A DNA stretch of 52,275 nucleotides. Origin: a virus. Lineage: Duplodnaviria; Caudoviricetes. The notes beneath the pieces were generated by a model. It worked only from the letters and a program-made list of their open reading frames with translations. It was not told the origin of the DNA and did not search any database. The stretch is taken from positions 1 to 52,275 of the IMG/VR virus record IMGVR_UViG_3300032893_000067. The stretch is one strand, 5' to 3'. Positions within the stretch are counted from its first letter, which is position 1, and every line of letters begins with the position of its first letter. A program made the position numbers and the translations under genes. This document shows, piece after piece, positions 1 to 52,275 of this stretch.

Positions 1-279
1 TTCAAATCTTACAAAATCGGGCATTTGTTCTGCTTGTGCAATGATCTTTTCTACTGTTTCTTCAGAAAGTTTTCCTTCTTCCAATGCCTTCTTTGCAGAT
101 TGAATCTTTGAAGCTTTATTCTCTAGGCTCAAAGTTGTTCCAGATTTTAATGTAATATCTTCTAGAACTACTACTTTACCATCTTCTCCTCGAACAGTGG
201 GACGAATCTTTACATAATCCAATCCACCATTTTGAGACTTAAGAACTGATCCAATTACAGTTTTTTTAAACTTTGCCAT
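1..279 (-). CDS. hypothetical protein (3' end runs off window)
   Basis: Open frame read by hand: MAKFKKTVIGSVLKSQNGGLDYVKIR...PDFVRFE, preceded by GGAG and abutting the stop of 280..633. Confidence 0.75.
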   Translation of the reverse strand, partial: MAKFKKTVIGSVLKSQNGGLDYVKIRPTVRGEDGKVVVLEDITLKSGTTLSLENKASKIQSAKKALEEGKLSEETVEKIIAQAEQMPDFVRFE

Positions 280-633
280 TTATTTCTCCTCATCTTTCAA
301 ATATTTTACAATTTCTTCTGCTTTTTTAGCAACATATTTTTTACCATTCTTAGTAATAATAAATCCATTTTCTGCCTTATCAACTGTTACATATCCATAA
401 ACTGGATATGTGTAGCTATAATATGATGGATATAAATATACCCAATTATAACCATTCCAATATCCTCCAGTAGTGGTACTAAATGTTGCGGTTCCAGAAG
501 CACTATTTGTTGCAGTAGTTGCAAATAAATCATTAGTTCCATTAATAACTGCAGAAGTTCCAGTTTCTAATTTATTCATTTCTTTCACTACGTTACTATC
601 TGTTAATTTTACTACATTGGTTTTATTACCCAT
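280..633 (-). CDS. hypothetical protein with Thr/Tyr-rich low-complexity segment
   Basis: ORF track 280..660; AGGAG RBS favours MGNKTN start at 633. Confidence 0.65.
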   Translation of the reverse strand: MGNKTNVVKLTDSNVVKEMNKLETGTSAVINGTNDLFATTATNSASGTATFSTTTGGYWNGYNWVYLYPSYYSYTYPVYGYVTVDKAENGFIITKNGKKYVAKKAEEIVKYLKDEEK

Positions 634-1081
634 TAGTTTCTCCTTTATTTTCATAACCAAGTTTTAATTCTTGAGCTTGAGAAACAAGAGTATCCATTGC
701 TTCTTCGCTTTTTTTAGCTTTCTTTTCTTCTTCCACTCTTGCTAATTCTTCACCAGCAGAATGAATGATCATAATATATTTGCTTGTAAGAATCTGATTT
801 AAAATATTAAATAATTCTTGTTCTTTCTTATCCAAAGGCTTTTTATCTGAATCTTCTATAGGAAACTTTGCTACAAGTTCTATAACTCTTTCAATGGCTT
901 TCTTATTAAGAACTTTTAGATATCGTCTCATTACAGGATAATACATGTGGCACATGGCAGCATGTGAATCCAATAAGCTTCCTTCTGAAGCCCCAGACTT
1001 TTCTTTTTCAAGCATTGCCTGTTCTAATTGTTCAGGTGTTAACTGGCTCAGATCCAGTTGCTGGTTGTTCTGTTCCGACAT
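626..1081 (-). CDS. hypothetical protein
   Basis: 151-aa ORF in tightly packed minus-strand operon. Confidence 0.7.
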   Translation of the reverse strand: MSEQNNQQLDLSQLTPEQLEQAMLEKEKSGASEGSLLDSHAAMCHMYYPVMRRYLKVLNKKAIERVIELVAKFPIEDSDKKPLDKKEQELFNILNQILTSKYIMIIHSAGEELARVEEEKKAKKSEEAMDTLVSQAQELKLGYENKGETNG

Positions 1082-1310
1082 TTGCTTTTTCCTTTTCTAC
1101 TTCTTGTTCTTTTAACAAATCTTTCATAAATTTGACTACTTCTCTTAAAGTCATAGTCATTCTTACTTTTACTTTAACATCATTACCTGCTTTATTTTTT
1201 CTCAATTCTGTTACAAAGTCACCTTGTCGCATAAGTTTCTGCCATTTACAAGATGCTCCCAAAACTTTTTTGGATAGTGCGTTTAGTTTAAGTCTGTTAT
1301 CGCGTTTCAT
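1032..1310 (-). CDS. hypothetical basic protein
   Basis: ORF track 1032..1415; start at 1310 (MKRDNR) minimises overlap with 1297..1482. Confidence 0.5.
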   Translation of the reverse strand: MKRDNRLKLNALSKKVLGASCKWQKLMRQGDFVTELRKNKAGNDVKVKVRMTMTLREVVKFMKDLLKEQEVEKEKANVGTEQPATGSEPVNT

Positions 1311-1482
1311 AGATACATCCAATACTTGGTGAATATAGTCTAGCGCCTTTTTCTTTGCAGTAGTTATTATATTCTTTTGCAATTTCTTTTTCAGTCTTTG
1401 AATTTTTTTGATCACAAGCTCTAGTTGCCATCATAGTTCCAGCAAAAACTGAGATATATATTAGTGCAAGTAAAAATTTCAT
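1297..1482 (-). CDS. small membrane-anchored or secreted protein
   Basis: N-terminal hydrophobic MKFLLALIYISVFAG; abuts ERF stop. Confidence 0.6.
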   Translation of the reverse strand: MKFLLALIYISVFAGTMMATRACDQKNSKTEKEIAKEYNNYCKEKGARLYSPSIGCIYETR

Positions 1483-2073
1483 TTATTGCCAACCATTATC
1501 TTCTGTTGTTGTTTTCGGTTCTTCTTTCTTTGCTGATTTACGAAAGGTTGATTTAGTTCCATTGGCAGTTTGAGTAACATTTTCTGGGGTCTTTTGAGTT
1601 ACATCAGTTCCATTTGGAGTGTCAGTATTTAAAGTCGATGCTGAGATAGTTGAAACTTTTGTAGCTTTAGTTTGCCTATCGACTGCTGCTTCTCCATCAT
1701 CATCTTTAGCGCCAACATTTGCCATGGATTGTAGTCCATAACGTCGAGCATATGAAATGCCCGATCCTTCTGCTTGGGCGTCATTAGCTTTTGCTACTTT
1801 AATTTCTGTTAATGAACCAATGTATTCTCCAGATTCATGAAGTAGTAAAGTATTTACATAATTTTTACCATCAACAACAACTGTTGGTTGTAGTACAGCA
1901 ATTCCGTTTTTATTAAATGCAGGAAGAACTGCTTCTCTAATAGAATTCAAATCTGCAAAGGAGCTTTTAAAGAATGGATTTTTTGCTCCTTTCACCGCTT
2001 CACCCATTTCTTGTTGGGCTTTCAATAAAGCTGGTGCTAACTTTGTAATTGTTTCTGACATTGACATATTCAT
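1483..2073 (-). CDS. erf: ERF-family single-strand annealing protein
   Basis: Motifs KNPFFKSSFADL, TLLLHESGEYI, GSGISYARRYGL, DDDG. Confidence 0.92.
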   Translation of the reverse strand: MNMSMSETITKLAPALLKAQQEMGEAVKGAKNPFFKSSFADLNSIREAVLPAFNKNGIAVLQPTVVVDGKNYVNTLLLHESGEYIGSLTEIKVAKANDAQAEGSGISYARRYGLQSMANVGAKDDDGEAAVDRQTKATKVSTISASTLNTDTPNGTDVTQKTPENVTQTANGTKSTFRKSAKKEEPKTTTEDNGWQ

Positions 2074-2084
2074 TTCATATCTCC

Positions 2085-2441
2085 TTACTTTGTAACTATT
2101 GCAATTCCTTCATTAAATCTTTGTTCATTAATAACTTCATAATTTAAAGATTCTAATTGATCTTTCTCAACTTCTAAAACTCCTTGGGGTAATACTAATT
2201 TATTATTAAACCATCCTGCAGTATAATTATATTTTACAACATAAGTAGAAATTTGATACTTACCATCTTTAATTTCCATAACTTGTGAATATTCAAAATC
2301 CTTACTCACATTATACTTATCTTGAATTAATCTCTTTAATCTATTTCCAGCTTCATATTTATAATTAACTTTTTTAAACTCAACTGGATTAAATTTATAA
2401 TAGATCTTTTCTGCAAGTTTGTCAATTACATTAAGAAACAT
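2085..2441 (-). CDS. hypothetical protein
   Basis: 118-aa ORF in operon. Confidence 0.65.
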   Translation of the reverse strand: MFLNVIDKLAEKIYYKFNPVEFKKVNYKYEAGNRLKRLIQDKYNVSKDFEYSQVMEIKDGKYQISTYVVKYNYTAGWFNNKLVLPQGVLEVEKDQLESLNYEVINEQRFNEGIAIVTK

Positions 2442-2443
2442 TG

Positions 2444-3292
2444 TTATTCCTTAGATTGAGTTGTTTTAGTTGGAATATTGAATAACAGATTACTTCCGCT
2501 TCCCATAACTTGAGGCACAGTTCCATCCCATTTCTCAATAGCTTTGAGCATAAGAACTTTATCGGTAACTGTTTCTCTTAGAAGTTTTTGTGATTCTGCT
2601 TGTGCTTTTGCTTTTGTCAATGTTGCTTCGGCATCTCCTTTTGCTTCATTAACTTTTGCCTTTGCATCTGCAGTTGCTTTTTGTGCTGTATATTCGGCTT
2701 GTTGTGCTTGTTGATCAGCAATTTGCTTTTGTTCTACAGCATGATTAAATTCTGCGGTGAAATTAAGATTTACAATGGAAATACTTTTGACAAAGATACC
2801 ATAGTTTCCAAGACGTTCAATAAGAAGTTTATCAATATTGTCTTTAAGTTCCAAACGTTTTGTTAGAACTTCTTCGGCAGTCATTTTAGCTGTTGATGCT
2901 TTTAGAACTTCACTAACTGCTGGATCAATAACACGGTCTTTAACATCTTCTGTTCTTCCAATTGTTCTATAAATCTCTACAACTTTTGCAGGATCTAAAG
3001 TCCAGTTAAGTGCAACATCTGCTGTAACTTTTTGAAGATCTCTTGTAGCAGCTTCGCCAGTTGAATCTGTCTTTTGAATTTGAACAGATAATGTTTTAAT
3101 ACTAGAAAGAAAAGGAACTTTGAGATGAAATCCTTCTTCACGAATATCTTGTGAGACTTTACCAAGAAATACATAAACTCCTCGCTCGCCTGGGCTTACA
3201 ATCTTAAAGCTTCCAAATACTAATGGAAGTCCTACAAATACTCCTAGTGCAACTAATATTGCATTTCTAATACTTTTTATATCATTATTCAT
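2444..3292 (-). CDS. SPFH/prohibitin (band 7) membrane protein
   Basis: N-terminal TM, VSPGERGV...EGFHLKVPF, FNHAVEQKQIA coiled coil, IEKWDGTVP. Confidence 0.93.
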   Translation of the reverse strand: MNNDIKSIRNAILVALGVFVGLPLVFGSFKIVSPGERGVYVFLGKVSQDIREEGFHLKVPFLSSIKTLSVQIQKTDSTGEAATRDLQKVTADVALNWTLDPAKVVEIYRTIGRTEDVKDRVIDPAVSEVLKASTAKMTAEEVLTKRLELKDNIDKLLIERLGNYGIFVKSISIVNLNFTAEFNHAVEQKQIADQQAQQAEYTAQKATADAKAKVNEAKGDAEATLTKAKAQAESQKLLRETVTDKVLMLKAIEKWDGTVPQVMGSGSNLLFNIPTKTTQSKE

Positions 3293-3465
3293 TGATTTAC
3301 TCCCATATAAATTAATTGTCTTGTTACAATTTGTACAAAAAATAATCCTAAAATTGCTAGAGCATGAAATGGAGAAATTCTAAATAAAAAGTCTCCGATA
3401 AAAAACCATACAAATACTGAAGCTATTACATTTAAAATTAAGGCAATTATTAATCCAATCTTCAT
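3289..3465 (-). CDS. small two-TM membrane protein
   Basis: MKIGLIIALIL... two hydrophobic segments; trimmed from track ORF 3289..3573. Confidence 0.6.
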   Translation of the reverse strand: MKIGLIIALILNVIASVFVWFFIGDFLFRISPFHALAILGLFFVQIVTRQLIYMGVNQ

Positions 3466-3466
3466 T

Positions 3467-3766
3467 TTATTCCACCGTAAATAATCTATTACTTGCTTCA
3501 ATTCTAAAGCGTTCAAAAATGATATCTCTATCCAAATCACCAGATGTAATCTTTTCTGGCTTTGAGACAGCACCAGTTTCTAGATCAAATGTAATTTCAA
3601 CTACATACCACCAGCCATTTGCTTTATCTTTTGCAACTCCTAATGCTTTATTCTTTAAAGCAACTTGTGTGACTACTTGAAGTTCTTCTGGGGCACTGGG
3701 TTGTACGGGATTTGCTTGCATAGGCGTGGGCATTGTTGTTTCCTCAACTTTCTTTTTACGAGCCAT
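3467..3766 (-). CDS. hypothetical protein
   Basis: AGGAG RBS before MARKKK at 3766, downstream of a consensus sigma70 promoter. Confidence 0.7.
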   Translation of the reverse strand: MARKKKVEETTMPTPMQANPVQPSAPEELQVVTQVALKNKALGVAKDKANGWWYVVEITFDLETGAVSKPEKITSGDLDRDIIFERFRIEASNRLFTVE

Positions 3767-3806
3767 TTCTTTATTACTCCTTTTGAATAGCTTTCTAATT
3801 AATAAT

Positions 3807-3836
3807 ATTATAGTCGCTAATATAGTCATTTGTCAA
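3807..3836 (-). promoter_or_regulatory. sigma70-type promoter
   Basis: TTGACA-N18-TATAAT on minus strand. Confidence 0.7.
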
Positions 3837-3838
3837 CA

Positions 3839-4177
3839 TTATTCTTTCGAACCTTGATCAATCCAGTCTTTGATCATTTTTCGCTCATTTTCTGGCATAT
3901 CTTTTCCCAATGGCATACTTCTTATTTCCCAAATTCTATAACGAATTTGAACTCTTTTATCATAAGCTGTTTTATAATCTAGCCAACTTGGAAGATTATA
4001 TGGATTATTAAGATTATGACATGGAAGACAGTTCTTTTTAAAAATTGATCTTGCGTGTTTTGTATAAGTTAAAGTTTCAGTATTGGGCATTGTATCTATA
4101 TATTCTCTAGTTTTTATACCAAACTTATATCCTATAATGAAAAATACAATTAATATTGGAACTACTAATTGTTTCAC
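3839..4177 (-). CDS. membrane-anchored mono-heme c-type cytochrome
   Basis: N-terminal TM, CLPCH heme motif, distal SMPLG Met ligand, ERKMIKDWIDQG terminal helix. Confidence 0.82.
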   Translation of the reverse strand: MKQLVVPILIVFFIIGYKFGIKTREYIDTMPNTETLTYTKHARSIFKKNCLPCHNLNNPYNLPSWLDYKTAYDKRVQIRYRIWEIRSMPLGKDMPENERKMIKDWIDQGSKE

Positions 4178-4905
4178 TTTAAATTCTCACACATTTGTTT
4201 TAATAACATGTTGCTATAATTTGCAGCGGCTTGAGAAGTTCCTGACATGTATCCAAATAAGTTATTAGGAAATGTTGAATAAATTTCAGTACCTTGCATC
4301 CATTTCATATTATAAAGTCCATAATTGCTTGTAATATTTCTTCGGCCATCTTTTAATAGATTACCAATTGGAATAAGATTGACTATATGATATTTGGCTG
4401 GAAAGTAATCGTTACCTTTTTGAGATAGATCCATTCCATTATTCCCGGCGGCCACAACTATTTTAGTTCCAAGATCTGATATCTCTTTTAATACAACATA
4501 TTCTTCAATACTTGGTTCTATTCCTCCAGATGAATAATTAATAAGATCAAAGTGTTTCTTCAAAGCCAATTGAAAGCATTTGACACTATCTTTAATAGCT
4601 TCAGATTCTTTGTAATCTGGAATTCTTTTCTCTACATATCTACAGGATTGCATTATAACTTGATTACAGACGTCCTTTAGAATAAGGCCTGCGATGTGGG
4701 TGCCGTGGTACATAGAATCTTCGTAATTGTAGCCTGGGGAGTCTTTAACATGCTTTTTAATCTCAAGATGTGATAAGTCTACCCCTGTATCAACTATTAA
4801 TACATTAATTTCTTTCCCCTCACAACTATGCGGAAGTAAAAAGAATATAAAAGCCATTACAAATAATATAGCGCCTATAGATATTTGTCTTAAAAACTCA
4901 GTCAA
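4174..4905 (-). CDS. subtilisin-like S8 serine protease, exported or anchored
   Basis: VDTG, HGTHIAG, AAGN, SGTSQAA catalytic motifs; N-terminal hydrophobic segment. Confidence 0.92.
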   Translation of the reverse strand: MTEFLRQISIGAILFVMAFIFFLLPHSCEGKEINVLIVDTGVDLSHLEIKKHVKDSPGYNYEDSMYHGTHIAGLILKDVCNQVIMQSCRYVEKRIPDYKESEAIKDSVKCFQLALKKHFDLINYSSGGIEPSIEEYVVLKEISDLGTKIVVAAGNNGMDLSQKGNDYFPAKYHIVNLIPIGNLLKDGRRNITSNYGLYNMKWMQGTEIYSTFPNNLFGYMSGTSQAAANYSNMLLKQMCENLK

Positions 4906-6056
4906 TCTTTCTTCCTTTTATCTTCTAATTCAATTAAATCGTCATCAATTCCATACCAGCATTTATTATAATATGGGCAGCGATATTCTCCACTTCCACA
5001 AGCATTTAGATTAGGTCCAAAATGTTCATTAGTTATACCTTCATTGGCCTTATCAAATGTCTCTAATACTAGATTCTCCGCTGTTTCAGATACTTTGTCA
5101 AGAATAATGTCTATTTTACATTCAGGTGTAATAGTTTCATTCCATTCACCATTGCATCGTTCAAATCTTGGGACCCCGGCTGGGCTTGGTTCAGCAAGAC
5201 CTATTGCATTATTGCAGGTCTTGTGCCTTCCACCAGTTCCATCATATCCACATTTAGAGCATATCTTTATTCTATTCTTAACTATATTCTTATACATTAC
5301 AAAGAATGCAACGCCATCTAGCTTTAATTCTTCTTTCTCGGCATGATAATATCCAATAAGCTGTTGACTTTTAGATGCAGCATCTTCTTCATAGTCCCTA
5401 GCAGATGTCTTATTATCTCCAAGATATCGTTTATCATCTTCCCATAGAACAACTAAATCCAATATTCCATTTACTACATCACCATTATTGTTTTCTAGCT
5501 TAGTTCTTTTCTGGATTGCAATGACTTCTTTGATGCGGGGCAATACTTTTTCGGCGTAACTCTTTATCATTATATGGCCTTTTCGTCTTAATGATAACCA
5601 ATTAGCCATTGAATAAAGTTTCTTTTCTTCTATTGGAAGGTTTCTAAATCCTATAGTAGCTTTCATTTCTAATATAGTATCAAGTATTTCTTTTAAAGTT
5701 TTAGTCGATTGATAATTGAGTTTAGCTTTTAATTCTTCAAATTTTTCATAATCTTCTTTTAATAGGAGTTCTTCATCAAAATCAGTTTTTGCATAAACAA
5801 TCATAGTTGCTTCGGGTATATAAATGTCTTCTCCATTTACATCGTTATATCTGAATGACTTATCAAACTTTTGTATAGCCTCTTCTAAATTCTTTGTCTT
5901 TAATAAATGGTTTAAACCAAAGTCAATTGCAGATCCATAAAGAAAGAATGCTCGATACTCTTTTGGACGTAGGCGTTTCTTGTAATGATAAAAATATTTG
6001 CGAGGGCATTCTGTGTAAAGCCTGATTTGAGAATTTGAAAGCTTATTCTTTTTCAT
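4902..6056 (-). CDS. PD-(D/E)XK (RecB/Cas4-like) exonuclease
   Basis: LSNSQIRLYTECPRKYFY, GILDLV...GDNKTS, QLIGY, terminal C-x6-CPY-x3-C; inserted CxxC module. Confidence 0.85.
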   Translation of the reverse strand: MKKNKLSNSQIRLYTECPRKYFYHYKKRLRPKEYRAFFLYGSAIDFGLNHLLKTKNLEEAIQKFDKSFRYNDVNGEDIYIPEATMIVYAKTDFDEELLLKEDYEKFEELKAKLNYQSTKTLKEILDTILEMKATIGFRNLPIEEKKLYSMANWLSLRRKGHIMIKSYAEKVLPRIKEVIAIQKRTKLENNNGDVVNGILDLVVLWEDDKRYLGDNKTSARDYEEDAASKSQQLIGYYHAEKEELKLDGVAFFVMYKNIVKNRIKICSKCGYDGTGGRHKTCNNAIGLAEPSPAGVPRFERCNGEWNETITPECKIDIILDKVSETAENLVLETFDKANEGITNEHFGPNLNACGSGEYRCPYYNKCWYGIDDDLIELEDKRKKD

Positions 6057-6412
6057 ATAATAGTCGATTTAAATCCATTATCATCTGTATAATAAACTTC
6101 TTTAATATCTAATGTCTTAAGCATTTGAAGACATGAAGAACATGGGAATGCTTTTGCCATTCTACCGCCGGGTGTTTCTCTAAAAATATAAATACTACAA
6201 TCTTTAAAGTTATCTAACTTTGAATTCAATATTGCATGGAATTCTGCATGAACCATTTTAAATTTATGCGGGGATCTTGTATGTGTTTTTAATTGATTAA
6301 CTCCAAAGCTAATAGGCTTGTTTTTATAAACTAATACACATCCCATTTTATGTTTGTGATGGTTTGAAAGTTTAGATATCTTTCTTGCCAAATCAAAAAA
6401 GTTCTTATTCAT
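6053..6412 (-). CDS. Zn-dependent cytidine/deoxycytidylate deaminase family protein
   Basis: HAE and PCSSC motifs. Confidence 0.88.
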   Translation of the reverse strand: MNKNFFDLARKISKLSNHHKHKMGCVLVYKNKPISFGVNQLKTHTRSPHKFKMVHAEFHAILNSKLDNFKDCSIYIFRETPGGRMAKAFPCSSCLQMLKTLDIKEVYYTDDNGFKSTII

Positions 6413-6639
6413 CGTATCTTATTACCTAAATGTTTATAAGGAATTATTAAACTAAAGATTCGTTTATTAATAGTTATAGTTAATACTAATTTTCTTTTTC
6501 TATCTTTATTCAATTCATTCTTATTTTTTAATGTTGTAAAATAGAAATCATTATAAGTATAACAATTAAATGAGAATCTAAATGAATTAAGATCTTCTTT
6601 ATAATATTCTATTTGTATAGGACTTCTTAGTAGTTTCAT
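6409..6639 (-). CDS. hypothetical protein
   Basis: ATGA overlaps on both sides. Confidence 0.6.
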   Translation of the reverse strand: MKLLRSPIQIEYYKEDLNSFRFSFNCYTYNDFYFTTLKNKNELNKDRKRKLVLTITINKRIFSLIIPYKHLGNKIR

Positions 6640-7208
6640 TTTCTTTCACCACATTTTTCACAATAGTCATATTCTTCCTGTAAACCTTGGTAATGTTTCC
6701 AGATATGAAAACAGATCGGTTCAGTTAAAACTTTAAATGTAGGATTACTAAAAATAGTTCCTAATGGGGCTTGTATTGGATAAAATGTTATGTCATTCCA
6801 ATTTGTTCCTTGATAAAATCCATAAGTATCACATGTAACCCAATTTGTTTCGAGAAAATTATCCGGTTCTGTTCCTTTTTCCCAAACTTTTATATAATCC
6901 TTTCTAAATTCGAAATAATAAGTTCCAGGAGATAGTATATCTGTTTTTTTGAGGAGAGACATTTGAGGTACTCTTGTATCTTTTTTCCATACATCTTCTA
7001 CGGATGGAATTAATTCATATTCTTTCATTTCTGGGAATTCTTTAGAAGCTACAAGAAGAGATGTTTCAATACCACAAATAAAACCAACTATTCTTGCATC
7101 TAATGGAAGATTTTCATCCATAAACTTTTTTATTTCAACGCTTGTTAATCCTGCTCTTCTATCTATTCCAGGAATAATAATACTAGCAAGTTTTCTATAA
7201 ATTTTCAT
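6636..7208 (-). CDS. hypothetical protein with C-terminal Zn ribbon
   Basis: CFHIWKHYQGL...YCEKC. Confidence 0.65.
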   Translation of the reverse strand: MKIYRKLASIIIPGIDRRAGLTSVEIKKFMDENLPLDARIVGFICGIETSLLVASKEFPEMKEYELIPSVEDVWKKDTRVPQMSLLKKTDILSPGTYYFEFRKDYIKVWEKGTEPDNFLETNWVTCDTYGFYQGTNWNDITFYPIQAPLGTIFSNPTFKVLTEPICFHIWKHYQGLQEEYDYCEKCGERK

Positions 7209-7432
7209 TTCTTTACCTCATTACATTTTGTACAATAAGTATCTTTTTGATTCAATCCAATATATTCTTTCCAATCATGTTCACATTTTATGGCAGATTT
7301 TGTGAATTCTAATTGTTGTCGTGGAACTATTTTTCCTTGTTGTTCTAATTCATTCATTATAGCATCAATTTCTTCTTGTGAAAGATTCAACATTCTAACA
7401 TCTTTTGGATATAATAGATTTATTTCAATCAT
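7205..7432 (-). CDS. small protein with C-terminal Zn ribbon
   Basis: CEHDWKEYIGL...YCTKC. Confidence 0.65.
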   Translation of the reverse strand: MIEINLLYPKDVRMLNLSQEEIDAIMNELEQQGKIVPRQQLEFTKSAIKCEHDWKEYIGLNQKDTYCTKCNEVKK

Positions 7433-7435
7433 TTA

Positions 7436-7708
7436 TCACTCATTTCTATAAATAATCGGTTGTATTGTGCTTCCATATGGTATCTTTTTAGCTTTCTTAA
7501 AATTCTTATAACTATTTCCACATCGAAAACATCCTTCATAATCAACTATCATTGAAGGTTTATTTCCATAGAACTCTTTTCTCTGTTTCAATGGAAGAGT
7601 TTTAAAATATTCATTGAACTTTTTAACTTCAGATTCTGCGTGTTTTCTTGTAACACAAAAATGGACCCAATGACAATCGCGGCACTCGGCCATTTTATAC
7701 TTAAACAT
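7436..7708 (-). CDS. Zn-finger hypothetical protein
   Basis: CRDC and CFRC pairs. Confidence 0.65.
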   Translation of the reverse strand: MFKYKMAECRDCHWVHFCVTRKHAESEVKKFNEYFKTLPLKQRKEFYGNKPSMIVDYEGCFRCGNSYKNFKKAKKIPYGSTIQPIIYRNE

Positions 7709-7952
7709 TTTTCATATCCTTTACCAATTGATCTAATACTTTTTTCATTTCAATTATAGCATTTCGCCTTTCATTCATCACCGGAAATGTTTCTAATCTT
7801 TTAATTTCTTCTTGTAATTTCTCATTATAAAACTCGTTAAAATATTGAAATGAATCCTCAAATCCTTTTACGTAAAGATTTAAATTATTATTGGCTGGGA
7901 CTTTAATACTTTTGAATCTATCCATAGCTATTGACAGAAGCTTTCTATTCAT
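7701..7952 (-). CDS. hypothetical protein, probably leaderless
   Basis: Start MNRKLL at 7952 sits 7 nt after a TATTAT -10 box. Confidence 0.6.
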   Translation of the reverse strand: MNRKLLSIAMDRFKSIKVPANNNLNLYVKGFEDSFQYFNEFYNEKLQEEIKRLETFPVMNERRNAIIEMKKVLDQLVKDMKNV

Positions 7953-7959
7953 ATATAGT
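7931..7959 (+). promoter_or_regulatory. sigma70-type promoter for 7967..8314
   Basis: TTGACA-N17-TATAGT, ATG 7 nt downstream. Confidence 0.65.
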
Positions 7960-7988
7960 ATAATACATGATATCAGAATTATTTGCAA
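7960..7988 (-). promoter_or_regulatory. sigma70-type promoter for 7701..7952
   Basis: TTGCAA-N17-TATTAT on minus strand. Confidence 0.55.
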
Positions 7989-8314
7989 GTACTTGTTTAA
8001 TGTTTAATACTGTACCGGATGCTGCAAAATATACCCCAGCTTGTATAAGTGCTACTAATGCAGCTATAATTCAATCTAATGTCAAATCTGATTTAGATAA
8101 TATGGAAAATAGCTTCAATAGGATTGTAGATCGTGAGGCTAAGAAAGAAATAAGTGAGCCTGTCATGTGGGGTCTTGGCGCCGCTTATTATGTATATCAA
8201 CATAAAGATAATCCAGGACTTAGTCTTAATTTTGCTTTTAAACCTTATGTAGATAGTATGGGATTAAATGTATATAATAATACATTGGGTACTACTTTAA
8301 TTTGGTATTGGTAA
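7967..8314 (+). CDS. lone plus-strand envelope-type protein (moron-like)
   Basis: Only plausible plus-strand gene in left arm; own promoter; Cys pair; ends in beta strand TTLIWYW. Confidence 0.7.
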   Translation: MISELFASTCLMFNTVPDAAKYTPACISATNAAIIQSNVKSDLDNMENSFNRIVDREAKKEISEPVMWGLGAAYYVYQHKDNPGLSLNFAFKPYVDSMGLNVYNNTLGTTLIWYW

Positions 8315-8869
8315 TCAGGGATTTAGATCTATTCCTAAGGACAGCGTATGGTTTGTTAGGACTGGGGTTATAATGTTATTAAGCTTCAGGTATTTATTAC
8401 CGTCGAAATGAACTAGGAATATGTTAGCTTCAAGTCCCATTAAAGGGACAGCGGACCAACCGTGTTCATTATGAACTGAATAGGGTTCAATGCCAAGTTT
8501 GGTAAATTCATTATCATCTTGGAAATAAGTGCCTAATAAAAATCCTAAATACAATTGATTAGTTCTAAGACCGACTGAATAAGTTCCACCATAGATTTGT
8601 TTACCAATAGAATTACTTCCTTCAAATAGTCTAACAGTTTGATAAACTTCACTTTCATCAAAGTTATATTGTATTCCAAATAGTGGATTGAATATTAGTT
8701 TTCCATCTTGAGACCATTTAGTTTGATATTGGGAAGATGCTCCATCTGCAATTAAATGATAGGTAACTCCACCGCCAATAGTTTCAAAGCTATTTGCTCT
8801 AACTGTTTTATAAACAAATGTTATTAATAAAAATCCTATAAGAATTAAAAAGAAATCATTCTTGTTCAT
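8315..8869 (-). CDS. exported beta-strand-rich protein, possible outer-membrane beta barrel (PagP-like layout)
   Basis: Signal peptide MNKNDFFLILIGFLL...VRA, then alternating Gly/aromatic strands (GGGVTYH, NPLFGIQY, NSIG, YLGFLLG). Confidence 0.55.
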   Translation of the reverse strand: MNKNDFFLILIGFLLITFVYKTVRANSFETIGGGVTYHLIADGASSQYQTKWSQDGKLIFNPLFGIQYNFDESEVYQTVRLFEGSNSIGKQIYGGTYSVGLRTNQLYLGFLLGTYFQDDNEFTKLGIEPYSVHNEHGWSAVPLMGLEANIFLVHFDGNKYLKLNNIITPVLTNHTLSLGIDLNP

Positions 8870-9029
8870 TTTCAGACTCCCATATGAATAAGCTATTTCC
8901 ATAAACAGGAGGTAGCATTCCTTCTTTTTCTATAAGATCCAATAGTTCTTGGGCCATTACATCTGGATACTTAATATCATTTTGCCATAAATAATCTGCA
9001 ATTTTGTTTATCATTTCACTTCGTTTCAT
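8856..9029 (-). CDS. hypothetical protein
   Basis: MKRSEMI...EKEGMLPP; trimmed start. Confidence 0.6.
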   Translation of the reverse strand: MKRSEMINKIADYLWQNDIKYPDVMAQELLDLIEKEGMLPPVYGNSLFIWESENEQE

Positions 9030-9333
9030 TTTTAGACTCCAAAACTTTTTGTAAATTTGTTCCACATTTTGTCATGCTTATATAATCTAAATGTTCGGCA
9101 GTAAAGTTTTTTAGAATATCACGTGCTGCTTTGGTAAATTTCTTAATTTGACAATCTTGTTCAGATAAAGCAATTTCAATAAGATTCTCCATTATTGTTC
9201 TCATTTTCCATGCTTCATAAATCATAATTTCCTGATAATGTTCTTTTGGAAATGATGTTTCTACTACATCAATTGCAAGTTGTCTAGCTTTAATTTTTGG
9301 ATCAAATGCCCAATTTAAATTATTTGCTTTCAT
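9016..9333 (-). CDS. hypothetical protein
   Basis: 105-aa ORF in operon. Confidence 0.6.
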   Translation of the reverse strand: MKANNLNWAFDPKIKARQLAIDVVETSFPKEHYQEIMIYEAWKMRTIMENLIEIALSEQDCQIKKFTKAARDILKNFTAEHLDYISMTKCGTNLQKVLESKNETK

Positions 9334-9443
9334 TTAACACCATCCTGCTAATTTCTCTTGCCATTAAATCAACTTGTGGCTTAATAACTTTTACATAGAA
9401 TATAATAAATAATAGATTAATTATGATTGATATAAATAATATT

Positions 9444-9647
9444 TTAAACGTCCTTAACATCTTTTAATCTCTCTTTTAAATCGTCGATATAACTTAATAC
9501 TTTATATCCTAATCCTTGATTAATAAAATCCATTGGACTTGCCAAATTAAAATGCATATGGGGAGTTGTAAGCCATGCTTTAATAACTTCTGAATCATAT
9601 CCTATATCAGTATTAAGTCTTTTAATGATCAATTCTAATTCAGTCAT
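9444..9647 (-). CDS. stand-alone Xre/MbcA/ParS antitoxin C-terminal (DUF2384-like) domain
   Basis: IKAWLTTPHMHFNLASPMDFINQGLGYKVLSYI fits the WL-x2-P-x3-(F/L)-x4-P...G-x3-V pattern. Confidence 0.7.
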   Translation of the reverse strand: MTELELIIKRLNTDIGYDSEVIKAWLTTPHMHFNLASPMDFINQGLGYKVLSYIDDLKERLKDVKDV

Positions 9648-9789
9648 TTCTTTTTCCTAAGTCTCAATAGTTCAATATAAGCTTCAGTAATATACTTTGG
9701 ATCTTTAAATAAATTCTTTATAACGCGATTTTCGTACCACCACAAATTTAACCAAAGTGCAAATAGAATTAGTACCAATAAAAATATAA

Positions 9790-10053
9790 TCATTTCAGAT
9801 ACTCCTTTAAAGACAAATCATCTAGAATTCCTTTAACAGTTTCAGGCTCACATTTAAATCTTTCACATATATCTTTTAACATAACTTGTTTACAATTGTC
9901 ATAGTAACTTTTATAAACGTCTATATGCAATACTGGATTCTCTTTATTCAATACATCTTGTAATTGATCTGTTAAATCTTTTGTAATAACTTTAAAGTGT
10001 TGCACATTGTGGATTAGGTCTCTAATCACCCATTCTTCTAATTCAATACTCAT
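9790..10053 (-). CDS. hypothetical protein
   Basis: 87-aa ORF in operon. Confidence 0.6.
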   Translation of the reverse strand: MSIELEEWVIRDLIHNVQHFKVITKDLTDQLQDVLNKENPVLHIDVYKSYYDNCKQVMLKDICERFKCEPETVKGILDDLSLKEYLK

Positions 10054-10054
10054 T

Positions 10055-10321
10055 TCAATTCACCGTTTCATTTCCAGAGCTATTAAAAGTATTCAATACA
10101 GATTCTTGAATTCTATCTGAAATAATTATAACCATATTAGTTGCGAAATAGTTATCCAATTCTTCTTTTGTTAGATTTTTTGCGAATTCTAGTCCTAGTT
10201 CTAAACAATCATCGGGCGCGAATTTTTCGCCGGTCAATATTTTTTCAGAGACGAGTTTCATAAACTTCATTTCAAGTTCATTTAATTTATTACCTAAATC
10301 TAAAGTCTTTTGTATTTTCAT
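10055..10321 (-). CDS. hypothetical protein
   Basis: 88-aa ORF with GAGG RBS. Confidence 0.6.
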   Translation of the reverse strand: MKIQKTLDLGNKLNELEMKFMKLVSEKILTGEKFAPDDCLELGLEFAKNLTKEELDNYFATNMVIIISDRIQESVLNTFNSSGNETVN

Positions 10322-10324
10322 ATA

Positions 10325-10633
10325 TTAATCCTCAAAGTTTAATGATTCATAAAAATCATCGTCATTATCATCGTAATCATCTTCATCTTCAAATAGATTA
10401 TCTGAAACATAATTCTCAATATATTCAATATCTTTTTCTGTTAATTGTTTATTAACTACTTTATTATTTTCATCATAAGCAATATATTCTATATCTTTTA
10501 CAAAGCCTCTAATCTCTCCACGGTTTCCATCAATATCATCGCCGTATTTTTCTTTTGTAAAAGTTGCTTTTGCTTCTACAAATACATCGCCTAAATTTTC
10601 TGAACCAAATTCAAATTCGATTAATTGTTTCAT
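10325..10633 (-). CDS. acidic hypothetical protein
   Basis: AGGAG RBS before MKQLIEF; Asp/Glu-rich tail. Confidence 0.65.
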   Translation of the reverse strand: MKQLIEFEFGSENLGDVFVEAKATFTKEKYGDDIDGNRGEIRGFVKDIEYIAYDENNKVVNKQLTEKDIEYIENYVSDNLFEDEDDYDDNDDDFYESLNFED

Positions 10634-10643
10634 TTTAATACTC

Positions 10644-10844
10644 CTATAGTTTAGAAATATGACCTTTAATATTATTCCAAAAGTTCTTTGTACTTTCATC
10701 AACGGCGGACTTTGACATATGATCGGCTTTTGAAAGTGCTGTCTCTTTATTTCCGACACTTGCAACAAATCCTCTTGCAAAGTCTAAAGCATCTTGAACT
10801 TTAAGTTTCTTTGGTTGAACATCTTTTTTTCCAGCATTAGGCAT
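10644..10844 (-). CDS. hypothetical protein
   Basis: AGGAG RBS, 66 aa. Confidence 0.65.
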   Translation of the reverse strand: MPNAGKKDVQPKKLKVQDALDFARGFVASVGNKETALSKADHMSKSAVDESTKNFWNNIKGHISKL

Positions 10845-11118
10845 TTGAATCTCCTTTCATTTCTTTTGGAAGTCTTGTACGAACTTCGTCTTGAAATTGA
10901 ACTCCAAGTTCTATAAGAGCTTTCTTAACTTGTTTCTTTGTTTCCGTTAAATGAATTCCTACGCCAAATTTTAATTCATTGCCGGGGTCTCTAACTTCTT
11001 CAATTTGCCATGCATTATTTGGATAAATAGTTACATAAACAAATTTATTAATAGCTAAAAGTCTTTTTGAATTTGTCAATGTTCCGTCTTCATTTCTCTT
11101 ATAAGTAACCCTAGTCAT
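10837..11118 (-). CDS. hypothetical protein
   Basis: AGGAG RBS, 93 aa. Confidence 0.65.
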   Translation of the reverse strand: MTRVTYKRNEDGTLTNSKRLLAINKFVYVTIYPNNAWQIEEVRDPGNELKFGVGIHLTETKKQVKKALIELGVQFQDEVRTRLPKEMKGDSNA

Positions 11119-11477
11119 TTAATATCTCCTTTATTATAAGACATTTTTCTATAAATTTCTAATGGATTTAAATGTTTATTTTTTATTCCAAATTTTACAC
11201 TTTTATTTTTTTCAATTAAAGTTTTAAATTGAATAAGCAATTCAGGATTTACGTTTTTATTTTTTAATACGGTTGATTTAAAAACTCTATATTTAAGATT
11301 TCCGGGATGTTTTTTATTAAATTTAATTGTTTTAATTTTACTTTTTTTCAGATATTCCCGGCGGCCAATTTTTTCACACCATTTATACCATTTTAAAGTT
11401 GCTTCAGAAATAATAGGTTTTATTGAATATTTTTGAACCCATTTAGATTTTGAATAGCGAGTATTTGGCATAGTCAT
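11115..11477 (-). CDS. basic hypothetical protein
   Basis: AGGAG RBS, Lys-rich. Confidence 0.6.
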   Translation of the reverse strand: MTMPNTRYSKSKWVQKYSIKPIISEATLKWYKWCEKIGRREYLKKSKIKTIKFNKKHPGNLKYRVFKSTVLKNKNVNPELLIQFKTLIEKNKSVKFGIKNKHLNPLEIYRKMSYNKGDIK

Positions 11478-11507
11478 TTTACATCTCCTAAAATATTATA
11501 ATACAAT

Positions 11508-11747
11508 TTAAATTTTTTTGCTATAAATAAATGAACCTTTAAACTCTCCAAATTCTGCATAGTTATGATTATTTCTTTCTAATTCAACTACAGCAATTTC
11601 TAATTCATCTAAGTTTACATTGGTTAATTTCTTTTCCCATAATGCTCGGACCCAAACAAATAAGTCCTCAACTGTTGGGCAATATCTCGCGCCAGATACG
11701 TTATAAACAAAGATATATTCTTCTTCAGATACTTTAAAAAGTTTCAT
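11508..11747 (-). CDS. hypothetical protein
   Basis: AGGAG RBS, 79 aa. Confidence 0.6.
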   Translation of the reverse strand: MKLFKVSEEEYIFVYNVSGARYCPTVEDLFVWVRALWEKKLTNVNLDELEIAVVELERNNHNYAEFGEFKGSFIYSKKI

Positions 11748-12416
11748 TTATTTGCTCCTTTTGCTTTGTAAATGTTGAACTTTTCTTATAGCTTTCATGA
11801 GATTGTAATAAGCGTGACATTGATCTTCTGTCAATCCTTCTTTTTTACCTATTTCTAAATATTTCTCTTTCCATTCTTTCATTGAATAGAAATAACAACC
11901 AATTTGAACGCCTTTTGGAAGTGAAGTAAAAAGCCAATTTAAGTTTGTTATATTTGAGCATTGATGAAATTTCTGGACCCGTGCTTTGCCAGAGACCTGT
12001 GCTTTGCCAGAGACCTGTGCATCGCCAAAGACCCGTGCTTTGCCAAAGACCCATGCATTGCCAGAGACCTGTGCATCGCCAAAGACCCATGCATTGCCAA
12101 AGACCTGTGCATCGCCAAAGACCCGTGCTTTGCCAGAGACCCGTGCTTTGCCAGAGACCCGTGCATCGCCAAAGACCCATGCATTGCCAGAGACCTGTGC
12201 ATCGCCAAAGACCCGTGCTTTGCCAGAGACCTGTGCATCGTCAGAGACCCATGCATTACCACTTTGATTCAAATTACTTTCTTTTTCTATATATCCACCT
12301 AAATCACCTTTTGTTATATAAGAAAAAGATATTAATGCGCGGATTCTAAACATTTTAATACCAAAAAATGTTTTTTCTGTTTCTAATGCTAATTCAAATT
12401 TTTTAGAATTGTTCAT
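11748..12416 (-). CDS. hexapeptide-repeat (left-handed beta-helix-like) phage protein
   Basis: FRIRALISF...KGDLGGYIEKESNLNQSGNAWV followed by G(N/D/K)A(W/R/Q)V(S/F) repeats. Confidence 0.85.
   Translation of the reverse strand: MNNSKKFELALETEKTFFGIKMFRIRALISFSYITKGDLGGYIEKESNLNQSGNAWVSDDAQVSGKARVFGDAQVSGNAWVFGDARVSGKARVSGKARVFGDAQVFGNAWVFGDAQVSGNAWVFGKARVFGDAQVSGKAQVSGKARVQKFHQCSNITNLNWLFTSLPKGVQIGCYFYSMKEWKEKYLEIGKKEGLTEDQCHAYYNLMKAIRKVQHLQSKRSK
11978..12258. repeat. 18-bp imperfect tandem repeat encoding the hexapeptide
   Basis: Units such as gtgctttgccagagacct / gtgcatcgccaaagaccc, about 15-16 copies. Confidence 0.9.
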
Positions 12417-12612
12417 CGTCTTGTCCTTCCCAAGTCACGCCAAGTAACTCGTCTATTAAGTAATTAAACATGTCATCAGCTTCTTCATAAGTTAAATCTG
12501 GTTTATAAATTGAACTATTGCCAGAAAGTCTTAAACATGTATAAGTTCTGGACTCTTGATCTCTCATTACAATTATTTCTGTGTGTAACAACTTGAACGC
12601 TTTGATTAACAT
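12403..12612 (-). CDS. hypothetical protein
   Basis: 69-aa ORF with AAGG RBS. Confidence 0.6.
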   Translation of the reverse strand: MLIKAFKLLHTEIIVMRDQESRTYTCLRLSGNSSIYKPDLTYEEADDMFNYLIDELLGVTWEGQDDEQF

Positions 12613-12624
12613 TTTACTTTCCTT

Positions 12625-12822
12625 TTAATAAATATAATCAATTACAAAATAGCCTCTTTCAGTGTTAATATATGCTACTTTTATTTCTCTATTAATTTTA
12701 AAATAGTGAATTACTTCTTTTGGAACGGTGCAAAATACTTCATGTTTTTTAGTATTAGTTGTAGCAAAAAAATATCCAAGATCTTTATTTACTTTTGTAA
12801 TTTTAGCTTTATAAAATCTCAT
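12625..12822 (-). CDS. small OB-fold-like hypothetical protein
   Basis: GAGGTG RBS; AKITKVNKDLGYFFA resembles a cold-shock/S1-type strand pattern. Confidence 0.55.
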   Translation of the reverse strand: MRFYKAKITKVNKDLGYFFATTNTKKHEVFCTVPKEVIHYFKINREIKVAYINTERGYFVIDYIY

Positions 12823-12840
12823 AAATCACCTCTCAATATA

Positions 12841-13305
12841 TTATTCGGCTTTTACGTATAAAACTTTAGATAATTTTTCAATATATTTATTTTTATGCTT
12901 TAAAGTCTTGGAATGGTACCTGCCAATCCAATTTGAATCTTTTTTAGACCATTTGGATCTTATTTCATTTAAAAGCTTCGCGGCGCAGTATGCCGATCCT
13001 TCGGGTGTCTTTAAATCAAATCCAATACATTTAGATCTATTAACACTATTGATTTGAAATATTCCTGAATCTGTGGTGCCATTTTTATTAACTCGGGTTT
13101 GAAACTTTAGACCGGATTCAACCATGCCAATAGATTCTAATAGCAATGGATCTATATGATAAGTCTGTGATGCCTGTAAAATTGCCTCTACAACTCTCTG
13201 TGAAGGCTTGTAGCCGTTTCTTTGGGCCAAATCATACATTGCATCGGTTATTTCCGAAGCGCGGCTCATAGACGATATTAAGAAGCAAATTATTAACTTA
13301 AACAT
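12841..13305 (-). CDS. lytic transglycosylase (SLT, IagB/PilT-like)
   Basis: IDPLLLESIGMVES, DSGIFQINS, AAKLL, IGRYHS; signal-like N-terminus. Confidence 0.9.
   Translation of the reverse strand: MFKLIICFLISSMSRASEITDAMYDLAQRNGYKPSQRVVEAILQASQTYHIDPLLLESIGMVESGLKFQTRVNKNGTTDSGIFQINSVNRSKCIGFDLKTPEGSAYCAAKLLNEIRSKWSKKDSNWIGRYHSKTLKHKNKYIEKLSKVLYVKAE
12842..12868 (-). promoter_or_regulatory. sigma28 (FliA)-type promoter
   Basis: TAAAGTTT-N11-GCCGAATA versus consensus TAAAGTTT-N11-GCCGATAA. Confidence 0.75.
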
Positions 13306-13495
13306 TTTTCACCAACTTTAGACATTTTTTACAGGTTACATTTAAATCTGGTCGATCACTCCATTGTATAGCAGGAACTTCGCCACATAATGATTTATAG
13401 GCATAGGAATTTTCATCCGGAACTAAATGAACTATTTTGCCTTTTCCTCTTTCAGCGCCGTTAGCTAATTTTCCAGCTTTTACCATTGTCTTCAT
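13298..13495 (-). CDS. small Zn-binding protein
   Basis: VHLV...SLCG...VTCKKC; start lies about 12 nt after a sigma54 box. Confidence 0.65.
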   Translation of the reverse strand: MKTMVKAGKLANGAERGKGKIVHLVPDENSYAYKSLCGEVPAIQWSDRPDLNVTCKKCLKLVKNV

Positions 13496-13507
13496 ATAAA
13501 TATCTAA

Positions 13508-13523
13508 TGCAAAGTGAATGCCA
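13508..13523 (-). promoter_or_regulatory. sigma54 (RpoN)-type promoter
   Basis: TGGCATTCACTTTGCA: GG-N10-GC. Confidence 0.72.
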
Positions 13524-13840
13524 ATATTAAGTTAAATATATTAGATTTGGGCGGTTATTTATTGTAGAATTTATAAACAATATTTGTAAATTATATAAAT
13601 TATTAGTTATTTCTTAGACATGTTTAAATTATTTACGTTTCCAATACTTATGGAATAGATATAGGATTGTAATAGGAATAGCTCCAGGAATTATTAAAAG
13701 GCCTAAAATAAATAATATAGTAGCCAAAAAGTTCATTTTAAAATCAATACAATTGCCATTACAGCAAATATAAAGGTTATAAATAAATTCAATTTTTGTT
13801 CACATCGCTCATGATGTTGTTTACTTGTCATTCGCATAAA

Positions 13841-14104
13841 TTACCTCAATGTTTCTTTTTTTTTGTATTTTTGTTTTTCTTTTTCATTTTTTAGCTTCCA
13901 TTTATCATAGAACTTCCCTGACATATAACGCTCTATCATAACTTCATTTGGGTTATGATTCATAAAATGAGTCTCAAACTCTTTTACGCGATTGCATATA
14001 AAAGTAGACTTTTGTTCACATAAAGGGCATACAAGACAAGCGAATGTTCTCTTAAAACAAGGATGAGTTGATAAGATTGCCATTCCAATATAACTATTTC
14101 CCAT
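13841..14104 (-). CDS. C2H2-like Zn-finger hypothetical protein
   Basis: CPLC...HFMNH; AGGTG RBS. Confidence 0.6.
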   Translation of the reverse strand: MGNSYIGMAILSTHPCFKRTFACLVCPLCEQKSTFICNRVKEFETHFMNHNPNEVMIERYMSGKFYDKWKLKNEKEKQKYKKKETLR

Positions 14105-14107
14105 AAA

Positions 14108-14422
14108 TCACCTACATTTCACACAAAAACCATCGCCTGGACTTCCCCAGGCATCGCATAACTCTTGTCCGCATTCACAATAGTTATTTTCGTAACAAGT
14201 CTGACAAAGTGTTTCGCCTAAATCGGTTTCGCTATTGCACTCATTGCAAGTATTTTCAACTCCAAATAAAATACTAAGTTTCCACCATACCAAATGTGAA
14301 TAATGTTTATATCTGTGCAATTTGAAATGAGTTATAGGTTGTAAACTATTAAATTCAATTAAGAATTTATGGTTTAATACTTTCATTTTAAGCACCTTTC
14401 TTAAATTTAGTCCTATAATCAT
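14108..14422 (-). CDS. Cys-rich hypothetical protein (start may be MKVLNH)
   Basis: CNEC, CQTC, CECG, CVKC. Confidence 0.6.
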   Translation of the reverse strand: MIIGLNLRKVLKMKVLNHKFLIEFNSLQPITHFKLHRYKHYSHLVWWKLSILFGVENTCNECNSETDLGETLCQTCYENNYCECGQELCDAWGSPGDGFCVKCR

Positions 14423-14594
14423 CTAGATTGTAAACCTTTGCATTTGGTTTCAAATCATAAAAACCCATACGCTTTTTAAGTTCACTAGATTCTTTAATAA
14501 AATTAGTTACATAAAGTGCCCAATCTTTATAACCATCTAATTCATATTGGTTAGTAATTTCTTTTTGAGTATGTAATCCAATTACTTTTCCCAT
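14388..14594 (-). CDS. hypothetical protein
   Basis: 68 aa, AGGT RBS. Confidence 0.6.
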   Translation of the reverse strand: MGKVIGLHTQKEITNQYELDGYKDWALYVTNFIKESSELKKRMGFYDLKPNAKVYNLDDYRTKFKKGA

Positions 14595-14602
14595 AAAAAT
14601 AC

Positions 14603-14872
14603 CTATTCCTTTCTTAACTTTAACATTTCTTTATTAGAATCAATTAGTATCTTTTTAAGTTCATTCATATATTTTATTTTTGTATTGACTAATCGTTTTT
14701 GTAATTCAGTTCTAACACTTTCAGTTTCAGGCATCCAAAACCCACCATCACCAAACAAATCAGTAAATGTTTTTGCTCTAATTTCAGATTCTTTAAAGTC
14801 TAATGCTTTTTCAATTCTTTCTATAAGAAGTTCATTTTCTGCTAACATTTTATAAATTTCTGCTTTAGTCAT
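14603..14872 (-). CDS. coiled-coil hypothetical protein
   Basis: GAGGT RBS, downstream of sigma28 box. Confidence 0.65.
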   Translation of the reverse strand: MTKAEIYKMLAENELLIERIEKALDFKESEIRAKTFTDLFGDGGFWMPETESVRTELQKRLVNTKIKYMNELKKILIDSNKEMLKLRKE

Positions 14873-14894
14873 AATTACCTCACTTTCAATATGC

Positions 14895-14922
14895 TAATCG
14901 GTATTATTCTTTAAATACTTTA
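14895..14922 (-). promoter_or_regulatory. sigma28-type promoter
   Basis: TAAAGTAT-N12-ACCGATTA. Confidence 0.62.
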
Positions 14923-14929
14923 GCACTTT

Positions 14930-15163
14930 TTATCCGTTCATCCAACTTTCATCGTCAATGACCTTTGGGCCAACTTTTGGGGCCGTAGTTCCATGTTTCA
15001 TGACAAAGTGACTCATTTTAGCATCAACTTTGAATGCATAATATCCACAACCATGACACTGACCTCGCTTATTTACAGTGGTTGGTTTAGGACTGTTAGC
15101 CTTTGTATCGTCGTATCGACCATCAAAGTCACATTCACATACATAAACATATTGTTTTTTCAT
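14930..15163 (-). CDS. Zn-binding hypothetical protein
   Basis: CEC and CHGC. Confidence 0.6.
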   Translation of the reverse strand: MKKQYVYVCECDFDGRYDDTKANSPKPTTVNKRGQCHGCGYYAFKVDAKMSHFVMKHGTTAPKVGPKVIDDESWMNG

Positions 15164-15177
15164 TTAACTTTCCTTTC

Positions 15178-15357
15178 CTAATCAATATCACCAGTTGCTT
15201 GGAAGCTATTCTTTGAGTTATTTGGAATAGCCCGATGCCAGCCGACAAGCTTAAGGTCTGAATGTTCCCGACCGGAATGTCTAACAGTGCCTTTCACAAA
15301 GAGCATTTCGCCTATTTTTGCACCATGATCGGCAATGTTAGGTCGATTGTTTCCCAT
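15178..15357 (-). CDS. small ORF, possibly a gene remnant (not in track)
   Basis: MGNNRPNIADHGAKIGEMLFVKGTVRHSGREHSDLKLVGWHRAIPNNSKNSFQATGDID; GC-richer than flanks. Confidence 0.5.
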   Translation of the reverse strand: MGNNRPNIADHGAKIGEMLFVKGTVRHSGREHSDLKLVGWHRAIPNNSKNSFQATGDID

Positions 15358-15359
15358 TG

Positions 15360-15536
15360 TTAATTGGAAACGTCGATCGTTTTTTGTTCTGTATATTCAA
15401 CGTCAAAAATAGTTACGTGTGGTTTAAAATTCTTAATAAATAAGTCCATGTCACTAGAATGAACATGCCACATTAATTCGCCATTATAATAAATCTCATA
15501 TTCATTTTGTTTTTCAATATAATAAGCTTCCCACAT
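15360..15536 (-). CDS. small hypothetical protein (not in track)
   Basis: 58 aa MWEAYYIEKQNEYEIYYNGEL...; GAGAGGTGATTT RBS. Confidence 0.65.
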   Translation of the reverse strand: MWEAYYIEKQNEYEIYYNGELMWHVHSSDMDLFIKNFKPHVTIFDVEYTEQKTIDVSN

Positions 15537-15556
15537 AAATCACCTCTCAAATATAC

Positions 15557-15583
15557 TATTCGGTATACTTTCAAAAAACTTTA
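15557..15583 (-). promoter_or_regulatory. sigma28-type promoter
   Basis: TAAAGTTT-N11-ACCGAATA. Confidence 0.72.
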
Positions 15584-15586
15584 GCA

Positions 15587-15751
15587 TTATTTTACTAATT
15601 TCAATTTTTGTCCAAATTTAAGCACTTTCCAAATTTCTGACTCTAAGGCCAACATATGTGGAATATCTCTGTATCGGACTGTTAGTACAAGTCTGTGACC
15701 TTTGTAGACCCTAATTTTCTGTTCTTTGCATCGTAACACAGTAAACATCAT
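15587..15751 (-). CDS. small hypothetical protein (not in track)
   Basis: 54 aa MMFTVLRCKEQKIRVYKG...; AGGGG RBS. Confidence 0.55.
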   Translation of the reverse strand: MMFTVLRCKEQKIRVYKGHRLVLTVRYRDIPHMLALESEIWKVLKFGQKLKLVK

Positions 15752-15769
15752 TATTCCCCTTTCACATAA

Positions 15770-15797
15770 TCATCGGCCAATTTAACCAAATAGTTTA
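15770..15797 (-). promoter_or_regulatory. sigma28-type promoter
   Basis: TAAA-N16-GCCGATGA. Confidence 0.5.
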
Positions 15798-15965
15798 CAA
15801 TTGATGTAATAAACAATATAGAAGTTATAGCAAGTAACATAGCATCACCTCTTAAAAAAATTTCGGGCATCTGTAACAATACTGACAATGATAATATAAC
15901 TAATACTAAATAAGCTAAGTAATATAAACAATCCTATGTATCCAAATATAAGTCCTAAAGCTAAG

Positions 15966-16157
15966 TTAATCATTTTTAGACTCCTGTTTATTTTTATATT
16001 CTCTTTTAAAGCAATAATCATCTGCGTCTTTCTCATATGCAAAACTAACATAATCAGCACCAGATTCTGCACCTTTTACGACAAATAACTCTAGTTCCTC
16101 ATCATATTGATAATATATTTCTTCATTGGGTATCTTTTTAGGCTTATACATAACCAC
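15966..16157 (-). CDS. small hypothetical protein
   Basis: GAGGTG RBS downstream of sigma54 box. Confidence 0.6.
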   Translation of the reverse strand: MVMYKPKKIPNEEIYYQYDEELELFVVKGAESGADYVSFAYEKDADDYCFKREYKNKQESKND

Positions 16158-16175
16158 CTCTTGACTTAATACTAT

Positions 16176-16191
16176 TGCATGAATTGTACCA
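16176..16191 (-). promoter_or_regulatory. sigma54-type promoter
   Basis: TGGTACAATTCATGCA (GG-N10-GC); overlaps a weaker TTGACG-N15-TACAAT alternative. Confidence 0.55.
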
Positions 16192-16404
16192 AGTAATTAT
16201 AAACGTCAATAGAACTATTGTATTGGTTTATAGGTATAAGTAATATAAGAATAGGTGATAACTAATATGACTGATTTAACTCAATTTAAACATTTTAAGG
16301 GCAATTCAAAACCCTTCTTTTTTGTATATCTTTTAAACACAAACGTCTATCTAGCTTATTTTACTAGTTATTTCTTAAACATAGATAAAACTTATACAAT
16401 CCAA

Positions 16405-16516
16405 AAGAAGAGAAAGACAGGCTTTTTTATTATTACACTACGGACAGTGGCGTTACAAACACAGTCCTTTATGTTGTAACGATTGTTGAGGTTAACTGTT
16501 CGAAACAATTGTTAAT
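16405..16516 (-). ncRNA. candidate small RNA
   Basis: No ORF after a strong sigma70 promoter; hairpin CGTTACAA...TTGTAACG with AAGGAC apical loop, plus CACTG-TCCG-TAGTG. Confidence 0.4.
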
Positions 16517-16522
16517 TTCTTT

Positions 16523-16551
16523 ATTATAACACATTTTAAATTAAAAGTCAA
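16523..16551 (-). promoter_or_regulatory. sigma70-type promoter (extended -10)
   Basis: TTGACT-N17-TATAAT with TG just upstream of -10. Confidence 0.72.
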
Positions 16552-16611
16552 GCAAATAATTCACATAGTTATATTAAGTTTATAGGGTTATAGTTGAATT
16601 TGTGTATAAGT

Positions 16612-16658
16612 AAAGGGGAAAGCCCCAGGTCAAGCGGGGGATGCTCAACCTTGGGGCT
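16612..16658 (-). terminator. GC-rich hairpin, likely terminator
   Basis: AGCCCC...GGGGCT stem followed by TTTCCCCTTT on minus strand, downstream of two small ORFs. Confidence 0.5.
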
Positions 16659-16702
16659 ATTAGAGGGTTTGCGGGGCATTTAAATAAGGACTAGAGGGAC
16701 TA

Positions 16703-16828
16703 TCAGTGGACAGGGACAATCTTAAAACCGGCATTCTCCAATCTTTGGACTGAGCCAAGCTTAGTGACAATGTCTTTAAGAGTCATTGGACCTGTTATTC
16801 TATAACCGTTCTCAACTACATAGTACAT
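16703..16828 (-). CDS. small hypothetical protein (not in track)
   Basis: 41 aa MYYVVENGYRITGPMTLKDIV...; GAGGTG RBS. Confidence 0.6.
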   Translation of the reverse strand: MYYVVENGYRITGPMTLKDIVTKLGSVQRLENAGFKIVPVH

Positions 16829-16835
16829 AATCACC

Positions 16836-16991
16836 TCATTTCAGACCACAAATATATTTATAATCAGCATTAAAAATTGTAACATCTTTGTAGCAACCAA
16901 ATCTAATGGCTTCCCAAAGAGTTACAAAGTAAGCAATTTCAATACCTTTTTCTACTACAATATAATTATAATTTATAAGATCGAATTCCAT
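16836..16991 (-). CDS. small hypothetical protein (not in track), first gene of left arm
   Basis: 51 aa MEFDLINYNYIVVEKG...; GAGGT RBS directly after sigma54 box. Confidence 0.6.
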   Translation of the reverse strand: MEFDLINYNYIVVEKGIEIAYFVTLWEAIRFGCYKDVTIFNADYKYICGLK

Positions 16992-17015
16992 AAATACCTC
17001 TTATATATATATTAA

Positions 17016-17031
17016 TGCAAAGTATGTACCA
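17016..17031 (-). promoter_or_regulatory. sigma54-type promoter
   Basis: TGGTACATACTTTGCA (GG-N10-GC). Confidence 0.72.
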
Positions 17032-17038
17032 ACAATGA

Positions 17039-17051
17039 TATCAACTACTTA
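17039..17051 (+). promoter_or_regulatory. IHF consensus site
   Basis: TATCAACTACTTA matches WATCAANNNNTTR. Confidence 0.5.
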
Positions 17052-17134
17052 GCTATATCAAAAATGTATAACTTATATACAAAAATAAATATTATTAATC
17101 AATTCACATAGTTATAAATTATACACTGTATAAT

Positions 17135-17241
17135 TGGTACACTTATTGCAAGAAGAATCTATTGGTATAAATATTGTATAATAATGCAAATACTATACCA
17201 TAATTATTGGTACATATATTGCTATTGCAAGAATCATGCCA
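17135..17241. promoter_or_regulatory. cluster of five sigma54-type boxes in both orientations
   Basis: 17135+ TGGTACACTTATTGCA; 17163+ TGGTATAAATATTGTA (imperfect); 17185- TGGTATAGTATTTGCA; 17208+ TGGTACATATATTGCT; 17226- TGGCATGATTCTTGCA. Confidence 0.68.
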
Positions 17242-17264
17242 CACATATAGAGTATAGGCAGCCA

Positions 17265-17294
17265 GGGGTAGGGGGGGGGGGGTAGACTTGGGGG
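17265..17294 (+). repeat. G-tract (G4, G12, G5) at the strand switch
   Basis: GGGGTAGGGGGGGGGGGGTAGACTTGGGGG in AT-rich background. Confidence 0.8.
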
Positions 17295-17489
17295 TTTAAA
17301 ATAACTTTACTAGTCAACACGACCATTTTTAAAATATCGACTCTAGTAACATCCCTTTTACCCCGTATTACTAAGAAATCCTATAAATAACGTTTTTGAC
17401 CTTAAATATTATCATGTATCCTATTGATTCTATTAGATCGAATATATGAGACTGAGTATATAATAAATATGTAGACAATATAGTAACAC

Positions 17490-17499
17490 TTAACAACTA
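17490..17499 (+). promoter_or_regulatory. putative phage late promoter box
   Basis: TTAACAACTA, 7 nt before ATG. Confidence 0.65.
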
Positions 17500-17506
17500 G
17501 TATTAA

Positions 17507-18043
17507 ATGGTCTCTTTACAAGAATTAAAGTCATTACCTGATTGTTGCATCTATGGGCTAATAAATAAGGCCGATAAAAAGATCTATATTGGGTATTCCT
17601 ATGACATTCTTTCCGCCTTATCTAGAAACATTAAAGACTTCAAATATAGTAACCACCCTGCAAAGGCTGACTTTGATAAGTTGGAGTTTATAATTCTAGA
17701 AACAGTTAAAGATAGGAGTAGTATAAGATTTAGATATGCCTATTGGTATGAATCCTACAAGTCTATGGGATATAGTTTCTATAGAGATTATAAGGGCAGT
17801 AAATTTAGAGTTAAAATTGACGTAGGGATGGATTTTAGGTCTGAGGGTGGGACAACCTATCTTGTATATGTGAAGTTGGTTAATAGCCGCTATAAGGAGT
17901 TTATAGTGGGTGTTTTTAGTGGTATTCAGGGGGCTAAGGAATTTGTACGTAATAAGTACCAGGATAAGAATATAGTAACAAGTATTGAATATGCCAGTAA
18001 TGATCTTACTAGGTTATATGTGAAAAGGAATTCTGATGAATAA
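17507..18043 (+). CDS. GIY-YIG-like nuclease domain protein
   Basis: CIYGLIN...IYIGYS, FIILE. Confidence 0.65.
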   Translation: MVSLQELKSLPDCCIYGLINKADKKIYIGYSYDILSALSRNIKDFKYSNHPAKADFDKLEFIILETVKDRSSIRFRYAYWYESYKSMGYSFYRDYKGSKFRVKIDVGMDFRSEGGTTYLVYVKLVNSRYKEFIVGVFSGIQGAKEFVRNKYQDKNIVTSIEYASNDLTRLYVKRNSDE

Positions 18044-18233
18044 GGCTGATATAGGAGATTGGATCTCTGTTTTAATAGGTGGATTAGTATTTGGTGGTAT
18101 TATATTTGGTGCCATTGGACTTATAATCATTAATACTTTCAGGATGATATTGAGAAGAAAAGATAGGGTTTATGAGTTAGAAGCCCCTAAAAAGAAGAGA
18201 CATTTAAGGCTTATAAGGGGAAAGAAAGAGTAA
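18036..18233 (+). CDS. small membrane protein
   Basis: One long TM and basic tail. Confidence 0.6.
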   Translation: MNKADIGDWISVLIGGLVFGGIIFGAIGLIIINTFRMILRRKDRVYELEAPKKKRHLRLIRGKKE

Positions 18234-18409
18234 TGGACTGGTTTATAGTGCTAATATTTGGATTTACATTTCTGTTTGGACTGGATCTTGTAAATAGGCT
18301 TTATTTTTATAAGAACCAATGCGACGGACTCCATAAATGGCATTATGATGACAAAGGAGATATGCGCTGTAAAACATGTAAAATAAAAGCAGCGGATAAT
18401 TTAGATTGA
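18233..18409 (+). CDS. small membrane protein with Zn ribbon (not in track)
   Basis: 58 aa MDWFIVLIFG...CDGLHKW...CKTC; TAATG coupling. Confidence 0.6.
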   Translation: MDWFIVLIFGFTFLFGLDLVNRLYFYKNQCDGLHKWHYDDKGDMRCKTCKIKAADNLD

Positions 18410-18636
18410 AATTTATAAACAAACTTCGTAACTTAATAGAGAGGTTATTAATGAAATACGATAAATGTACTCATTGTGGTCGAATACTTCATAAGGATCT
18501 TAGAGAAAATGACGTAGAGTTTTATAGGATCAATTATGAACCATATTGTTCATTAAATTGTTTTAATGACGAATCTGAAAAGAGAAAAAAGAAGCCGAGG
18601 AAGAAAAATGGAAGAAATAAATCTAAAACTTTGTAA
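18406..18636 (+). CDS. small Zn-finger protein (start may be MKYDKC)
   Basis: CTHC...YCSLNC. Confidence 0.6.
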   Translation: MKFINKLRNLIERLLMKYDKCTHCGRILHKDLRENDVEFYRINYEPYCSLNCFNDESEKRKKKPRKKNGRNKSKTL

Positions 18637-18805
18637 AGTCTGTGGGCTATTAAAGAAGAGAATATTAGCCGGTAAATGGGGTAAGGACAAGAAATGGATT
18701 GATGAAGAGGGTAAGCTTTGGAATGGAAAGCAATGCCCTACGTGTAATCAAGCTAGAGCTAAAGATAGCATGAAAAGGATGAGAAATGTTGCAAGGAATA
18801 CTTAG
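18608..18805 (+). CDS. small Zn-finger protein
   Basis: CKVC...CPTC; GAGG RBS. Confidence 0.6.
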   Translation: MEEINLKLCKVCGLLKKRILAGKWGKDKKWIDEEGKLWNGKQCPTCNQARAKDSMKRMRNVARNT

Positions 18806-19226
18806 AACAATACTGCTTAGTTTAATATTATTTATGATGATCCCAATACAACATGTTACACCAGATCTTAAACCATACCATGATCCTATTATTAAATATG
18901 TAGAGGAGCATTGTTCTCAACATCATTATTTTCATCCTCTTAAAACGTTTATTAGATTTAATAAACTGCCTTCTCCTATAATTGGATTGTGCCGTGTGGC
19001 CCCATTAGAGTATATAATCGATATAGATCCTCAATATTGGAATAATACCTCAGAAGACTTGAGATGGGAGCTAATGCTACATGAAATGTCCCATTGTATA
19101 TTTAGATTAGACCATACTGATGATCCAGATAATTATATGTATCCTGAATTAGTTGACATGAAAAAAGAAAAAGCTTGGCAACAGTTTGAAAATAATGTAA
19201 GCTACTTATGTGAAGGAGATAAATAA
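18786..19226 (+). CDS. exported metzincin (matrixin-like) metalloprotease
   Basis: Signal/TM, HEMSHCIFRLDH, Met-turn NYMYP. Confidence 0.85.
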   Translation: MLQGILRTILLSLILFMMIPIQHVTPDLKPYHDPIIKYVEEHCSQHHYFHPLKTFIRFNKLPSPIIGLCRVAPLEYIIDIDPQYWNNTSEDLRWELMLHEMSHCIFRLDHTDDPDNYMYPELVDMKKEKAWQQFENNVSYLCEGDK

Positions 19227-19459
19227 TGAAAGATTTATTGATGATTGGCGAAGATTTAAATAAAGCCCTAGCAACCGCTCATCCTGCCGACAGGGAATTA
19301 GGTAGTATGGCCCCACATTTTGCTCAAACAGATGAATATTTACGTAAACTTCTTATGGCTTGGCACGATCAAACAGATGAACATATGAAAGTTGACTTAT
19401 TAAATGAAATTCTAGATTATATTTATGAGGTTACAAGACGTGCAAATAATCGAGAATGA
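19226..19459 (+). CDS. hypothetical protein
   Basis: AGGAG RBS, 77 aa. Confidence 0.65.
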   Translation: MKDLLMIGEDLNKALATAHPADRELGSMAPHFAQTDEYLRKLLMAWHDQTDEHMKVDLLNEILDYIYEVTRRANNRE

Positions 19460-19793
19460 ACAAGTAATATTCGTTGATTGCGATGATACTTTGGTCATGT
19501 GGGATGATACATTTAGACAACCTGGAGACAATAAAATAGAAGTATTTGATCCAAATGATAGTAGTAATAATTACTTAACTCCCAATGAAAAGCATATAGA
19601 CCTCGTAAAAAAACACAAAGGAAGAGGTTATTTTGTTGTGGTGTGGAGTGCTGCTGGATATGCTTGGGCAAATTCTGTAGTCAATGCAGTAAAACTTAAT
19701 GATTACGTAGATATAGTTATGTCTAAGCCTGTTAAGTATATGGATGATCTTACGGCCAATGAAATTTTGGGCACTAGAGTCTATTTAAAATAA
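19425..19793 (+). CDS. HAD-superfamily phosphatase
   Basis: FVDCDDTL, VVWS, K...YMDD. Confidence 0.8.
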   Translation: MRLQDVQIIENEQVIFVDCDDTLVMWDDTFRQPGDNKIEVFDPNDSSNNYLTPNEKHIDLVKKHKGRGYFVVVWSAAGYAWANSVVNAVKLNDYVDIVMSKPVKYMDDLTANEILGTRVYLK

Positions 19794-19799
19794 CAACTA
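19791..19799 (+). promoter_or_regulatory. putative late promoter box
   Basis: TAACAACTA, 5 nt before ATG. Confidence 0.55.
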
Positions 19800-19804
19800 T
19801 TTAC

Positions 19805-20263
19805 ATGAAAGCTATATTTTATAAAGAACATGTTATTAATAAAAATCATTATATTGAATATGAACTAAAAATTTGTCATAAATGCAACAAAACCAAATCT
19901 TGGAAAGACTTTAGTAGGAAGATAAAAGGTATTTTTGGTCTTCAACCTAATTGTAAAGAATGTTCTAAAAAATGGTGGTCTGAAGATCCTATTCGTCAAA
20001 AAAAGATTCAAAAAAATTCAAAGTTAAAAGCAAAATTTAATTTAACATTAGATCAATATAATGAAATTTTGACTCATCAAAATGGGAAATGTGCTATATG
20101 TCACAAAGTACAAAATAATGTTTCATTAGCTGTAGATCATTGTCATAAAACTGGAAAAATTCGTGGTCTATTATGTGGACCATGTAATCAATCCATTGGT
20201 CTTCTTAAAGAGGACTTACAAATTATTGAAAATTTAAAAGATTATTTAGAGAAATATAAATGA
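19805..20263 (+). CDS. endonuclease VII-family HNH nuclease
   Basis: QNGKCAIC, LAVDHCHKTGKIRGLLCGPCN. Confidence 0.9.
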   Translation: MKAIFYKEHVINKNHYIEYELKICHKCNKTKSWKDFSRKIKGIFGLQPNCKECSKKWWSEDPIRQKKIQKNSKLKAKFNLTLDQYNEILTHQNGKCAICHKVQNNVSLAVDHCHKTGKIRGLLCGPCNQSIGLLKEDLQIIENLKDYLEKYK

Positions 20264-21078
20264 ATAATAAACTTGAAAATAACGAAATTGATCTAAAAAG
20301 AACCGAAGATAAGTATATTCTAGATAAATCCCAATTACAAATAGTAAAACATAAAATTGAAACCTACCTACCACCTTATTATCCAGATAAAGGTGTTATT
20401 TATTGTATTAATAAATCAATTTATTTTGATTCTCCAGACCTAACTTTCCTTAAACAACATCTAAATAAAGTCGATGATAGACGTAAGATTCGTATAAGAA
20501 CCTATGCTCCTAATGGCAAATGGAACAATATTTATTTTATTGAAATCAAGTCTAAATCAGATGGAAAAAGTATTAAAACAAGAATTGAACTTACTCCAAA
20601 AGCATTTCAAGAAGTAATGAGAACAAATCAAATTCCAATTGATGCAGATCTCATAGAGCTTAATAAAGATGTCCCAAAAGACCAGCTATTACAGCGTGCA
20701 AAACTTATAAATTACACAATGTTAATTAATAAAGTTAGTCCTGTATGTGAAGTTACTTATAAGAGGTATGCCTACCAAGAACACGAATCATTACGTGTCA
20801 CTATTGATTCAGAAATAAAAGTTCGACCACTTAAAATGATCAAATTTAATGTTATAGAAGATTTAAAGAACCAAGATCTTTGGGATGAACTAAAAGAATA
20901 TGGTGAGAAGTTCTATAATCAAGACAATTTTCTTCTAGAAGTTAAACATGAAAAGAATAATATTCCACAATGGCTAGAAGATTTAATTGAAAAATTTGAT
21001 GGTGAATGCCAGGGCTTTTCAAAATATGTCTGGGGCATGTTTCAAATAATGAGTAATACTCTTAAACTTTTAAAATAA
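20260..21078 (+). CDS. VTC-domain (CYTH/triphosphate tunnel) protein
   Basis: RTEDKY, SIYFDSPD, RRKIRIRTY, FIEIK, VTYKRYAY, RVTID, LLEVK, FSKY. Confidence 0.88.
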   Translation: MNNKLENNEIDLKRTEDKYILDKSQLQIVKHKIETYLPPYYPDKGVIYCINKSIYFDSPDLTFLKQHLNKVDDRRKIRIRTYAPNGKWNNIYFIEIKSKSDGKSIKTRIELTPKAFQEVMRTNQIPIDADLIELNKDVPKDQLLQRAKLINYTMLINKVSPVCEVTYKRYAYQEHESLRVTIDSEIKVRPLKMIKFNVIEDLKNQDLWDELKEYGEKFYNQDNFLLEVKHEKNNIPQWLEDLIEKFDGECQGFSKYVWGMFQIMSNTLKLLK

Positions 21079-21248
21079 ACGTGCCTACTTACGAGAGTGT
21101 GGGCGGGTGTCACATACCTGGGCGAGCATAAACGGGCGAAACTTTCAAATCTATCGTAACGTATGCAACGTACTTATCTTAGTTTTATAGATTTTGCACA
21201 TGATTAGAATAGGTAATTAGTTGAAGTTGTGAGACTGGCAGGCTGCTG

Positions 21249-21500
21249 CTATTTCTTTTCCCATGGTCTTATAGATCCTTCGGCATCCCACAGCGAGCAG
21301 CACATTCGACTTGAAACAGGTTGTAAAACCTTTTTATTCATACAATAGCCAACTTTTTTCTTAGGATCAATAATTTCATTGAACTTACAATTAAAGCAGT
21401 TTGTACCTTGGACATCTTCTGGAAGAGTTATTAGATCAGCGGCCTCTGCTTTTTTTAAACTTTCTTCATTTTGTGGATCAATTCCGCCTTTTTTATTCAT
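21249..21500 (-). CDS. small Cys-rich protein, HiPIP-like Cys spacing
   Basis: GTNCFNCKF...GYC...VSSRMCCSLW. Confidence 0.55.
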   Translation of the reverse strand: MNKKGGIDPQNEESLKKAEAADLITLPEDVQGTNCFNCKFNEIIDPKKKVGYCMNKKVLQPVSSRMCCSLWDAEGSIRPWEKK

Positions 21501-21931
21501 GGTCTAAAGCTCCTTATAGGACGATCTGTGCGTTGGCCACAATCTAGATGGCACCAGTTTGTATTCTTTCCACGAGTAGAATCCTTATCTTCCACCCATA
21601 ATCCATATTTTCTTAATAAATCAGATTTATTTGGCACTAATTTAGCTAAAGATTGATCTTTATCATCTAGGATATCAACGGCCAAACCCATCATATGTAG
21701 ACTTCTTTTAGCACTATTTGGAGTGTTTGCATTAACTGAAGGTGGTCGCCAGCCAGATGTAACTTGTGCTGATTCTATACCCAATTCATTTAAAAAAGCA
21801 TTAACTTTAGCTAGTAATTTAACTGCATTATCCTGGATTTGTTGATTAAAATCATTAGGATATTGTTTTCTACGATCTTTTTTACTAATAAAATCAGTAA
21901 AGTATGCGTCTAATGTGATTAATTCTTGCAT
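21497..21931 (-). CDS. peptidase M15 family endolysin
   Basis: VTSGWR, SLHMMGLAVDI, WCHLD. Confidence 0.88.
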   Translation of the reverse strand: MQELITLDAYFTDFISKKDRRKQYPNDFNQQIQDNAVKLLAKVNAFLNELGIESAQVTSGWRPPSVNANTPNSAKRSLHMMGLAVDILDDKDQSLAKLVPNKSDLLRKYGLWVEDKDSTRGKNTNWCHLDCGQRTDRPIRSFRP

Positions 21932-22071
21932 TTTTTCCTCTTATATTTAATTATGCGCTTAACAACCTTTTTCATGAAGCCACAAGATGGGCATTTTAGC
22001 CACATGTCATTCTTCACATACTGCATGTAAGATCCACACTCACTGCAGACCTGTGATTGTTTGTTATCCAT
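21919..22071 (-). CDS. small Zn-ribbon protein (not in track)
   Basis: 50 aa MDNKQSQVCSECGSYM...LKCPSCGFMKK. Confidence 0.65.
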   Translation of the reverse strand: MDNKQSQVCSECGSYMQYVKNDMWLKCPSCGFMKKVVKRIIKYKRKKCKN

Positions 22072-22079
22072 TCATTAAA

Positions 22080-22089
22080 TAGTTGTTAA
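22080..22089 (-). promoter_or_regulatory. putative late promoter box driving lysis cassette
   Basis: TTAACAACTA on minus strand. Confidence 0.65.
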
Positions 22090-22148
22090 CACTATATTAT
22101 TTAAAAATTTCAAATGAAAGACTTTAAGGAAATTAGCTAGTTCTAGCA

Positions 22149-22158
22149 TTAACAACTA
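22149..22158 (+). promoter_or_regulatory. putative late promoter box
   Basis: TTAACAACTATATA. Confidence 0.7.
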
Positions 22159-22284
22159 TATATAGATACGTTCAGGCAATACTGATAGCCGCTAGTGCGG
22201 TAATTGGCCCTAGGCCAGAAAAAAGAGCAGTTTACGCCTTTGAGACTATCATTTTTTACAATTTATGTTATTTAGGAGTTAAAG

Positions 22285-22569
22285 ATGGAATTGAGAAAAA
22301 GCGCACCATTGATACTGTTTTGTCTCTATTTTGCTAAACTTGCTCTTTTAGCACCAACTTATACAGATGCAGCTATTTTATTAATTTTAGGTGCAACTGC
22401 GGGTTTATTTGAATTTAAATCAAATGAAAAGAAAATAAAAGATCTTGAGCAACTTTTAGTAAATCAACAAAAAGAATTAAGTAAAACAACTGAAGAAATT
22501 TTAGCAATTAAATCTCATGTTGCTAGTATTAAACTTGCAACAAATATTAAATCAACTTCATTTAGATAA
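22285..22569 (+). CDS. two-TM protein with coiled coil (holin/spanin-like candidate)
   Basis: Two hydrophobic segments then heptads; AGGAG RBS; near endolysin. Confidence 0.5.
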   Translation: MELRKSAPLILFCLYFAKLALLAPTYTDAAILLILGATAGLFEFKSNEKKIKDLEQLLVNQQKELSKTTEEILAIKSHVASIKLATNIKSTSFR

Positions 22570-22571
22570 TT

Positions 22572-23147
22572 ATGAAAAAACAATGTATTAAATGTAATAA
22601 AAATAAAGAACTAATAGATTTTCATAAAAATAAATCTAAAAAAGATGGGTTTAATAGTGAATGTAAAAATTGTTATAGTGAGTATTCAAAAAAATATAGA
22701 CAAATTAATAAAAAGAAAATTGCACAAAAAAGAAAAGAATTCTATAAAAATAATGCAGATGAAATGAAAAGAAGAGTTCAATACTATCGAGATAATACAT
22801 CTTATTCAAATTATAATGAACTTTGGAAACAAGAAAATAAAGAATATATCAGTCAGTATAATAAGAATTATTTAATTAATAACAGAGGAAAATGTAACGC
22901 TAAGGCAGTTAAAAGACAAATAGAAAAATTACAGGCAACTCCTAAATGGTTAACAAAAGATCAATTAAAACAAATTGAAGAATTTTATATATTAGCTAAA
23001 GAATTAGAATGGTTAAGTAAAGAAAAATTACATGTTGATCATATAATGCCGCTGCATGGTAAAAATTCTTGTGGATTACATGTACCTTGGAATTTACAAA
23101 TATTACCAGCATCATTAAATATTAAAAAGAGAAATAAAATTTTATGA
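22572..23147 (+). CDS. HNH homing endonuclease
   Basis: CxxC...CKxC N-terminus; ATPKW, HVDHIMPL, CGLHVPWNLQIL...N. Confidence 0.9.
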   Translation: MKKQCIKCNKNKELIDFHKNKSKKDGFNSECKNCYSEYSKKYRQINKKKIAQKRKEFYKNNADEMKRRVQYYRDNTSYSNYNELWKQENKEYISQYNKNYLINNRGKCNAKAVKRQIEKLQATPKWLTKDQLKQIEEFYILAKELEWLSKEKLHVDHIMPLHGKNSCGLHVPWNLQILPASLNIKKRNKIL

Positions 23148-23554
23148 GTCAAATTTTGCAGCATATTTTACAAATCAAAGAAATGAATGACCTTAGAGAA
23201 TATGCTCAAGCTCAATATAATACAATAATGCAGTTGAATAAAAAAGTTCAACGATTAGAAGAAGAGCGAGATCATTTAAAATCTTTATTAGAACAAACTG
23301 TTCCTGTAATTAAACCAGATCAACAAATTATTGAAGCAGATACTGATCAAGAATTAATTTGTAAATTAGAATTACAAAAGCTTCGTGAAATTTCTTCTAT
23401 TCGTGAATTAACTTATGAAGAATGTAAGAAAGTAGAAATTTATTCAAAGATTCTAGGCCAAAAAATTGATAAAAAAAATGAAAGAGAAGTTGAAAAAATT
23501 GATACAAAAGACTTACTAAAGCTTGTTGAAAAAATTGATGATAATGGAAAATGA
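23144..23554 (+). CDS. coiled-coil protein, terminase small subunit candidate
   Basis: Position directly before terL; no diagnostic motif. Confidence 0.4.
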   Translation: MSQILQHILQIKEMNDLREYAQAQYNTIMQLNKKVQRLEEERDHLKSLLEQTVPVIKPDQQIIEADTDQELICKLELQKLREISSIRELTYEECKKVEIYSKILGQKIDKKNEREVEKIDTKDLLKLVEKIDDNGK

Positions 23555-25004
23555 GAAAAAACTAGATAAGAATTACGCTAAAGAAGAACTTTGGAAGCGT
23601 GGTGAATTATCTTGGAAGCTTGATACAACACAAAAAGAATTATATGAATTATTCTATAATTCTAAACATAAGATTATGACATGGCTATTATCAAGACGAC
23701 AAGGAAAAACTTATACACTTTGTATTCTTGCTTTAGAACAATGTATTCGTCAACCAAATAGTATTGTTAAATTTGTTTCACCAACTAAATTACAAGTAAA
23801 TAATAACGTAAGACCTATTTTAAGACAGATCTTAGAAGACTGCCCAACAAAAATAAAGCCGGAATTCAGAAATAAAGATTATATTTATTATTTTCCAAAT
23901 GGATCTGAGATTCAATTAGCCGGAACAGATGGTGGACATGCCGAGAAATTACGGGGGGGTGACTCACATATATGGTTCGTTGATGAAGCCGGCACATGTG
24001 CAGACCTTCATAACGTTGTAAAAAGTATCCTTCTCCCCACAACTCTTATTACAAAAGGTAAAGGAGTTTTAGCCAGCACACCTCCAAAAGAACCCGATCA
24101 TGAATTCTTAGATTATATTGAAGAAGCAGAAGTAAAGGGAAGTTTAAGAGTTAAAACTGTTGATGACAATCCCCGTATTACAAAAGAACAAAAAGAAGAA
24201 TTGATACAGGAATTAGGCGGAATTGATTCTGACGAAGCTCAAAGAGAACTATATTGTAAGATTATAAAAGACTCTAAGACTTCAGTTATTCCAGAATTTA
24301 CACCACAATTAGAATTAAAAATTGTAAAAGATTGGCCCAGACCACCATTTTTTGATTCATATGTGTCAATGGATATCGGATTTAAAGATTTAACAGTTGT
24401 TTTATTTGCTTATTATGATTTTAGAGCAGATAAAGTTATTATTGAAGATGAATTAGTTATAAATTTTCAAAATCCCGACAATAATTTAGAAACATTATCA
24501 AAACAAATCTTAGAAAAAGAAACAAAACTATTTACAAATCCTTTAACATTAGAAGTTAAAAAGCCATATATAAGAGTTAGTGATATTAATTATATTGTTA
24601 TTCAAGAAATTGTTAAGCATAGTAATAAACAATTAACTTTTCAAATGGCTGAGAAATATGACAGTGATTCTGCATTAAATAATCTAAGATTAATGCTTGG
24701 AAATGAAAAAATTATTATAAATCCAAGATGTGTAACACTTATTAGACATTTAAAGAATGTAAGATGGCAGGCAAATAAAAAAGTTTTTGCACGATCTGCA
24801 GATGATGGACATTATGATGCAGTTGATGCCGCTAAATATTTAGTAAGAACTATACAATATAATAAAAATCCATATCCTGCTCATTATAATTTAAATATGA
24901 AAGATCTATTTGTTAGAAATCCTGATAAATTTATCTTTGGTAATAATAATCAGATAGAAACTTTTAAAAAACTATTCAATATTAAACCTAAGAAAAGGTT
25001 TTAA
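23544..25004 (+). CDS. terL: terminase large subunit
   Basis: Walker A SRRQGKT, LRG...FVDEAG Walker B, ASTPP, nuclease MDIGFKD and HYDAVDA. Confidence 0.92.
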   Translation: MENEKKLDKNYAKEELWKRGELSWKLDTTQKELYELFYNSKHKIMTWLLSRRQGKTYTLCILALEQCIRQPNSIVKFVSPTKLQVNNNVRPILRQILEDCPTKIKPEFRNKDYIYYFPNGSEIQLAGTDGGHAEKLRGGDSHIWFVDEAGTCADLHNVVKSILLPTTLITKGKGVLASTPPKEPDHEFLDYIEEAEVKGSLRVKTVDDNPRITKEQKEELIQELGGIDSDEAQRELYCKIIKDSKTSVIPEFTPQLELKIVKDWPRPPFFDSYVSMDIGFKDLTVVLFAYYDFRADKVIIEDELVINFQNPDNNLETLSKQILEKETKLFTNPLTLEVKKPYIRVSDINYIVIQEIVKHSNKQLTFQMAEKYDSDSALNNLRLMLGNEKIIINPRCVTLIRHLKNVRWQANKKVFARSADDGHYDAVDAAKYLVRTIQYNKNPYPAHYNLNMKDLFVRNPDKFIFGNNNQIETFKKLFNIKPKKRF

Positions 25005-25013
25005 GGAAAAATT

Positions 25014-27122
25014 ATGGCCGGACATACATATTCAATGGAAACACAGTTTAGAAATCCAGATGAAAAATACTTTGCATCTAAACCAGCAAATGATTGTGCA
25101 TCGATTCTTCTAGACAAGTCAATGACATTCTATAATGTATTAAGATCTAATGCATATTTAGATAAACTTGCTAGTATGTGGCGTGCTTATTATGGTGCTT
25201 ATAGTAATGACTATGTAAGTTTTAACCATAAAATCAATTTTACTGGAGAACAAGGTGAATTAGTTCAACTTCCTGTCAATCATTTTAGAAATCTTGCACA
25301 ACATATCTATGTAATGATCACTTCTAATAGATTATCTTTAGATTGCCGCGCTGTCAATAGTGATTATAAGTCCTATGCTCAAACAATTCTTGCAAATGGT
25401 ATCCTAGAATATTACATGCGAGAAAAGAAACTTGAAGATGCTATTAAAAAAGCAACAGAGATGTCAATTGTTCTTGGTTCTAGCTTTGTTAAGCTTGCTT
25501 GGAATGCAACTGCTGGTGATATTTATGAAATTGATCCAGATACAAATGAGCCAATTAGAGATGGTGAATTAGAATTTAGTGTTCTTAGCCCATTTGATAT
25601 TGTTATTGATGGAACAAAAGAAAACTGGGACCCCGAATGGGTTTTAGCTCGTACATTTAAGAATCGCTATGACCTCATGGCTAAATATCCAGAACTTGCT
25701 GATAAAATTCATTCACTTCCACCTAAAACAGAGACAACTGTATATCGTTTGGCTATGTGGTCTAATGATAGTACTGATGATATCCCTGTTTATGAATTTT
25801 TCCATAAACAATCTGAGGCACTTCCCGAAGGCCGCTACATGTTATTCTTAAGTGCAGATTGTACATTGCTTGATACAAAGATGCCTTATAGACAAATACC
25901 TGTTTTTAGAATTGCACCAAATGATATTCTTGGAACACCATATGGATATACTCCAATGTTTGATATTTTCCCAATCCAAGAAGCAATCAATGCAAGTTAT
26001 AGCGCAATTATGACTAACCAAAATGCATTCGCTGTTCAAAATATCTTCGTACCTCGTGGTGCAGATATTACTTTTAATAATCTTGAAGGTGCATTGAATA
26101 TTGTTGAAGCTAATGCTAAACCAGAAGCACTTAATCTTACTCAAACACCTGCCGAAGTTTTTAAATATCTAGAAGAATTGATTCAGGCGGCAGAGACAAT
26201 CTCTGGAGTTAATAGTGTTGCTCGTGGTAATCCAGAAGCTTCACTAAAGTCTGGAACTGCTCTTGCTCTTGTTCAATCACAAGCATTACAGTTTATTTCT
26301 GGTCTACAACAAAGCTATGTTAAGATCAATGAAGATGTTGGAACAGCAGTTATTGAGATTCTCAAAGACTTTTCAACAAGTCCTAAGCTTATTACACTTG
26401 TTGGTAAGAATCGTAGAACATTATTAAAAGAATTTACTGGTGATAAGATCTCTGAAATTAAGAGAGTTATTGCAGATGTCGGTAATCCATTAGCAAGAAC
26501 CATTGCAGGTCGTGTTCAAATGGCTGAACAAATGATGCAGATGAAGATTATTTCTAATCCTCAACAATACTTCCAAGTTATTGAAACAGGGCGCATTGAA
26601 AATATGTATGAAGGAGAAATGGATGAACTTCTTTTAATTAAACGAGAGAATGAAGAACTTCTTGAAGCCGAGAATCCAATTGTTTCTCCATTAGATAAAC
26701 ACAGTATTCATATTAAAGAACATACAGTTGTTCTAGCAGATCCCGAATTAAGAAAAGATCCTACTCTTGTTAAGATTGTTATGGACCATATTGAAGCTCA
26801 TGTTAATGCTTTAAGAAATACCGATCCATCTCTATTACAGATGATCGGAGAAACTCCACTTCCTCCAATTCAACCAACTAATCAAAATCCTCCCGGTGGA
26901 CAGCCTAATCAACCACCTCCTCAACAACCACCTATGGGAGCACTACAGGGATCTCCTGCTGCACCAATGATGTCACCAATGGCGGGACAAACAGTAGCAC
27001 AAGCACAGGGAATGCAAGGCCCTGGAATTCAGAATGTTAATCCTGCACAACCGGCACAAGTACCTGCTGGTCTTTTAGCAAATCCTGGATTACAACAGGC
27101 AGCGATGGGCAATGTTAAGTAA
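25014..27122 (+). CDS. portal protein
   Basis: 702 aa after terL; ETISGVNSVARG...SGTALA; Pro/Gln-rich tail as in podovirus-type portals. Confidence 0.85.
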   Translation: MAGHTYSMETQFRNPDEKYFASKPANDCASILLDKSMTFYNVLRSNAYLDKLASMWRAYYGAYSNDYVSFNHKINFTGEQGELVQLPVNHFRNLAQHIYVMITSNRLSLDCRAVNSDYKSYAQTILANGILEYYMREKKLEDAIKKATEMSIVLGSSFVKLAWNATAGDIYEIDPDTNEPIRDGELEFSVLSPFDIVIDGTKENWDPEWVLARTFKNRYDLMAKYPELADKIHSLPPKTETTVYRLAMWSNDSTDDIPVYEFFHKQSEALPEGRYMLFLSADCTLLDTKMPYRQIPVFRIAPNDILGTPYGYTPMFDIFPIQEAINASYSAIMTNQNAFAVQNIFVPRGADITFNNLEGALNIVEANAKPEALNLTQTPAEVFKYLEELIQAAETISGVNSVARGNPEASLKSGTALALVQSQALQFISGLQQSYVKINEDVGTAVIEILKDFSTSPKLITLVGKNRRTLLKEFTGDKISEIKRVIADVGNPLARTIAGRVQMAEQMMQMKIISNPQQYFQVIETGRIENMYEGEMDELLLIKRENEELLEAENPIVSPLDKHSIHIKEHTVVLADPELRKDPTLVKIVMDHIEAHVNALRNTDPSLLQMIGETPLPPIQPTNQNPPGGQPNQPPPQQPPMGALQGSPAAPMMSPMAGQTVAQAQGMQGPGIQNVNPAQPAQVPAGLLANPGLQQAAMGNVK

Positions 27123-27955
27123 TGGCGACTAATTTAGACTTCTCACAAGTATTACAAAGAGCCTTTGATGAATCTACTGATAGATTGAAAGTAGATACAC
27201 AAGCAACAATTAATGTTGAAGGCGGTATTGTAGAAGTTGCAGTTGATCAAACTACAGATTCTATTAAAATTGGTGATGGAACTAATTTAGTCGGTACTAC
27301 AAATGATTCTGGAACACGAGGATTTAATTCTCATTTAACAAATACATCTTTACCATTGCCTACTGGAGCTTCTACATCTGCTTTACAGACTACTGGAAAT
27401 TCTTTATTATCTTCAATAGATAGTAAAATTCCTGCAAATTTAACAGTTGAAAATAATCGTTTATTAGTAGACCCAGATTTTGATGTTATGTGGTTTGTAG
27501 TTCCATTATTAAATAGTGGTTCTAAAAATATGAATGTTGATGGGTCCTCTACCCCTGTTAATTTTTCTTTTAGTCCGAGTAGTGGAAAAGTTTATGTTAA
27601 AGAAGTTAGCTTTTTTATAGCTGATAGTGGAACAACTTCACCTAATAAATTTGGTAAAGTAGCTGCCCTTACTAATGGTGTTCAATTACAAATACAATCT
27701 AAAGGAATTATTTATAATGTAGCTAATATTAAAGATAATTCTGATATAATTAACACATTTGCAGATGATCCATTAATTCCATCAGCTTCTGCTGGTTTTT
27801 TAGATACAAATGATGCATATAGTGGAAATTTAATATACGATCGTTCTATTGTATTAGATAATGCTACATCTGACTATATTCAATTTATTATACAAGATGA
27901 TGTATCTGGTATAGATTTTTTACAAGCCAATATTAAATATAGGATAAATACATAA
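27122..27955 (+). CDS. virion structural protein
   Basis: LDFSQVLQRAFD N-terminus, LPLPTGAST motif, beta-rich C-domain. Confidence 0.6.
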   Translation: MATNLDFSQVLQRAFDESTDRLKVDTQATINVEGGIVEVAVDQTTDSIKIGDGTNLVGTTNDSGTRGFNSHLTNTSLPLPTGASTSALQTTGNSLLSSIDSKIPANLTVENNRLLVDPDFDVMWFVVPLLNSGSKNMNVDGSSTPVNFSFSPSSGKVYVKEVSFFIADSGTTSPNKFGKVAALTNGVQLQIQSKGIIYNVANIKDNSDIINTFADDPLIPSASAGFLDTNDAYSGNLIYDRSIVLDNATSDYIQFIIQDDVSGIDFLQANIKYRINT

Positions 27956-28101
27956 TGGCTCATTTAGTTGTAAGAAAACCAGGTGAGAATAAACTAACAA
28001 AAGTAAGATCTCTTAAGAGACATAAACTATATTTAACAATATCAATAATTTTCAATATTTTACAGTTATATCTTATAGTTAGAAACTACAAATTGTTTTA
28101 A
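27955..28101 (+). CDS. small membrane protein (not in track)
   Basis: 48 aa MAHLVVRKPG...YLTISIIFNILQLYLIV; TAATG coupling. Confidence 0.55.
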   Translation: MAHLVVRKPGENKLTKVRSLKRHKLYLTISIIFNILQLYLIVRNYKLF

Positions 28102-28107
28102 CAACTA
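28098..28107 (+). promoter_or_regulatory. putative late promoter box
   Basis: TTAACAACTATAATA. Confidence 0.7.
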
Positions 28108-28125
28108 TAATATGAGGATAATAAG

Positions 28126-28482
28126 ATGGCAAATGATCTACCAATACACTTAAGAAAAGTCACATTATTTTCGGCACTTCCTATCTCAACATCTCCCGGT
28201 CTTTATCATTCAAGTCAACAAGATGTAGAAGATACAATAAGTTACGCCGTTCAAGTTTCTTGGTCAAATGGGGCCATATTAGATGGTCAAATATATTTAG
28301 AAGCTTCAAATGATGGTTCTAATTGGGTTCAAATTCAACAAAGCTTACTTTCTATAGCCAATGCTTCTGGAAGTCATATGATTAATGTTGAAAAACCTGC
28401 TTATTCATTTTTTCGTTTATCTGTTTCTGTATTTGCCGGAACAGCTACAATTGATGCTTTATTTAACGCAAAAAGGCAATAA
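28126..28482 (+). CDS. small beta-sandwich virion protein
   Basis: LEASNDGSNW...YSFFRL. Confidence 0.6.
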   Translation: MANDLPIHLRKVTLFSALPISTSPGLYHSSQQDVEDTISYAVQVSWSNGAILDGQIYLEASNDGSNWVQIQQSLLSIANASGSHMINVEKPAYSFFRLSVSVFAGTATIDALFNAKRQ

Positions 28483-28485
28483 ATC

Positions 28486-30075
28486 ATGTCTTTTATAAAT
28501 ATTCCTGATGCGATAAGTCCTTTTCAAACCTGGCAAGACCCAGTATTAACATTTGCTGATTTACCATTAGTAGGTAATACAATTGGCGATGCAAGAATTA
28601 CTCAAGATACAGCATTCGTTTATGTTTGGAATGGAACATCGTGGGTTCCTAGAGGTACAACTGGTAGTGGTACCGTAGTAGGTCCCTCATCTTCTGTATT
28701 TGGTGAAATTGCAATATATGAAGATACATCTGGACAAAATATTGGTCGTTCATCTGGAACAGGTGTTGCACATTTAACTTCTGGTGTATTATCAGTTTCT
28801 AATGTAGTTCTAACTTCTGAAGTTTCTGGTATACTTCCAATAGCTAATGGCGGTACTAATAGTTCTACTGCTCTAAATAATAAACGTATAATGGTTAGTC
28901 TTGGCGGATCTATTGTAGAAGCCGCTGCATTGACTAATGGCCAATTATTAATTGGTTCGACTGGTAATTCTCCAGTTGCTGCAAATATTTCTGGAACAGC
29001 CAATCAAGTTAGTGTTGCAAATGGTGCCGGAACAATTACATTATCTACCCCTCAAGATATAGCACCTGCTTCTAGTCCAACATTTAATTCATTAACACTT
29101 ACAAATCCCCTTACAGTTCCAAATGGTGGAACTGGAGCAATATCCTGGACCTCAAATGGTATTCTATATGGCAATGGATCTTCGACATTACAAATAACTG
29201 CTGCCGGATTAGCAAATCAAGTATTTAGAGTTCCAAATGCGGGAAATCCACCAGCCTTTGGATCTATCGATTTATCTCAACTTGCAACAGTTGGGGCTTC
29301 TATTTTAGGTGTAGCAAATGGTGGAACAGGACTTTCTAGTTTAGGAACAGCTAATCAATTTTTAAGAGTTAATAATGCTGGTACTGCAAATATTTATGTT
29401 AGTCTTTTAGGTACTACAAATCAAATTACAGTAACAGAGAATGCTACCGATGCTACTCTTTCATTACCTCAAGATATTGCAACAACTTCAAGTCCTACTT
29501 TTGCCGCATTAAATACAACAGGAACTGCTGGTAGTGGATATTTGAGCGTTGTAAATCAGTTATCTGCACCATCTACTCCTGGTTCTGGATTTAGATTATA
29601 TGCAGATAGTTCTAATAGATTTTCATGGAAAGGTACAAATGGCTTTGTAAGAACATTTGATGGGACGGCCAATACTGCAGACAGGGCATACACACTTCCT
29701 AATTTTTCAGGAACATTTATATTAGATCAAGGACAGCAATCAATAAATGGCGGAAAAACTTTTGTTCCAGTTGCTTTAGTTGATGCGGCTAATATAGCAA
29801 CAGATGCCTCATTGGGTAATATTTTTACAGTTACATTGGGTGGAAATAGAAATCTTTCAGCACCCACAAATCCAACAAATGGTCAAAAAGTTGTATGGAT
29901 TTTTAAACAAGATGCAACTGGTAATAGAACATTAACATTTGACGCTGTTTTTAATTTTGGCGTATTTCCAACTTTATCATTATCAAGTGGAGCTAATAAA
30001 AAAGATTACATGGGTGCTATATATAATTCTGGAACAACTACCTGGGATGTTGTTGCATATAGTGTAGGATTTTAA
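28486..30075 (+). CDS. fibre-like virion protein
   Basis: Repeated LPIANGGT/VANGGTG, LSLPQDIA; C-terminal TLGGNR...QDATGNRTL domain. Confidence 0.75.
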   Translation: MSFINIPDAISPFQTWQDPVLTFADLPLVGNTIGDARITQDTAFVYVWNGTSWVPRGTTGSGTVVGPSSSVFGEIAIYEDTSGQNIGRSSGTGVAHLTSGVLSVSNVVLTSEVSGILPIANGGTNSSTALNNKRIMVSLGGSIVEAAALTNGQLLIGSTGNSPVAANISGTANQVSVANGAGTITLSTPQDIAPASSPTFNSLTLTNPLTVPNGGTGAISWTSNGILYGNGSSTLQITAAGLANQVFRVPNAGNPPAFGSIDLSQLATVGASILGVANGGTGLSSLGTANQFLRVNNAGTANIYVSLLGTTNQITVTENATDATLSLPQDIATTSSPTFAALNTTGTAGSGYLSVVNQLSAPSTPGSGFRLYADSSNRFSWKGTNGFVRTFDGTANTADRAYTLPNFSGTFILDQGQQSINGGKTFVPVALVDAANIATDASLGNIFTVTLGGNRNLSAPTNPTNGQKVVWIFKQDATGNRTLTFDAVFNFGVFPTLSLSSGANKKDYMGAIYNSGTTTWDVVAYSVGF

Positions 30076-30294
30076 ATGGCTTATACTTATACATACATTA
30101 ATGAATTAAACCAATTTGGCTATACTTCATATACTTTAGTTCTTACTGATTCTGATGGTATTATGCCAGAAATTAGAAACGATAAATATTTTTCACAAAG
30201 TAAATTTCCAAATTTAAATCAGAGTGATTTAGATAGTGAAGCTCAAAAAGATATTAATTATTATACTCAAGTTTATTTGGACGAAAATTCTTAA
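30076..30294 (+). CDS. hypothetical (fibre accessory) protein
   Basis: Abuts fibre gene. Confidence 0.6.
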   Translation: MAYTYTYINELNQFGYTSYTLVLTDSDGIMPEIRNDKYFSQSKFPNLNQSDLDSEAQKDINYYTQVYLDENS

Positions 30295-30310
30295 AAATAA
30301 GGAGATAGAA

Positions 30311-30673
30311 ATGGCCCAAACACTAAGTGGATTAGCAGAGCAAGCAAAAAGTAAGCTAACAGATGCCTTTAATCAAGATCCAAAAGCCGATAAAGCAGTA
30401 ATGGTTGGTAATATTTTAAGTGATCTTTCTCCAACTGATGTATCCTCAATTCTTCAACTAGCATCTTTAAATCCTGAACTATTAGATCAACCAGTTATTG
30501 ATGCTATAAATAGTAATGTTCATATAATTATAAAAAATGCATTAACTGACCAATTAGCAGTATTACAAGCTGATTTAGATGCTAAACAAGCAGAAATTGA
30601 TGCACAACAAGCCGATTTAGATTCACAAAAATCAGATTTAAATGATTTAGGTCAAGCAATTAATGGTATTTAA
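30311..30673 (+). CDS. coiled-coil protein
   Basis: AAGGAG RBS before MAQTLS; QADLDAKQAEIDAQQADLDSQ heptads. Confidence 0.65.
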   Translation: MAQTLSGLAEQAKSKLTDAFNQDPKADKAVMVGNILSDLSPTDVSSILQLASLNPELLDQPVIDAINSNVHIIIKNALTDQLAVLQADLDAKQAEIDAQQADLDSQKSDLNDLGQAINGI

Positions 30674-30685
30674 TAGAGAAAATTA

Positions 30686-33163
30686 ATGGCAACATTATCA
30701 AATAATTCATCTGGAAATTTTACTGCCGCAGGTACTTGGAGTTTAATAGATGCAACTTCTCTGTTAAATTCTGAAACTAATAGTACGGCAACTACTGCCG
30801 CATTCGTTAGCAGTTCATCTTTTGTTCCTGGTGCAATTACTATAGATGGCATTGCTGTAAAATTATTATCAAGAAGTGCTGCACCTACTGGTACATTTTC
30901 TTGGAGACTGTTTGATGTTACAACGGCATCTGCTGTTGCTGGCACTACAACTACTATTAATGTGACTGATATTCCATCCGTTAATGGTTCAACAAATGTA
31001 GGCTGGGTATTTGGTAAATTTGCTGCTCCAGTTCTATTATCTGGTACAGATTCATATGCAGTTCAAGTAACTTCATCAACTGCTGGTCAAGTAACTGTTT
31101 ATAGGAATGCAACTGCAGGTAATTGGTCTAGATTTTTAAGAACAACTACAACTCAAGCTCCTGCTGCTGCAGATGAATTATATGTTTGTGGCGAATTTAC
31201 AGGTGCTGCTGCAAATAGTACATTTACAGTTACAATGAATAGCACAAGTGCTGCTACTGTATATGGTGCTATACAAATTTCTACAAAAGGTATATTAGAT
31301 TATGGAACTTCAGCGGCAACTAATTATAATTTAAAAATTGCCGGAAATATGAGCATATATACAGATGGAAAATTACAAATAGGTACATCTGGAACTCCTA
31401 TACCATCTACTAGTACAGCTATATTACAATTCTCAAATTCAGTTAACGTAGATTTTGGCACAGAAGCAAGAGTTGGTTCAACTTTTACTACTTTTGGTAA
31501 TGCAATAACAAATTCTGCTTTATTAGCTGCAGATGCGGCAGCGGCTGCAACTTCTTTAACAACAAATGTATCTACTGGATGGAAGAGTGGAGATGTCATT
31601 GCATTAGCATCTACTACACGTACTAGAACAGAGGCAGAAAGTAAGGCTCTTACTGCAGATGCAGTTGGTACAACTTTAACTATTACTGCTTTAACAAATG
31701 CTCATTCTGGCACAAGTCCTACACAAGCAGAACTTATAAATCTTACCCGCAATGTACAAATTTTTGGAACAAGTACAGCTCTTCAAACATATATAAATAT
31801 TGCTTCTACATCTATTGTTAGTTTAAATAATACTGAATTCTATAATATGGGATCAGCTACAGCAAATAAACGTGGTATTGATGTTGGAACAACTACAGGT
31901 TCATGTACAATAGATGGTTGTTCAATGCATGACTTTACTGTTACTAGTTCTTTAGGAATATTTGCTAATGCTGCGGCAGGAAATAATTATACATTTTCAA
32001 ATTGTGTATTATATGCAATAGCATCTAACGGAGTAACAATTTCTGCAACAACAGGAACTTCTTATACACTTAATAATATTATAGTAATTGCTGCGGGTCA
32101 AGCTGCTGCTGCTACAGGATTTAGTATATCAGATTTAACTGGAACATTTACAAATTTAACTGGTACTAGTTGTCAAGGATCTGGTATGTCTCTAGCAGAT
32201 AATAATGCTACAGCTACAGAAGTATTTGGTACAATTAATGGGTTGATCGGGCATTCAAATTCAACTAGTGGTATTATCCTTGCAAATATAACAGGTGTTA
32301 CTAATAATCCAATGGGAACATTTAGTAATTTAACATCTTGGAGAAATAATACAATAGGAATTAATGCATCCAATAGCTTTACGATAATAATTGATACAGT
32401 AACAGTTTTTGGTAATACATCTGCCAATATAACAATTGGTGCAACAGAATGTGATCAATTATATTTTAAAACCGTTACATCAAATGCCGGAACAACATTA
32501 ACATGTCCAATTGGAGTAAATATCACTTCAGATTGTCATGAAATATATTTTGATAATTCAACATTTGGTTCTACAACTACTCATTCAACTGGCGATGTTA
32601 ATATATCCTCAACTAACTTCTTTCCAAGATTAATCTTTAGAAATTGTACTCTCAGTTCAGCAACTCCAGTAGCAACTCCTGGTAATATGACTGAAGGTGG
32701 ATTTGTTAGACTTGCTAAGTTTCAACAAACTGCAGGAAATCATAAGACATTCTTTAAATATGGAACAGTTACATCAGATACTACTATATATAATAGTGGG
32801 CCAGTTAGTACAAGACTAACACCTAATAATTCTGCTGCAACTAATAAATTACAAAGTGCTGTTAAAAAAATAGCCGTTCCAAGTGGACAAACAGCAACAA
32901 TTAAATTATTTTTAAGAAAATCAGTTGCGGGTGATGGTTCTGCATATAATGGTAATCAACCTAGATTAATGTTAAAAGCAGATGCAGCAGCAGGGGTAAG
33001 TAGCGATACAGTATTGGCAACAGCAGATAATACATATGATGGAGTTTTTAAAGCATTGACTGCAACAACACCAGCAATTACAGATAATGCAGTATTTCAA
33101 GTTTATATAGATTGCGATGGAACTGTTGGATGGATTAATACTGATGACTGGAGTGTTTCATAA
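30686..33163 (+). CDS. beta-helix tailspike/adhesin-like protein
   Basis: Thr/Ser/Asn-rich parallel beta-helix repeats; TGWKSGDVIAL...NLTRNV G8-associated-like segment. Confidence 0.7.
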   Translation: MATLSNNSSGNFTAAGTWSLIDATSLLNSETNSTATTAAFVSSSSFVPGAITIDGIAVKLLSRSAAPTGTFSWRLFDVTTASAVAGTTTTINVTDIPSVNGSTNVGWVFGKFAAPVLLSGTDSYAVQVTSSTAGQVTVYRNATAGNWSRFLRTTTTQAPAAADELYVCGEFTGAAANSTFTVTMNSTSAATVYGAIQISTKGILDYGTSAATNYNLKIAGNMSIYTDGKLQIGTSGTPIPSTSTAILQFSNSVNVDFGTEARVGSTFTTFGNAITNSALLAADAAAAATSLTTNVSTGWKSGDVIALASTTRTRTEAESKALTADAVGTTLTITALTNAHSGTSPTQAELINLTRNVQIFGTSTALQTYINIASTSIVSLNNTEFYNMGSATANKRGIDVGTTTGSCTIDGCSMHDFTVTSSLGIFANAAAGNNYTFSNCVLYAIASNGVTISATTGTSYTLNNIIVIAAGQAAAATGFSISDLTGTFTNLTGTSCQGSGMSLADNNATATEVFGTINGLIGHSNSTSGIILANITGVTNNPMGTFSNLTSWRNNTIGINASNSFTIIIDTVTVFGNTSANITIGATECDQLYFKTVTSNAGTTLTCPIGVNITSDCHEIYFDNSTFGSTTTHSTGDVNISSTNFFPRLIFRNCTLSSATPVATPGNMTEGGFVRLAKFQQTAGNHKTFFKYGTVTSDTTIYNSGPVSTRLTPNNSAATNKLQSAVKKIAVPSGQTATIKLFLRKSVAGDGSAYNGNQPRLMLKADAAAGVSSDTVLATADNTYDGVFKALTATTPAITDNAVFQVYIDCDGTVGWINTDDWSVS

Positions 33164-33363
33164 TGGCTAGAATAGTGAGTGAAGAAGATTTAAAAAGATT
33201 TGAGGCATTAGAAAGAGCTGCTCATGAAGAACTTTTAGAAAAAAGAGTTACACGTTGTATAGCAATTATAGATCAATGTCATAAAATTTCTATTTGGCAT
33301 AAAATAAAAGAAAAATTATTTGGAAAATGTAAGATCTGTAAAGAACTTGAAGGATTAAGATAA
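33163..33363 (+). CDS. hypothetical protein
   Basis: TAATG coupling both ends. Confidence 0.6.
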   Translation: MARIVSEEDLKRFEALERAAHEELLEKRVTRCIAIIDQCHKISIWHKIKEKLFGKCKICKELEGLR

Positions 33364-33545
33364 TGCAGCAGCCAGTTAATACGGGCGATGAAACATATTG
33401 GTTAAATGGTCTCTCAGATGAGGGTCTAAGAAATTTTGTAACAAATCCAGGAAGAGAAAAATATTGGTTTGAAGGGGTATCAGAAGAGAATTTATTCCTT
33501 CTTACAAATGCTGATACTGGTAAATTCTTTTTATTATTTGAGTGA
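33363..33545 (+). CDS. small protein with internal duplication
   Basis: NTGDETYWLNGLSDE / NPGREKYWFEGVSEE. Confidence 0.6.
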   Translation: MQQPVNTGDETYWLNGLSDEGLRNFVTNPGREKYWFEGVSEENLFLLTNADTGKFFLLFE

Positions 33546-33727
33546 TTATGAAACAAAGATTTTCTAAAATAAAAGAATTATTAAAGTGTATGCCTTATAC
33601 AGAGTTAATTGATGAACATGAAAGACTTGTTAAAGATTTAAAAGAACACGGCTCCAAAGAAGAATTAGAAGAACAGTCTAAAGAATTAGCTCAATATAAA
33701 AAAGAATTTAAAAGGCGCCAAAAATGA
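33542..33727 (+). CDS. small charged protein
   Basis: 61 aa, coupled. Confidence 0.6.
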   Translation: MIMKQRFSKIKELLKCMPYTELIDEHERLVKDLKEHGSKEELEEQSKELAQYKKEFKRRQK

Positions 33728-33939
33728 GCGCATCTAATACATTCAATTCATTAAAACCTGATTTAAAAGAAGCCTATTCAGATAATAAAAAGAAAAAAGA
33801 ACGTTTTAAACGAACAAAATCTCTTTTACAACCACCAGGTAAAGCAACTGCTGAACGCGATGCTTCAAAAAATCCAATGAAGTATCTAGAAGAACATAAA
33901 AATATGAATATAAAGGGCTTAAAAGGTATAGCCTTTTAA
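33724..33939 (+). CDS. small basic protein with capsid-N-arm-like start
   Basis: MSASNTFNSLKPDLKEAYSD. Confidence 0.6.
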   Translation: MSASNTFNSLKPDLKEAYSDNKKKKERFKRTKSLLQPPGKATAERDASKNPMKYLEEHKNMNIKGLKGIAF

Positions 33940-33941
33940 TA

Positions 33942-33951
33942 TTAACAACTA
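33942..33951 (+). promoter_or_regulatory. putative late promoter box
   Basis: TTAACAACTATTTA. Confidence 0.7.
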
Positions 33952-34018
33952 TTTATAGACGTATCCATGGTGGACCGTCTTACTTTCCTTATCATATGAC
34001 AGGAAAAGGAGTTATAAA

Positions 34019-35029
34019 ATGTCTGAACAAGTTACTAATGCCCAAACTGCCGTTTCTGATGCAGTAGAATCAATTCAACCCTCTCAAGAACAAACTCAGG
34101 ATACAACAGAACAAGCCGAAGGTCAAGAAGTTTCTTCTGCTGCTCCAGATCAAGCCAAAGCTCAATTAGAAGCCCTTGCTAAAGATCCTAAAGCCTCTAA
34201 AGCAGAGAAGAAAGCCGCTAAAAATCTTCTTAAAAAGCTTACTTTGAAGGTAGATGGCGAAGAATTTGAAGAGGAACTTCCCTTTGAAATCCCTAATGAT
34301 CCTAAAGCTATAGAATATATGAAGCGCGAGCTTCAATTAGCTAAAATGGGTCAAAAAAGGGCTCAAACTGCTGCTAATTTAGAGAGAGAAGTACTTCAAT
34401 TCGTTGAAGATTTAAGAAAGAACCCTCGTAAAGCTCTTTCAGATCCAGCAATTGGCTTGGATCTTAAGAAATTAGCTGCTCAAATCATTGAAGAAGAAAT
34501 TGAAAACTCTAAAAAATCTCCAGAACAGCTTAAAGCAGAGCAATTAGAAGCTGAACTTAAGGCTATGAAAGAAGACCGAGAAAGAGAAAAGCAAACTCGT
34601 GAACAACAAGAGTTTGAAAGGCTTAAAGAACAAGAATATGAGCGTATTGATATGCTTATGTCTCAAGCCCTTGAAAAGAGTGATCTTCCTAAGACTCCTG
34701 CTGTTGTTAGAAAAATGGCAGAATATATGTCAATTGGCCTACAAGCCGGTAAAGATGTATCTCCTGCAGATGTTCTACCAATTGTTCGAGAAGAAATCAT
34801 CAATGATTATCAACAGTTATTGAATTCTCTTCCCGATGAAGAAGTTGAAAAGTTCATTGGTAAAGATAGAATTAATAGTATTCGTAAGAAGAGTATTGCA
34901 AAGGCAAAACAAGCCGCTGCTAATCCAGCTTTAAAGGCACCTTCGAAGGCAACTGATACTGGTAAAGTAACAAAAGAACAAAAAGAAGCTGAGAAAAAGC
35001 AAAGTTTTAAAGATTACTTCAAATTTTAG
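34019..35029 (+). CDS. capsid scaffolding protein
   Basis: Acidic disordered N-terminus, LKVDGEEFE, long helical coiled coil, upstream of capsid genes. Confidence 0.8.
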   Translation: MSEQVTNAQTAVSDAVESIQPSQEQTQDTTEQAEGQEVSSAAPDQAKAQLEALAKDPKASKAEKKAAKNLLKKLTLKVDGEEFEEELPFEIPNDPKAIEYMKRELQLAKMGQKRAQTAANLEREVLQFVEDLRKNPRKALSDPAIGLDLKKLAAQIIEEEIENSKKSPEQLKAEQLEAELKAMKEDREREKQTREQQEFERLKEQEYERIDMLMSQALEKSDLPKTPAVVRKMAEYMSIGLQAGKDVSPADVLPIVREEIINDYQQLLNSLPDEEVEKFIGKDRINSIRKKSIAKAKQAAANPALKAPSKATDTGKVTKEQKEAEKKQSFKDYFKF

Positions 35030-35075
35030 AAGTAATTTCAATAGTTTAGTGTTTTAGCAATCAATTTTGATTGTT

Positions 35076-35085
35076 TTAACAACTA
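35076..35085 (+). promoter_or_regulatory. putative late promoter box
   Basis: TTAACAACTATATA. Confidence 0.7.
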
Positions 35086-35227
35086 TATAATAGAGATTAA
35101 ACAAACTGATAATCTCCTTAAGACTTCCTATAACCTGTAAGACAGAGTAGGAACATCAGCCGGAAGAAAGTTAGACTGTTTATGATCTGTTGAATAATTA
35201 AACTAATTATAAAAGGAGAATAGTAAA

Positions 35228-35680
35228 ATGTCAACTTATTACGCAAAAAGTTCTCTAGCAATGGATCGTCAACTTAAAGTCCAAAGGCTAGTGATCCCGC
35301 TCAAAGTCGTTCACAATGCGACACCCGCATCTGTATCACTTCAAAACGACGAGCCCAGCGTACTATTTTTGCAAAGCCAAGGTATTAACCAAATTGATGC
35401 ATCTGATGCAGCCCAATTTGCTAATACTAGCCCTTCTGATGCTTCAGGACAACTTAACCTTTTGGTTAACGTTGGAGAATCAGTAGCAAAAGTTATGCGA
35501 TGTGCCCTTCGTGGTCGATTTAGTGGAACCGATTATGCTGCTCATTTAGATACTGGTAGTACACAAGGTGTTTCTACTAATGGAAATATCATGTTATCAG
35601 TTTCTACTAGTGTGAACTTTAGTACAACCGATTTGGACGCTTGCCTCGATGTCGAATATAGCGTTTCCGATGGAAATTAA
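35228..35680 (+). CDS. capsid-associated (decoration/cement) protein candidate
   Basis: Between scaffold and MCP, strong RBS, codon usage like MCP. Confidence 0.55.
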   Translation: MSTYYAKSSLAMDRQLKVQRLVIPLKVVHNATPASVSLQNDEPSVLFLQSQGINQIDASDAAQFANTSPSDASGQLNLLVNVGESVAKVMRCALRGRFSGTDYAAHLDTGSTQGVSTNGNIMLSVSTSVNFSTTDLDACLDVEYSVSDGN

Positions 35681-35696
35681 TTTAAGGAGATAAAAA

Positions 35697-36947
35697 ATGG
35701 CAACTACAAATACGTTTGGAACTCCGAATAATTCAGTAGGTACGCTAAACGGTTTCTTCAAAGAAACCTATGCTGACAAGCTTGGCGAACTTATTCCTGA
35801 TGGAGTAAAGATTCTAAACAAAATTAAATTCATGTCAAAAGAAAAACAACCTGGAAACCTCTACCACCAACCCGTTATTCTCGGTTTGGAGCATGGTGTT
35901 ACCTTTGCTGCTAGTGATGAAGATGCTTTCAATTTGCAAGCTCCCGTTGCTGGTCAGATTAAGGACGCCCAAGTTCGTGGTAACCCAGTAGTTCTCCGAT
36001 CATTACTCGGATATGCTGCTGCTAGCCGTGCTGCTCTTGGTGGCCAAAAGGCTTTCATGGATGCAACAAAGTTTCTAGTAGCTAATATGCTACGATCTAT
36101 GGCTAAAAAGCTTGAAATCGAAATGCTCTATGGTCAAATTGGCTATGGAACAATCGGTTCTGCTGCTTCTGCCCCCACCTATACAATTACCACGTCCGAA
36201 TGGGCTCCTGGTATTTGGGCTGGTGCTGAAGGAATGCCAATCGAAATTCGTGATTCTTCAGGCGCAATCAGCCGAGGTACTTCAGTAGTATCTTCAGTTG
36301 ATATGACAGCTAGAACAATTACCCTTCAGTCTTCAATCCCAGGTGTTGTCGCAACCGACGTTATCTGGCATAAAGGCGCTTATGGTAATGAGTTCCCCGG
36401 AATTCACAGAATTCTAACCATCTCAAGTGGTATCCTTTTCAATATCGATGTTGGTCAGTTCAACCTCTTCAGAGGCAACCAATACGACGCTCAATCTGGC
36501 GCACTCAGCTTTACCAAACTAGGTCAAGCAGTCGCAAGAGCAGTTGAAAAAGGGTTGGATGGACGAGTGCTTTCACTTGTTAATCCACGTGCATGGCAGA
36601 ATATTAACTCTGACCAAGCCGCACTACGTAAGTACGATTCAAGTTATAAAAAGGATCGCGCTGAGAACGGTTCAGAATCCCTTCTATTCCATTCACAAAA
36701 CGGTGAAATCGAAATCGAACCTTCAATCTACGTTAAAGAAGGTTACGCTTACGTTATTTCTCTCGATGAATGGATGAGAGTTGGATCAACAGATATGACC
36801 TTCCGTAGACCTGGTCAAGGCGAAGAATTTTTCAGAGATTTAGAGAACGCTGCTGCTTATGAACTCAGACTCTACAGTGATCAAGCTGTGTTCTGTATGG
36901 CTCCCGGTCGAAACACAATTATAATCAACGTAGTAAATTCTAACTAA
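35697..36947 (+). CDS. major capsid protein
   Basis: 416 aa after scaffold; TLNGFFKETY start; TAAGGAG RBS; followed by terminator. Confidence 0.85.
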   Translation: MATTNTFGTPNNSVGTLNGFFKETYADKLGELIPDGVKILNKIKFMSKEKQPGNLYHQPVILGLEHGVTFAASDEDAFNLQAPVAGQIKDAQVRGNPVVLRSLLGYAAASRAALGGQKAFMDATKFLVANMLRSMAKKLEIEMLYGQIGYGTIGSAASAPTYTITTSEWAPGIWAGAEGMPIEIRDSSGAISRGTSVVSSVDMTARTITLQSSIPGVVATDVIWHKGAYGNEFPGIHRILTISSGILFNIDVGQFNLFRGNQYDAQSGALSFTKLGQAVARAVEKGLDGRVLSLVNPRAWQNINSDQAALRKYDSSYKKDRAENGSESLLFHSQNGEIEIEPSIYVKEGYAYVISLDEWMRVGSTDMTFRRPGQGEEFFRDLENAAAYELRLYSDQAVFCMAPGRNTIIINVVNSN

Positions 36948-36967
36948 GCTACGTTTGTTTAAAGATT

Positions 36968-36999
36968 TGGGACAAGTTTTTAATTTGTCCCATTTTTTT
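36968..36999 (+). terminator. intrinsic terminator after MCP
   Basis: TGGGACAA-loop-TTGTCCCA followed by T7. Confidence 0.8.
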
Positions 37000-37002
37000 A
37001 TC

Positions 37003-37030
37003 TTGATTTTTTGTATGAGTATGGTATAAT
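37003..37030 (+). promoter_or_regulatory. sigma70-type promoter for HNH gene
   Basis: TTGATT-N16-TATAAT with TG extension; ATG 6 nt later. Confidence 0.55.
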
Positions 37031-37036
37031 TATAAT

Positions 37037-37654
37037 ATGAAGACTTGCAAAATATGCAAATTTACAAAGCCACTAACAGAATTTAATCCTGCCAGTAAAT
37101 ATAAGGATAAGGTCTATTATCGTGGTGAATGTAAAGAATGTAATCTAAAACAACAATCTTCAAATCAAGCTGCTCAAATAAAATACCGCAATTCTGAAAA
37201 AGGACGAAAAGCTAAATCAGACTATAAGAAGACAGAGAAATATAAAGAATATCAAAGAGAATATGATAAAACCAGAGTAGGAGATCCTAAACGAAAAGAA
37301 AGTCAATATGCTTATTTAAAAAGACGTTTAAAAGAAGACCCATTTTTTCGTTTAAGATTAAATGTAAGAAATCGTTTAAGAAATATGATGAAAGTAAAAA
37401 ATTGGCATAAAGATAATACTTTTAAAAATTATATAGGATGTGAATTAGATGCTCTTAAAATGCATATAGAAAAACAATTTACAGAAGGTATGACATGGGA
37501 TAATTATGGTCATGGAGAAAAATGTTGGACATTAGATCATATTTATCCATTATCATTGGCAAAAACCGAAGAAGAGATGTATAAACTTTGTCACTATACA
37601 AATCTACAACCCCTATGGCGCCTAGATAATATCAAGAAGTCCAATAAAATCTAA
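37037..37654 (+). CDS. HNH-type homing endonuclease
   Basis: CKIC...CKEC; YIGC, MTWDNYG, WTLDHIYPL, HYTNLQPLW...N. Confidence 0.88.
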   Translation: MKTCKICKFTKPLTEFNPASKYKDKVYYRGECKECNLKQQSSNQAAQIKYRNSEKGRKAKSDYKKTEKYKEYQREYDKTRVGDPKRKESQYAYLKRRLKEDPFFRLRLNVRNRLRNMMKVKNWHKDNTFKNYIGCELDALKMHIEKQFTEGMTWDNYGHGEKCWTLDHIYPLSLAKTEEEMYKLCHYTNLQPLWRLDNIKKSNKI

Positions 37655-37865
37655 CAGTTCCATATTTACAATGATAGTCAATAAATAACGGCATTTCTAT
37701 AGGGTTTAAATATTCTTTTCTATGCTGATCTCCAGTTCCAAGCCATATATCAGTCATTGCAGCATTGCTATATCCATTACTATCAAATTGCCTATTAATA
37801 TTAAGTTTCTTGTATAACTTCTCATATTGTTCTTTTGTCAGTCGCCAAAGTTTCATTTTATTCAT
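37632..37865 (-). CDS. hypothetical protein
   Basis: Last gene of minus cassette. Confidence 0.55.
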   Translation of the reverse strand: MNKMKLWRLTKEQYEKLYKKLNINRQFDSNGYSNAAMTDIWLGTGDQHRKEYLNPIEMPLFIDYHCKYGTVRFYWTS

Positions 37866-38088
37866 CTTTCTTTACCTTCAATAACGGTTTACTCATTTCA
37901 GTCTGTAATCTAGTTATTTCCAAGAATACTCTATCTAATTCTTTTCGTGCTTCTTCTGGGCTCATGTTCTCATATTTCTTCTTCTGTTCTTCTGTCAATT
38001 CTGGTATCCCACATAATTTTTCTAGGCCATCCCAGAATGCTTTATTGATTCTCTTAGCAAATGTTGGGTGTATTATTAATTTACCCAT
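37858..38088 (-). CDS. hypothetical protein
   Basis: Coupled in operon. Confidence 0.6.
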   Translation of the reverse strand: MGKLIIHPTFAKRINKAFWDGLEKLCGIPELTEEQKKKYENMSPEEARKELDRVFLEITRLQTEMSKPLLKVKKDE

Positions 38089-38329
38089 TCTTTTTTCTCT
38101 TTTTGGTCTTTTTTAAATCTAATGGTTTTATATTATTTAGAAGACTTCCCATAACCCAATTTTCCATACCATCTGTGTTTTGTAAACTCATCTTAATATA
38201 TGCAGTTCCATAAATAATAGCATCTCTATTAATTTCTTCCCATATTTTAGGATCAAGTGGATTATTGTAGCTTAATTCATGAATTTTAGGTCCGGGCATA
38301 CATCCACCGCCGCAGCATTTTTTCTTCAT
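38081..38329 (-). CDS. hypothetical protein
   Basis: Coupled in operon. Confidence 0.55.
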   Translation of the reverse strand: MKKKCCGGGCMPGPKIHELSYNNPLDPKIWEEINRDAIIYGTAYIKMSLQNTDGMENWVMGSLLNNIKPLDLKKTKKRKKNG

Positions 38330-38673
38330 TTAATTTCCTTTTTTAATTTTTCTATTTCTTTAAGAGCATAATCAACTTCATGTTCATCGTGTCTCATCGC
38401 TACTTCATAATCTTGTAAATTCCAATTATCTCTAGATTCGCCATTATTATAAATTGCTTCTAAAGCAACTATTGCAATATTAAGCATTTCTATTGCTTTC
38501 CAATACTTTATAGCTACTTCATTTAAATCATCTAATTTAATAATTGGATTTTCATCAGACCATTTGGTTCCGGCATAAAATCCACATGCTCTTAAATCAT
38601 CAGAATCTTTCATATCATTTTTTAATTTTAGATATTCTTCTATAGCCTTATCTATTTGTTCTTTTCTTGTCAT
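38326..38673 (-). CDS. hypothetical protein
   Basis: GFYAGTKWSDENP motif; ATGA coupling. Confidence 0.65.
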   Translation of the reverse strand: MTRKEQIDKAIEEYLKLKNDMKDSDDLRACGFYAGTKWSDENPIIKLDDLNEVAIKYWKAIEMLNIAIVALEAIYNNGESRDNWNLQDYEVAMRHDEHEVDYALKEIEKLKKEIK

Positions 38674-39182
38674 AAATTAAACCCCACATTAAATAGAAAG
38701 AAATCTCTTCCCTTATTAATCTGGCTCATTCCGGCATTACTAAAATGTCTATATTCAAATCCGCACCATTTACCTTTATTATCTTTAATACCAAATCCTA
38801 ACTCTTCTGTAAATTCAAATTGTGTTCCAAGTTGTGAATCTACTTGAGTAATATAAGATGCACCAAAATAAGTTTCGCCATAAAAATAACCCGGCTCCAC
38901 TCTAATACCCAAAGAATCACTTACAAATCCTGAGCTACGTTTTAATTTATCGGCATCTAAAGAATCAAACCATGCCCCAAGATCAAACTTATTATTAAAT
39001 ATTCTGCTAATAGGATTTATATAGCCAAGTGATATATATTTGGTTTCAGCCACACCATCTTGATTTGGCTGGTCAAATCCAAGGCCATACTTAAAAGTAA
39101 TATCTCCGGCATATAGATTTGTCATATATAACTGTCCAAAAAGCATGATTATGGTCATGTATATATAACATTTTTTCATCAA
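38670..39182 (-). CDS. pagL: PagL-like lipid A deacylase / acyloxyacyl hydrolase beta barrel
   Basis: Signal peptide, amphipathic strands, LGTQFEFTEELGFG and EYRHFSNAG...NKG catalytic His-Ser motif. Confidence 0.75.
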   Translation of the reverse strand: MMKKCYIYMTIIMLFGQLYMTNLYAGDITFKYGLGFDQPNQDGVAETKYISLGYINPISRIFNNKFDLGAWFDSLDADKLKRSSGFVSDSLGIRVEPGYFYGETYFGASYITQVDSQLGTQFEFTEELGFGIKDNKGKWCGFEYRHFSNAGMSQINKGRDFFLFNVGFNL

Positions 39183-40288
39183 TGAAACTCCGATTGTTCT
39201 TTAGACAAATATTCTTCACTTATAAGTTTTAATAGTTTTCTACCAATAGAACATTCTGTTTCTATTAGCGGTTTTATTACAACACCTTCTCTAACTTTCT
39301 GTTCTGGAACAAATACAGAATCACCTTTTGTTAAGGTTTTTGCTGCTTCTTTATTAAATGGTCCTCTATAAAATTCTGGAACTATATCAAATCCTCTTTC
39401 TTTTGCAATTGTTTGAAATTCATCAACATTTGCATAATGTGATTCAGTTTCATTCTGATATTTAAGATCAAATACAACTAATTTGTGTTCACCATTTTTA
39501 CATCCATATGTATAATTTTTTTGAATACCATCTCCATAAAGCTCGCCATACCAAATTTCACCAGGCTTTACTTTATTTTTGGCATCATATTTTTCAAGTA
39601 CTTTTCCATAGACATCTTCACCATAAAACCCTGTATAATTCCATCGTTGTTGTAATTGGACATTATTAGATCCATATACCCATTCAAATTTGGGCGATAG
39701 CCCAAGCCATTTTAATAGCTTTCTCCATGGATTATTAGCTACATATGGAACCATTCCAAATCTAATATTACTTCCATGTACTTTTTCTGTAATGGATACT
39801 TGTTCGCCTTCTTCAAATAAGTCTGGATACCATTTAAAGTTATCAATGCCGCCATATTTATGGAAGAATGGATTCTCTTTTGGTTTATCTCTTTTTTTAA
39901 CAGCAGCTTGTTGATAATTAGCTTGTGGAGGTTCATATTTAGTTATTCCAAGAACTTCTGCTAGATCTGTTTCTAGTTCATAGTTTAATGGGGTATCAAG
40001 TAACTCTGGATCAACTATTAGGCCCTGAGAATATTCTCCTCTAATCTTAATTTGTCTTACACGATGTTTATTAAGTTTAATTTTTGAATCTGCACCAAAT
40101 AGTTTATTCTCAATATTTTGAGGAAGGATAGAATCAATTGGCACATAAACTACTTTATCACCGGGAGTATATCGTCCTTTAGAAACAATTACATTAAAAT
40201 CATATACTTTAACAAATTCTAAAGCAGTTGCATTATTATGGGGTAATATTTCCTTAATTGTTGTTAGAGGAATTTTATATTCAGACAT
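39179..40288 (-). CDS. ATP-dependent RNA ligase (DRB0094/Rnl5-like with N-terminal OB domain)
   Basis: HNNATALE, KIRGEYSQGL, motif I TEKVHGSN, YGELYG, VFD, REGVVIK, KLIS. Confidence 0.9.
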   Translation of the reverse strand: MSEYKIPLTTIKEILPHNNATALEFVKVYDFNVIVSKGRYTPGDKVVYVPIDSILPQNIENKLFGADSKIKLNKHRVRQIKIRGEYSQGLIVDPELLDTPLNYELETDLAEVLGITKYEPPQANYQQAAVKKRDKPKENPFFHKYGGIDNFKWYPDLFEEGEQVSITEKVHGSNIRFGMVPYVANNPWRKLLKWLGLSPKFEWVYGSNNVQLQQRWNYTGFYGEDVYGKVLEKYDAKNKVKPGEIWYGELYGDGIQKNYTYGCKNGEHKLVVFDLKYQNETESHYANVDEFQTIAKERGFDIVPEFYRGPFNKEAAKTLTKGDSVFVPEQKVREGVVIKPLIETECSIGRKLLKLISEEYLSKEQSEFH

Positions 40289-41143
40289 TTAAAATTCTCC
40301 ATCTGTGCATTGTAAACATGTGAATCCTCTTTTCCGCCACATATCTACAACTTGCTTTCTATCATCTATTATAAAATAAGGTGTATAATTTGTCAAGATT
40401 TCAAAGTCTAAAAGTATCTCTTTTGCTATATTATCCTGTCTATAATCTCCTTCATAACGCATGAATAGATCAAATCTCATATCATGAGGTAAATAATCAT
40501 ATAGCCAGCTTAGAGTTAAATTTCTATAATTTGAGGGCCTTCCAGAACAAAATAAAATAATATTAGATTTTAAAGCAGTAAGCATCTCCAAACACCACAT
40601 ATTAGCCTGATCATTTATTAATTGCTCAAAAAATGACATCCAATCCTTTTTACCTTCTTTTTTGACATAATGAAGTCTATGGTCTAAATTACATAAAGTT
40701 CCATCTAAATCGCATATAATAGCCAATGGCTTTTCACCTTCGGGCCATATTCTAATAACTTCATCAGCTTCACTATCTTCAACTCGTTCATATTTAGAAA
40801 AGAAAAAATTTAATACTTTTTTAGCCGTTTTCTCATCTTTAATTGTCAAATGTTCTCTATTTTTACAGCGTTGTAGACAAGTATTATAGGATTCATGTAA
40901 TACAACGATCTTTGTCTTATAGGTTCCTACCGCATTTAAATAGCGACTTCTTTGTTCTTTAGAGAAGTTCATCCTATCTACAATAATATCTTTTTGAGCG
41001 ATAACTGCCTCTGTAAATAGTTGAAAATGTTCAGTTTTTCCTTGTAAATCTTGATTAATATAAGTATATCCTTGATCTATGTATTGTTTGGCATATGTGG
41101 ATTTTCCACTTCCAGGAGGACCAACTAACAGTATTAATTCCAT
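40289..41143 (-). CDS. pseT: polynucleotide 5'-kinase/3'-phosphatase (PseT-like)
   Basis: P-loop GPPGSGKST, INQD, VDRMN; HAD CDLDGTL, CSGR, DDRKQVVDMWR. Confidence 0.9.
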   Translation of the reverse strand: MELILLVGPPGSGKSTYAKQYIDQGYTYINQDLQGKTEHFQLFTEAVIAQKDIIVDRMNFSKEQRSRYLNAVGTYKTKIVVLHESYNTCLQRCKNREHLTIKDEKTAKKVLNFFFSKYERVEDSEADEVIRIWPEGEKPLAIICDLDGTLCNLDHRLHYVKKEGKKDWMSFFEQLINDQANMWCLEMLTALKSNIILFCSGRPSNYRNLTLSWLYDYLPHDMRFDLFMRYEGDYRQDNIAKEILLDFEILTNYTPYFIIDDRKQVVDMWRKRGFTCLQCTDGEF

Positions 41144-41162
41144 TAAAACTCCTTAAAAAACA

Positions 41163-41361
41163 GTGAAGAGGCCAGACGCGACTCTGACTACCGGGATAAA
41201 TAATCGACGCTTCTCCCATTTAAGGGTACTGCTCCGGACCAGCGAGCAGGTGCGTGTCTCCAGAAGGGCTTTGGTCACGTCTACACCAATGTGGCCACTG
41301 GCTCGACTAATTACGGTTCTCTTAGGAACGCCCACCTTCAGCTTTCCACGCCGCTCTTCAC
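41163..41361 (-). ncRNA. ~200-nt tRNA-like structured RNA
   Basis: GC-rich island; GTGAAGAG/CTCTTCAC terminal stem, GCGTG/CACGC D-like stem, GTCAGA-GTCGCG-TCTGGC T-like arm; own promoter; T6 run after. Confidence 0.75.
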
Positions 41362-41367
41362 ATACCT

Positions 41368-41396
41368 ATTATCTCCAATATATCCATAGAAGTCAA
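41368..41396 (-). promoter_or_regulatory. sigma70-type promoter for RNA/repair cassette
   Basis: TTGACT-N17-GATAAT; predicted +1 coincides with 5' end of the RNA stem. Confidence 0.7.
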
Positions 41397-41465
41397 TAAA
41401 ATTTTTCTATAGTAATATTAAGTACTTATAGAATGAATGATGTGAATATTTTAGATTTATTTAAG

Positions 41466-41475
41466 TTAACAACTA
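41466..41475 (+). promoter_or_regulatory. putative late promoter box
   Basis: TTAACAACTATATA. Confidence 0.7.
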
Positions 41476-41512
41476 TATATAGAGTTATTCTACAATTCTT
41501 ATAAGGATCTAA

Positions 41513-42262
41513 ATGTCCGAATTTATCGTTTATGGCTTAATTGATCCAGATACATTTGATATAAGGTATATTGGTAAATCTATAACTGGATTAAAAAGGG
41601 CTAATGAGCACCGAAAGCCTGCTTCATTAAAAAATGATGGAAATACACCTAAAGCAAATTGGATAAGAAAATTAAAGAATAATGGTAAGGATTATTTTAC
41701 AACTATTTTATATAACTTAGGAAATTGTCAATTTGATAAAACTACAATAAACGATATTTTATACAAAAAAGAGCAGGAATTAATAAATTATTATAATATC
41801 CTTGGTTATAATTTGACAAATAGACAAGATGGTGGACCTGGTAGTCCGGGGCGAATTTTATCAGAAGAATCAAAGAAAAAAATGTCTTTAAGTGCTAAAA
41901 AACGAGAAATGCCAAAGGCATTAAAAGATAATCAGAAGTCTAAATATAATGATCCTGAAGGTAAAAGAATTTGCTCAAAATGTGAAGAGACTAAAGAATT
42001 AGATAGTTTTGGTAAATATAAAGAAAAATTTTATAGAGTTTGTAGATCATGTTTTAATAAAAATAGACCAAAAAGAAGAGTAAAAGATCCGTATAAATCT
42101 ACAAAAATACCAGTTATTGCTAAAAATGAAAAAGAAATTATTAAATTTAATGGATTAAAAGAGGCAGCAAGATTAATTGGTGGAAAATGTAATAAAACCG
42201 GAATTAATCTGGCTATAAAAAATAATAGATCTTATTATGGATACTTTTGGAGTTTAATTTGA
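41513..42262 (+). CDS. GIY-YIG homing endonuclease
   Basis: IVYGLIDP...RYIGKS, EQELI, NLTN...GG, SEESKKKMS (NUMOD3-like), Zn finger, C-terminal HTH. Confidence 0.85.
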   Translation: MSEFIVYGLIDPDTFDIRYIGKSITGLKRANEHRKPASLKNDGNTPKANWIRKLKNNGKDYFTTILYNLGNCQFDKTTINDILYKKEQELINYYNILGYNLTNRQDGGPGSPGRILSEESKKKMSLSAKKREMPKALKDNQKSKYNDPEGKRICSKCEETKELDSFGKYKEKFYRVCRSCFNKNRPKRRVKDPYKSTKIPVIAKNEKEIIKFNGLKEAARLIGGKCNKTGINLAIKNNRSYYGYFWSLI

Positions 42263-42741
42263 GCATACCCATAAATATCTCTGGAACAATAATTGAATTC
42301 CCAAGCAGCGGCCAGGACCCCAACTGGTCGAATGCAGTAATACAATTTGCAGAAGCAGTAGCCGCTGCATTATCTATTGTTGCAGGTCCCTTTGATGTTG
42401 CTCCACAGATTTATACAATGACATCTAATGTCAATACAAATGTTAATATTCCAAATCTAGCATTTCCGACAAGTAATGTTAGAGGTGCTTTTATTCGTTA
42501 TACAGTATTTCGTCAAACAACTACAGATACTGTTTCAGAAGCAGGTAATATAATTATTGTATATAATCCAGCAAATCCTGTTAGTCAGAAATGGGAAATT
42601 GTTAGAGATTATGATGAAGATGCTTTAATGACTTTTACTATTACAGATACTGGTCAAGTACAATTTTCTAGTGCATTACTTGCTGGTGCTAATCATGTAG
42701 GAACAATAACTTTTGCCGCACAAGCCTTATTAAATGCTTAA
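42259..42741 (+). CDS. virion structural protein
   Basis: TTG start with GGAG; domain shared with C-terminus of 51177..51737. Confidence 0.65.
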   Translation: MSIPINISGTIIEFPSSGQDPNWSNAVIQFAEAVAAALSIVAGPFDVAPQIYTMTSNVNTNVNIPNLAFPTSNVRGAFIRYTVFRQTTTDTVSEAGNIIIVYNPANPVSQKWEIVRDYDEDALMTFTITDTGQVQFSSALLAGANHVGTITFAAQALLNA

Positions 42742-42756
42742 GATGGAGATAATCTA

Positions 42757-45700
42757 ATGGCCTTTTCGTTTAGAAAATTTTTTCAGGGAATTAATATCGT
42801 CCCAAAGACTGCATCAACCGCAAGCTCTGCGGGAGATTTAGATTTTGATACTACTAATAATAAATTAAATCTTAATAATGGATCAAGTTCTTCACCAGTC
42901 GTTACAGAGACGCACGCCGACCAAGGTACTCACAGACTTCAAAATAAAGATCTTGACGATTCTACAACTGCTGTAGTTGATTCTTCTGATACCACAAAGC
43001 AATTAAAATTTGATGCAGCAGGTACTACAGGAACTTCTACAACTCTTGCTACTTCTCAAACAGCTAATCGAGTTGCAACACTTCCAGATCAAACTGGTAC
43101 TATTCAAGTAAATACAGTTCCTGGTTTAATTCAAAATACTAATCTTGACGATACTACAGTTTTCTTTGTTGATCCAGCAGATCAAACTAAAAAGATTGGA
43201 TTTGATGAGTCTGGCGCAACAACTGGAACAAAGACAACTCTTATTTCTTCTCAAACCGCTAATAGGCAGCTAACTCTTCCAGATACTACAGATACACTAG
43301 TTGCAAGAAATACTAGTGATCTTCTTACCAATAAAGAATTAGTTGATAACTCAATAGCAATTGTTGATAATTCTGATTCTTCAATTCAAATTAAATTTGA
43401 CGCTGCCGGTGCTGTCAGTACTTCAACTACTTTGTTATCTTCTCAAACAACTAATAAAACTTTAACTCTTCCTGATGCAACAGATACCCTTGTTGGTAAA
43501 AATACAACCGATCTTTTAACAAATAAGAGTTTAGTTGATAGTTCTACTGCAATTGTTGATAATGCAGATAATACAAAGCAGATTAAATTTGATGCGGCAG
43601 GAACAACTGGAACTTCTATTACATTGCTTTCTTCACAAACAACTAACAAAGTGCTCACCCTTCCAGATGCTACTGATACTCTTATTGCTCGTAATACTAC
43701 TGATACAATTACAAATAAAACTCCAGCACAAGACTGGATTGCAGATGCTAATACACGTAATATAGGATCTTCAGCTACTCCTTGGAATAATGAATTTATT
43801 GAAGGATACGATGATAGGGGTCAGATTGCAACTCCATCAAATCCATCTGCTTCAAGAAATCGTTTTTATTTTAAATCTGATAATAATCTTTATAGTTTAG
43901 ATTCTTCTGGTAATGAGAAATTAATTGGTTCTGGAAGTTCTCTTTCACAAAACTTTATAGTTCTAAATTCTTCTTGGCAGCCTGTTAATACAAATAATGC
44001 TGATGCAGAGACTTCAGTTGGTAACTGGGCGGCATTTGCTGATCCGGCACAATCAACTCCAACAGATATGACTGGTGGATCTCCCACAGTTACAATTTCT
44101 CGTACAACTACTGGTGGTGAAGTATTAAATGGTGCAGCCAGCTTTAAAGTAATAAAAGATGCTGCAAATAGACAAGGTGAAGGAGCAAGTTGTATTGCTT
44201 ATGTTCCTCTTGCTTATCGCGGTGTAGTTAATTCAATTAAAATTCCATTTAAAATTATTTCTGGTTCAATTATTCAAGGTGATTTAAAGTTTTATGTATA
44301 TGATGTAATAAATAGTGCATTAATTACACCAAGTAATAATGATGTTATAGGATCATCTGGTGTTATTGAATGTACTTTTTCTACTCTTTCTACAACTGCT
44401 CAAATTAGAGTTGGATTTTTCTTTGCTTCTACTTCAACAACTGCTGTAACATTTAGTTTTGATGATGTATTTGTTGGCCCAGATGAGACAGTTCTTGGTC
44501 CAGTTATTAATGATTGGCAGTCATATACTCCAACATTTACTGGTTTTGGAACAGTAAGTGGGGTTTCTGCTTTTTGGAGGCGAATTGGGGATAGTATTGA
44601 GGTACAGGGATTGTTTACATCAGGATCTTCTACGGCCACATCTGCGACAATAAGTCTTCCATCTGGATTATCTCTGGATACATCAAAAATTACAACACCA
44701 TCACAAACTAATACATTTGGTTTTTTTACTAGAGCGGCAAATGCATCATTAAATAGCATACCATCAACAGGATATGGCCCTTGGGTTATTACAGATGGTG
44801 TTGGAATAACAACAGATAATGTCTATATTGCAGTATCGACTACTACTAGCTCAAATATTTATCCATTAGCAAATGGTTCTGCCGTATTAGCTAGTGGCGA
44901 TTCGGGTTCATTTACATTTAAAGTTCCAATTGCAGGGTGGTCTGCTGGAATTGTTCAAGCAAATTCTTCTGTATTTAAAATTAGTAATTTCTTAGCTAAT
45001 GGAACACGTGTAACAGGAACTAATCCTGCTACATTGGGTGAATACAGGACACAATTGAGAAATGCCGGGGCTAATACATATACAGATACTAATGGGGCAC
45101 CAACAATTTCACCAAGTGTAGCAAATGGTATGGCTGCATACCAAGGTAATGCATATAGTGCTGCAGATACTAATAATAATCCAACTAGATATGATATCTT
45201 TATTGGTCTTAATAAAAACTATACAATGCAATGGTATAGTTCTACAGGAAGAACTGGTAATATAGATGTAACATCTAGTTATGATTCTGCAAATACTTCA
45301 GATGTTGGATTTGCAGATATGTATGACCCAACAACTGGTATTCTAACAATTAACCGATTAACATACGCCGGTAGTGCTACTGGTCATATTTTAGCAATTT
45401 CGGCTGATGGTACAAGTGTAAGTAGTCCTGTTTATTTTGATGTCATAGTATCAGATAATCCACTTGCAGTACAAGCATCAAATTCTCAATTTAATGCTTA
45501 TTCATTATCTATTACAGCAACAACAACAGATCCAACAATAGGTACAATTACTACAAATATTGCATCATATAATATTATTGGAAAAATGATGTATATTATG
45601 TATAATCTTGTAACTTCTAGTGCTGGTACTAATGGATCTGGTACTTTTAAATTTAGTATTCCTTCTGGATATACAATTGATACAAATTATATTTTTCCTG

Positions 45701-45921
45701 GCGCGGCGAATGTTCCATACCAGGGAATTTGTGGTTCTGCTGCAGAATTTGCGGGTGGTGCTCAAAGATTAGGTGTTGTAAGAGTATTTGATTCTACTCA
45801 TTTAGCTCTAGGTTTTAATGATGGAACTAGTAATCTTGAGGATTTTAATTCAGCAAATTTTGCATTTTTTGATCAATCCGGTATTAATTTATCTTTTACG
45901 GCAATGATACCAATAGTTTAA
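42757..45921 (+). CDS. long tail fibre protein
   Basis: Four ~58-aa repeats (VDxxDxTKQIKFDAAG...SSQTxNxxLTLPD), then WQSYTPT...WRRIGD fibre domains. Confidence 0.8.
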   Translation: MAFSFRKFFQGINIVPKTASTASSAGDLDFDTTNNKLNLNNGSSSSPVVTETHADQGTHRLQNKDLDDSTTAVVDSSDTTKQLKFDAAGTTGTSTTLATSQTANRVATLPDQTGTIQVNTVPGLIQNTNLDDTTVFFVDPADQTKKIGFDESGATTGTKTTLISSQTANRQLTLPDTTDTLVARNTSDLLTNKELVDNSIAIVDNSDSSIQIKFDAAGAVSTSTTLLSSQTTNKTLTLPDATDTLVGKNTTDLLTNKSLVDSSTAIVDNADNTKQIKFDAAGTTGTSITLLSSQTTNKVLTLPDATDTLIARNTTDTITNKTPAQDWIADANTRNIGSSATPWNNEFIEGYDDRGQIATPSNPSASRNRFYFKSDNNLYSLDSSGNEKLIGSGSSLSQNFIVLNSSWQPVNTNNADAETSVGNWAAFADPAQSTPTDMTGGSPTVTISRTTTGGEVLNGAASFKVIKDAANRQGEGASCIAYVPLAYRGVVNSIKIPFKIISGSIIQGDLKFYVYDVINSALITPSNNDVIGSSGVIECTFSTLSTTAQIRVGFFFASTSTTAVTFSFDDVFVGPDETVLGPVINDWQSYTPTFTGFGTVSGVSAFWRRIGDSIEVQGLFTSGSSTATSATISLPSGLSLDTSKITTPSQTNTFGFFTRAANASLNSIPSTGYGPWVITDGVGITTDNVYIAVSTTTSSNIYPLANGSAVLASGDSGSFTFKVPIAGWSAGIVQANSSVFKISNFLANGTRVTGTNPATLGEYRTQLRNAGANTYTDTNGAPTISPSVANGMAAYQGNAYSAADTNNNPTRYDIFIGLNKNYTMQWYSSTGRTGNIDVTSSYDSANTSDVGFADMYDPTTGILTINRLTYAGSATGHILAISADGTSVSSPVYFDVIVSDNPLAVQASNSQFNAYSLSITATTTDPTIGTITTNIASYNIIGKMMYIMYNLVTSSAGTNGSGTFKFSIPSGYTIDTNYIFPGAANVPYQGICGSAAEFAGGAQRLGVVRVFDSTHLALGFNDGTSNLEDFNSANFAFFDQSGINLSFTAMIPIV

Positions 45922-45929
45922 GGATATTT

Positions 45930-46088
45930 ATGAAAGCAAAATTAGGAACAGGTACAAGATTTAAAAGACTTAAAGAAGTGCTTGCTAAAAAGGGTGCAAA
46001 AGATCCTGCTGCAGTTGCCGCTGCAATAGGTCGTAAAAAATATGGAAAAGAGCGCTTTCAAAAATTAGCACAAAAAGGAAAGAAATAA
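45930..46088 (+). CDS. small basic protein (not in track)
   Basis: 52 aa MKAKLGTGTRFKRLKEVL...DPAAVAAAIGRKKYGKERF; AAGGA RBS. Confidence 0.75.
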   Translation: MKAKLGTGTRFKRLKEVLAKKGAKDPAAVAAAIGRKKYGKERFQKLAQKGKK

Positions 46089-46089
46089 T

Positions 46090-46275
46090 ATGCCATATAA
46101 ATCAGATGCACAAAGACGTTATTTTCATGCTGCAGCAGAAAGAGGAGATATTCCTAAGAAAACTGTTGAGGAATATGATAAGGCATCAAAAGGTAAAAAA
46201 TTACCAGAATATGTTAAAGGATCAAAAAAACGTTTTAGTCGACTTAAGAAAATGTGGTCAGGTGGGAGTTATTAA
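46090..46275 (+). CDS. small basic protein
   Basis: MPYKSDAQRRYF...KGKKLPE. Confidence 0.75.
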   Translation: MPYKSDAQRRYFHAAAERGDIPKKTVEEYDKASKGKKLPEYVKGSKKRFSRLKKMWSGGSY

Positions 46276-46574
46276 TGGCTTTTAAAAGTGGAAAACAACG
46301 CGGCTGGTTCTTTGAACAACAAAAACAACAAGGTAAACCAAGTATGGCTCAGCCACAACAGCCAAAACCAATGGGACAACCACAAGCAATAAAACCAATA
46401 GCACCTCCATCTTTTCAGCCACAGACTTTACAGAATAAAATCAATTTAAATCATCCAGATTTAGTACATATACATAAAATGCCTGGGATGGGACAAATAA
46501 AGCTAACTCCATCACCGAGTTTACCACAAATACCCAAAGTTCAATTTCCAAAGATAAAGAAACTTATTAAATAG
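46275..46574 (+). CDS. Pro/Gln-rich basic protein
   Basis: TAATG coupling; MAFKSGKQRGWF resembles start of preceding protein. Confidence 0.65.
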   Translation: MAFKSGKQRGWFFEQQKQQGKPSMAQPQQPKPMGQPQAIKPIAPPSFQPQTLQNKINLNHPDLVHIHKMPGMGQIKLTPSPSLPQIPKVQFPKIKKLIK

Positions 46575-46583
46575 GATTATAAG

Positions 46584-46853
46584 ATGCCAAATACAACAAA
46601 ACCAGCCTCAGATTTAGATAGCGGCCAAACTTTACAAAATAGTTTTAATGATGTTAATAGTACAATTAGTACAGATGGTTTTTTAGTTGGTAAAGTTGGA
46701 CGAAGATTTGATCTAGCAATAAGTACGACAAATGTTTCAAATGATACAGAGACTTATTCATTTTCTGAAAGTGGAACAACGCTATATGTAATTCAAATAG
46801 TTTACACCGATGGATCACGTAATACGCCACTTTATGGCTCAAGAATTTCTTAA
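46584..46853 (+). CDS. small virion protein
   Basis: LDSGQTLQNSFND; beta-rich. Confidence 0.65.
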   Translation: MPNTTKPASDLDSGQTLQNSFNDVNSTISTDGFLVGKVGRRFDLAISTTNVSNDTETYSFSESGTTLYVIQIVYTDGSRNTPLYGSRIS

Positions 46854-46862
46854 AGGTATATA

Positions 46863-49289
46863 ATGGGTATTAAATTTAATCCCCTTCTACAAAGTGGTTT
46901 CGATAATACTGGGTCCGGTGGTGGTGGAAGTGGTGTAAACTCCTTAACAAACGTTGGCTCTGCTCCAAATGCCCAAGCCGGTACAATATCTGGTACACTT
47001 TTAACATTACAACCCGCCGATGGAACAAATCCTGGTGCTCTTACTGCCATAGCACAAAATATTGGCGGTAATAAAACATTTCTTGGCGATATAATCATAA
47101 ATGGTTCAACAACATTAAATAGCTCTTTAAATGGACCAATAAGAGCATCTTCTGGATTAATTTCTACAGGTTCAATAAGTCTTATAACAGAAGTATCTGG
47201 CATTCTTCCAATAATTAATGGCGGAACAAATAGTTCTTCTGCTTTAAATAATAATAGATTTATAATTTCAAGTGGTGGGGCAATAGTTGAACAATCTGCT
47301 TTGACTGCAAATCGTGCTGTACAAACAGATGGTTCAGGACTTCCTGCGGTTTCTACAACAACTTCAACTGAATTAGGATACGTCTCAGGTGTAACATCTG
47401 CAATTCAAACACAAATTGATGGTAAAGTAAGTAAATCTGGCGATACAATGACCGGATTTCTCATTCTTAATGCCAATCCAGTTAGTGCTCTTGGCGCTGC
47501 CACAAAGCAATATGTTGACGGTGTTGCATCTGGATTGTCTATTAAATCTCCCGTATTGGTAGCAACTACTGCAGATATTACATTATCGGGTGAACAAACT
47601 ATTGATGGAGTATTAACTTCATCTAGTAGAGTTTTAGTAAAAAATCAAGCAACAGCTTCAGAAAATGGTATTTATGTATCGGCAGCAGGTCCATGGTCTA
47701 GAAGCTCTGATGCAAACACTGGTCCATTATTAGAAGAAGCCTTTGTATTTGTTGAAGAAGGTTCTACACAAGCTGATACTGGATGGGTAAATATAACAAA
47801 TCCTCCCATAACTATTGGTGTTACAGATATTAATTTTGTCCAATTCTCTGGTGCTGGAACATATACAGCCGATGGACAAGGTGTTAAATTAAGTGGTACA
47901 CAATTCTTCTTAAGTCTAGATGGTACTACATTATCTCAATCGGCTTCTGGTGTTAAAGTTGCAACTGGTGGTATTACAAATAATGAAGTTGCTGCTGCCG
48001 CAGCCATTGCTCGCTCTAAAATAGCTAATGGTACTGCAAATCAAGTAGTAGTTAATGATTCATTGGGTGCATTATCCAGTGAAGCTCAATTAGCTATTAG
48101 CCGTGGTGGTACAAATAGTGGTGCTGCTTTAAATAACAATAGATTAATGGTTTCATCTGGTGGTGCAATTGTTGAAGAAGCAGCTATTACAGTAAATAGG
48201 GCTCTTGCATCAAATACTTCTGGATTACCAATTGCTTCTGCTACTACAGATACTGAACTTGGATATTTAAGTGGTGTTACATCTTCAGTTCAAACTCAAT
48301 TAAATAATAAAGCAAATATTGCATTAGATAATCTATCATCCGTCGCAATTAATACAAGCCTTCTTCCTGGATCTGATAATTCTATTAATTTAGGTAGTGC
48401 TTCTTTTAGATGGGCTAATAATCATGCATTAAATCAATTATTATATGGATCAACTTCTGGAGCTATTACATTAAAGGCAGCAGATACAACAACTTCATAT
48501 TCTATAAAATTTCCTAGTTCACAGGGTACAGCAAATGCTGTTTTAACCAATGATGGATCTGGTAATTTAACATGGATAGTTCCTTCTGGAACAGTTTCAA
48601 GTGTTGCTTTTTCAGCAGATCCAATATTTACAGTTTCCGGTTCTCCAATAACAACATCTGGTACTATAACATTAGGACTGGCTAATGAGAATGCCAATAC
48701 TGTTTGGGCCGGTCCTGCTACTGGTTCTCCTGCAACACCAACATTTAGATCATTAGTTAGTGCAGATATACCATTAATTAGTTTAACTAGTGGAGTTAGT
48801 GGAGTATTACCAATAGCAAATGGTGGTACTAATTCCTCTACATCTTTAAATAATAATAGAATAATGGTAAGTTCTGGAGGAGCAGTTGTTGAAGAAGCCG
48901 CGATTACAGCTAATAGAGCATTGGCTTCAAATTCAAATGGTCTTCCTGTAGCATCTGCTACAACTGATACTGAATTAGGATATGTTAGTGGAGTAACTTC
49001 ATCTATACAAACTCAATTAAATGGAAAAATGGCATCATTTAATTGGAATAAAGAAGATATAACATTAAGTGGAACAGATATAACTAATCAATATGTGGAT
49101 TTAGCATTTTTAACTAAATCATATTCTTTATTTCTTTTTGTGGATGGAGTTTCACAAGTTGAAGGTGATGATTATTTATTAAGTAATCCAGGAGCAGTAA
49201 CAAGATTAACTTTTAATAATGGTTTAGCAACTGGTGGAGTATCAGAATTAGTTGCTGGTGATATTTTACATTTAGAATATAGTTATTAA
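46863..49289 (+). CDS. tail fibre-like protein
   Basis: MGIKFNPL start; three NGGTNS...TTDTELGY...QTQ repeats; LSGEQTIDGV...RVLVKNQ...ENGIY module. Confidence 0.8.
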   Translation: MGIKFNPLLQSGFDNTGSGGGGSGVNSLTNVGSAPNAQAGTISGTLLTLQPADGTNPGALTAIAQNIGGNKTFLGDIIINGSTTLNSSLNGPIRASSGLISTGSISLITEVSGILPIINGGTNSSSALNNNRFIISSGGAIVEQSALTANRAVQTDGSGLPAVSTTTSTELGYVSGVTSAIQTQIDGKVSKSGDTMTGFLILNANPVSALGAATKQYVDGVASGLSIKSPVLVATTADITLSGEQTIDGVLTSSSRVLVKNQATASENGIYVSAAGPWSRSSDANTGPLLEEAFVFVEEGSTQADTGWVNITNPPITIGVTDINFVQFSGAGTYTADGQGVKLSGTQFFLSLDGTTLSQSASGVKVATGGITNNEVAAAAAIARSKIANGTANQVVVNDSLGALSSEAQLAISRGGTNSGAALNNNRLMVSSGGAIVEEAAITVNRALASNTSGLPIASATTDTELGYLSGVTSSVQTQLNNKANIALDNLSSVAINTSLLPGSDNSINLGSASFRWANNHALNQLLYGSTSGAITLKAADTTTSYSIKFPSSQGTANAVLTNDGSGNLTWIVPSGTVSSVAFSADPIFTVSGSPITTSGTITLGLANENANTVWAGPATGSPATPTFRSLVSADIPLISLTSGVSGVLPIANGGTNSSTSLNNNRIMVSSGGAVVEEAAITANRALASNSNGLPVASATTDTELGYVSGVTSSIQTQLNGKMASFNWNKEDITLSGTDITNQYVDLAFLTKSYSLFLFVDGVSQVEGDDYLLSNPGAVTRLTFNNGLATGGVSELVAGDILHLEYSY

Positions 49290-49304
49290 TTTAAGGAGAT
49301 AAAA

Positions 49305-51152
49305 ATGGCACAGATTAAGAAAAAATTTATTGGCAATAATCAAGTAGATGATACCAAAATTAGATTATCTAATAATGGACCATTAAAAGCAAGAAATGCT
49401 GCTGATAGTGGTGATGTTAATATTGTTAAAGTTAATACCAGTGATCAAGTCGATTTTCTTGGTAACCAACTTAAAAATCTAGCAGATCCAACTTTAGCAC
49501 AAGATGCGGCAACAAAGGCATATGTTGATTCTGCTTCAGGATCAGGGGCAAATACTTCATTAAGTAATCTTACAACTACTTCTATAAATCAAGATTTACT
49601 TCCTGATACAACAGATACAAGATCACTTGGATCTTCTAGTGATTCTTGGTTGAATACTTACACAAAAAATATTTCTTCTACGTCAACTGATGCTCTATCA
49701 CTTCAAAGTTTAAATCAAACTGGGTCTACTTCATCTGCTGCAGCTTCTCTTAAAACTGGTACTACGGTAAATGGAGCTAGTGGTCAGGTAACAATTGCAT
49801 CAGGAACTCCATCAGGAACTGGGGCATCTGGTAATATTTCAGCCATTACTGGCGGTATAAATCAAGCTAGTAGTGCAAATACCGGAAACGTATCAATTGG
49901 TTCTGGTGGACAGAATAATGCTAGTGCTATTGGTAATACTGGACAAGTATCACTATTTTCTGGAAGTATGTCTTCTGGTTCTACAGGAAATACAGGACAA
50001 GTTAATATAGCAACTGGAGTATCGCATACCGGAAATTCTGGGTACATTTTTATTCAATCTGGTCAATCAGATTCAGGTGGAACAACTGGCGATATCAATA
50101 TCTTAACAGGAATTACATCAGGTACTCAAGGTAAAATATCTCTCAATGGTGCTTATACAGATAATAATAGTAAACAGATTAAGAATGTAGCTGATCCTAC
50201 ATCAGCTCAAGATGCTGCTACAAAGAATTATGTAGATACTCTTTCACAAAGTCTTACATGGAAAAATGCAGTAAGATCAGCAACAACTGGGGCACTTCCA
50301 GCTTATATATATGCTAATGGTGCTAGTGGTGTTGGAGCAACTATTACAGCAAATGCAAATGGTGCATTACCTGCTCAAGATGGTGTTACACTAGTTTTAA
50401 ATGATAGATTACTTGTTAAAAATGAAACTGCTGGCAATCAGCCATATAATGGTATCTATACTGTAACACAAGTTGGAGATGGATCTAATCCATTTATTCT
50501 AACTCGTGCAACAGATATGGATCTTTCAAGTGAATTCTTCTCTGCGGCATGTCAAGTTGGACCAGAAGCTTCAACACAAGCTGGTTATGGATTTAGACAA
50601 AATACTGCAAACCCAATTACTGTTGGAACTACAAATATTACATTTATTAATTTTGTAATTGGTACTTCTTATACATTTAATAATGGTCTAACACTTTCTG
50701 GAAGTACAGTAAATGTTGTTCCTGGTGATGCTTCATTATCTGCTTCTCCCGGAAGTTTATCGGTTCAAGAAGATCCTGCTGGTGCAATTGTAACTAGTGG
50801 ATCTGGTATTAAAGTACAAGTAGAATCTTCAACACAAAAGATTAATGGTTCTAATCAAATTGAAGGTCTAAAAGATAATCAAGAACAAATTACTCTTTCT
50901 GGAACTGATATTACTAATCAATATGTAGATCTTGCTCATGCTGTTTATGGTACCTCAGCATCTGTTAATTCAATTACATTATCTGTAATTGGTGGATTAA
51001 TTCAACAAAAAACAGTTGATTATACAGTTTCATTAACTGGTGGTAGTGGTGGTGTTACAAGAATAACATTTGCTGGAGATTTAGCTACTGGTGGTGCAGC
51101 AGAATTAGTTGCTGGTGACATACTTGTAATAGAGTACAGTTATTTGACATAA
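49305..51152 (+). CDS. tail fibre-like protein
   Basis: ADPTxAQDAATKxYVD repeats; G-x-(V/I)-x-I-x-(S/T)G ladder; RLLVKNE...NGIY module. Confidence 0.8.
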   Translation: MAQIKKKFIGNNQVDDTKIRLSNNGPLKARNAADSGDVNIVKVNTSDQVDFLGNQLKNLADPTLAQDAATKAYVDSASGSGANTSLSNLTTTSINQDLLPDTTDTRSLGSSSDSWLNTYTKNISSTSTDALSLQSLNQTGSTSSAAASLKTGTTVNGASGQVTIASGTPSGTGASGNISAITGGINQASSANTGNVSIGSGGQNNASAIGNTGQVSLFSGSMSSGSTGNTGQVNIATGVSHTGNSGYIFIQSGQSDSGGTTGDINILTGITSGTQGKISLNGAYTDNNSKQIKNVADPTSAQDAATKNYVDTLSQSLTWKNAVRSATTGALPAYIYANGASGVGATITANANGALPAQDGVTLVLNDRLLVKNETAGNQPYNGIYTVTQVGDGSNPFILTRATDMDLSSEFFSAACQVGPEASTQAGYGFRQNTANPITVGTTNITFINFVIGTSYTFNNGLTLSGSTVNVVPGDASLSASPGSLSVQEDPAGAIVTSGSGIKVQVESSTQKINGSNQIEGLKDNQEQITLSGTDITNQYVDLAHAVYGTSASVNSITLSVIGGLIQQKTVDYTVSLTGGSGGVTRITFAGDLATGGAAELVAGDILVIEYSYLT

Positions 51153-51176
51153 AAGTAGTACTTAAAGGATATAAAA

Positions 51177-51737
51177 ATGAGTCAATTAACTAAAAAGAAT
51201 ATTGGGGCCAATCAAGTAGATAATACAAAAATCCGTTTATCTAATAACGGATCTTTGAAATCTAGAAATAATTCTGATAGTGCAGATATCAATATTCTAA
51301 AAGTTAATAGTTCAGATTTAGTTGATTTTAATGCAAATAGATTAACTAATTTATCTGATCCATCTAGTGCTCAGGATGCAGCGACTAAAAATTATGTAGA
51401 TACTACTGTTAATTTTACTCCAGGTGATATCTCACAGACATCTTTCACTGCTGCGGATAATCAATCTTCACCTGCAAATGTTACAGGTCTTGCCTTTGCA
51501 AATGGATCTGTTAGAAGTTTCTTTACACAATTAAGTATAGTGCGTAATTCTACATATGCTATTTATAGACTAGAGGGTATCCAAAAAGGGTCTTCTTGGG
51601 AAATGTCACAAAATTATACAGGGGATGATACAGGATTGGTATTTAGTATAACTACTGGCGGCCAGATTCAGTATACGAGTTCTAATACGGGTTTTACAGC
51701 TACCTTAAAATTTAGAGCCCAGGTGACTTCGGTATAA
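51177..51737 (+). CDS. short fibre/adaptor protein
   Basis: N-terminus near-identical to 49305 protein; C-domain like 42259 protein. Confidence 0.7.
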   Translation: MSQLTKKNIGANQVDNTKIRLSNNGSLKSRNNSDSADINILKVNSSDLVDFNANRLTNLSDPSSAQDAATKNYVDTTVNFTPGDISQTSFTAADNQSSPANVTGLAFANGSVRSFFTQLSIVRNSTYAIYRLEGIQKGSSWEMSQNYTGDDTGLVFSITTGGQIQYTSSNTGFTATLKFRAQVTSV

Positions 51738-51739
51738 TA

Positions 51740-51749
51740 TTAACAACTA
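51740..51749 (+). promoter_or_regulatory. putative late promoter box
   Basis: TTAACAACTATATA. Confidence 0.7.
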
Positions 51750-51762
51750 TATATGAGTAATT

Positions 51763-52245
51763 ATGCAAGAAAATAGAGAAATAACAACATTAGATGCAGA
51801 TCAGGTTATAAAGCGTCAATATGATGCCGCTAGTGATGCTCAACGTGTAGTTTTAGTAGGCGGTGGTAATATCGATCTAAGTATTGATAATGCTGGACTT
51901 ATAAACGCTATTAGAGAGGGTTTAAAAGATATTCAACCAGTAATTAATTGGCAAGAACAAAATTATCCTGGATATAGACAGGAGCCTCAACAAGAAATTC
52001 AAACTGTTGAAAAGACTGTATTTATTCCAAAAGTAGAGATTAGAGAGATAGAAAAACAAGTAATTGTTCCTCAGATTGAATATAGAACAATTGAGATAGA
52101 AAAACCTGTTATTGTAAAAGAAACAGTTTATAAGGAAATTAGTACTAATAATTCTAATAATAGCGAGTCAAAGTGGTTAAAGATTATGATTGCCATTCAA
52201 TCTTTAACTATTTTATGTTTAATAGTTAAACTTTTTATAAAGTAA
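51763..52245 (+). CDS. tail-anchored membrane protein with EKxVIV repeats
   Basis: LDADQVIKRQYD start, IEKQVIVP/IEKPVIVK repeats, C-terminal TM. Confidence 0.65.
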   Translation: MQENREITTLDADQVIKRQYDAASDAQRVVLVGGGNIDLSIDNAGLINAIREGLKDIQPVINWQEQNYPGYRQEPQQEIQTVEKTVFIPKVEIREIEKQVIVPQIEYRTIEIEKPVIVKETVYKEISTNNSNNSESKWLKIMIAIQSLTILCLIVKLFIK

Positions 52246-52275
52246 AGGAGAAAACGATGGCATATTTAGTTATTG

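Follow-up and report, generated by a model that had tools for sequence, protein, structure and literature searches.

Candidate sigma-28-type promoters ahead of small early genes in an uncultured wetland phage suggest borrowing of a host motility sigma factor

Textbook phages start infection on the housekeeping sigma factor of the host and later bring factors of their own; in SPO1, gp28 and gp33/34 are such phage-encoded sigma factors, recognizing their own promoter classes. [quoted passage not shown] The consensus published for the class 3 flagellar promoters of E. coli and Salmonella is TAAAGTTT-n11-GCCGATAA (PMC2859248). The E. coli aer promoter, whose natural -10 box is GCCGACAT, needs T1, A3 and G5 of the -35 box together with the CCGA core (Table 1 of PMC2859248), and its transcript starts 6 nt past the -10 octamer (PMC2859248). 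In the attack-phase regulon of Bdellovibrio bacteriovorus, TTAAG-N16-CCGATA is reported for 92 of 140 mapped promoters (PMC3627812). Among phages, phiEco32 and 7-11 encode sigma factors with promoter classes of their own (PMC8948821), and prophage csrA-tldR loci carry a FliA-dependent promoter in an upstream invertible segment (bioRxiv 10.1101/2025.07.22.666180). A full-text literature search found no paper describing flagellar-type (sigma-28) promoters ahead of phage early genes.

The window analyzed here is a 52,275-nt stretch of DNA from an uncultured wetland phage. It has a G+C content of 32% and, by its completeness figure, represents 61% of a genome that appears to be that of a lytic phage, with terminal repeats and a size of some 85 kb; the third that is missing, roughly 33 kb, probably makes up the remainder of the early arm. 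An original prediction, made from the letters of the window, had placed four FliA-type promoters in this arm, on the coding strand and just before ribosome-binding sites, and had called the FliA consensus and the attack-phase FliA promoters of Bdellovibrio established, as the two papers on these systems (PMC2859248; PMC3627812) bear out. All four motifs were found at the coordinates given for them, on the minus (coding) strand, and in each of the four a Shine-Dalgarno (SD) site and ATG follow 25–29 nt downstream of the CCGA core. P1 (12868..12842) is a sigma-28-type site, CTAAAGTTT-N11-GCCGAATA, that matches the consensus at 14 of 16 positions and lies within the final codons of an SLT-like gene (12841..13305); its leader (12823..12841, minus strand) consists of an ATATT block and the SD site GAGAGGTGAT. 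P2 (14922..14895), also of sigma-28 type with 13 of 16 matches, reads CTAAAGTAT-N12-ACCGATTA and occupies a 57-nt intergenic gap. P3 (15583..15557), again sigma-28-type and 13/16, reads CTAAAGTTT-N11-ACCGAATA, occupies a 50-nt gap and shares its leader and SD site with P1; the prediction that two sites share sequence is borne out by GAGAGGTGATTTATG, common to P1 and P3. P4 (15797..15770) reads TAAACTAT-N12-GCCGATGA and, at 13/16, is a weak candidate.

Taken box by box, the -35 octamers match TAAAGTTT at 8/8 positions in P1 and P3, 7/8 in P2 and 6/8 in P4, and the -10 octamers match GCCGATAA at 6/8, 6/8, 5/8 and 7/8 in P1 to P4, with the CCGA core present in all four. The octamers are separated by 11, 12, 11 and 12 nt, respectively, at the spacing of about 11 nt that marks the class. 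P1, P2 and P3 retain every position on which aer depends, namely T1, A3 and G5 in the -35 box plus the CCGA core; in P4, G5 is replaced by C. The four letters after CCGA are AATA or ATTA in the phage -10 boxes and ATAA in the consensus. The boxes are conserved and the spacer sequences differ, a pattern that would suit a bipartite promoter rather than a repeat or an RNA structure. No RNA fold is shared among the four sites: z-scores are -0.44, -1.23, -2.53 and +0.26, and the structures differ. P4 is doubtful because of its 6/8 -35 box and its placement, wholly inside an open reading frame (15751..15888) for a hydrophobic peptide with a strong SD site of its own; it may be a chance match.

That P1, P2 and P3 do not arise by chance is clear from pattern counts, which here stand in for a weight-matrix scan. 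The strict pattern TAAAGTNT-N12-13-CCGA occurs three times in the window, against a mean of 0.037 in sequences simulated under a first-order Markov model; none of 1,000 simulations reached three (maximum two). As background, the same pattern was found 35 times in 17.6 Mb from five MAGs, or about 2 per Mb, with 51 matches for the reversed control. By count, neither of two tests shows the loose pattern TAAA-N15-17-CCGA to be enriched in the window: it occurs six times, where 3.67 ± 1.99 are expected and 18 of 100 shuffles reach six, and the second test gave an expectation of 3.64 (P = 0.16). Four of the six loose matches are followed, 25–29 nt past CCGA, by an SD-like word and the first codon of an ORF at least 40 aa long. 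In 80 phage loci (1,382,919 bases), most of them distant or unrelated, this holds for only 6 of 133 loose matches, although a wider range of 18–45 nt was allowed there. Equal-weight matching to the 16-nt consensus, which is noisy in DNA of 32% G+C, returned 12 entries (11 places) with at least 13/16 matches, where 3.16 are expected; the CCGA core is missing from 7 of these places.

If the sites are promoters, their reader must next be considered. Initiation as at E. coli aer, about 6 nt past the -10 octamer, would put the whole SD site in the transcript and would give P1 a predicted 5' UTR of about 14 nt. A sigma-70-like -10 hexamer is also present after each box, and this counts against a sigma-28 reading: TATATT, CATATT and TATATT follow P1, P2 and P3, TATAGT follows the site in a relative described below (G001), and a consensus scan found TTTATA-16-TATATT (9/12) at 12862..12835. 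The real promoters could then be sigma-70 promoters using the TATATT-like hexamer after each CCGAWTA box, either alone or with a phage activator at the CTAAAGT box, for which sigma appropriation at T4 middle promoters is the model; resemblance to sigma-28 sites would then be incomplete or secondary, or the sites could be used by both holoenzymes. We regard this as distinctly unlikely. Sigma-70-like matches in the region are at chance level (53 found, 52.9 expected), the implied -35 hexamers are poor and unconserved, and the invariant letters of CTAAAG and CCGA are left unexplained. Moreover, a sigma-70 start from the overlapping hexamer would land in or past the SD site, and at 7 nt past the hexamer it would cut into that conserved site.

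Relatives of the phage provide a further view of the sites. Three of six relatives fetched whole have one cassette-like site each (G001, at 53479; G009:C6, at 66425; G006:C114, at 21603); the other three (G002, G003 and G007:C237) have no convincing site. As in the window, the relatives' sites are on the early strand, 6.8–12.3 kb from the portal gene, at the head of the early arm, and the genes downstream of the three sites are unrelated. The same cassette design is present in at least 12 unrelated IMG/VR contigs, and other phages yielded 20 cassette sites. Six other IMG/VR phages with cassettes have no match to the 416-aa structural protein and are not relatives; two other contigs with the motif (L005 and L006) have no match among GenBank phages. 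Nothing was found by megablast of window positions 1–25000 against GenBank phages, nor by tblastn of the 336-aa protein (34019..35029) against the same phages; the DNA of positions 1–17500 gave only two stretches of 63–65% identity, in one MAG. The SLT-like protein has no relative in viral_contigs, and the nuclease, searched in both viral and metagenome contigs, matches only the G002 record and one 1-kb piece.

Some of these observations could be read to mean that the elements are not promoters at all. They might mark repeated module borders at which phages recombine or serve as an operator bound by a protein of the phage, and P4 might simply match by chance. The stretch common to P1 and P3 is longer than the boxes and includes leader and SD site, as in a duplicated cassette; the -10 box of the G001 site overlaps one half-site of a box that is repeated and partly palindromic; and single variant contigs of two of the four runs aligned, all of them DNA contigs, end their match at 15557 and 15583, the two edges of P3, while one replaces 15507..15847, which are weak hints from single contigs aligned at 80% likeness. 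Against this, conservation is bipartite, with spacers free in sequence and fixed in length, the start codon lies at a fixed distance, and both boxes match one specific known promoter class. The recurrence of the elements, in relatives as well as in unrelated phages, ahead of genes that are themselves unrelated is likewise difficult to reconcile with a non-promoter role, and the roles of mosaic border and promoter are in any case compatible. We consider it very unlikely that the elements are something other than promoters.

A sigma-28-like promoter could also be read by a sigma factor that the phage itself encodes, one whose gene lies in the 39% of the genome beyond the window or whose sequence has diverged too far for the models used, in which case the sites would be middle rather than early promoters. 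The original prediction had named a phage-encoded sigma factor that recognizes the sites as a finding that would count against it. No sigma-70-family gene was recognized in the window (61% of the genome) or in the complete relatives G001–G003: the window gave no match to TIGR02479, PF04542, PF04545 or PF08281, and neither the window nor the three relatives matched TIGR02937 at E <= 10, including G001, which has a canonical site. In five records searched for sigma factors there was one weak region-4 match, in G002 (E = 0.0018). Three early proteins of no assigned function (195, 190 and 151 aa) have no sigma-like match among PDB sequences at E <= 10, and no window protein is shared exclusively with the cassette-bearing relatives. 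Unrelated phages point both ways. G011, a 120-kb phage with at least three cassettes, encodes a divergent 260-aa protein of the sigma-70 family (TIGR02937, 40.6 bits, E = 1.3e-11), and G014, which is 92% complete and has one cassette, gave no sigma-factor match. With 61% of the genome in hand, a sigma gene could lie in the missing part; on the searches above we judge a phage-encoded reader unlikely.

The sites head short runs of genes on the minus strand. Downstream of P1 (11508..12822) are genes for proteins of 65, 69, 222 and 79 aa, of which the 222-aa protein is YdcK beta-solenoid/bactofilin-like and the small ones have no family. P2 is followed (13841..14872) by genes for 89, 68, 104 (Cys-rich) and 87 aa, with no family at a useful E-value; P3 (14930..15536) by genes for 58, 59 and 77 aa, without family; and P4 (15587..15751) by a single 54-aa gene, also without family, whose start codon (ATG) overlaps the stop of the small ORF upstream. 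Ten small proteins encoded after P1–P4 have no PHROG match at E <= 0.001, and their best Pfam match is at E = 0.047. In these PHROG and Pfam searches none of the products, the YdcK/bactofilin-like protein included, is a flagellar, motor or chemotaxis protein.

The other motif classes named in the original prediction likewise exist as sequence features. A strong sigma-70-like promoter, the best of the region (16551..16523, minus strand; TTGACT-17-TATAAT with TG, 11/12), is located upstream of the whole leftward arm and is given as context. Sigma-54-like boxes number 8 against 0.74 expected, and the TAACAACTA box occurs 9 times against 1.0 expected.

The host is a Gram-negative bacterium using SD sites. 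An SD-like word precedes 55 of 90 genes, compared with 11.6% of random places. The sole pointer to Bdellovibrionota is the terminase, whose best match among GenBank phages is in a phage of Silvanigrella aquatica (32.5% identity). The Silvanigrella phage (L004) has no cassette. Bdellovibrio bacteriovorus has a G+C content of about 50%. Alignment of the terminase found nothing in genome_contigs, and there are no tRNA genes in the window. Homologues of the VTC, PagL and SPFH proteins give no host, since nearly all are metagenomic and on phage-sized contigs. The alignment of the 416-aa structural protein includes nine binned phage contigs in MAGs of mixed labels (beta proteobacterium; Flavobacteriaceae, with two contigs in one MAG; Bacteroidales; Flavobacterium; Dolichospermum; Thermotogae; and two labeled 'proteobacterium'). 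We take these labels as binning artefacts. Bacteroidota rarely use SD sites, and on that basis the SD-like words at 55 of 90 genes disfavor the Bacteroidota labels. A FliA match above cut-off was found in only one of five MAGs, which hold contigs of the relatives and are inconsistently labeled.

Three, perhaps four, sigma-28-type promoters ahead of small early genes suggest that the phage probably borrows a motility sigma factor of its host. Our preferred reading, to which we give a probability of roughly one half, is that P1–P3, and possibly P4, are promoters read by a holoenzyme of the sigma-28 family (FliA/SigD/WhiG), most likely with the host's FliA. Sigma-28-family RNA polymerase would bind the CTAAAGTWT box and the RCCGAWTA box, 11–12 nt apart, and transcription would begin about 6 nt past the latter. 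The predicted mRNA leaders would be only 13–17 nt long, scarcely more than the SD site. Each promoter, close downstream of the phage's divergent control region, would lead into a short series of small accessory genes of the early arm. With the host's flagellar sigma factor as the likely reader, expression of the small genes would require, or be raised by, motility of the infected cell, and such reading could keep them running if phage or cell shuts down sigma-70 transcription.

If this is true, then placing early genes behind the host's motility sigma factor would tie infection to the swimming state of the cell. Such a tie would suit phages whose target cells are motile when met or entered, and hosts with a whole life stage under sigma-28 control, and it would be a simple means of keeping early genes on once sigma-70 transcription is shut off. 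The original prediction went further, to a phage adapted to start infection in a motile, non-growing cell such as attack-phase Bdellovibrionota. What stands of its interpretation is the box match, the promoter-like position and the finding of no phage sigma gene in the window or the complete relatives; the fourth site is doubtful, and the suggested Bdellovibrionota host has the terminase match as its one pointer. In its widest form the idea would be that a family of phages of about 85 kb uses the flagellar sigma cascade of the host to start infection, in place of sigma-70 or alongside it. Sigma-54-type boxes would be clustered at the divergent control region, and after them sigma-28-type cassettes would precede early accessory genes that can be swapped. 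Such phages would sense the building or use of the flagellum and adjust their early programme to it, with no sigma factor or enhancer-binding protein of their own. We offer this as a speculation that is unlikely to be right.

Among known systems, the FliA promoters of E. coli and Salmonella are similar to the phage sites in their two octamers, 11–12 nt spacer and invariant TAAAG and CCGA (PMC2859248), and the phage geometry permits a start about 6 nt past the -10 octamer, as theirs does. Unlike them, the phage sites precede small genes without family rather than flagellar or chemotaxis genes, their -10 boxes end in AATA or ATTA rather than ATAA, and their predicted leaders, at 13–17 nt, are very short. 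In the Bdellovibrio attack phase, as described in PMC3627812, a sigma-28-type promoter is used far beyond flagellar genes and marks a motile, non-growing state; the TTAAG-N16-CCGATA element is close to the phage sites but not distinctive. The Bdellovibrio sites serve chromosomal genes, whereas here the element is in a phage of 32% G+C and its -35 word is slightly different. As in phiEco32, 7-11 and SPO1, phage genes are placed behind a non-housekeeping promoter class, which would give a temporal class; unlike in those phages, searches of the window and of three complete relatives turned up no sigma gene, and the promoter matches a host class rather than a private one. The csrA-tldR loci, finally, share with the window a flagellar-sigma-type promoter on phage-derived DNA (bioRxiv 10.1101/2025.07.22.666180), but theirs belongs to an accessory locus of temperate phages tied to flagellin control, whereas here several candidate promoters are set along an early arm with no flagellar cargo.

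The phage sequence analyzed here (the window) is a complete IMG/VR virus record from a wetland metagenome; it is linear and comprises 52,275 bases with 32% G+C. A leftward arm (1 to ~16.1 kb) holds small genes, mostly of unknown function, those with names being an ERF recombinase, a PD-(D/E)XK nuclease, an S8 peptidase and an SPFH protein; a mostly rightward arm from 17.5 kb holds the terminase, portal and structural genes. Four FliA-type (sigma-28) promoters had originally been predicted in the early arm, each just ahead of a ribosome-binding (Shine-Dalgarno, SD) site. All four motifs are found on the minus strand as predicted: P1 (12868..12842, CTAAAGTTT-N11-GCCGAATA) matches the published consensus at 14 of 16 letters, and P2 (14922..14895, CTAAAGTAT-N12-ACCGATTA), P3 (15583..15557, CTAAAGTTT-N11-ACCGAATA) and P4 (15797..15770, TAAACTAT-N12-GCCGATGA) at 13 each. 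Two of them have common sequence, again as predicted, P1 and P3 having the same leader and SD (GAGAGGTGATTTATG). Although most genes of this arm abut or overlap, there are gaps of 57, 50 and 93 nt at P2, P3 and P4, each filled by its motif; P1 lies within the final codons of an SLT-like gene. P4 is doubtful because its -35 box has only 6 of 8 letters and because it falls entirely within an ORF (15751..15888) for a hydrophobic peptide, which has its own strong SD and a stop codon overlapping the following ATG. We therefore confirm three sites, P1-P3.

By count alone, a loose form of the pattern (TAAA-N15-17-CCGA) is not enriched: it occurs 6 times in the window against 3.67 expected, a number reached in 18 of 100 shuffles (P = 0.16 in a second test). 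Equal-weight matching to the consensus at 13 or more of 16 letters gave 12 entries against 3.16 expected; CCGA is absent at seven of these places, and the method is noisy because the window is A+T-rich. Chance is a very poor explanation for the strict pattern, TAAAGTNT-N12-13-CCGA: the window has three occurrences against a mean of 0.037, and none of 1000 simulations reached three; five MAGs (17.6 Mb) contain 35 matches, or ~2 per Mb, against 51 for a reversed control. The strongest argument against chance is position relative to the SD and start. At four of the six loose matches in the window CCGA lies 25-29 nt upstream of an ORF start with an SD; among 133 loose matches in 80 phage loci (1.38 Mb), most of them distant or unrelated, only six have any SD and start within 18-45 nt.

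An alignment of five cassettes, one from the relative G001, shows TAAA, T, TT and CCGA kept in every one, with spacers that vary. Conserved boxes with differing spacers look like a two-box protein-binding site and not a plain repeat. RNA folding of the P1-P4 stretches (z = -0.44, -1.23, -2.53 and +0.26) revealed no shared or unusually stable fold among the four. We consider it very improbable that the sites are a non-promoter element. The E. coli aer promoter, as described in PMC2859248, starts its transcript 6 bp past the -10 octamer and loses activity when T1, A3, G5 or the CCGA core is changed; an aer-like start at P1-P4 would yield leaders of 13-17 nt that include the entire SD. A TATATT-like hexamer stands 3' of each -10 box, as sigma-70 promoters, with or without a phage activator, would have it. 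However, initiation by sigma-70 from this hexamer would place the transcript start in or behind the SD, the -35 hexamers this implies are poor, and sigma-70-like matches in the promoter region are at chance level (53 vs 52.9 expected), which makes sigma-70 promoters a rather improbable explanation. The genes behind P1-P4 are small and without useful database match, and none is flagellar.

Absence of a phage sigma factor had been set beforehand as a test, and none was found in the window (estimated to be 61% complete) or in three relatives whose genomes are complete and have terminal repeats (G001, 85,261 bp; G002, 89,281 bp; G003, 85,057 bp). Searches with TIGR02479, PF04545, PF04542 and PF08281 detected no sigma-70-family gene in the window, TIGR02937 at E <= 10 matched nothing in the window or these three relatives, and a sigma search over five records gave a single weak region-4 match, in G002 (E = 0.0018). 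Comparison with PDB sequences at E <= 10 yielded nothing sigma-like for three early proteins of unknown function (195, 190 and 151 aa), and no window protein is restricted to cassette-bearing relatives. Together, these negative results favor host sigma-28. We give a probability of roughly one half to the reading that the sites are promoters of the sigma-28 class, with host FliA as their most likely reader. It is also conceivable, though unlikely, that sigma-28-type sites are read by a sigma factor encoded in the missing part of the phage genome: 39% is absent from the window, and the arrangement is realistic in that a divergent member of the sigma-70 family is encoded by G011, a 120-kb phage that carries three or more cassettes and is not related to this one, but the TIGR02937 result for the window and G001-G003 weighs against it. 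Enhancer-binding ATPases were not found in G001-G004 or a Silvanigrella phage, one weak match (E = 0.013) aside.

The closest complete relative is G001 (portal 68%, 416-aa structural protein 78%); three further near-whole relatives are contigs binned in MAGs (G006:C114, G007:C237 and G009:C6). In three of the six relatives the early strand has a single cassette-like site, separated from the portal gene by 6.8-12.3 kb, which matches the window's layout: at 53479 in G001, where it is canonical and directly follows a TTGACT-17-TATATT promoter, at 66425 in G009:C6 and at 21603 in G006:C114. No convincing site was found in G002, G003 or G007:C237. The genes downstream of the three sites are mutually unrelated; the promoter module is thus retained while its cargo is swapped. 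In wetland runs, single variant contigs, placed at 80% likeness, lose their match at 15557 and 15583, both edges of P3, and one replaces 15507..15847, which weakly hints at a mosaic border formed by the P3 promoter. In the control region of G001 (52786-53515; L017, L133), a partly palindromic box around ACTATAGT is present six times, and one copy overlaps the -10 box of the sigma-28-type site; this box may be an operator. The early arm of G001 also has a tRNA-Ile (anticodon TAT; L017, 15146-15218); no tRNA genes were found in the window.

Other boxes recur in the window. The canonical sigma-54 form is -24/-12, and sigma-54-like boxes (TGGYAY-N6-TGCW) occur 8 times against 0.74 expected, whereas 500 simulations gave 5 at most. 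Seven of the boxes are in non-coding stretches at 13.5-17.3 kb (cluster 13508-17241, both strands). Three (17031, 16191, 13523) are 25-28 nt upstream of start codons and two form an overlapping inverted pair (17208+ and 17241-); comparable clusters are present at the control region in G001, G003, G007:C237 and G009:C6. These boxes could be promoters or operators. A second box, TAACAACTA, occurs 9 times against 1.0 expected (plus strand: 17491, 19791, 22150, 28099, 33943, 35077, 41467 and 51741; minus strand: 22088), each time shortly upstream of a rightward/structural-arm gene, and probably serves the phage as its late or middle promoter or as a site for an activator.

Several genes deserve mention in their own right. 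The SPFH/prohibitin protein (2444-3292, minus strand) is related to 442 database proteins, many of them encoded on contigs of phage size (~80-85 kb); the nearest share 83% and 72% identity with it. A VTC-domain (polyphosphate-polymerase-like) protein (20260-21078, plus strand) has 46 further homologues, nearly all metagenomic and several on 50-110 kb contigs, and a counterpart in G001 (47% identity), so that it belongs to this phage group and was not recently picked up from a host. In wetland run X1 the summed contig depth over the YdcK/bactofilin-like beta-solenoid gene (12007-12673) reaches 104, against ~14 for adjoining genes, with up to 9 variant contigs covering a single place; this implies many related copies in one sample. 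A PagL-like lipid A 3-O-deacylase adjoins an RNA-repair pair, RNA ligase and polynucleotide kinase-phosphatase (38670-41143, minus strand). The phage may remodel host LPS, which is unusual for a phage.

The deacylase indicates a Gram-negative host, and SD-like words, which precede 55 of the window's 90 genes but occur at only 11.6% of randomly chosen positions, indicate that the host probably uses SD sites. The best GenBank phage match of the terminase (32.5% identity, 89% query cover) is from a Silvanigrella aquatica phage with a similar G+C content (33%) and no cassette. Silvanigrellales are described as having flagellar genes and motile stages (PMC12321486), and attack-phase promoters of B. 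bacteriovorus as TTAAG-N16-CCGATA (PMC3627812). Neither these facts nor the terminase match tie the phage to Bdellovibrionota, originally put forward as a possible host group; accessory-protein matches do not do so either, since the genes are phage-family genes, and the MAG labels of the binned relatives are mutually inconsistent. Going by sequence features, the host would be some low-G+C Gram-negative bacterium using SD sites.

Cassettes extend beyond this phage family. The extended pattern TAAAGTNT-N12-13-CCGA-N12-20-GAGGTGA occurs at 31 loci in IMG/VR, 13 of which are one coding sequence, and at least 12 other IMG/VR contigs contain true-looking cassettes with SD and ATG. Twenty cassette sites were catalogued outside the window, spread over 14 phage sequences of which three are relatives; none of six cassette-bearing IMG/VR contigs tested for kinship is related to the window phage, as judged by the 416-aa structural protein, which none of them matches. 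In G011, a 120,614-bp contig, the sigma-70-family protein has 260 aa (L205, 1387-2169, minus strand) and scores best against models of RpoD-like region 2 (E ~1e-11), without reaching any cut-off. A full-text literature search found no description of host sigma-28 promoters driving the early genes of a lytic phage; the nearest case, as outlined in a preprint (bioRxiv 10.1101/2025.07.22.666180), is a FliA-dependent promoter at a prophage csrA-tldR locus. The promoter class is already known; what is new is its placement where the early arm of a phage begins.

Follow-up and report, generated by a model that had tools for sequence, protein, structure and literature searches.

Five short boxes packed into a non-coding part of the window (the whole stretch of 52,275 nucleotides of viral DNA that was analysed), together with further boxes to their left, probably serve the host's sigma-54 RNA polymerase holoenzyme as promoters and docking sites, a reading to which we give a probability of about 0.55. 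It builds on a match to the sigma-54 sequence, on enrichment, on promoter-like geometry, on conservation in distant relatives and on occurrence in many viral contigs against few bacterial genomes, all of which are observed. Sigma-54 is a tightly gated host system that serves nitrogen use, flagella, stress responses and similar programmes, and we know of no phage that builds on it. The boxes, as read from their sequence, point to an undescribed phage use of sigma-54 polymerase; the initial annotation knew of no phage element of this kind, and the literature searched on sigma-54 sites in phage genomes likewise offered none.

Sigma-54-like boxes and their surroundings

The features concerned are the following, with positions given in the window.

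17135–17150, plus strand: box 1, TGGTACACTTATTGCA, rightward-reading, a match to the pattern TGGYA-N7-TGYW
17163–17178, plus strand: box 2, TGGTATAAATATTGTA, with GT instead of GC at the -12 element
17185–17200, minus strand: box 3, TGGTATAGTATTTGCA, leftward-reading
17208–17223, plus strand: box 4, TGGTACATATATTGCT, left arm of the face-to-face pair at 17208–17241
17226–17241, minus strand: box 5, TGGCATGATTCTTGCA, the best sigma-54-like box within the array
17016–17031, minus strand: box 0, TGGTACATACTTTGCA, a putative promoter for the leftward operon, new relative to the initial annotation
16176–16191, minus strand: leftward box, TGGTACAATTCATGCA, with geometry identical to that of box 0
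13508–13523, minus strand: leftward box, TGGCATTCACTTTGCA, before an ATG at 13495 or 13486
17117–17135, no strand assigned: perfect palindrome (9+1+9), AATTATACA-C-TGTATAATT, abutting box 1
17265–17294, plus strand: G-run module, G4-TA-G12-TAGACT-T-G5, on the non-template strand for the rightward boxes
17039–17051, plus strand: match to the IHF consensus, TATCAACTACTTA, between box 0 and the array

The order first proposed for the five array boxes, +,+,-,+,-, stands, as the pattern matches all five (5/5) at the positions listed. Such matches are also denser than in shuffled sequence, the comparison by which the array was to be judged: the whole window holds 16, against a mean of 3.83 in 100 dinucleotide-preserving shuffles (sd 1.88, largest 9), none of which reached 16. 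Six of the 16, namely box 0 and the array, are packed within 226 bp, a span for which the Poisson probability is about 1e-10, or about 3e-8 when corrected for all spans; two more are the leftward boxes at 16176–16191 and 13508–13523, and the other eight fall inside ORFs of the window.

The sigma-54 (-24/-12) character that had been ascribed to the boxes exceeds the GG-N10-GC frame. The consensus of the eight good boxes is tTGGTA(C/T)A-N4-TTGCA, in which the A at position 5, the GG, the G and the C are invariant or nearly so, and the GG and GC stand exactly ten bases apart in seven of the eight, the eighth having GT. The Salmonella ChIP sites in the portion of the source covered here have the same kind of bipartite layout, with half-sites one helical turn apart, and include TTGT variants at pspA and pspG (PMC3844500). 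Counting against the sigma-54 reading, six of the eight window boxes have TGGTA and not TGGCA, that is, T for C relative to the extended consensus YTGGCAC(G/A)-N4-TTGCW, and six of the eight have A for G. Sigma-54 affinity may be lower in the window for this reason, as the Salmonella intergenic sites shown in that source are nearly all TGGCA (PMC3844500).

Three boxes, at 17016–17031, 16176–16191 and 13508–13523, are all intergenic, and each points at an ORF start 13–25 nt away. From the C of GC, 25 nt lead to the ATG at 16991 in box 0 and likewise 25 nt to the ATG at 16151 in the box at 16176–16191, with the Shine-Dalgarno sequences AAGAGGT and GAGGTGG, respectively, in between; for the box at 13508–13523 the distance is 13 nt to the ATG at 13495 and 22 nt to that at 13486. 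Judged by sequence and spacing, these three leftward single boxes match the geometry of -24/-12 promoters. A sigma-70 interpretation, with TTGGTA as the -35 element, was rejected, as the transcription start would land within the Shine-Dalgarno sequence. Good sigma-70-type promoters are found at early genes of the window and of its distant relative G001, which puts the need for sigma-54 transcription in doubt; that no box of G001 lies directly before an ORF counts against the promoter reading.

Within the array, boxes 2 and 3 form a face-to-face pair with 6 nt separating the 16-nt boxes, and boxes 4 and 5 (17208–17241) form another, with 3 nt from TGC to TGCA. Because the arms of such pairs do not pair through their spacers, a hairpin or cruciform was discarded as an interpretation. 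Most boxes do lack an ORF directly behind them, as initially remarked: 17032–17506 holds just five ORFs of 20–41 aa, none gene-like, and the untranslated region around the element measures 515 bp. The two flanking features of the earlier description are both present. The arms of the palindrome (17117–17125 and 17127–17135, 9 nt each) are 100% complementary and provide one TATAAT hexamer per strand; this palindrome was not seen in G001 or in a second relative, L215. The G-tract at 17265–17294 consists of G4 (17265–17268), TA, G12 (17271–17282), TAGACT (17283–17288), T and G5 (17290–17294), and boxes 1, 2 and 4 read into it with the Gs on the non-template strand. The IHF-consensus match is one of seven that the window contains when both strands are counted; L215 and L070 also have such matches near their arrays, but G001, L067 and phage phiPMW do not, which makes an IHF site a weak candidate component of the array. 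An Rfam scan of 15500–18500 gave two chance-level matches only, no tRNAs were found in the window, and the putative rightward leader at 17234–17420 has a fold z of +0.84, with no structure signal.

The proposal that the array sits beside the probable genome end found no support: the window, a linear viral contig in its entirety with an estimated completeness of 61%, has no feature that would make 17.2 kb a physical end. Among the Logan contigs of four wetland runs compared with 12500–22500, three from run X2 span 16810–17276 without a difference, and the last X2 contig terminates inside the G-run. Run X1 has almost no cover in bins 16842–19847, a gap that carries no weight because a part of the run was read. 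The sequencing runs that contain the stretch include no RNA run.

Face-to-face pairs in relatives and other phages

A blastn comparison of 16000–19000 with cultured phages gave no match, searches seeded with the GIY-YIG ORF and the VTC protein returned no relatives, and a TerL search led only to relatives about 36% identical. The same array had been proposed for a search in related phages, and array and G-run together recur in two distant ones, G001 and L215 (TerL 36–39% identical). G001 (TerL 36% identical) has three boxes (-,+,-) at 76836–76904 that adjoin TAGACT and a G-run, GGTTAGACTAAGGGGAGGG, in an untranslated region of 1.3 kb with other repeats too, and 0 matches to the control pattern; the box 4/5 pair of the window aligns with its pair. 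L215, whose TerL, portal and major capsid protein are 39%, 48% and 46% identical to those of the window, has three face-to-face pairs, then the G-run G6TGGTG6TGAGGG, then AGACT.

Face-to-face pairs are a conserved unit in many phages and are found in few bacterial genomes. With a gap of NN they occur in 104 stretches of viral contigs and with NNN, the spacing of the box 4/5 pair, in at least 119, against 4 for a control in which the pair pattern is read backwards, and the strict 36-nt form occurs in at least 120, counts that come from loci that are not phylogenetically independent. In 596 Gb of bacterial genomes the strict form appears 9 times. The sigma-54 sites of bacteria, as known from the ChIP regulons of Salmonella and E. 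coli, are alike in TGGCA(C/T)(G/A)-N4-TTGC(A/T) with GG and GC ten bases apart, and in comprising single sites at promoter distance plus extra sites without a gene behind them. They differ in usually having C where six of the eight window boxes have T, whereas the boxes described here are phage-borne, clustered, face-to-face and often in tandem with a 54-bp period, the face-to-face arrangement being that found just nine times in bacteria.

The canonical form TGGCAC(G/A)-N4-TTGC is carried by relatives and by many other viral contigs. The positions that the searches left free follow the sigma-54 profile: among 159 unique arms, 87% have C or T at position 6 and 89% have G or A at position 7, a share that rises to 98% in the 127 arms of the strict set, and T occupies position 12 in 67% of arms. 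At the free or half-free positions, other viral contigs have arms (C 80%, Y 87%, R 89–98%, T 67%) that fully fit the extended consensus. The 16-mer of box 5, exact or with one change, was found in unrelated viral contigs, in phiPMW and in Vibrio phage D419.

There are 2–10 sites per genome, with tandem pairs of 54-bp period in nine loci and up to four pairs in tandem in other phages. Of the 81 canonical loci, 31 show a G-run (two-run G motif) within 120 nt on the strand that reads outward, and 4 show a C-run; the figures become 24/69 versus 4/69 when identical pairs are removed, and 16/99 versus 4/99 in the strict set. Of 38 whole contigs, 8 have the element no more than 150 bp from one end, where 1.7 would be expected.

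The isolates that carry the element infect Pseudomonas putida (phiPMW) and Vibrio (T5-like phages), and we take both host genera to have rpoN. In phiPMW there are 10 boxes against 2 control matches, and the portion of the phiPMW paper covered here (PMC5587285) contains 'sigma54', 'sigma-54' and 'RpoN' 0 times. The boxes of the T5-like Vibrio phages are located in the untranslated terminal-repeat region, between an A2-like gene and the rightward genes, along with 3 DnaA boxes.

How sigma-54 polymerase may use the boxes, and competing explanations

From these observations we infer the binding of sigma-54 polymerase, its activation and every functional consequence. The boxes at 17016–17031, 16176–16191 and 13508–13523 would act as ordinary -24/-12 promoters, with transcripts that begin about 12 nt past the GC and short leaders that carry the Shine-Dalgarno sequence. 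The array of five boxes would be composed of face-to-face pairs, and since the -12 elements lie just 5–6 bp apart, each pair would accommodate no more than one holoenzyme, which could face either way, in a stable closed complex; sigma-54 closed complexes are stable without an activator, according to the part of the source covered (PMC3844500). The spacing also counts against the sigma-54 reading, as both boxes of one pair cannot be occupied or fire together. The cluster would capture scarce sigma-54 polymerase near the proximal leftward promoter, poised for both directions, and rightward transcripts would meet the conserved G-run of the non-template strand 30–130 nt downstream.

Firing would require an enhancer-binding ATPase, which is presumably the host's because no phage-encoded one was found. 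Neither the domain of such an ATPase (PF00158) nor that of RpoN DNA binding (PF04552) turned up in any of five phage records, namely those of the window, G001, the L067 contig, phiPMW and Vibrio phage D419. In the window, about 50 ORFs scanned with Pfam and PHROG yielded no sigma factor, RNA polymerase or AAA+ activator, and the 825-aa ORF at 30686–33163 matched no family. No upstream activator site was recognised.

The initial annotation had counted more sites than transcription needs, which stands as far as density is concerned, since this is far above chance, but is weakened by three further boxes at promoter positions and by the pairing of the array boxes as a conserved unit. Its idea of a loading platform fits best, on present sequence grounds, with box 0 (17016–17031) as the putative proximal promoter of the leftward operon.

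The foremost alternative, which we consider unlikely, is that a phage-encoded DNA-binding protein (a small terminase, replication initiator, repressor or partition protein) binds the boxes and that their likeness to sigma-54 sites is coincidental. In lambda cosB, terminase-binding R sites and an IHF site lie beside the G-rich cosN, and the array is alike in its 16-bp sites of mixed orientation, its adjoining IHF-like site and its neighbouring G-rich element. It differs in lying away from the terminase genes, with the window TerL starting 6.3 kb from the array, in not being limited to one terminase lineage, and in sites that match the consensus of a host sigma factor. In 80 gap-NN loci, the ORFs up to about 4 kb from the pair gave no match to the window TerL at E<=1e-5, a TerL being present in 31 of the loci, and at the same threshold the proteins of the window or G001 and those of the 80 neighbourhoods have none in common save three or four scattered matches. 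A host factor thus fits better than a phage factor, because the element is common to phages with unrelated terminases and hardly any protein is shared. The tandem copies of 54-bp period in nine loci are iteron-like and, like the excess near contig ends (8/38 against 1.7), would suit a phage protein, which could be encoded in the missing part of a genome that is 61% complete; single asymmetric boxes also exist, however, at promoter distance from start codons of the window, and the search-free positions reproduce the sigma-54 profile.

Extending the sigma-54 reading itself, we regard it as rather improbable that unrelated phages carry a dedicated docking module for sigma-54 polymerase (face-to-face pairs, often tandem and often with a G-run) for a use other than ordinary gene expression. 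In its boldest form, a transcript stalled at the G-run would prime replication, like the mitochondrial promoter with its G-block primer, or a parked polymerase would anchor or protect the first-entering DNA.

Improbable as well is the reading of array and G-run as an R-loop-type replication origin, compatible with sigma-54 recognition, in which the G-rich RNA would stay hybridised and prime DNA synthesis. Origins of this type include ColE1 RNA II, T4 oriF and oriG, and the mitochondrial light-strand promoter with its conserved G-rich block. The element is alike in that a promoter would read into at least two non-template G-runs tens of bases downstream in a non-coding region; the untranslated regions are long, a G-run comes after the array in G001 and L215 as it does in the window, its strand bias holds in all three counts given above (31 versus 4 of 81, 24 versus 4 of 69, and 16 versus 4 of 99), and a T7-type primase-helicase gene lies near the pair in 16 gap-NN loci. 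It differs in that the promoter would be of sigma-54 type, an enhancer-dependent promoter being odd for priming, and in that the G-run lies within 120 nt in a minority of loci, only 16–38%. The GC skew shows no sign of an origin either: in G001 it tracks the direction of the genes, with no switch where the array lies, and in the window its switch coincides with that of gene direction; DnaA boxes gave 0 matches in 16901–17600.

We find it very unlikely that the boxes are a decoy, the sponge of the initial annotation, in which non-transcribing sites would sequester the cell's scarce sigma-54 polymerase while phage DNA accumulates and so silence sigma-54-dependent host programmes. The number of sites exceeds the need of one promoter, box 5 is near-optimal, as are its copies elsewhere, other phages line up as many as four pairs, and the stability of closed complexes without an activator (PMC3844500, in the portion covered), together with the failure to find a phage activator in the five records, would suit such a role. 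Three boxes at promoter positions would not, and neither would just 2–10 sites per genome, mutually exclusive face-to-face sites that halve the binding capacity, or a strand bias of the G-run relative to the boxes, for which a pure decoy has no need.

Least probable of all, and by our estimate highly improbable, is that the module marks the first-entering genome end, an injection stop or a packaging boundary, with a host protein as anchor in parallel to the DnaA-box model of T5. The portion of the T5 study covered here describes paired DnaA boxes in conserved inverted repeats within the terminal repeat, as the injection-stop region, and a homing endonuclease gene beside it (10.1101/866236). 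The window resembles this region in its long, untranslated and repeat-rich stretch between divergent early operons, in arrays of host-protein sites (predicted in the window), in conservation amid varying neighbour genes, and in a homing endonuclease gene inserted beside the repeats (GIY-YIG, E 2.5e-4, below the Pfam cut-off). In the T5-like Vibrio phages, sigma-54-like boxes and the 3 DnaA boxes share such a terminal-repeat region; the element is enriched near contig ends, and a contig of the second sample stops within the G-run. The idea nevertheless falters on T5 itself, whose terminal repeat has DnaA boxes and no sigma-54-like boxes whereas the window has the reverse (no DnaA boxes in 16901–17600), on the circular assembly of G001 with the array internal, on the two internal places of the phiPMW pairs (about 8.5 kb and 18.3 kb), and on contig breaks at G-runs and repeats being common assembly artefacts.

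Consequences of binding and a lead to the host

If the boxes do bind the sigma-54 holoenzyme, a large group of phages, cultured ones included (phiPMW and the T5-like Vibrio phages), would have a sigma-54 interface conserved across lineages, which could account for rpoN-dependent phage phenotypes other than receptor loss and would show how phages tie the timing of early transcription or replication to the state of the host. Such binding would also provide, for engineering, a compact bidirectional promoter that is silent until activated, and the coupling to the G-run would open transcription-primed origins to direct test in these phages. Should a phage protein bind instead, the element would still be among the most widespread conserved non-coding elements in uncultured phage genomes.

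The nearest isolate of the window, CP017838.1, has one pattern match, without the array, and infects Silvanigrella, which gives a weak lead to a Gram-negative, low-GC host for the window.

Sigma-54-like boxes in the window

The array occupies a 515-bp untranslated region at the divergence point of the leftward and rightward gene arms. A pattern search recovered all five sigma-54 (-24/-12)-like boxes that the initial annotation had placed in 17135-17241, with the same positions and orientations (+,+,-,+,-; boxes 1-5), and a sixth match absent from its list, 17016-17031(-) (box 0). The claimed density also held against shuffled sequence, as the window contains 16 pattern matches versus 3.83 ± 1.88 in 100 shuffles, 0/100 of which reached 16; six matches fall within 226 bp, with a Poisson probability of ~1e-10 for such a span. 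The surroundings are as they had been described: a perfect palindrome (9+1+9), a G-tract (G4-TA-G12-TAGACT-T-G5, 17265-17294) and no ORF behind most boxes, with 17032-17506 free of credible ORFs. An IHF-consensus match sits between box 0 and the array; its presence in relatives is inconsistent.

Within the array, box 2 faces box 3 and box 4 faces box 5. The arms of the pairs do not base-pair across their spacers, and conservation thus concerns the box rather than any hairpin. A distance of 6 bp separates the -12 elements of pair 4/5; since the footprint of the sigma-54 closed complex extends from about -34 to -5, each pair would accommodate a single polymerase at once, in either orientation. 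The consensus of eight window boxes, tTGGTA(C/T)A-N4-TTGCA(T/A)TA, is laid out like the Salmonella ChIP sites in PMC3844500, TGGCA(C/T)(G/A)-N4-TTGC(A/T), where pspA and pspG carry TTGT variants of the type seen in box 2. The main departure is T instead of C after GG in 6/8 boxes.

Ten window matches lie outside the cluster, eight of them inside ORFs and two intergenic. The latter, and box 0, read toward ORF starts:

Boxes in promoter position
17016-17031, minus strand: box 0; 25 nt from the C of GC to the ATG at 16991
16176-16191, minus strand: intergenic box; exactly 25 nt from the C of GC to the ATG at 16151
13508-13523, minus strand: intergenic box; 13 nt to the ATG at 13495, 22 nt to the ATG at 13486

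At both 25-nt boxes an AAGAGGT- or GAGGTGG-type Shine-Dalgarno lies between GC and ATG; if GC is the -12 element, these transcripts would have 14-nt leaders with a ribosome-binding site. A sigma-70 reading of the boxes, with TTGGTA as -35, was rejected, as it predicts a start inside the Shine-Dalgarno.

A near-consensus sigma-70 promoter (TTGACT, 17 nt, TATAAT, TG upstream; 11/12 positions) is found at 16523-16551(-), separated by ~370 nt without an ORF from box 16176-16191 downstream. A similar-looking promoter in the distant relative G001 (TTGACT, 17 nt, TAAGAT; 12002-12030 of the G001 stretch L054) precedes early genes. A GC-rich hairpin at ~16620-16660(-), AGCCCCA ... TGGGGCT, follows ORF 16703-16834 and looks like the terminator of a two-gene operon starting at box 17016-17031; lacking a downstream T-run, it was not picked up by the terminator scan.

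Conservation and distribution of the paired boxes

A search of related phages for the same array found it, with the G-run, in two distant relatives, G001 and L215. G001, an 85,057-bp circular assembly with a 62-bp overlap, has a TerL 36% identical to that of the window and three boxes (-,+,-) at 76836-76904; its pair aligns with window pair 4/5 at identical spacing, and TAGACT plus the G-run lies beside the array in both. The backward-read pattern has 0 matches in G001, and the remaining 8 pattern matches lie in the structural arm. The G001 array is flanked by co-oriented genes and followed by a 1.3-kb ORF-poor stretch, after which a sigma-70-like promoter precedes small genes of early type; at L054 11160-11400 the ORF-poor stretch has its own direct repeats, ACTTATAAGA... 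and GATAAACTA..., iteron-like in look. L215 (TerL 39%, portal 48%, capsid 46% identical to the window) carries three face-to-face pairs with G6TGGTG6TGAGGG and AGACT after them, as well as single boxes, one directed at the gene that opens the next block. The retention of array and G-run in both relatives indicates a module that outlasted deep divergence while its neighbour genes changed.

Stretches matching the paired-box patterns (NN and NNN, spacer classes; counts are descriptive, as the viral loci are phylogenetically non-independent)
Face-to-face pair, gap NN, viral contigs: 104
Face-to-face pair, gap NNN (the window's spacing), viral contigs: at least 119
Gap-NN pattern read backwards, viral contigs: 4
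Strict 36-nt palindrome TTGGCAY-N5-TTGC-N4-GCAA-N5-RTGCCAA, viral contigs: at least 120
The same strict palindrome, 596 Gb of bacterial and archaeal genomes: 9

Viral contigs thus abound in paired, arrayed sigma-54-like sites, which are rare in bacterial genomes; a single Leptospira repeat accounts for 5 of the 9 strict-form stretches there. This GC-rich repeat (L288, L289, L292, L294, L295), present in three species and located at contig ends, has the strict pair at its centre and is probably a repeat or small mobile element present in several copies. The viral loci range from 30 to 68% G+C, and the 119 loci of the strict set among the matches listed comprise 99 different pair sequences. Box positions left free by the search match the sigma-54 profile: of 159 unique arms, 87% have C or T at position 6 and 89% have G or A at position 7 (98% in the strict set, among the matches listed), position 12 is T in 67% of arms, and the pair centre is A/T-rich. 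Box 5, TGGCATGATTCTTGCA, has near letter-for-letter copies in unrelated contigs, the Pseudomonas phage phiPMW and the T5-like Vibrio phage D419. Nine loci among the matches listed have the pair in tandem, repeated every 54 bp; L331, L342, L336, L348, L367, L236 and others carry two to four strict pairs at a period of 54 bp (52-63 bp), about five helical turns. A full-text literature search found no publication that deals with sigma-54 sites of phages.

The genome of phiPMW (P. putida) has 10 boxes versus 2 control matches. Its pairs, near 8.5 kb and 18.3 kb, and a single box at 8649 are each placed in a non-coding leader with a sigma-70 promoter downstream; a term search of the phiPMW paper gave no mention of sigma-54. 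In the stretches L067 and L070, a G-run follows the pairs, and a consensus sigma-70 promoter directed into genes comes 100-250 nt further on. L070 also has three to four copies of a second, TGCTGCATTGCAACATAG-like repeat beside the pair (2380-2570), ending in the G-run, and such copies recur in L075, L105 and L119. T5-like Vibrio phages match the element twice per record across 285 records. The D419 boxes lie between an A2-like gene and the rightward genes, with three DnaA boxes, in a region corresponding to T5 repeat regions 1/2 as presented in preprint 10.1101/866236. T5 itself is without boxes there. Among phages related to the gap-NN set, box counts are 1 (Pelagibacter phage), 0 (Roseobacter phage) and 0 (Ralstonia phage).

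Candidate readers of the boxes

Neither an enhancer-binding ATPase domain nor an RpoN DNA-binding domain was found in any of five records (window, G001, the L067 contig, phiPMW, D419), and no sigma factor or polymerase was found among ~50 window ORFs. One consensus is kept across phages of very different composition with unrelated terminases, which argues for a conserved host protein as reader; as this consensus is that of sigma-54, the host sigma-54 holoenzyme is favoured. We put the probability of this reading at roughly 0.55. Single boxes would then act as promoters for the holoenzyme, and the pairs, as docking sites and bidirectional promoters, would concentrate scarce enzyme, a role raised for secondary sigma-54 sites in PMC3844500. 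That a phage-encoded protein binds the boxes instead is unlikely.

The flanking G-run bears on an R-loop origin, which would be compatible with sigma-54. At 31/81 canonical loci, the outward-read strand has a two-run G motif no more than 120 nt from the pair, versus 4/81 for a C-run (24/69 versus 4/69 with identical pairs removed; 16/99 versus 4/99 in the strict set, among the matches listed). This strand bias suggests directional coupling, with G-rich transcripts expected to emerge from the pair; the majority of loci are without a G-run, and we regard such an origin as rather improbable. A decoy function for the boxes, three of which in the window stand in promoter position, is very unlikely.

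Canonical pairs in whole contigs lie close to contig ends more often than expected (≤150 bp, 8/38 versus 1.7; ≤500 bp, 17/38 versus 5.7), the figures for non-canonical matches being 4/33 (1.5 expected) and 8/33 (5.1 expected); this excess may be due to genuine genome ends or to assemblies breaking at G-runs and repeats. When neighbour genes of 80 gap-NN loci were grouped by single-linkage BLAST clusters, a terminase large subunit was near the element in 31/80 and a T7-type primase-helicase in 16/80. The window TerL matched none of these terminases at E≤1e-5, indicating that the element is not bound to a single packaging system. An end or injection-stop anchor is scarcely probable.

Gene arms and further features of the window

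The window is a linear, whole IMG/VR viral contig of 52,275 bp (estimated completeness 61%, G+C ~32%). Minus-strand genes fill 1-16991, with numerous small ORFs plus an ERF recombinase, PD-(D/E)XK nuclease, dCMP deaminase, S8 peptidase and SLT lysozyme; the rightward arm, from 17507, encodes endonuclease VII-like proteins, a VTC-domain protein and the following:

Rightward genes
17507-18043, plus strand: first rightward ORF; weak GIY-YIG homing-endonuclease match (E 2.5e-4; 21.7 bits, below the Pfam cut-off of 22.6)
23523, plus strand: start of TerL
25014, plus strand: portal
35697, plus strand: major capsid protein

If ORF 17507-18043 is a homing endonuclease, it adjoins the repeat region, comparable to the HNH gene that separates repeat regions 1 and 2 in T5. 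ORF 30686-33163(+), 825 aa long and located between the portal and capsid genes, matches no Pfam or PHROG family and contains an in-frame-oriented box-like match (32269-32284).

The closest cultured phage, with Silvanigrella aquatica as host, is remote (TerL 32%, capsid 29% identical). A block at 38670-41143(-) encodes a PagL-like lipid A deacylase, an RNA ligase and a polynucleotide kinase-phosphatase; this tRNA-repair set with an outer-membrane lipid enzyme suggests a Gram-negative host. In G001 the ligase is instead of the RtcB type, encoded 3 kb away from the array. At 11748-12416(-), a YdcK beta-solenoid/bactofilin-like protein of 222 aa is encoded, whose repetitive coding sequence probably accounts for the long overlapping ORFs on both strands there. 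Over 14166-14390, the wetland sequencing runs X1 and X3 contain a second contig with 43 differences (X1 depth 51.7 versus ~19), suggesting a related commoner strain or a shared mobile piece.
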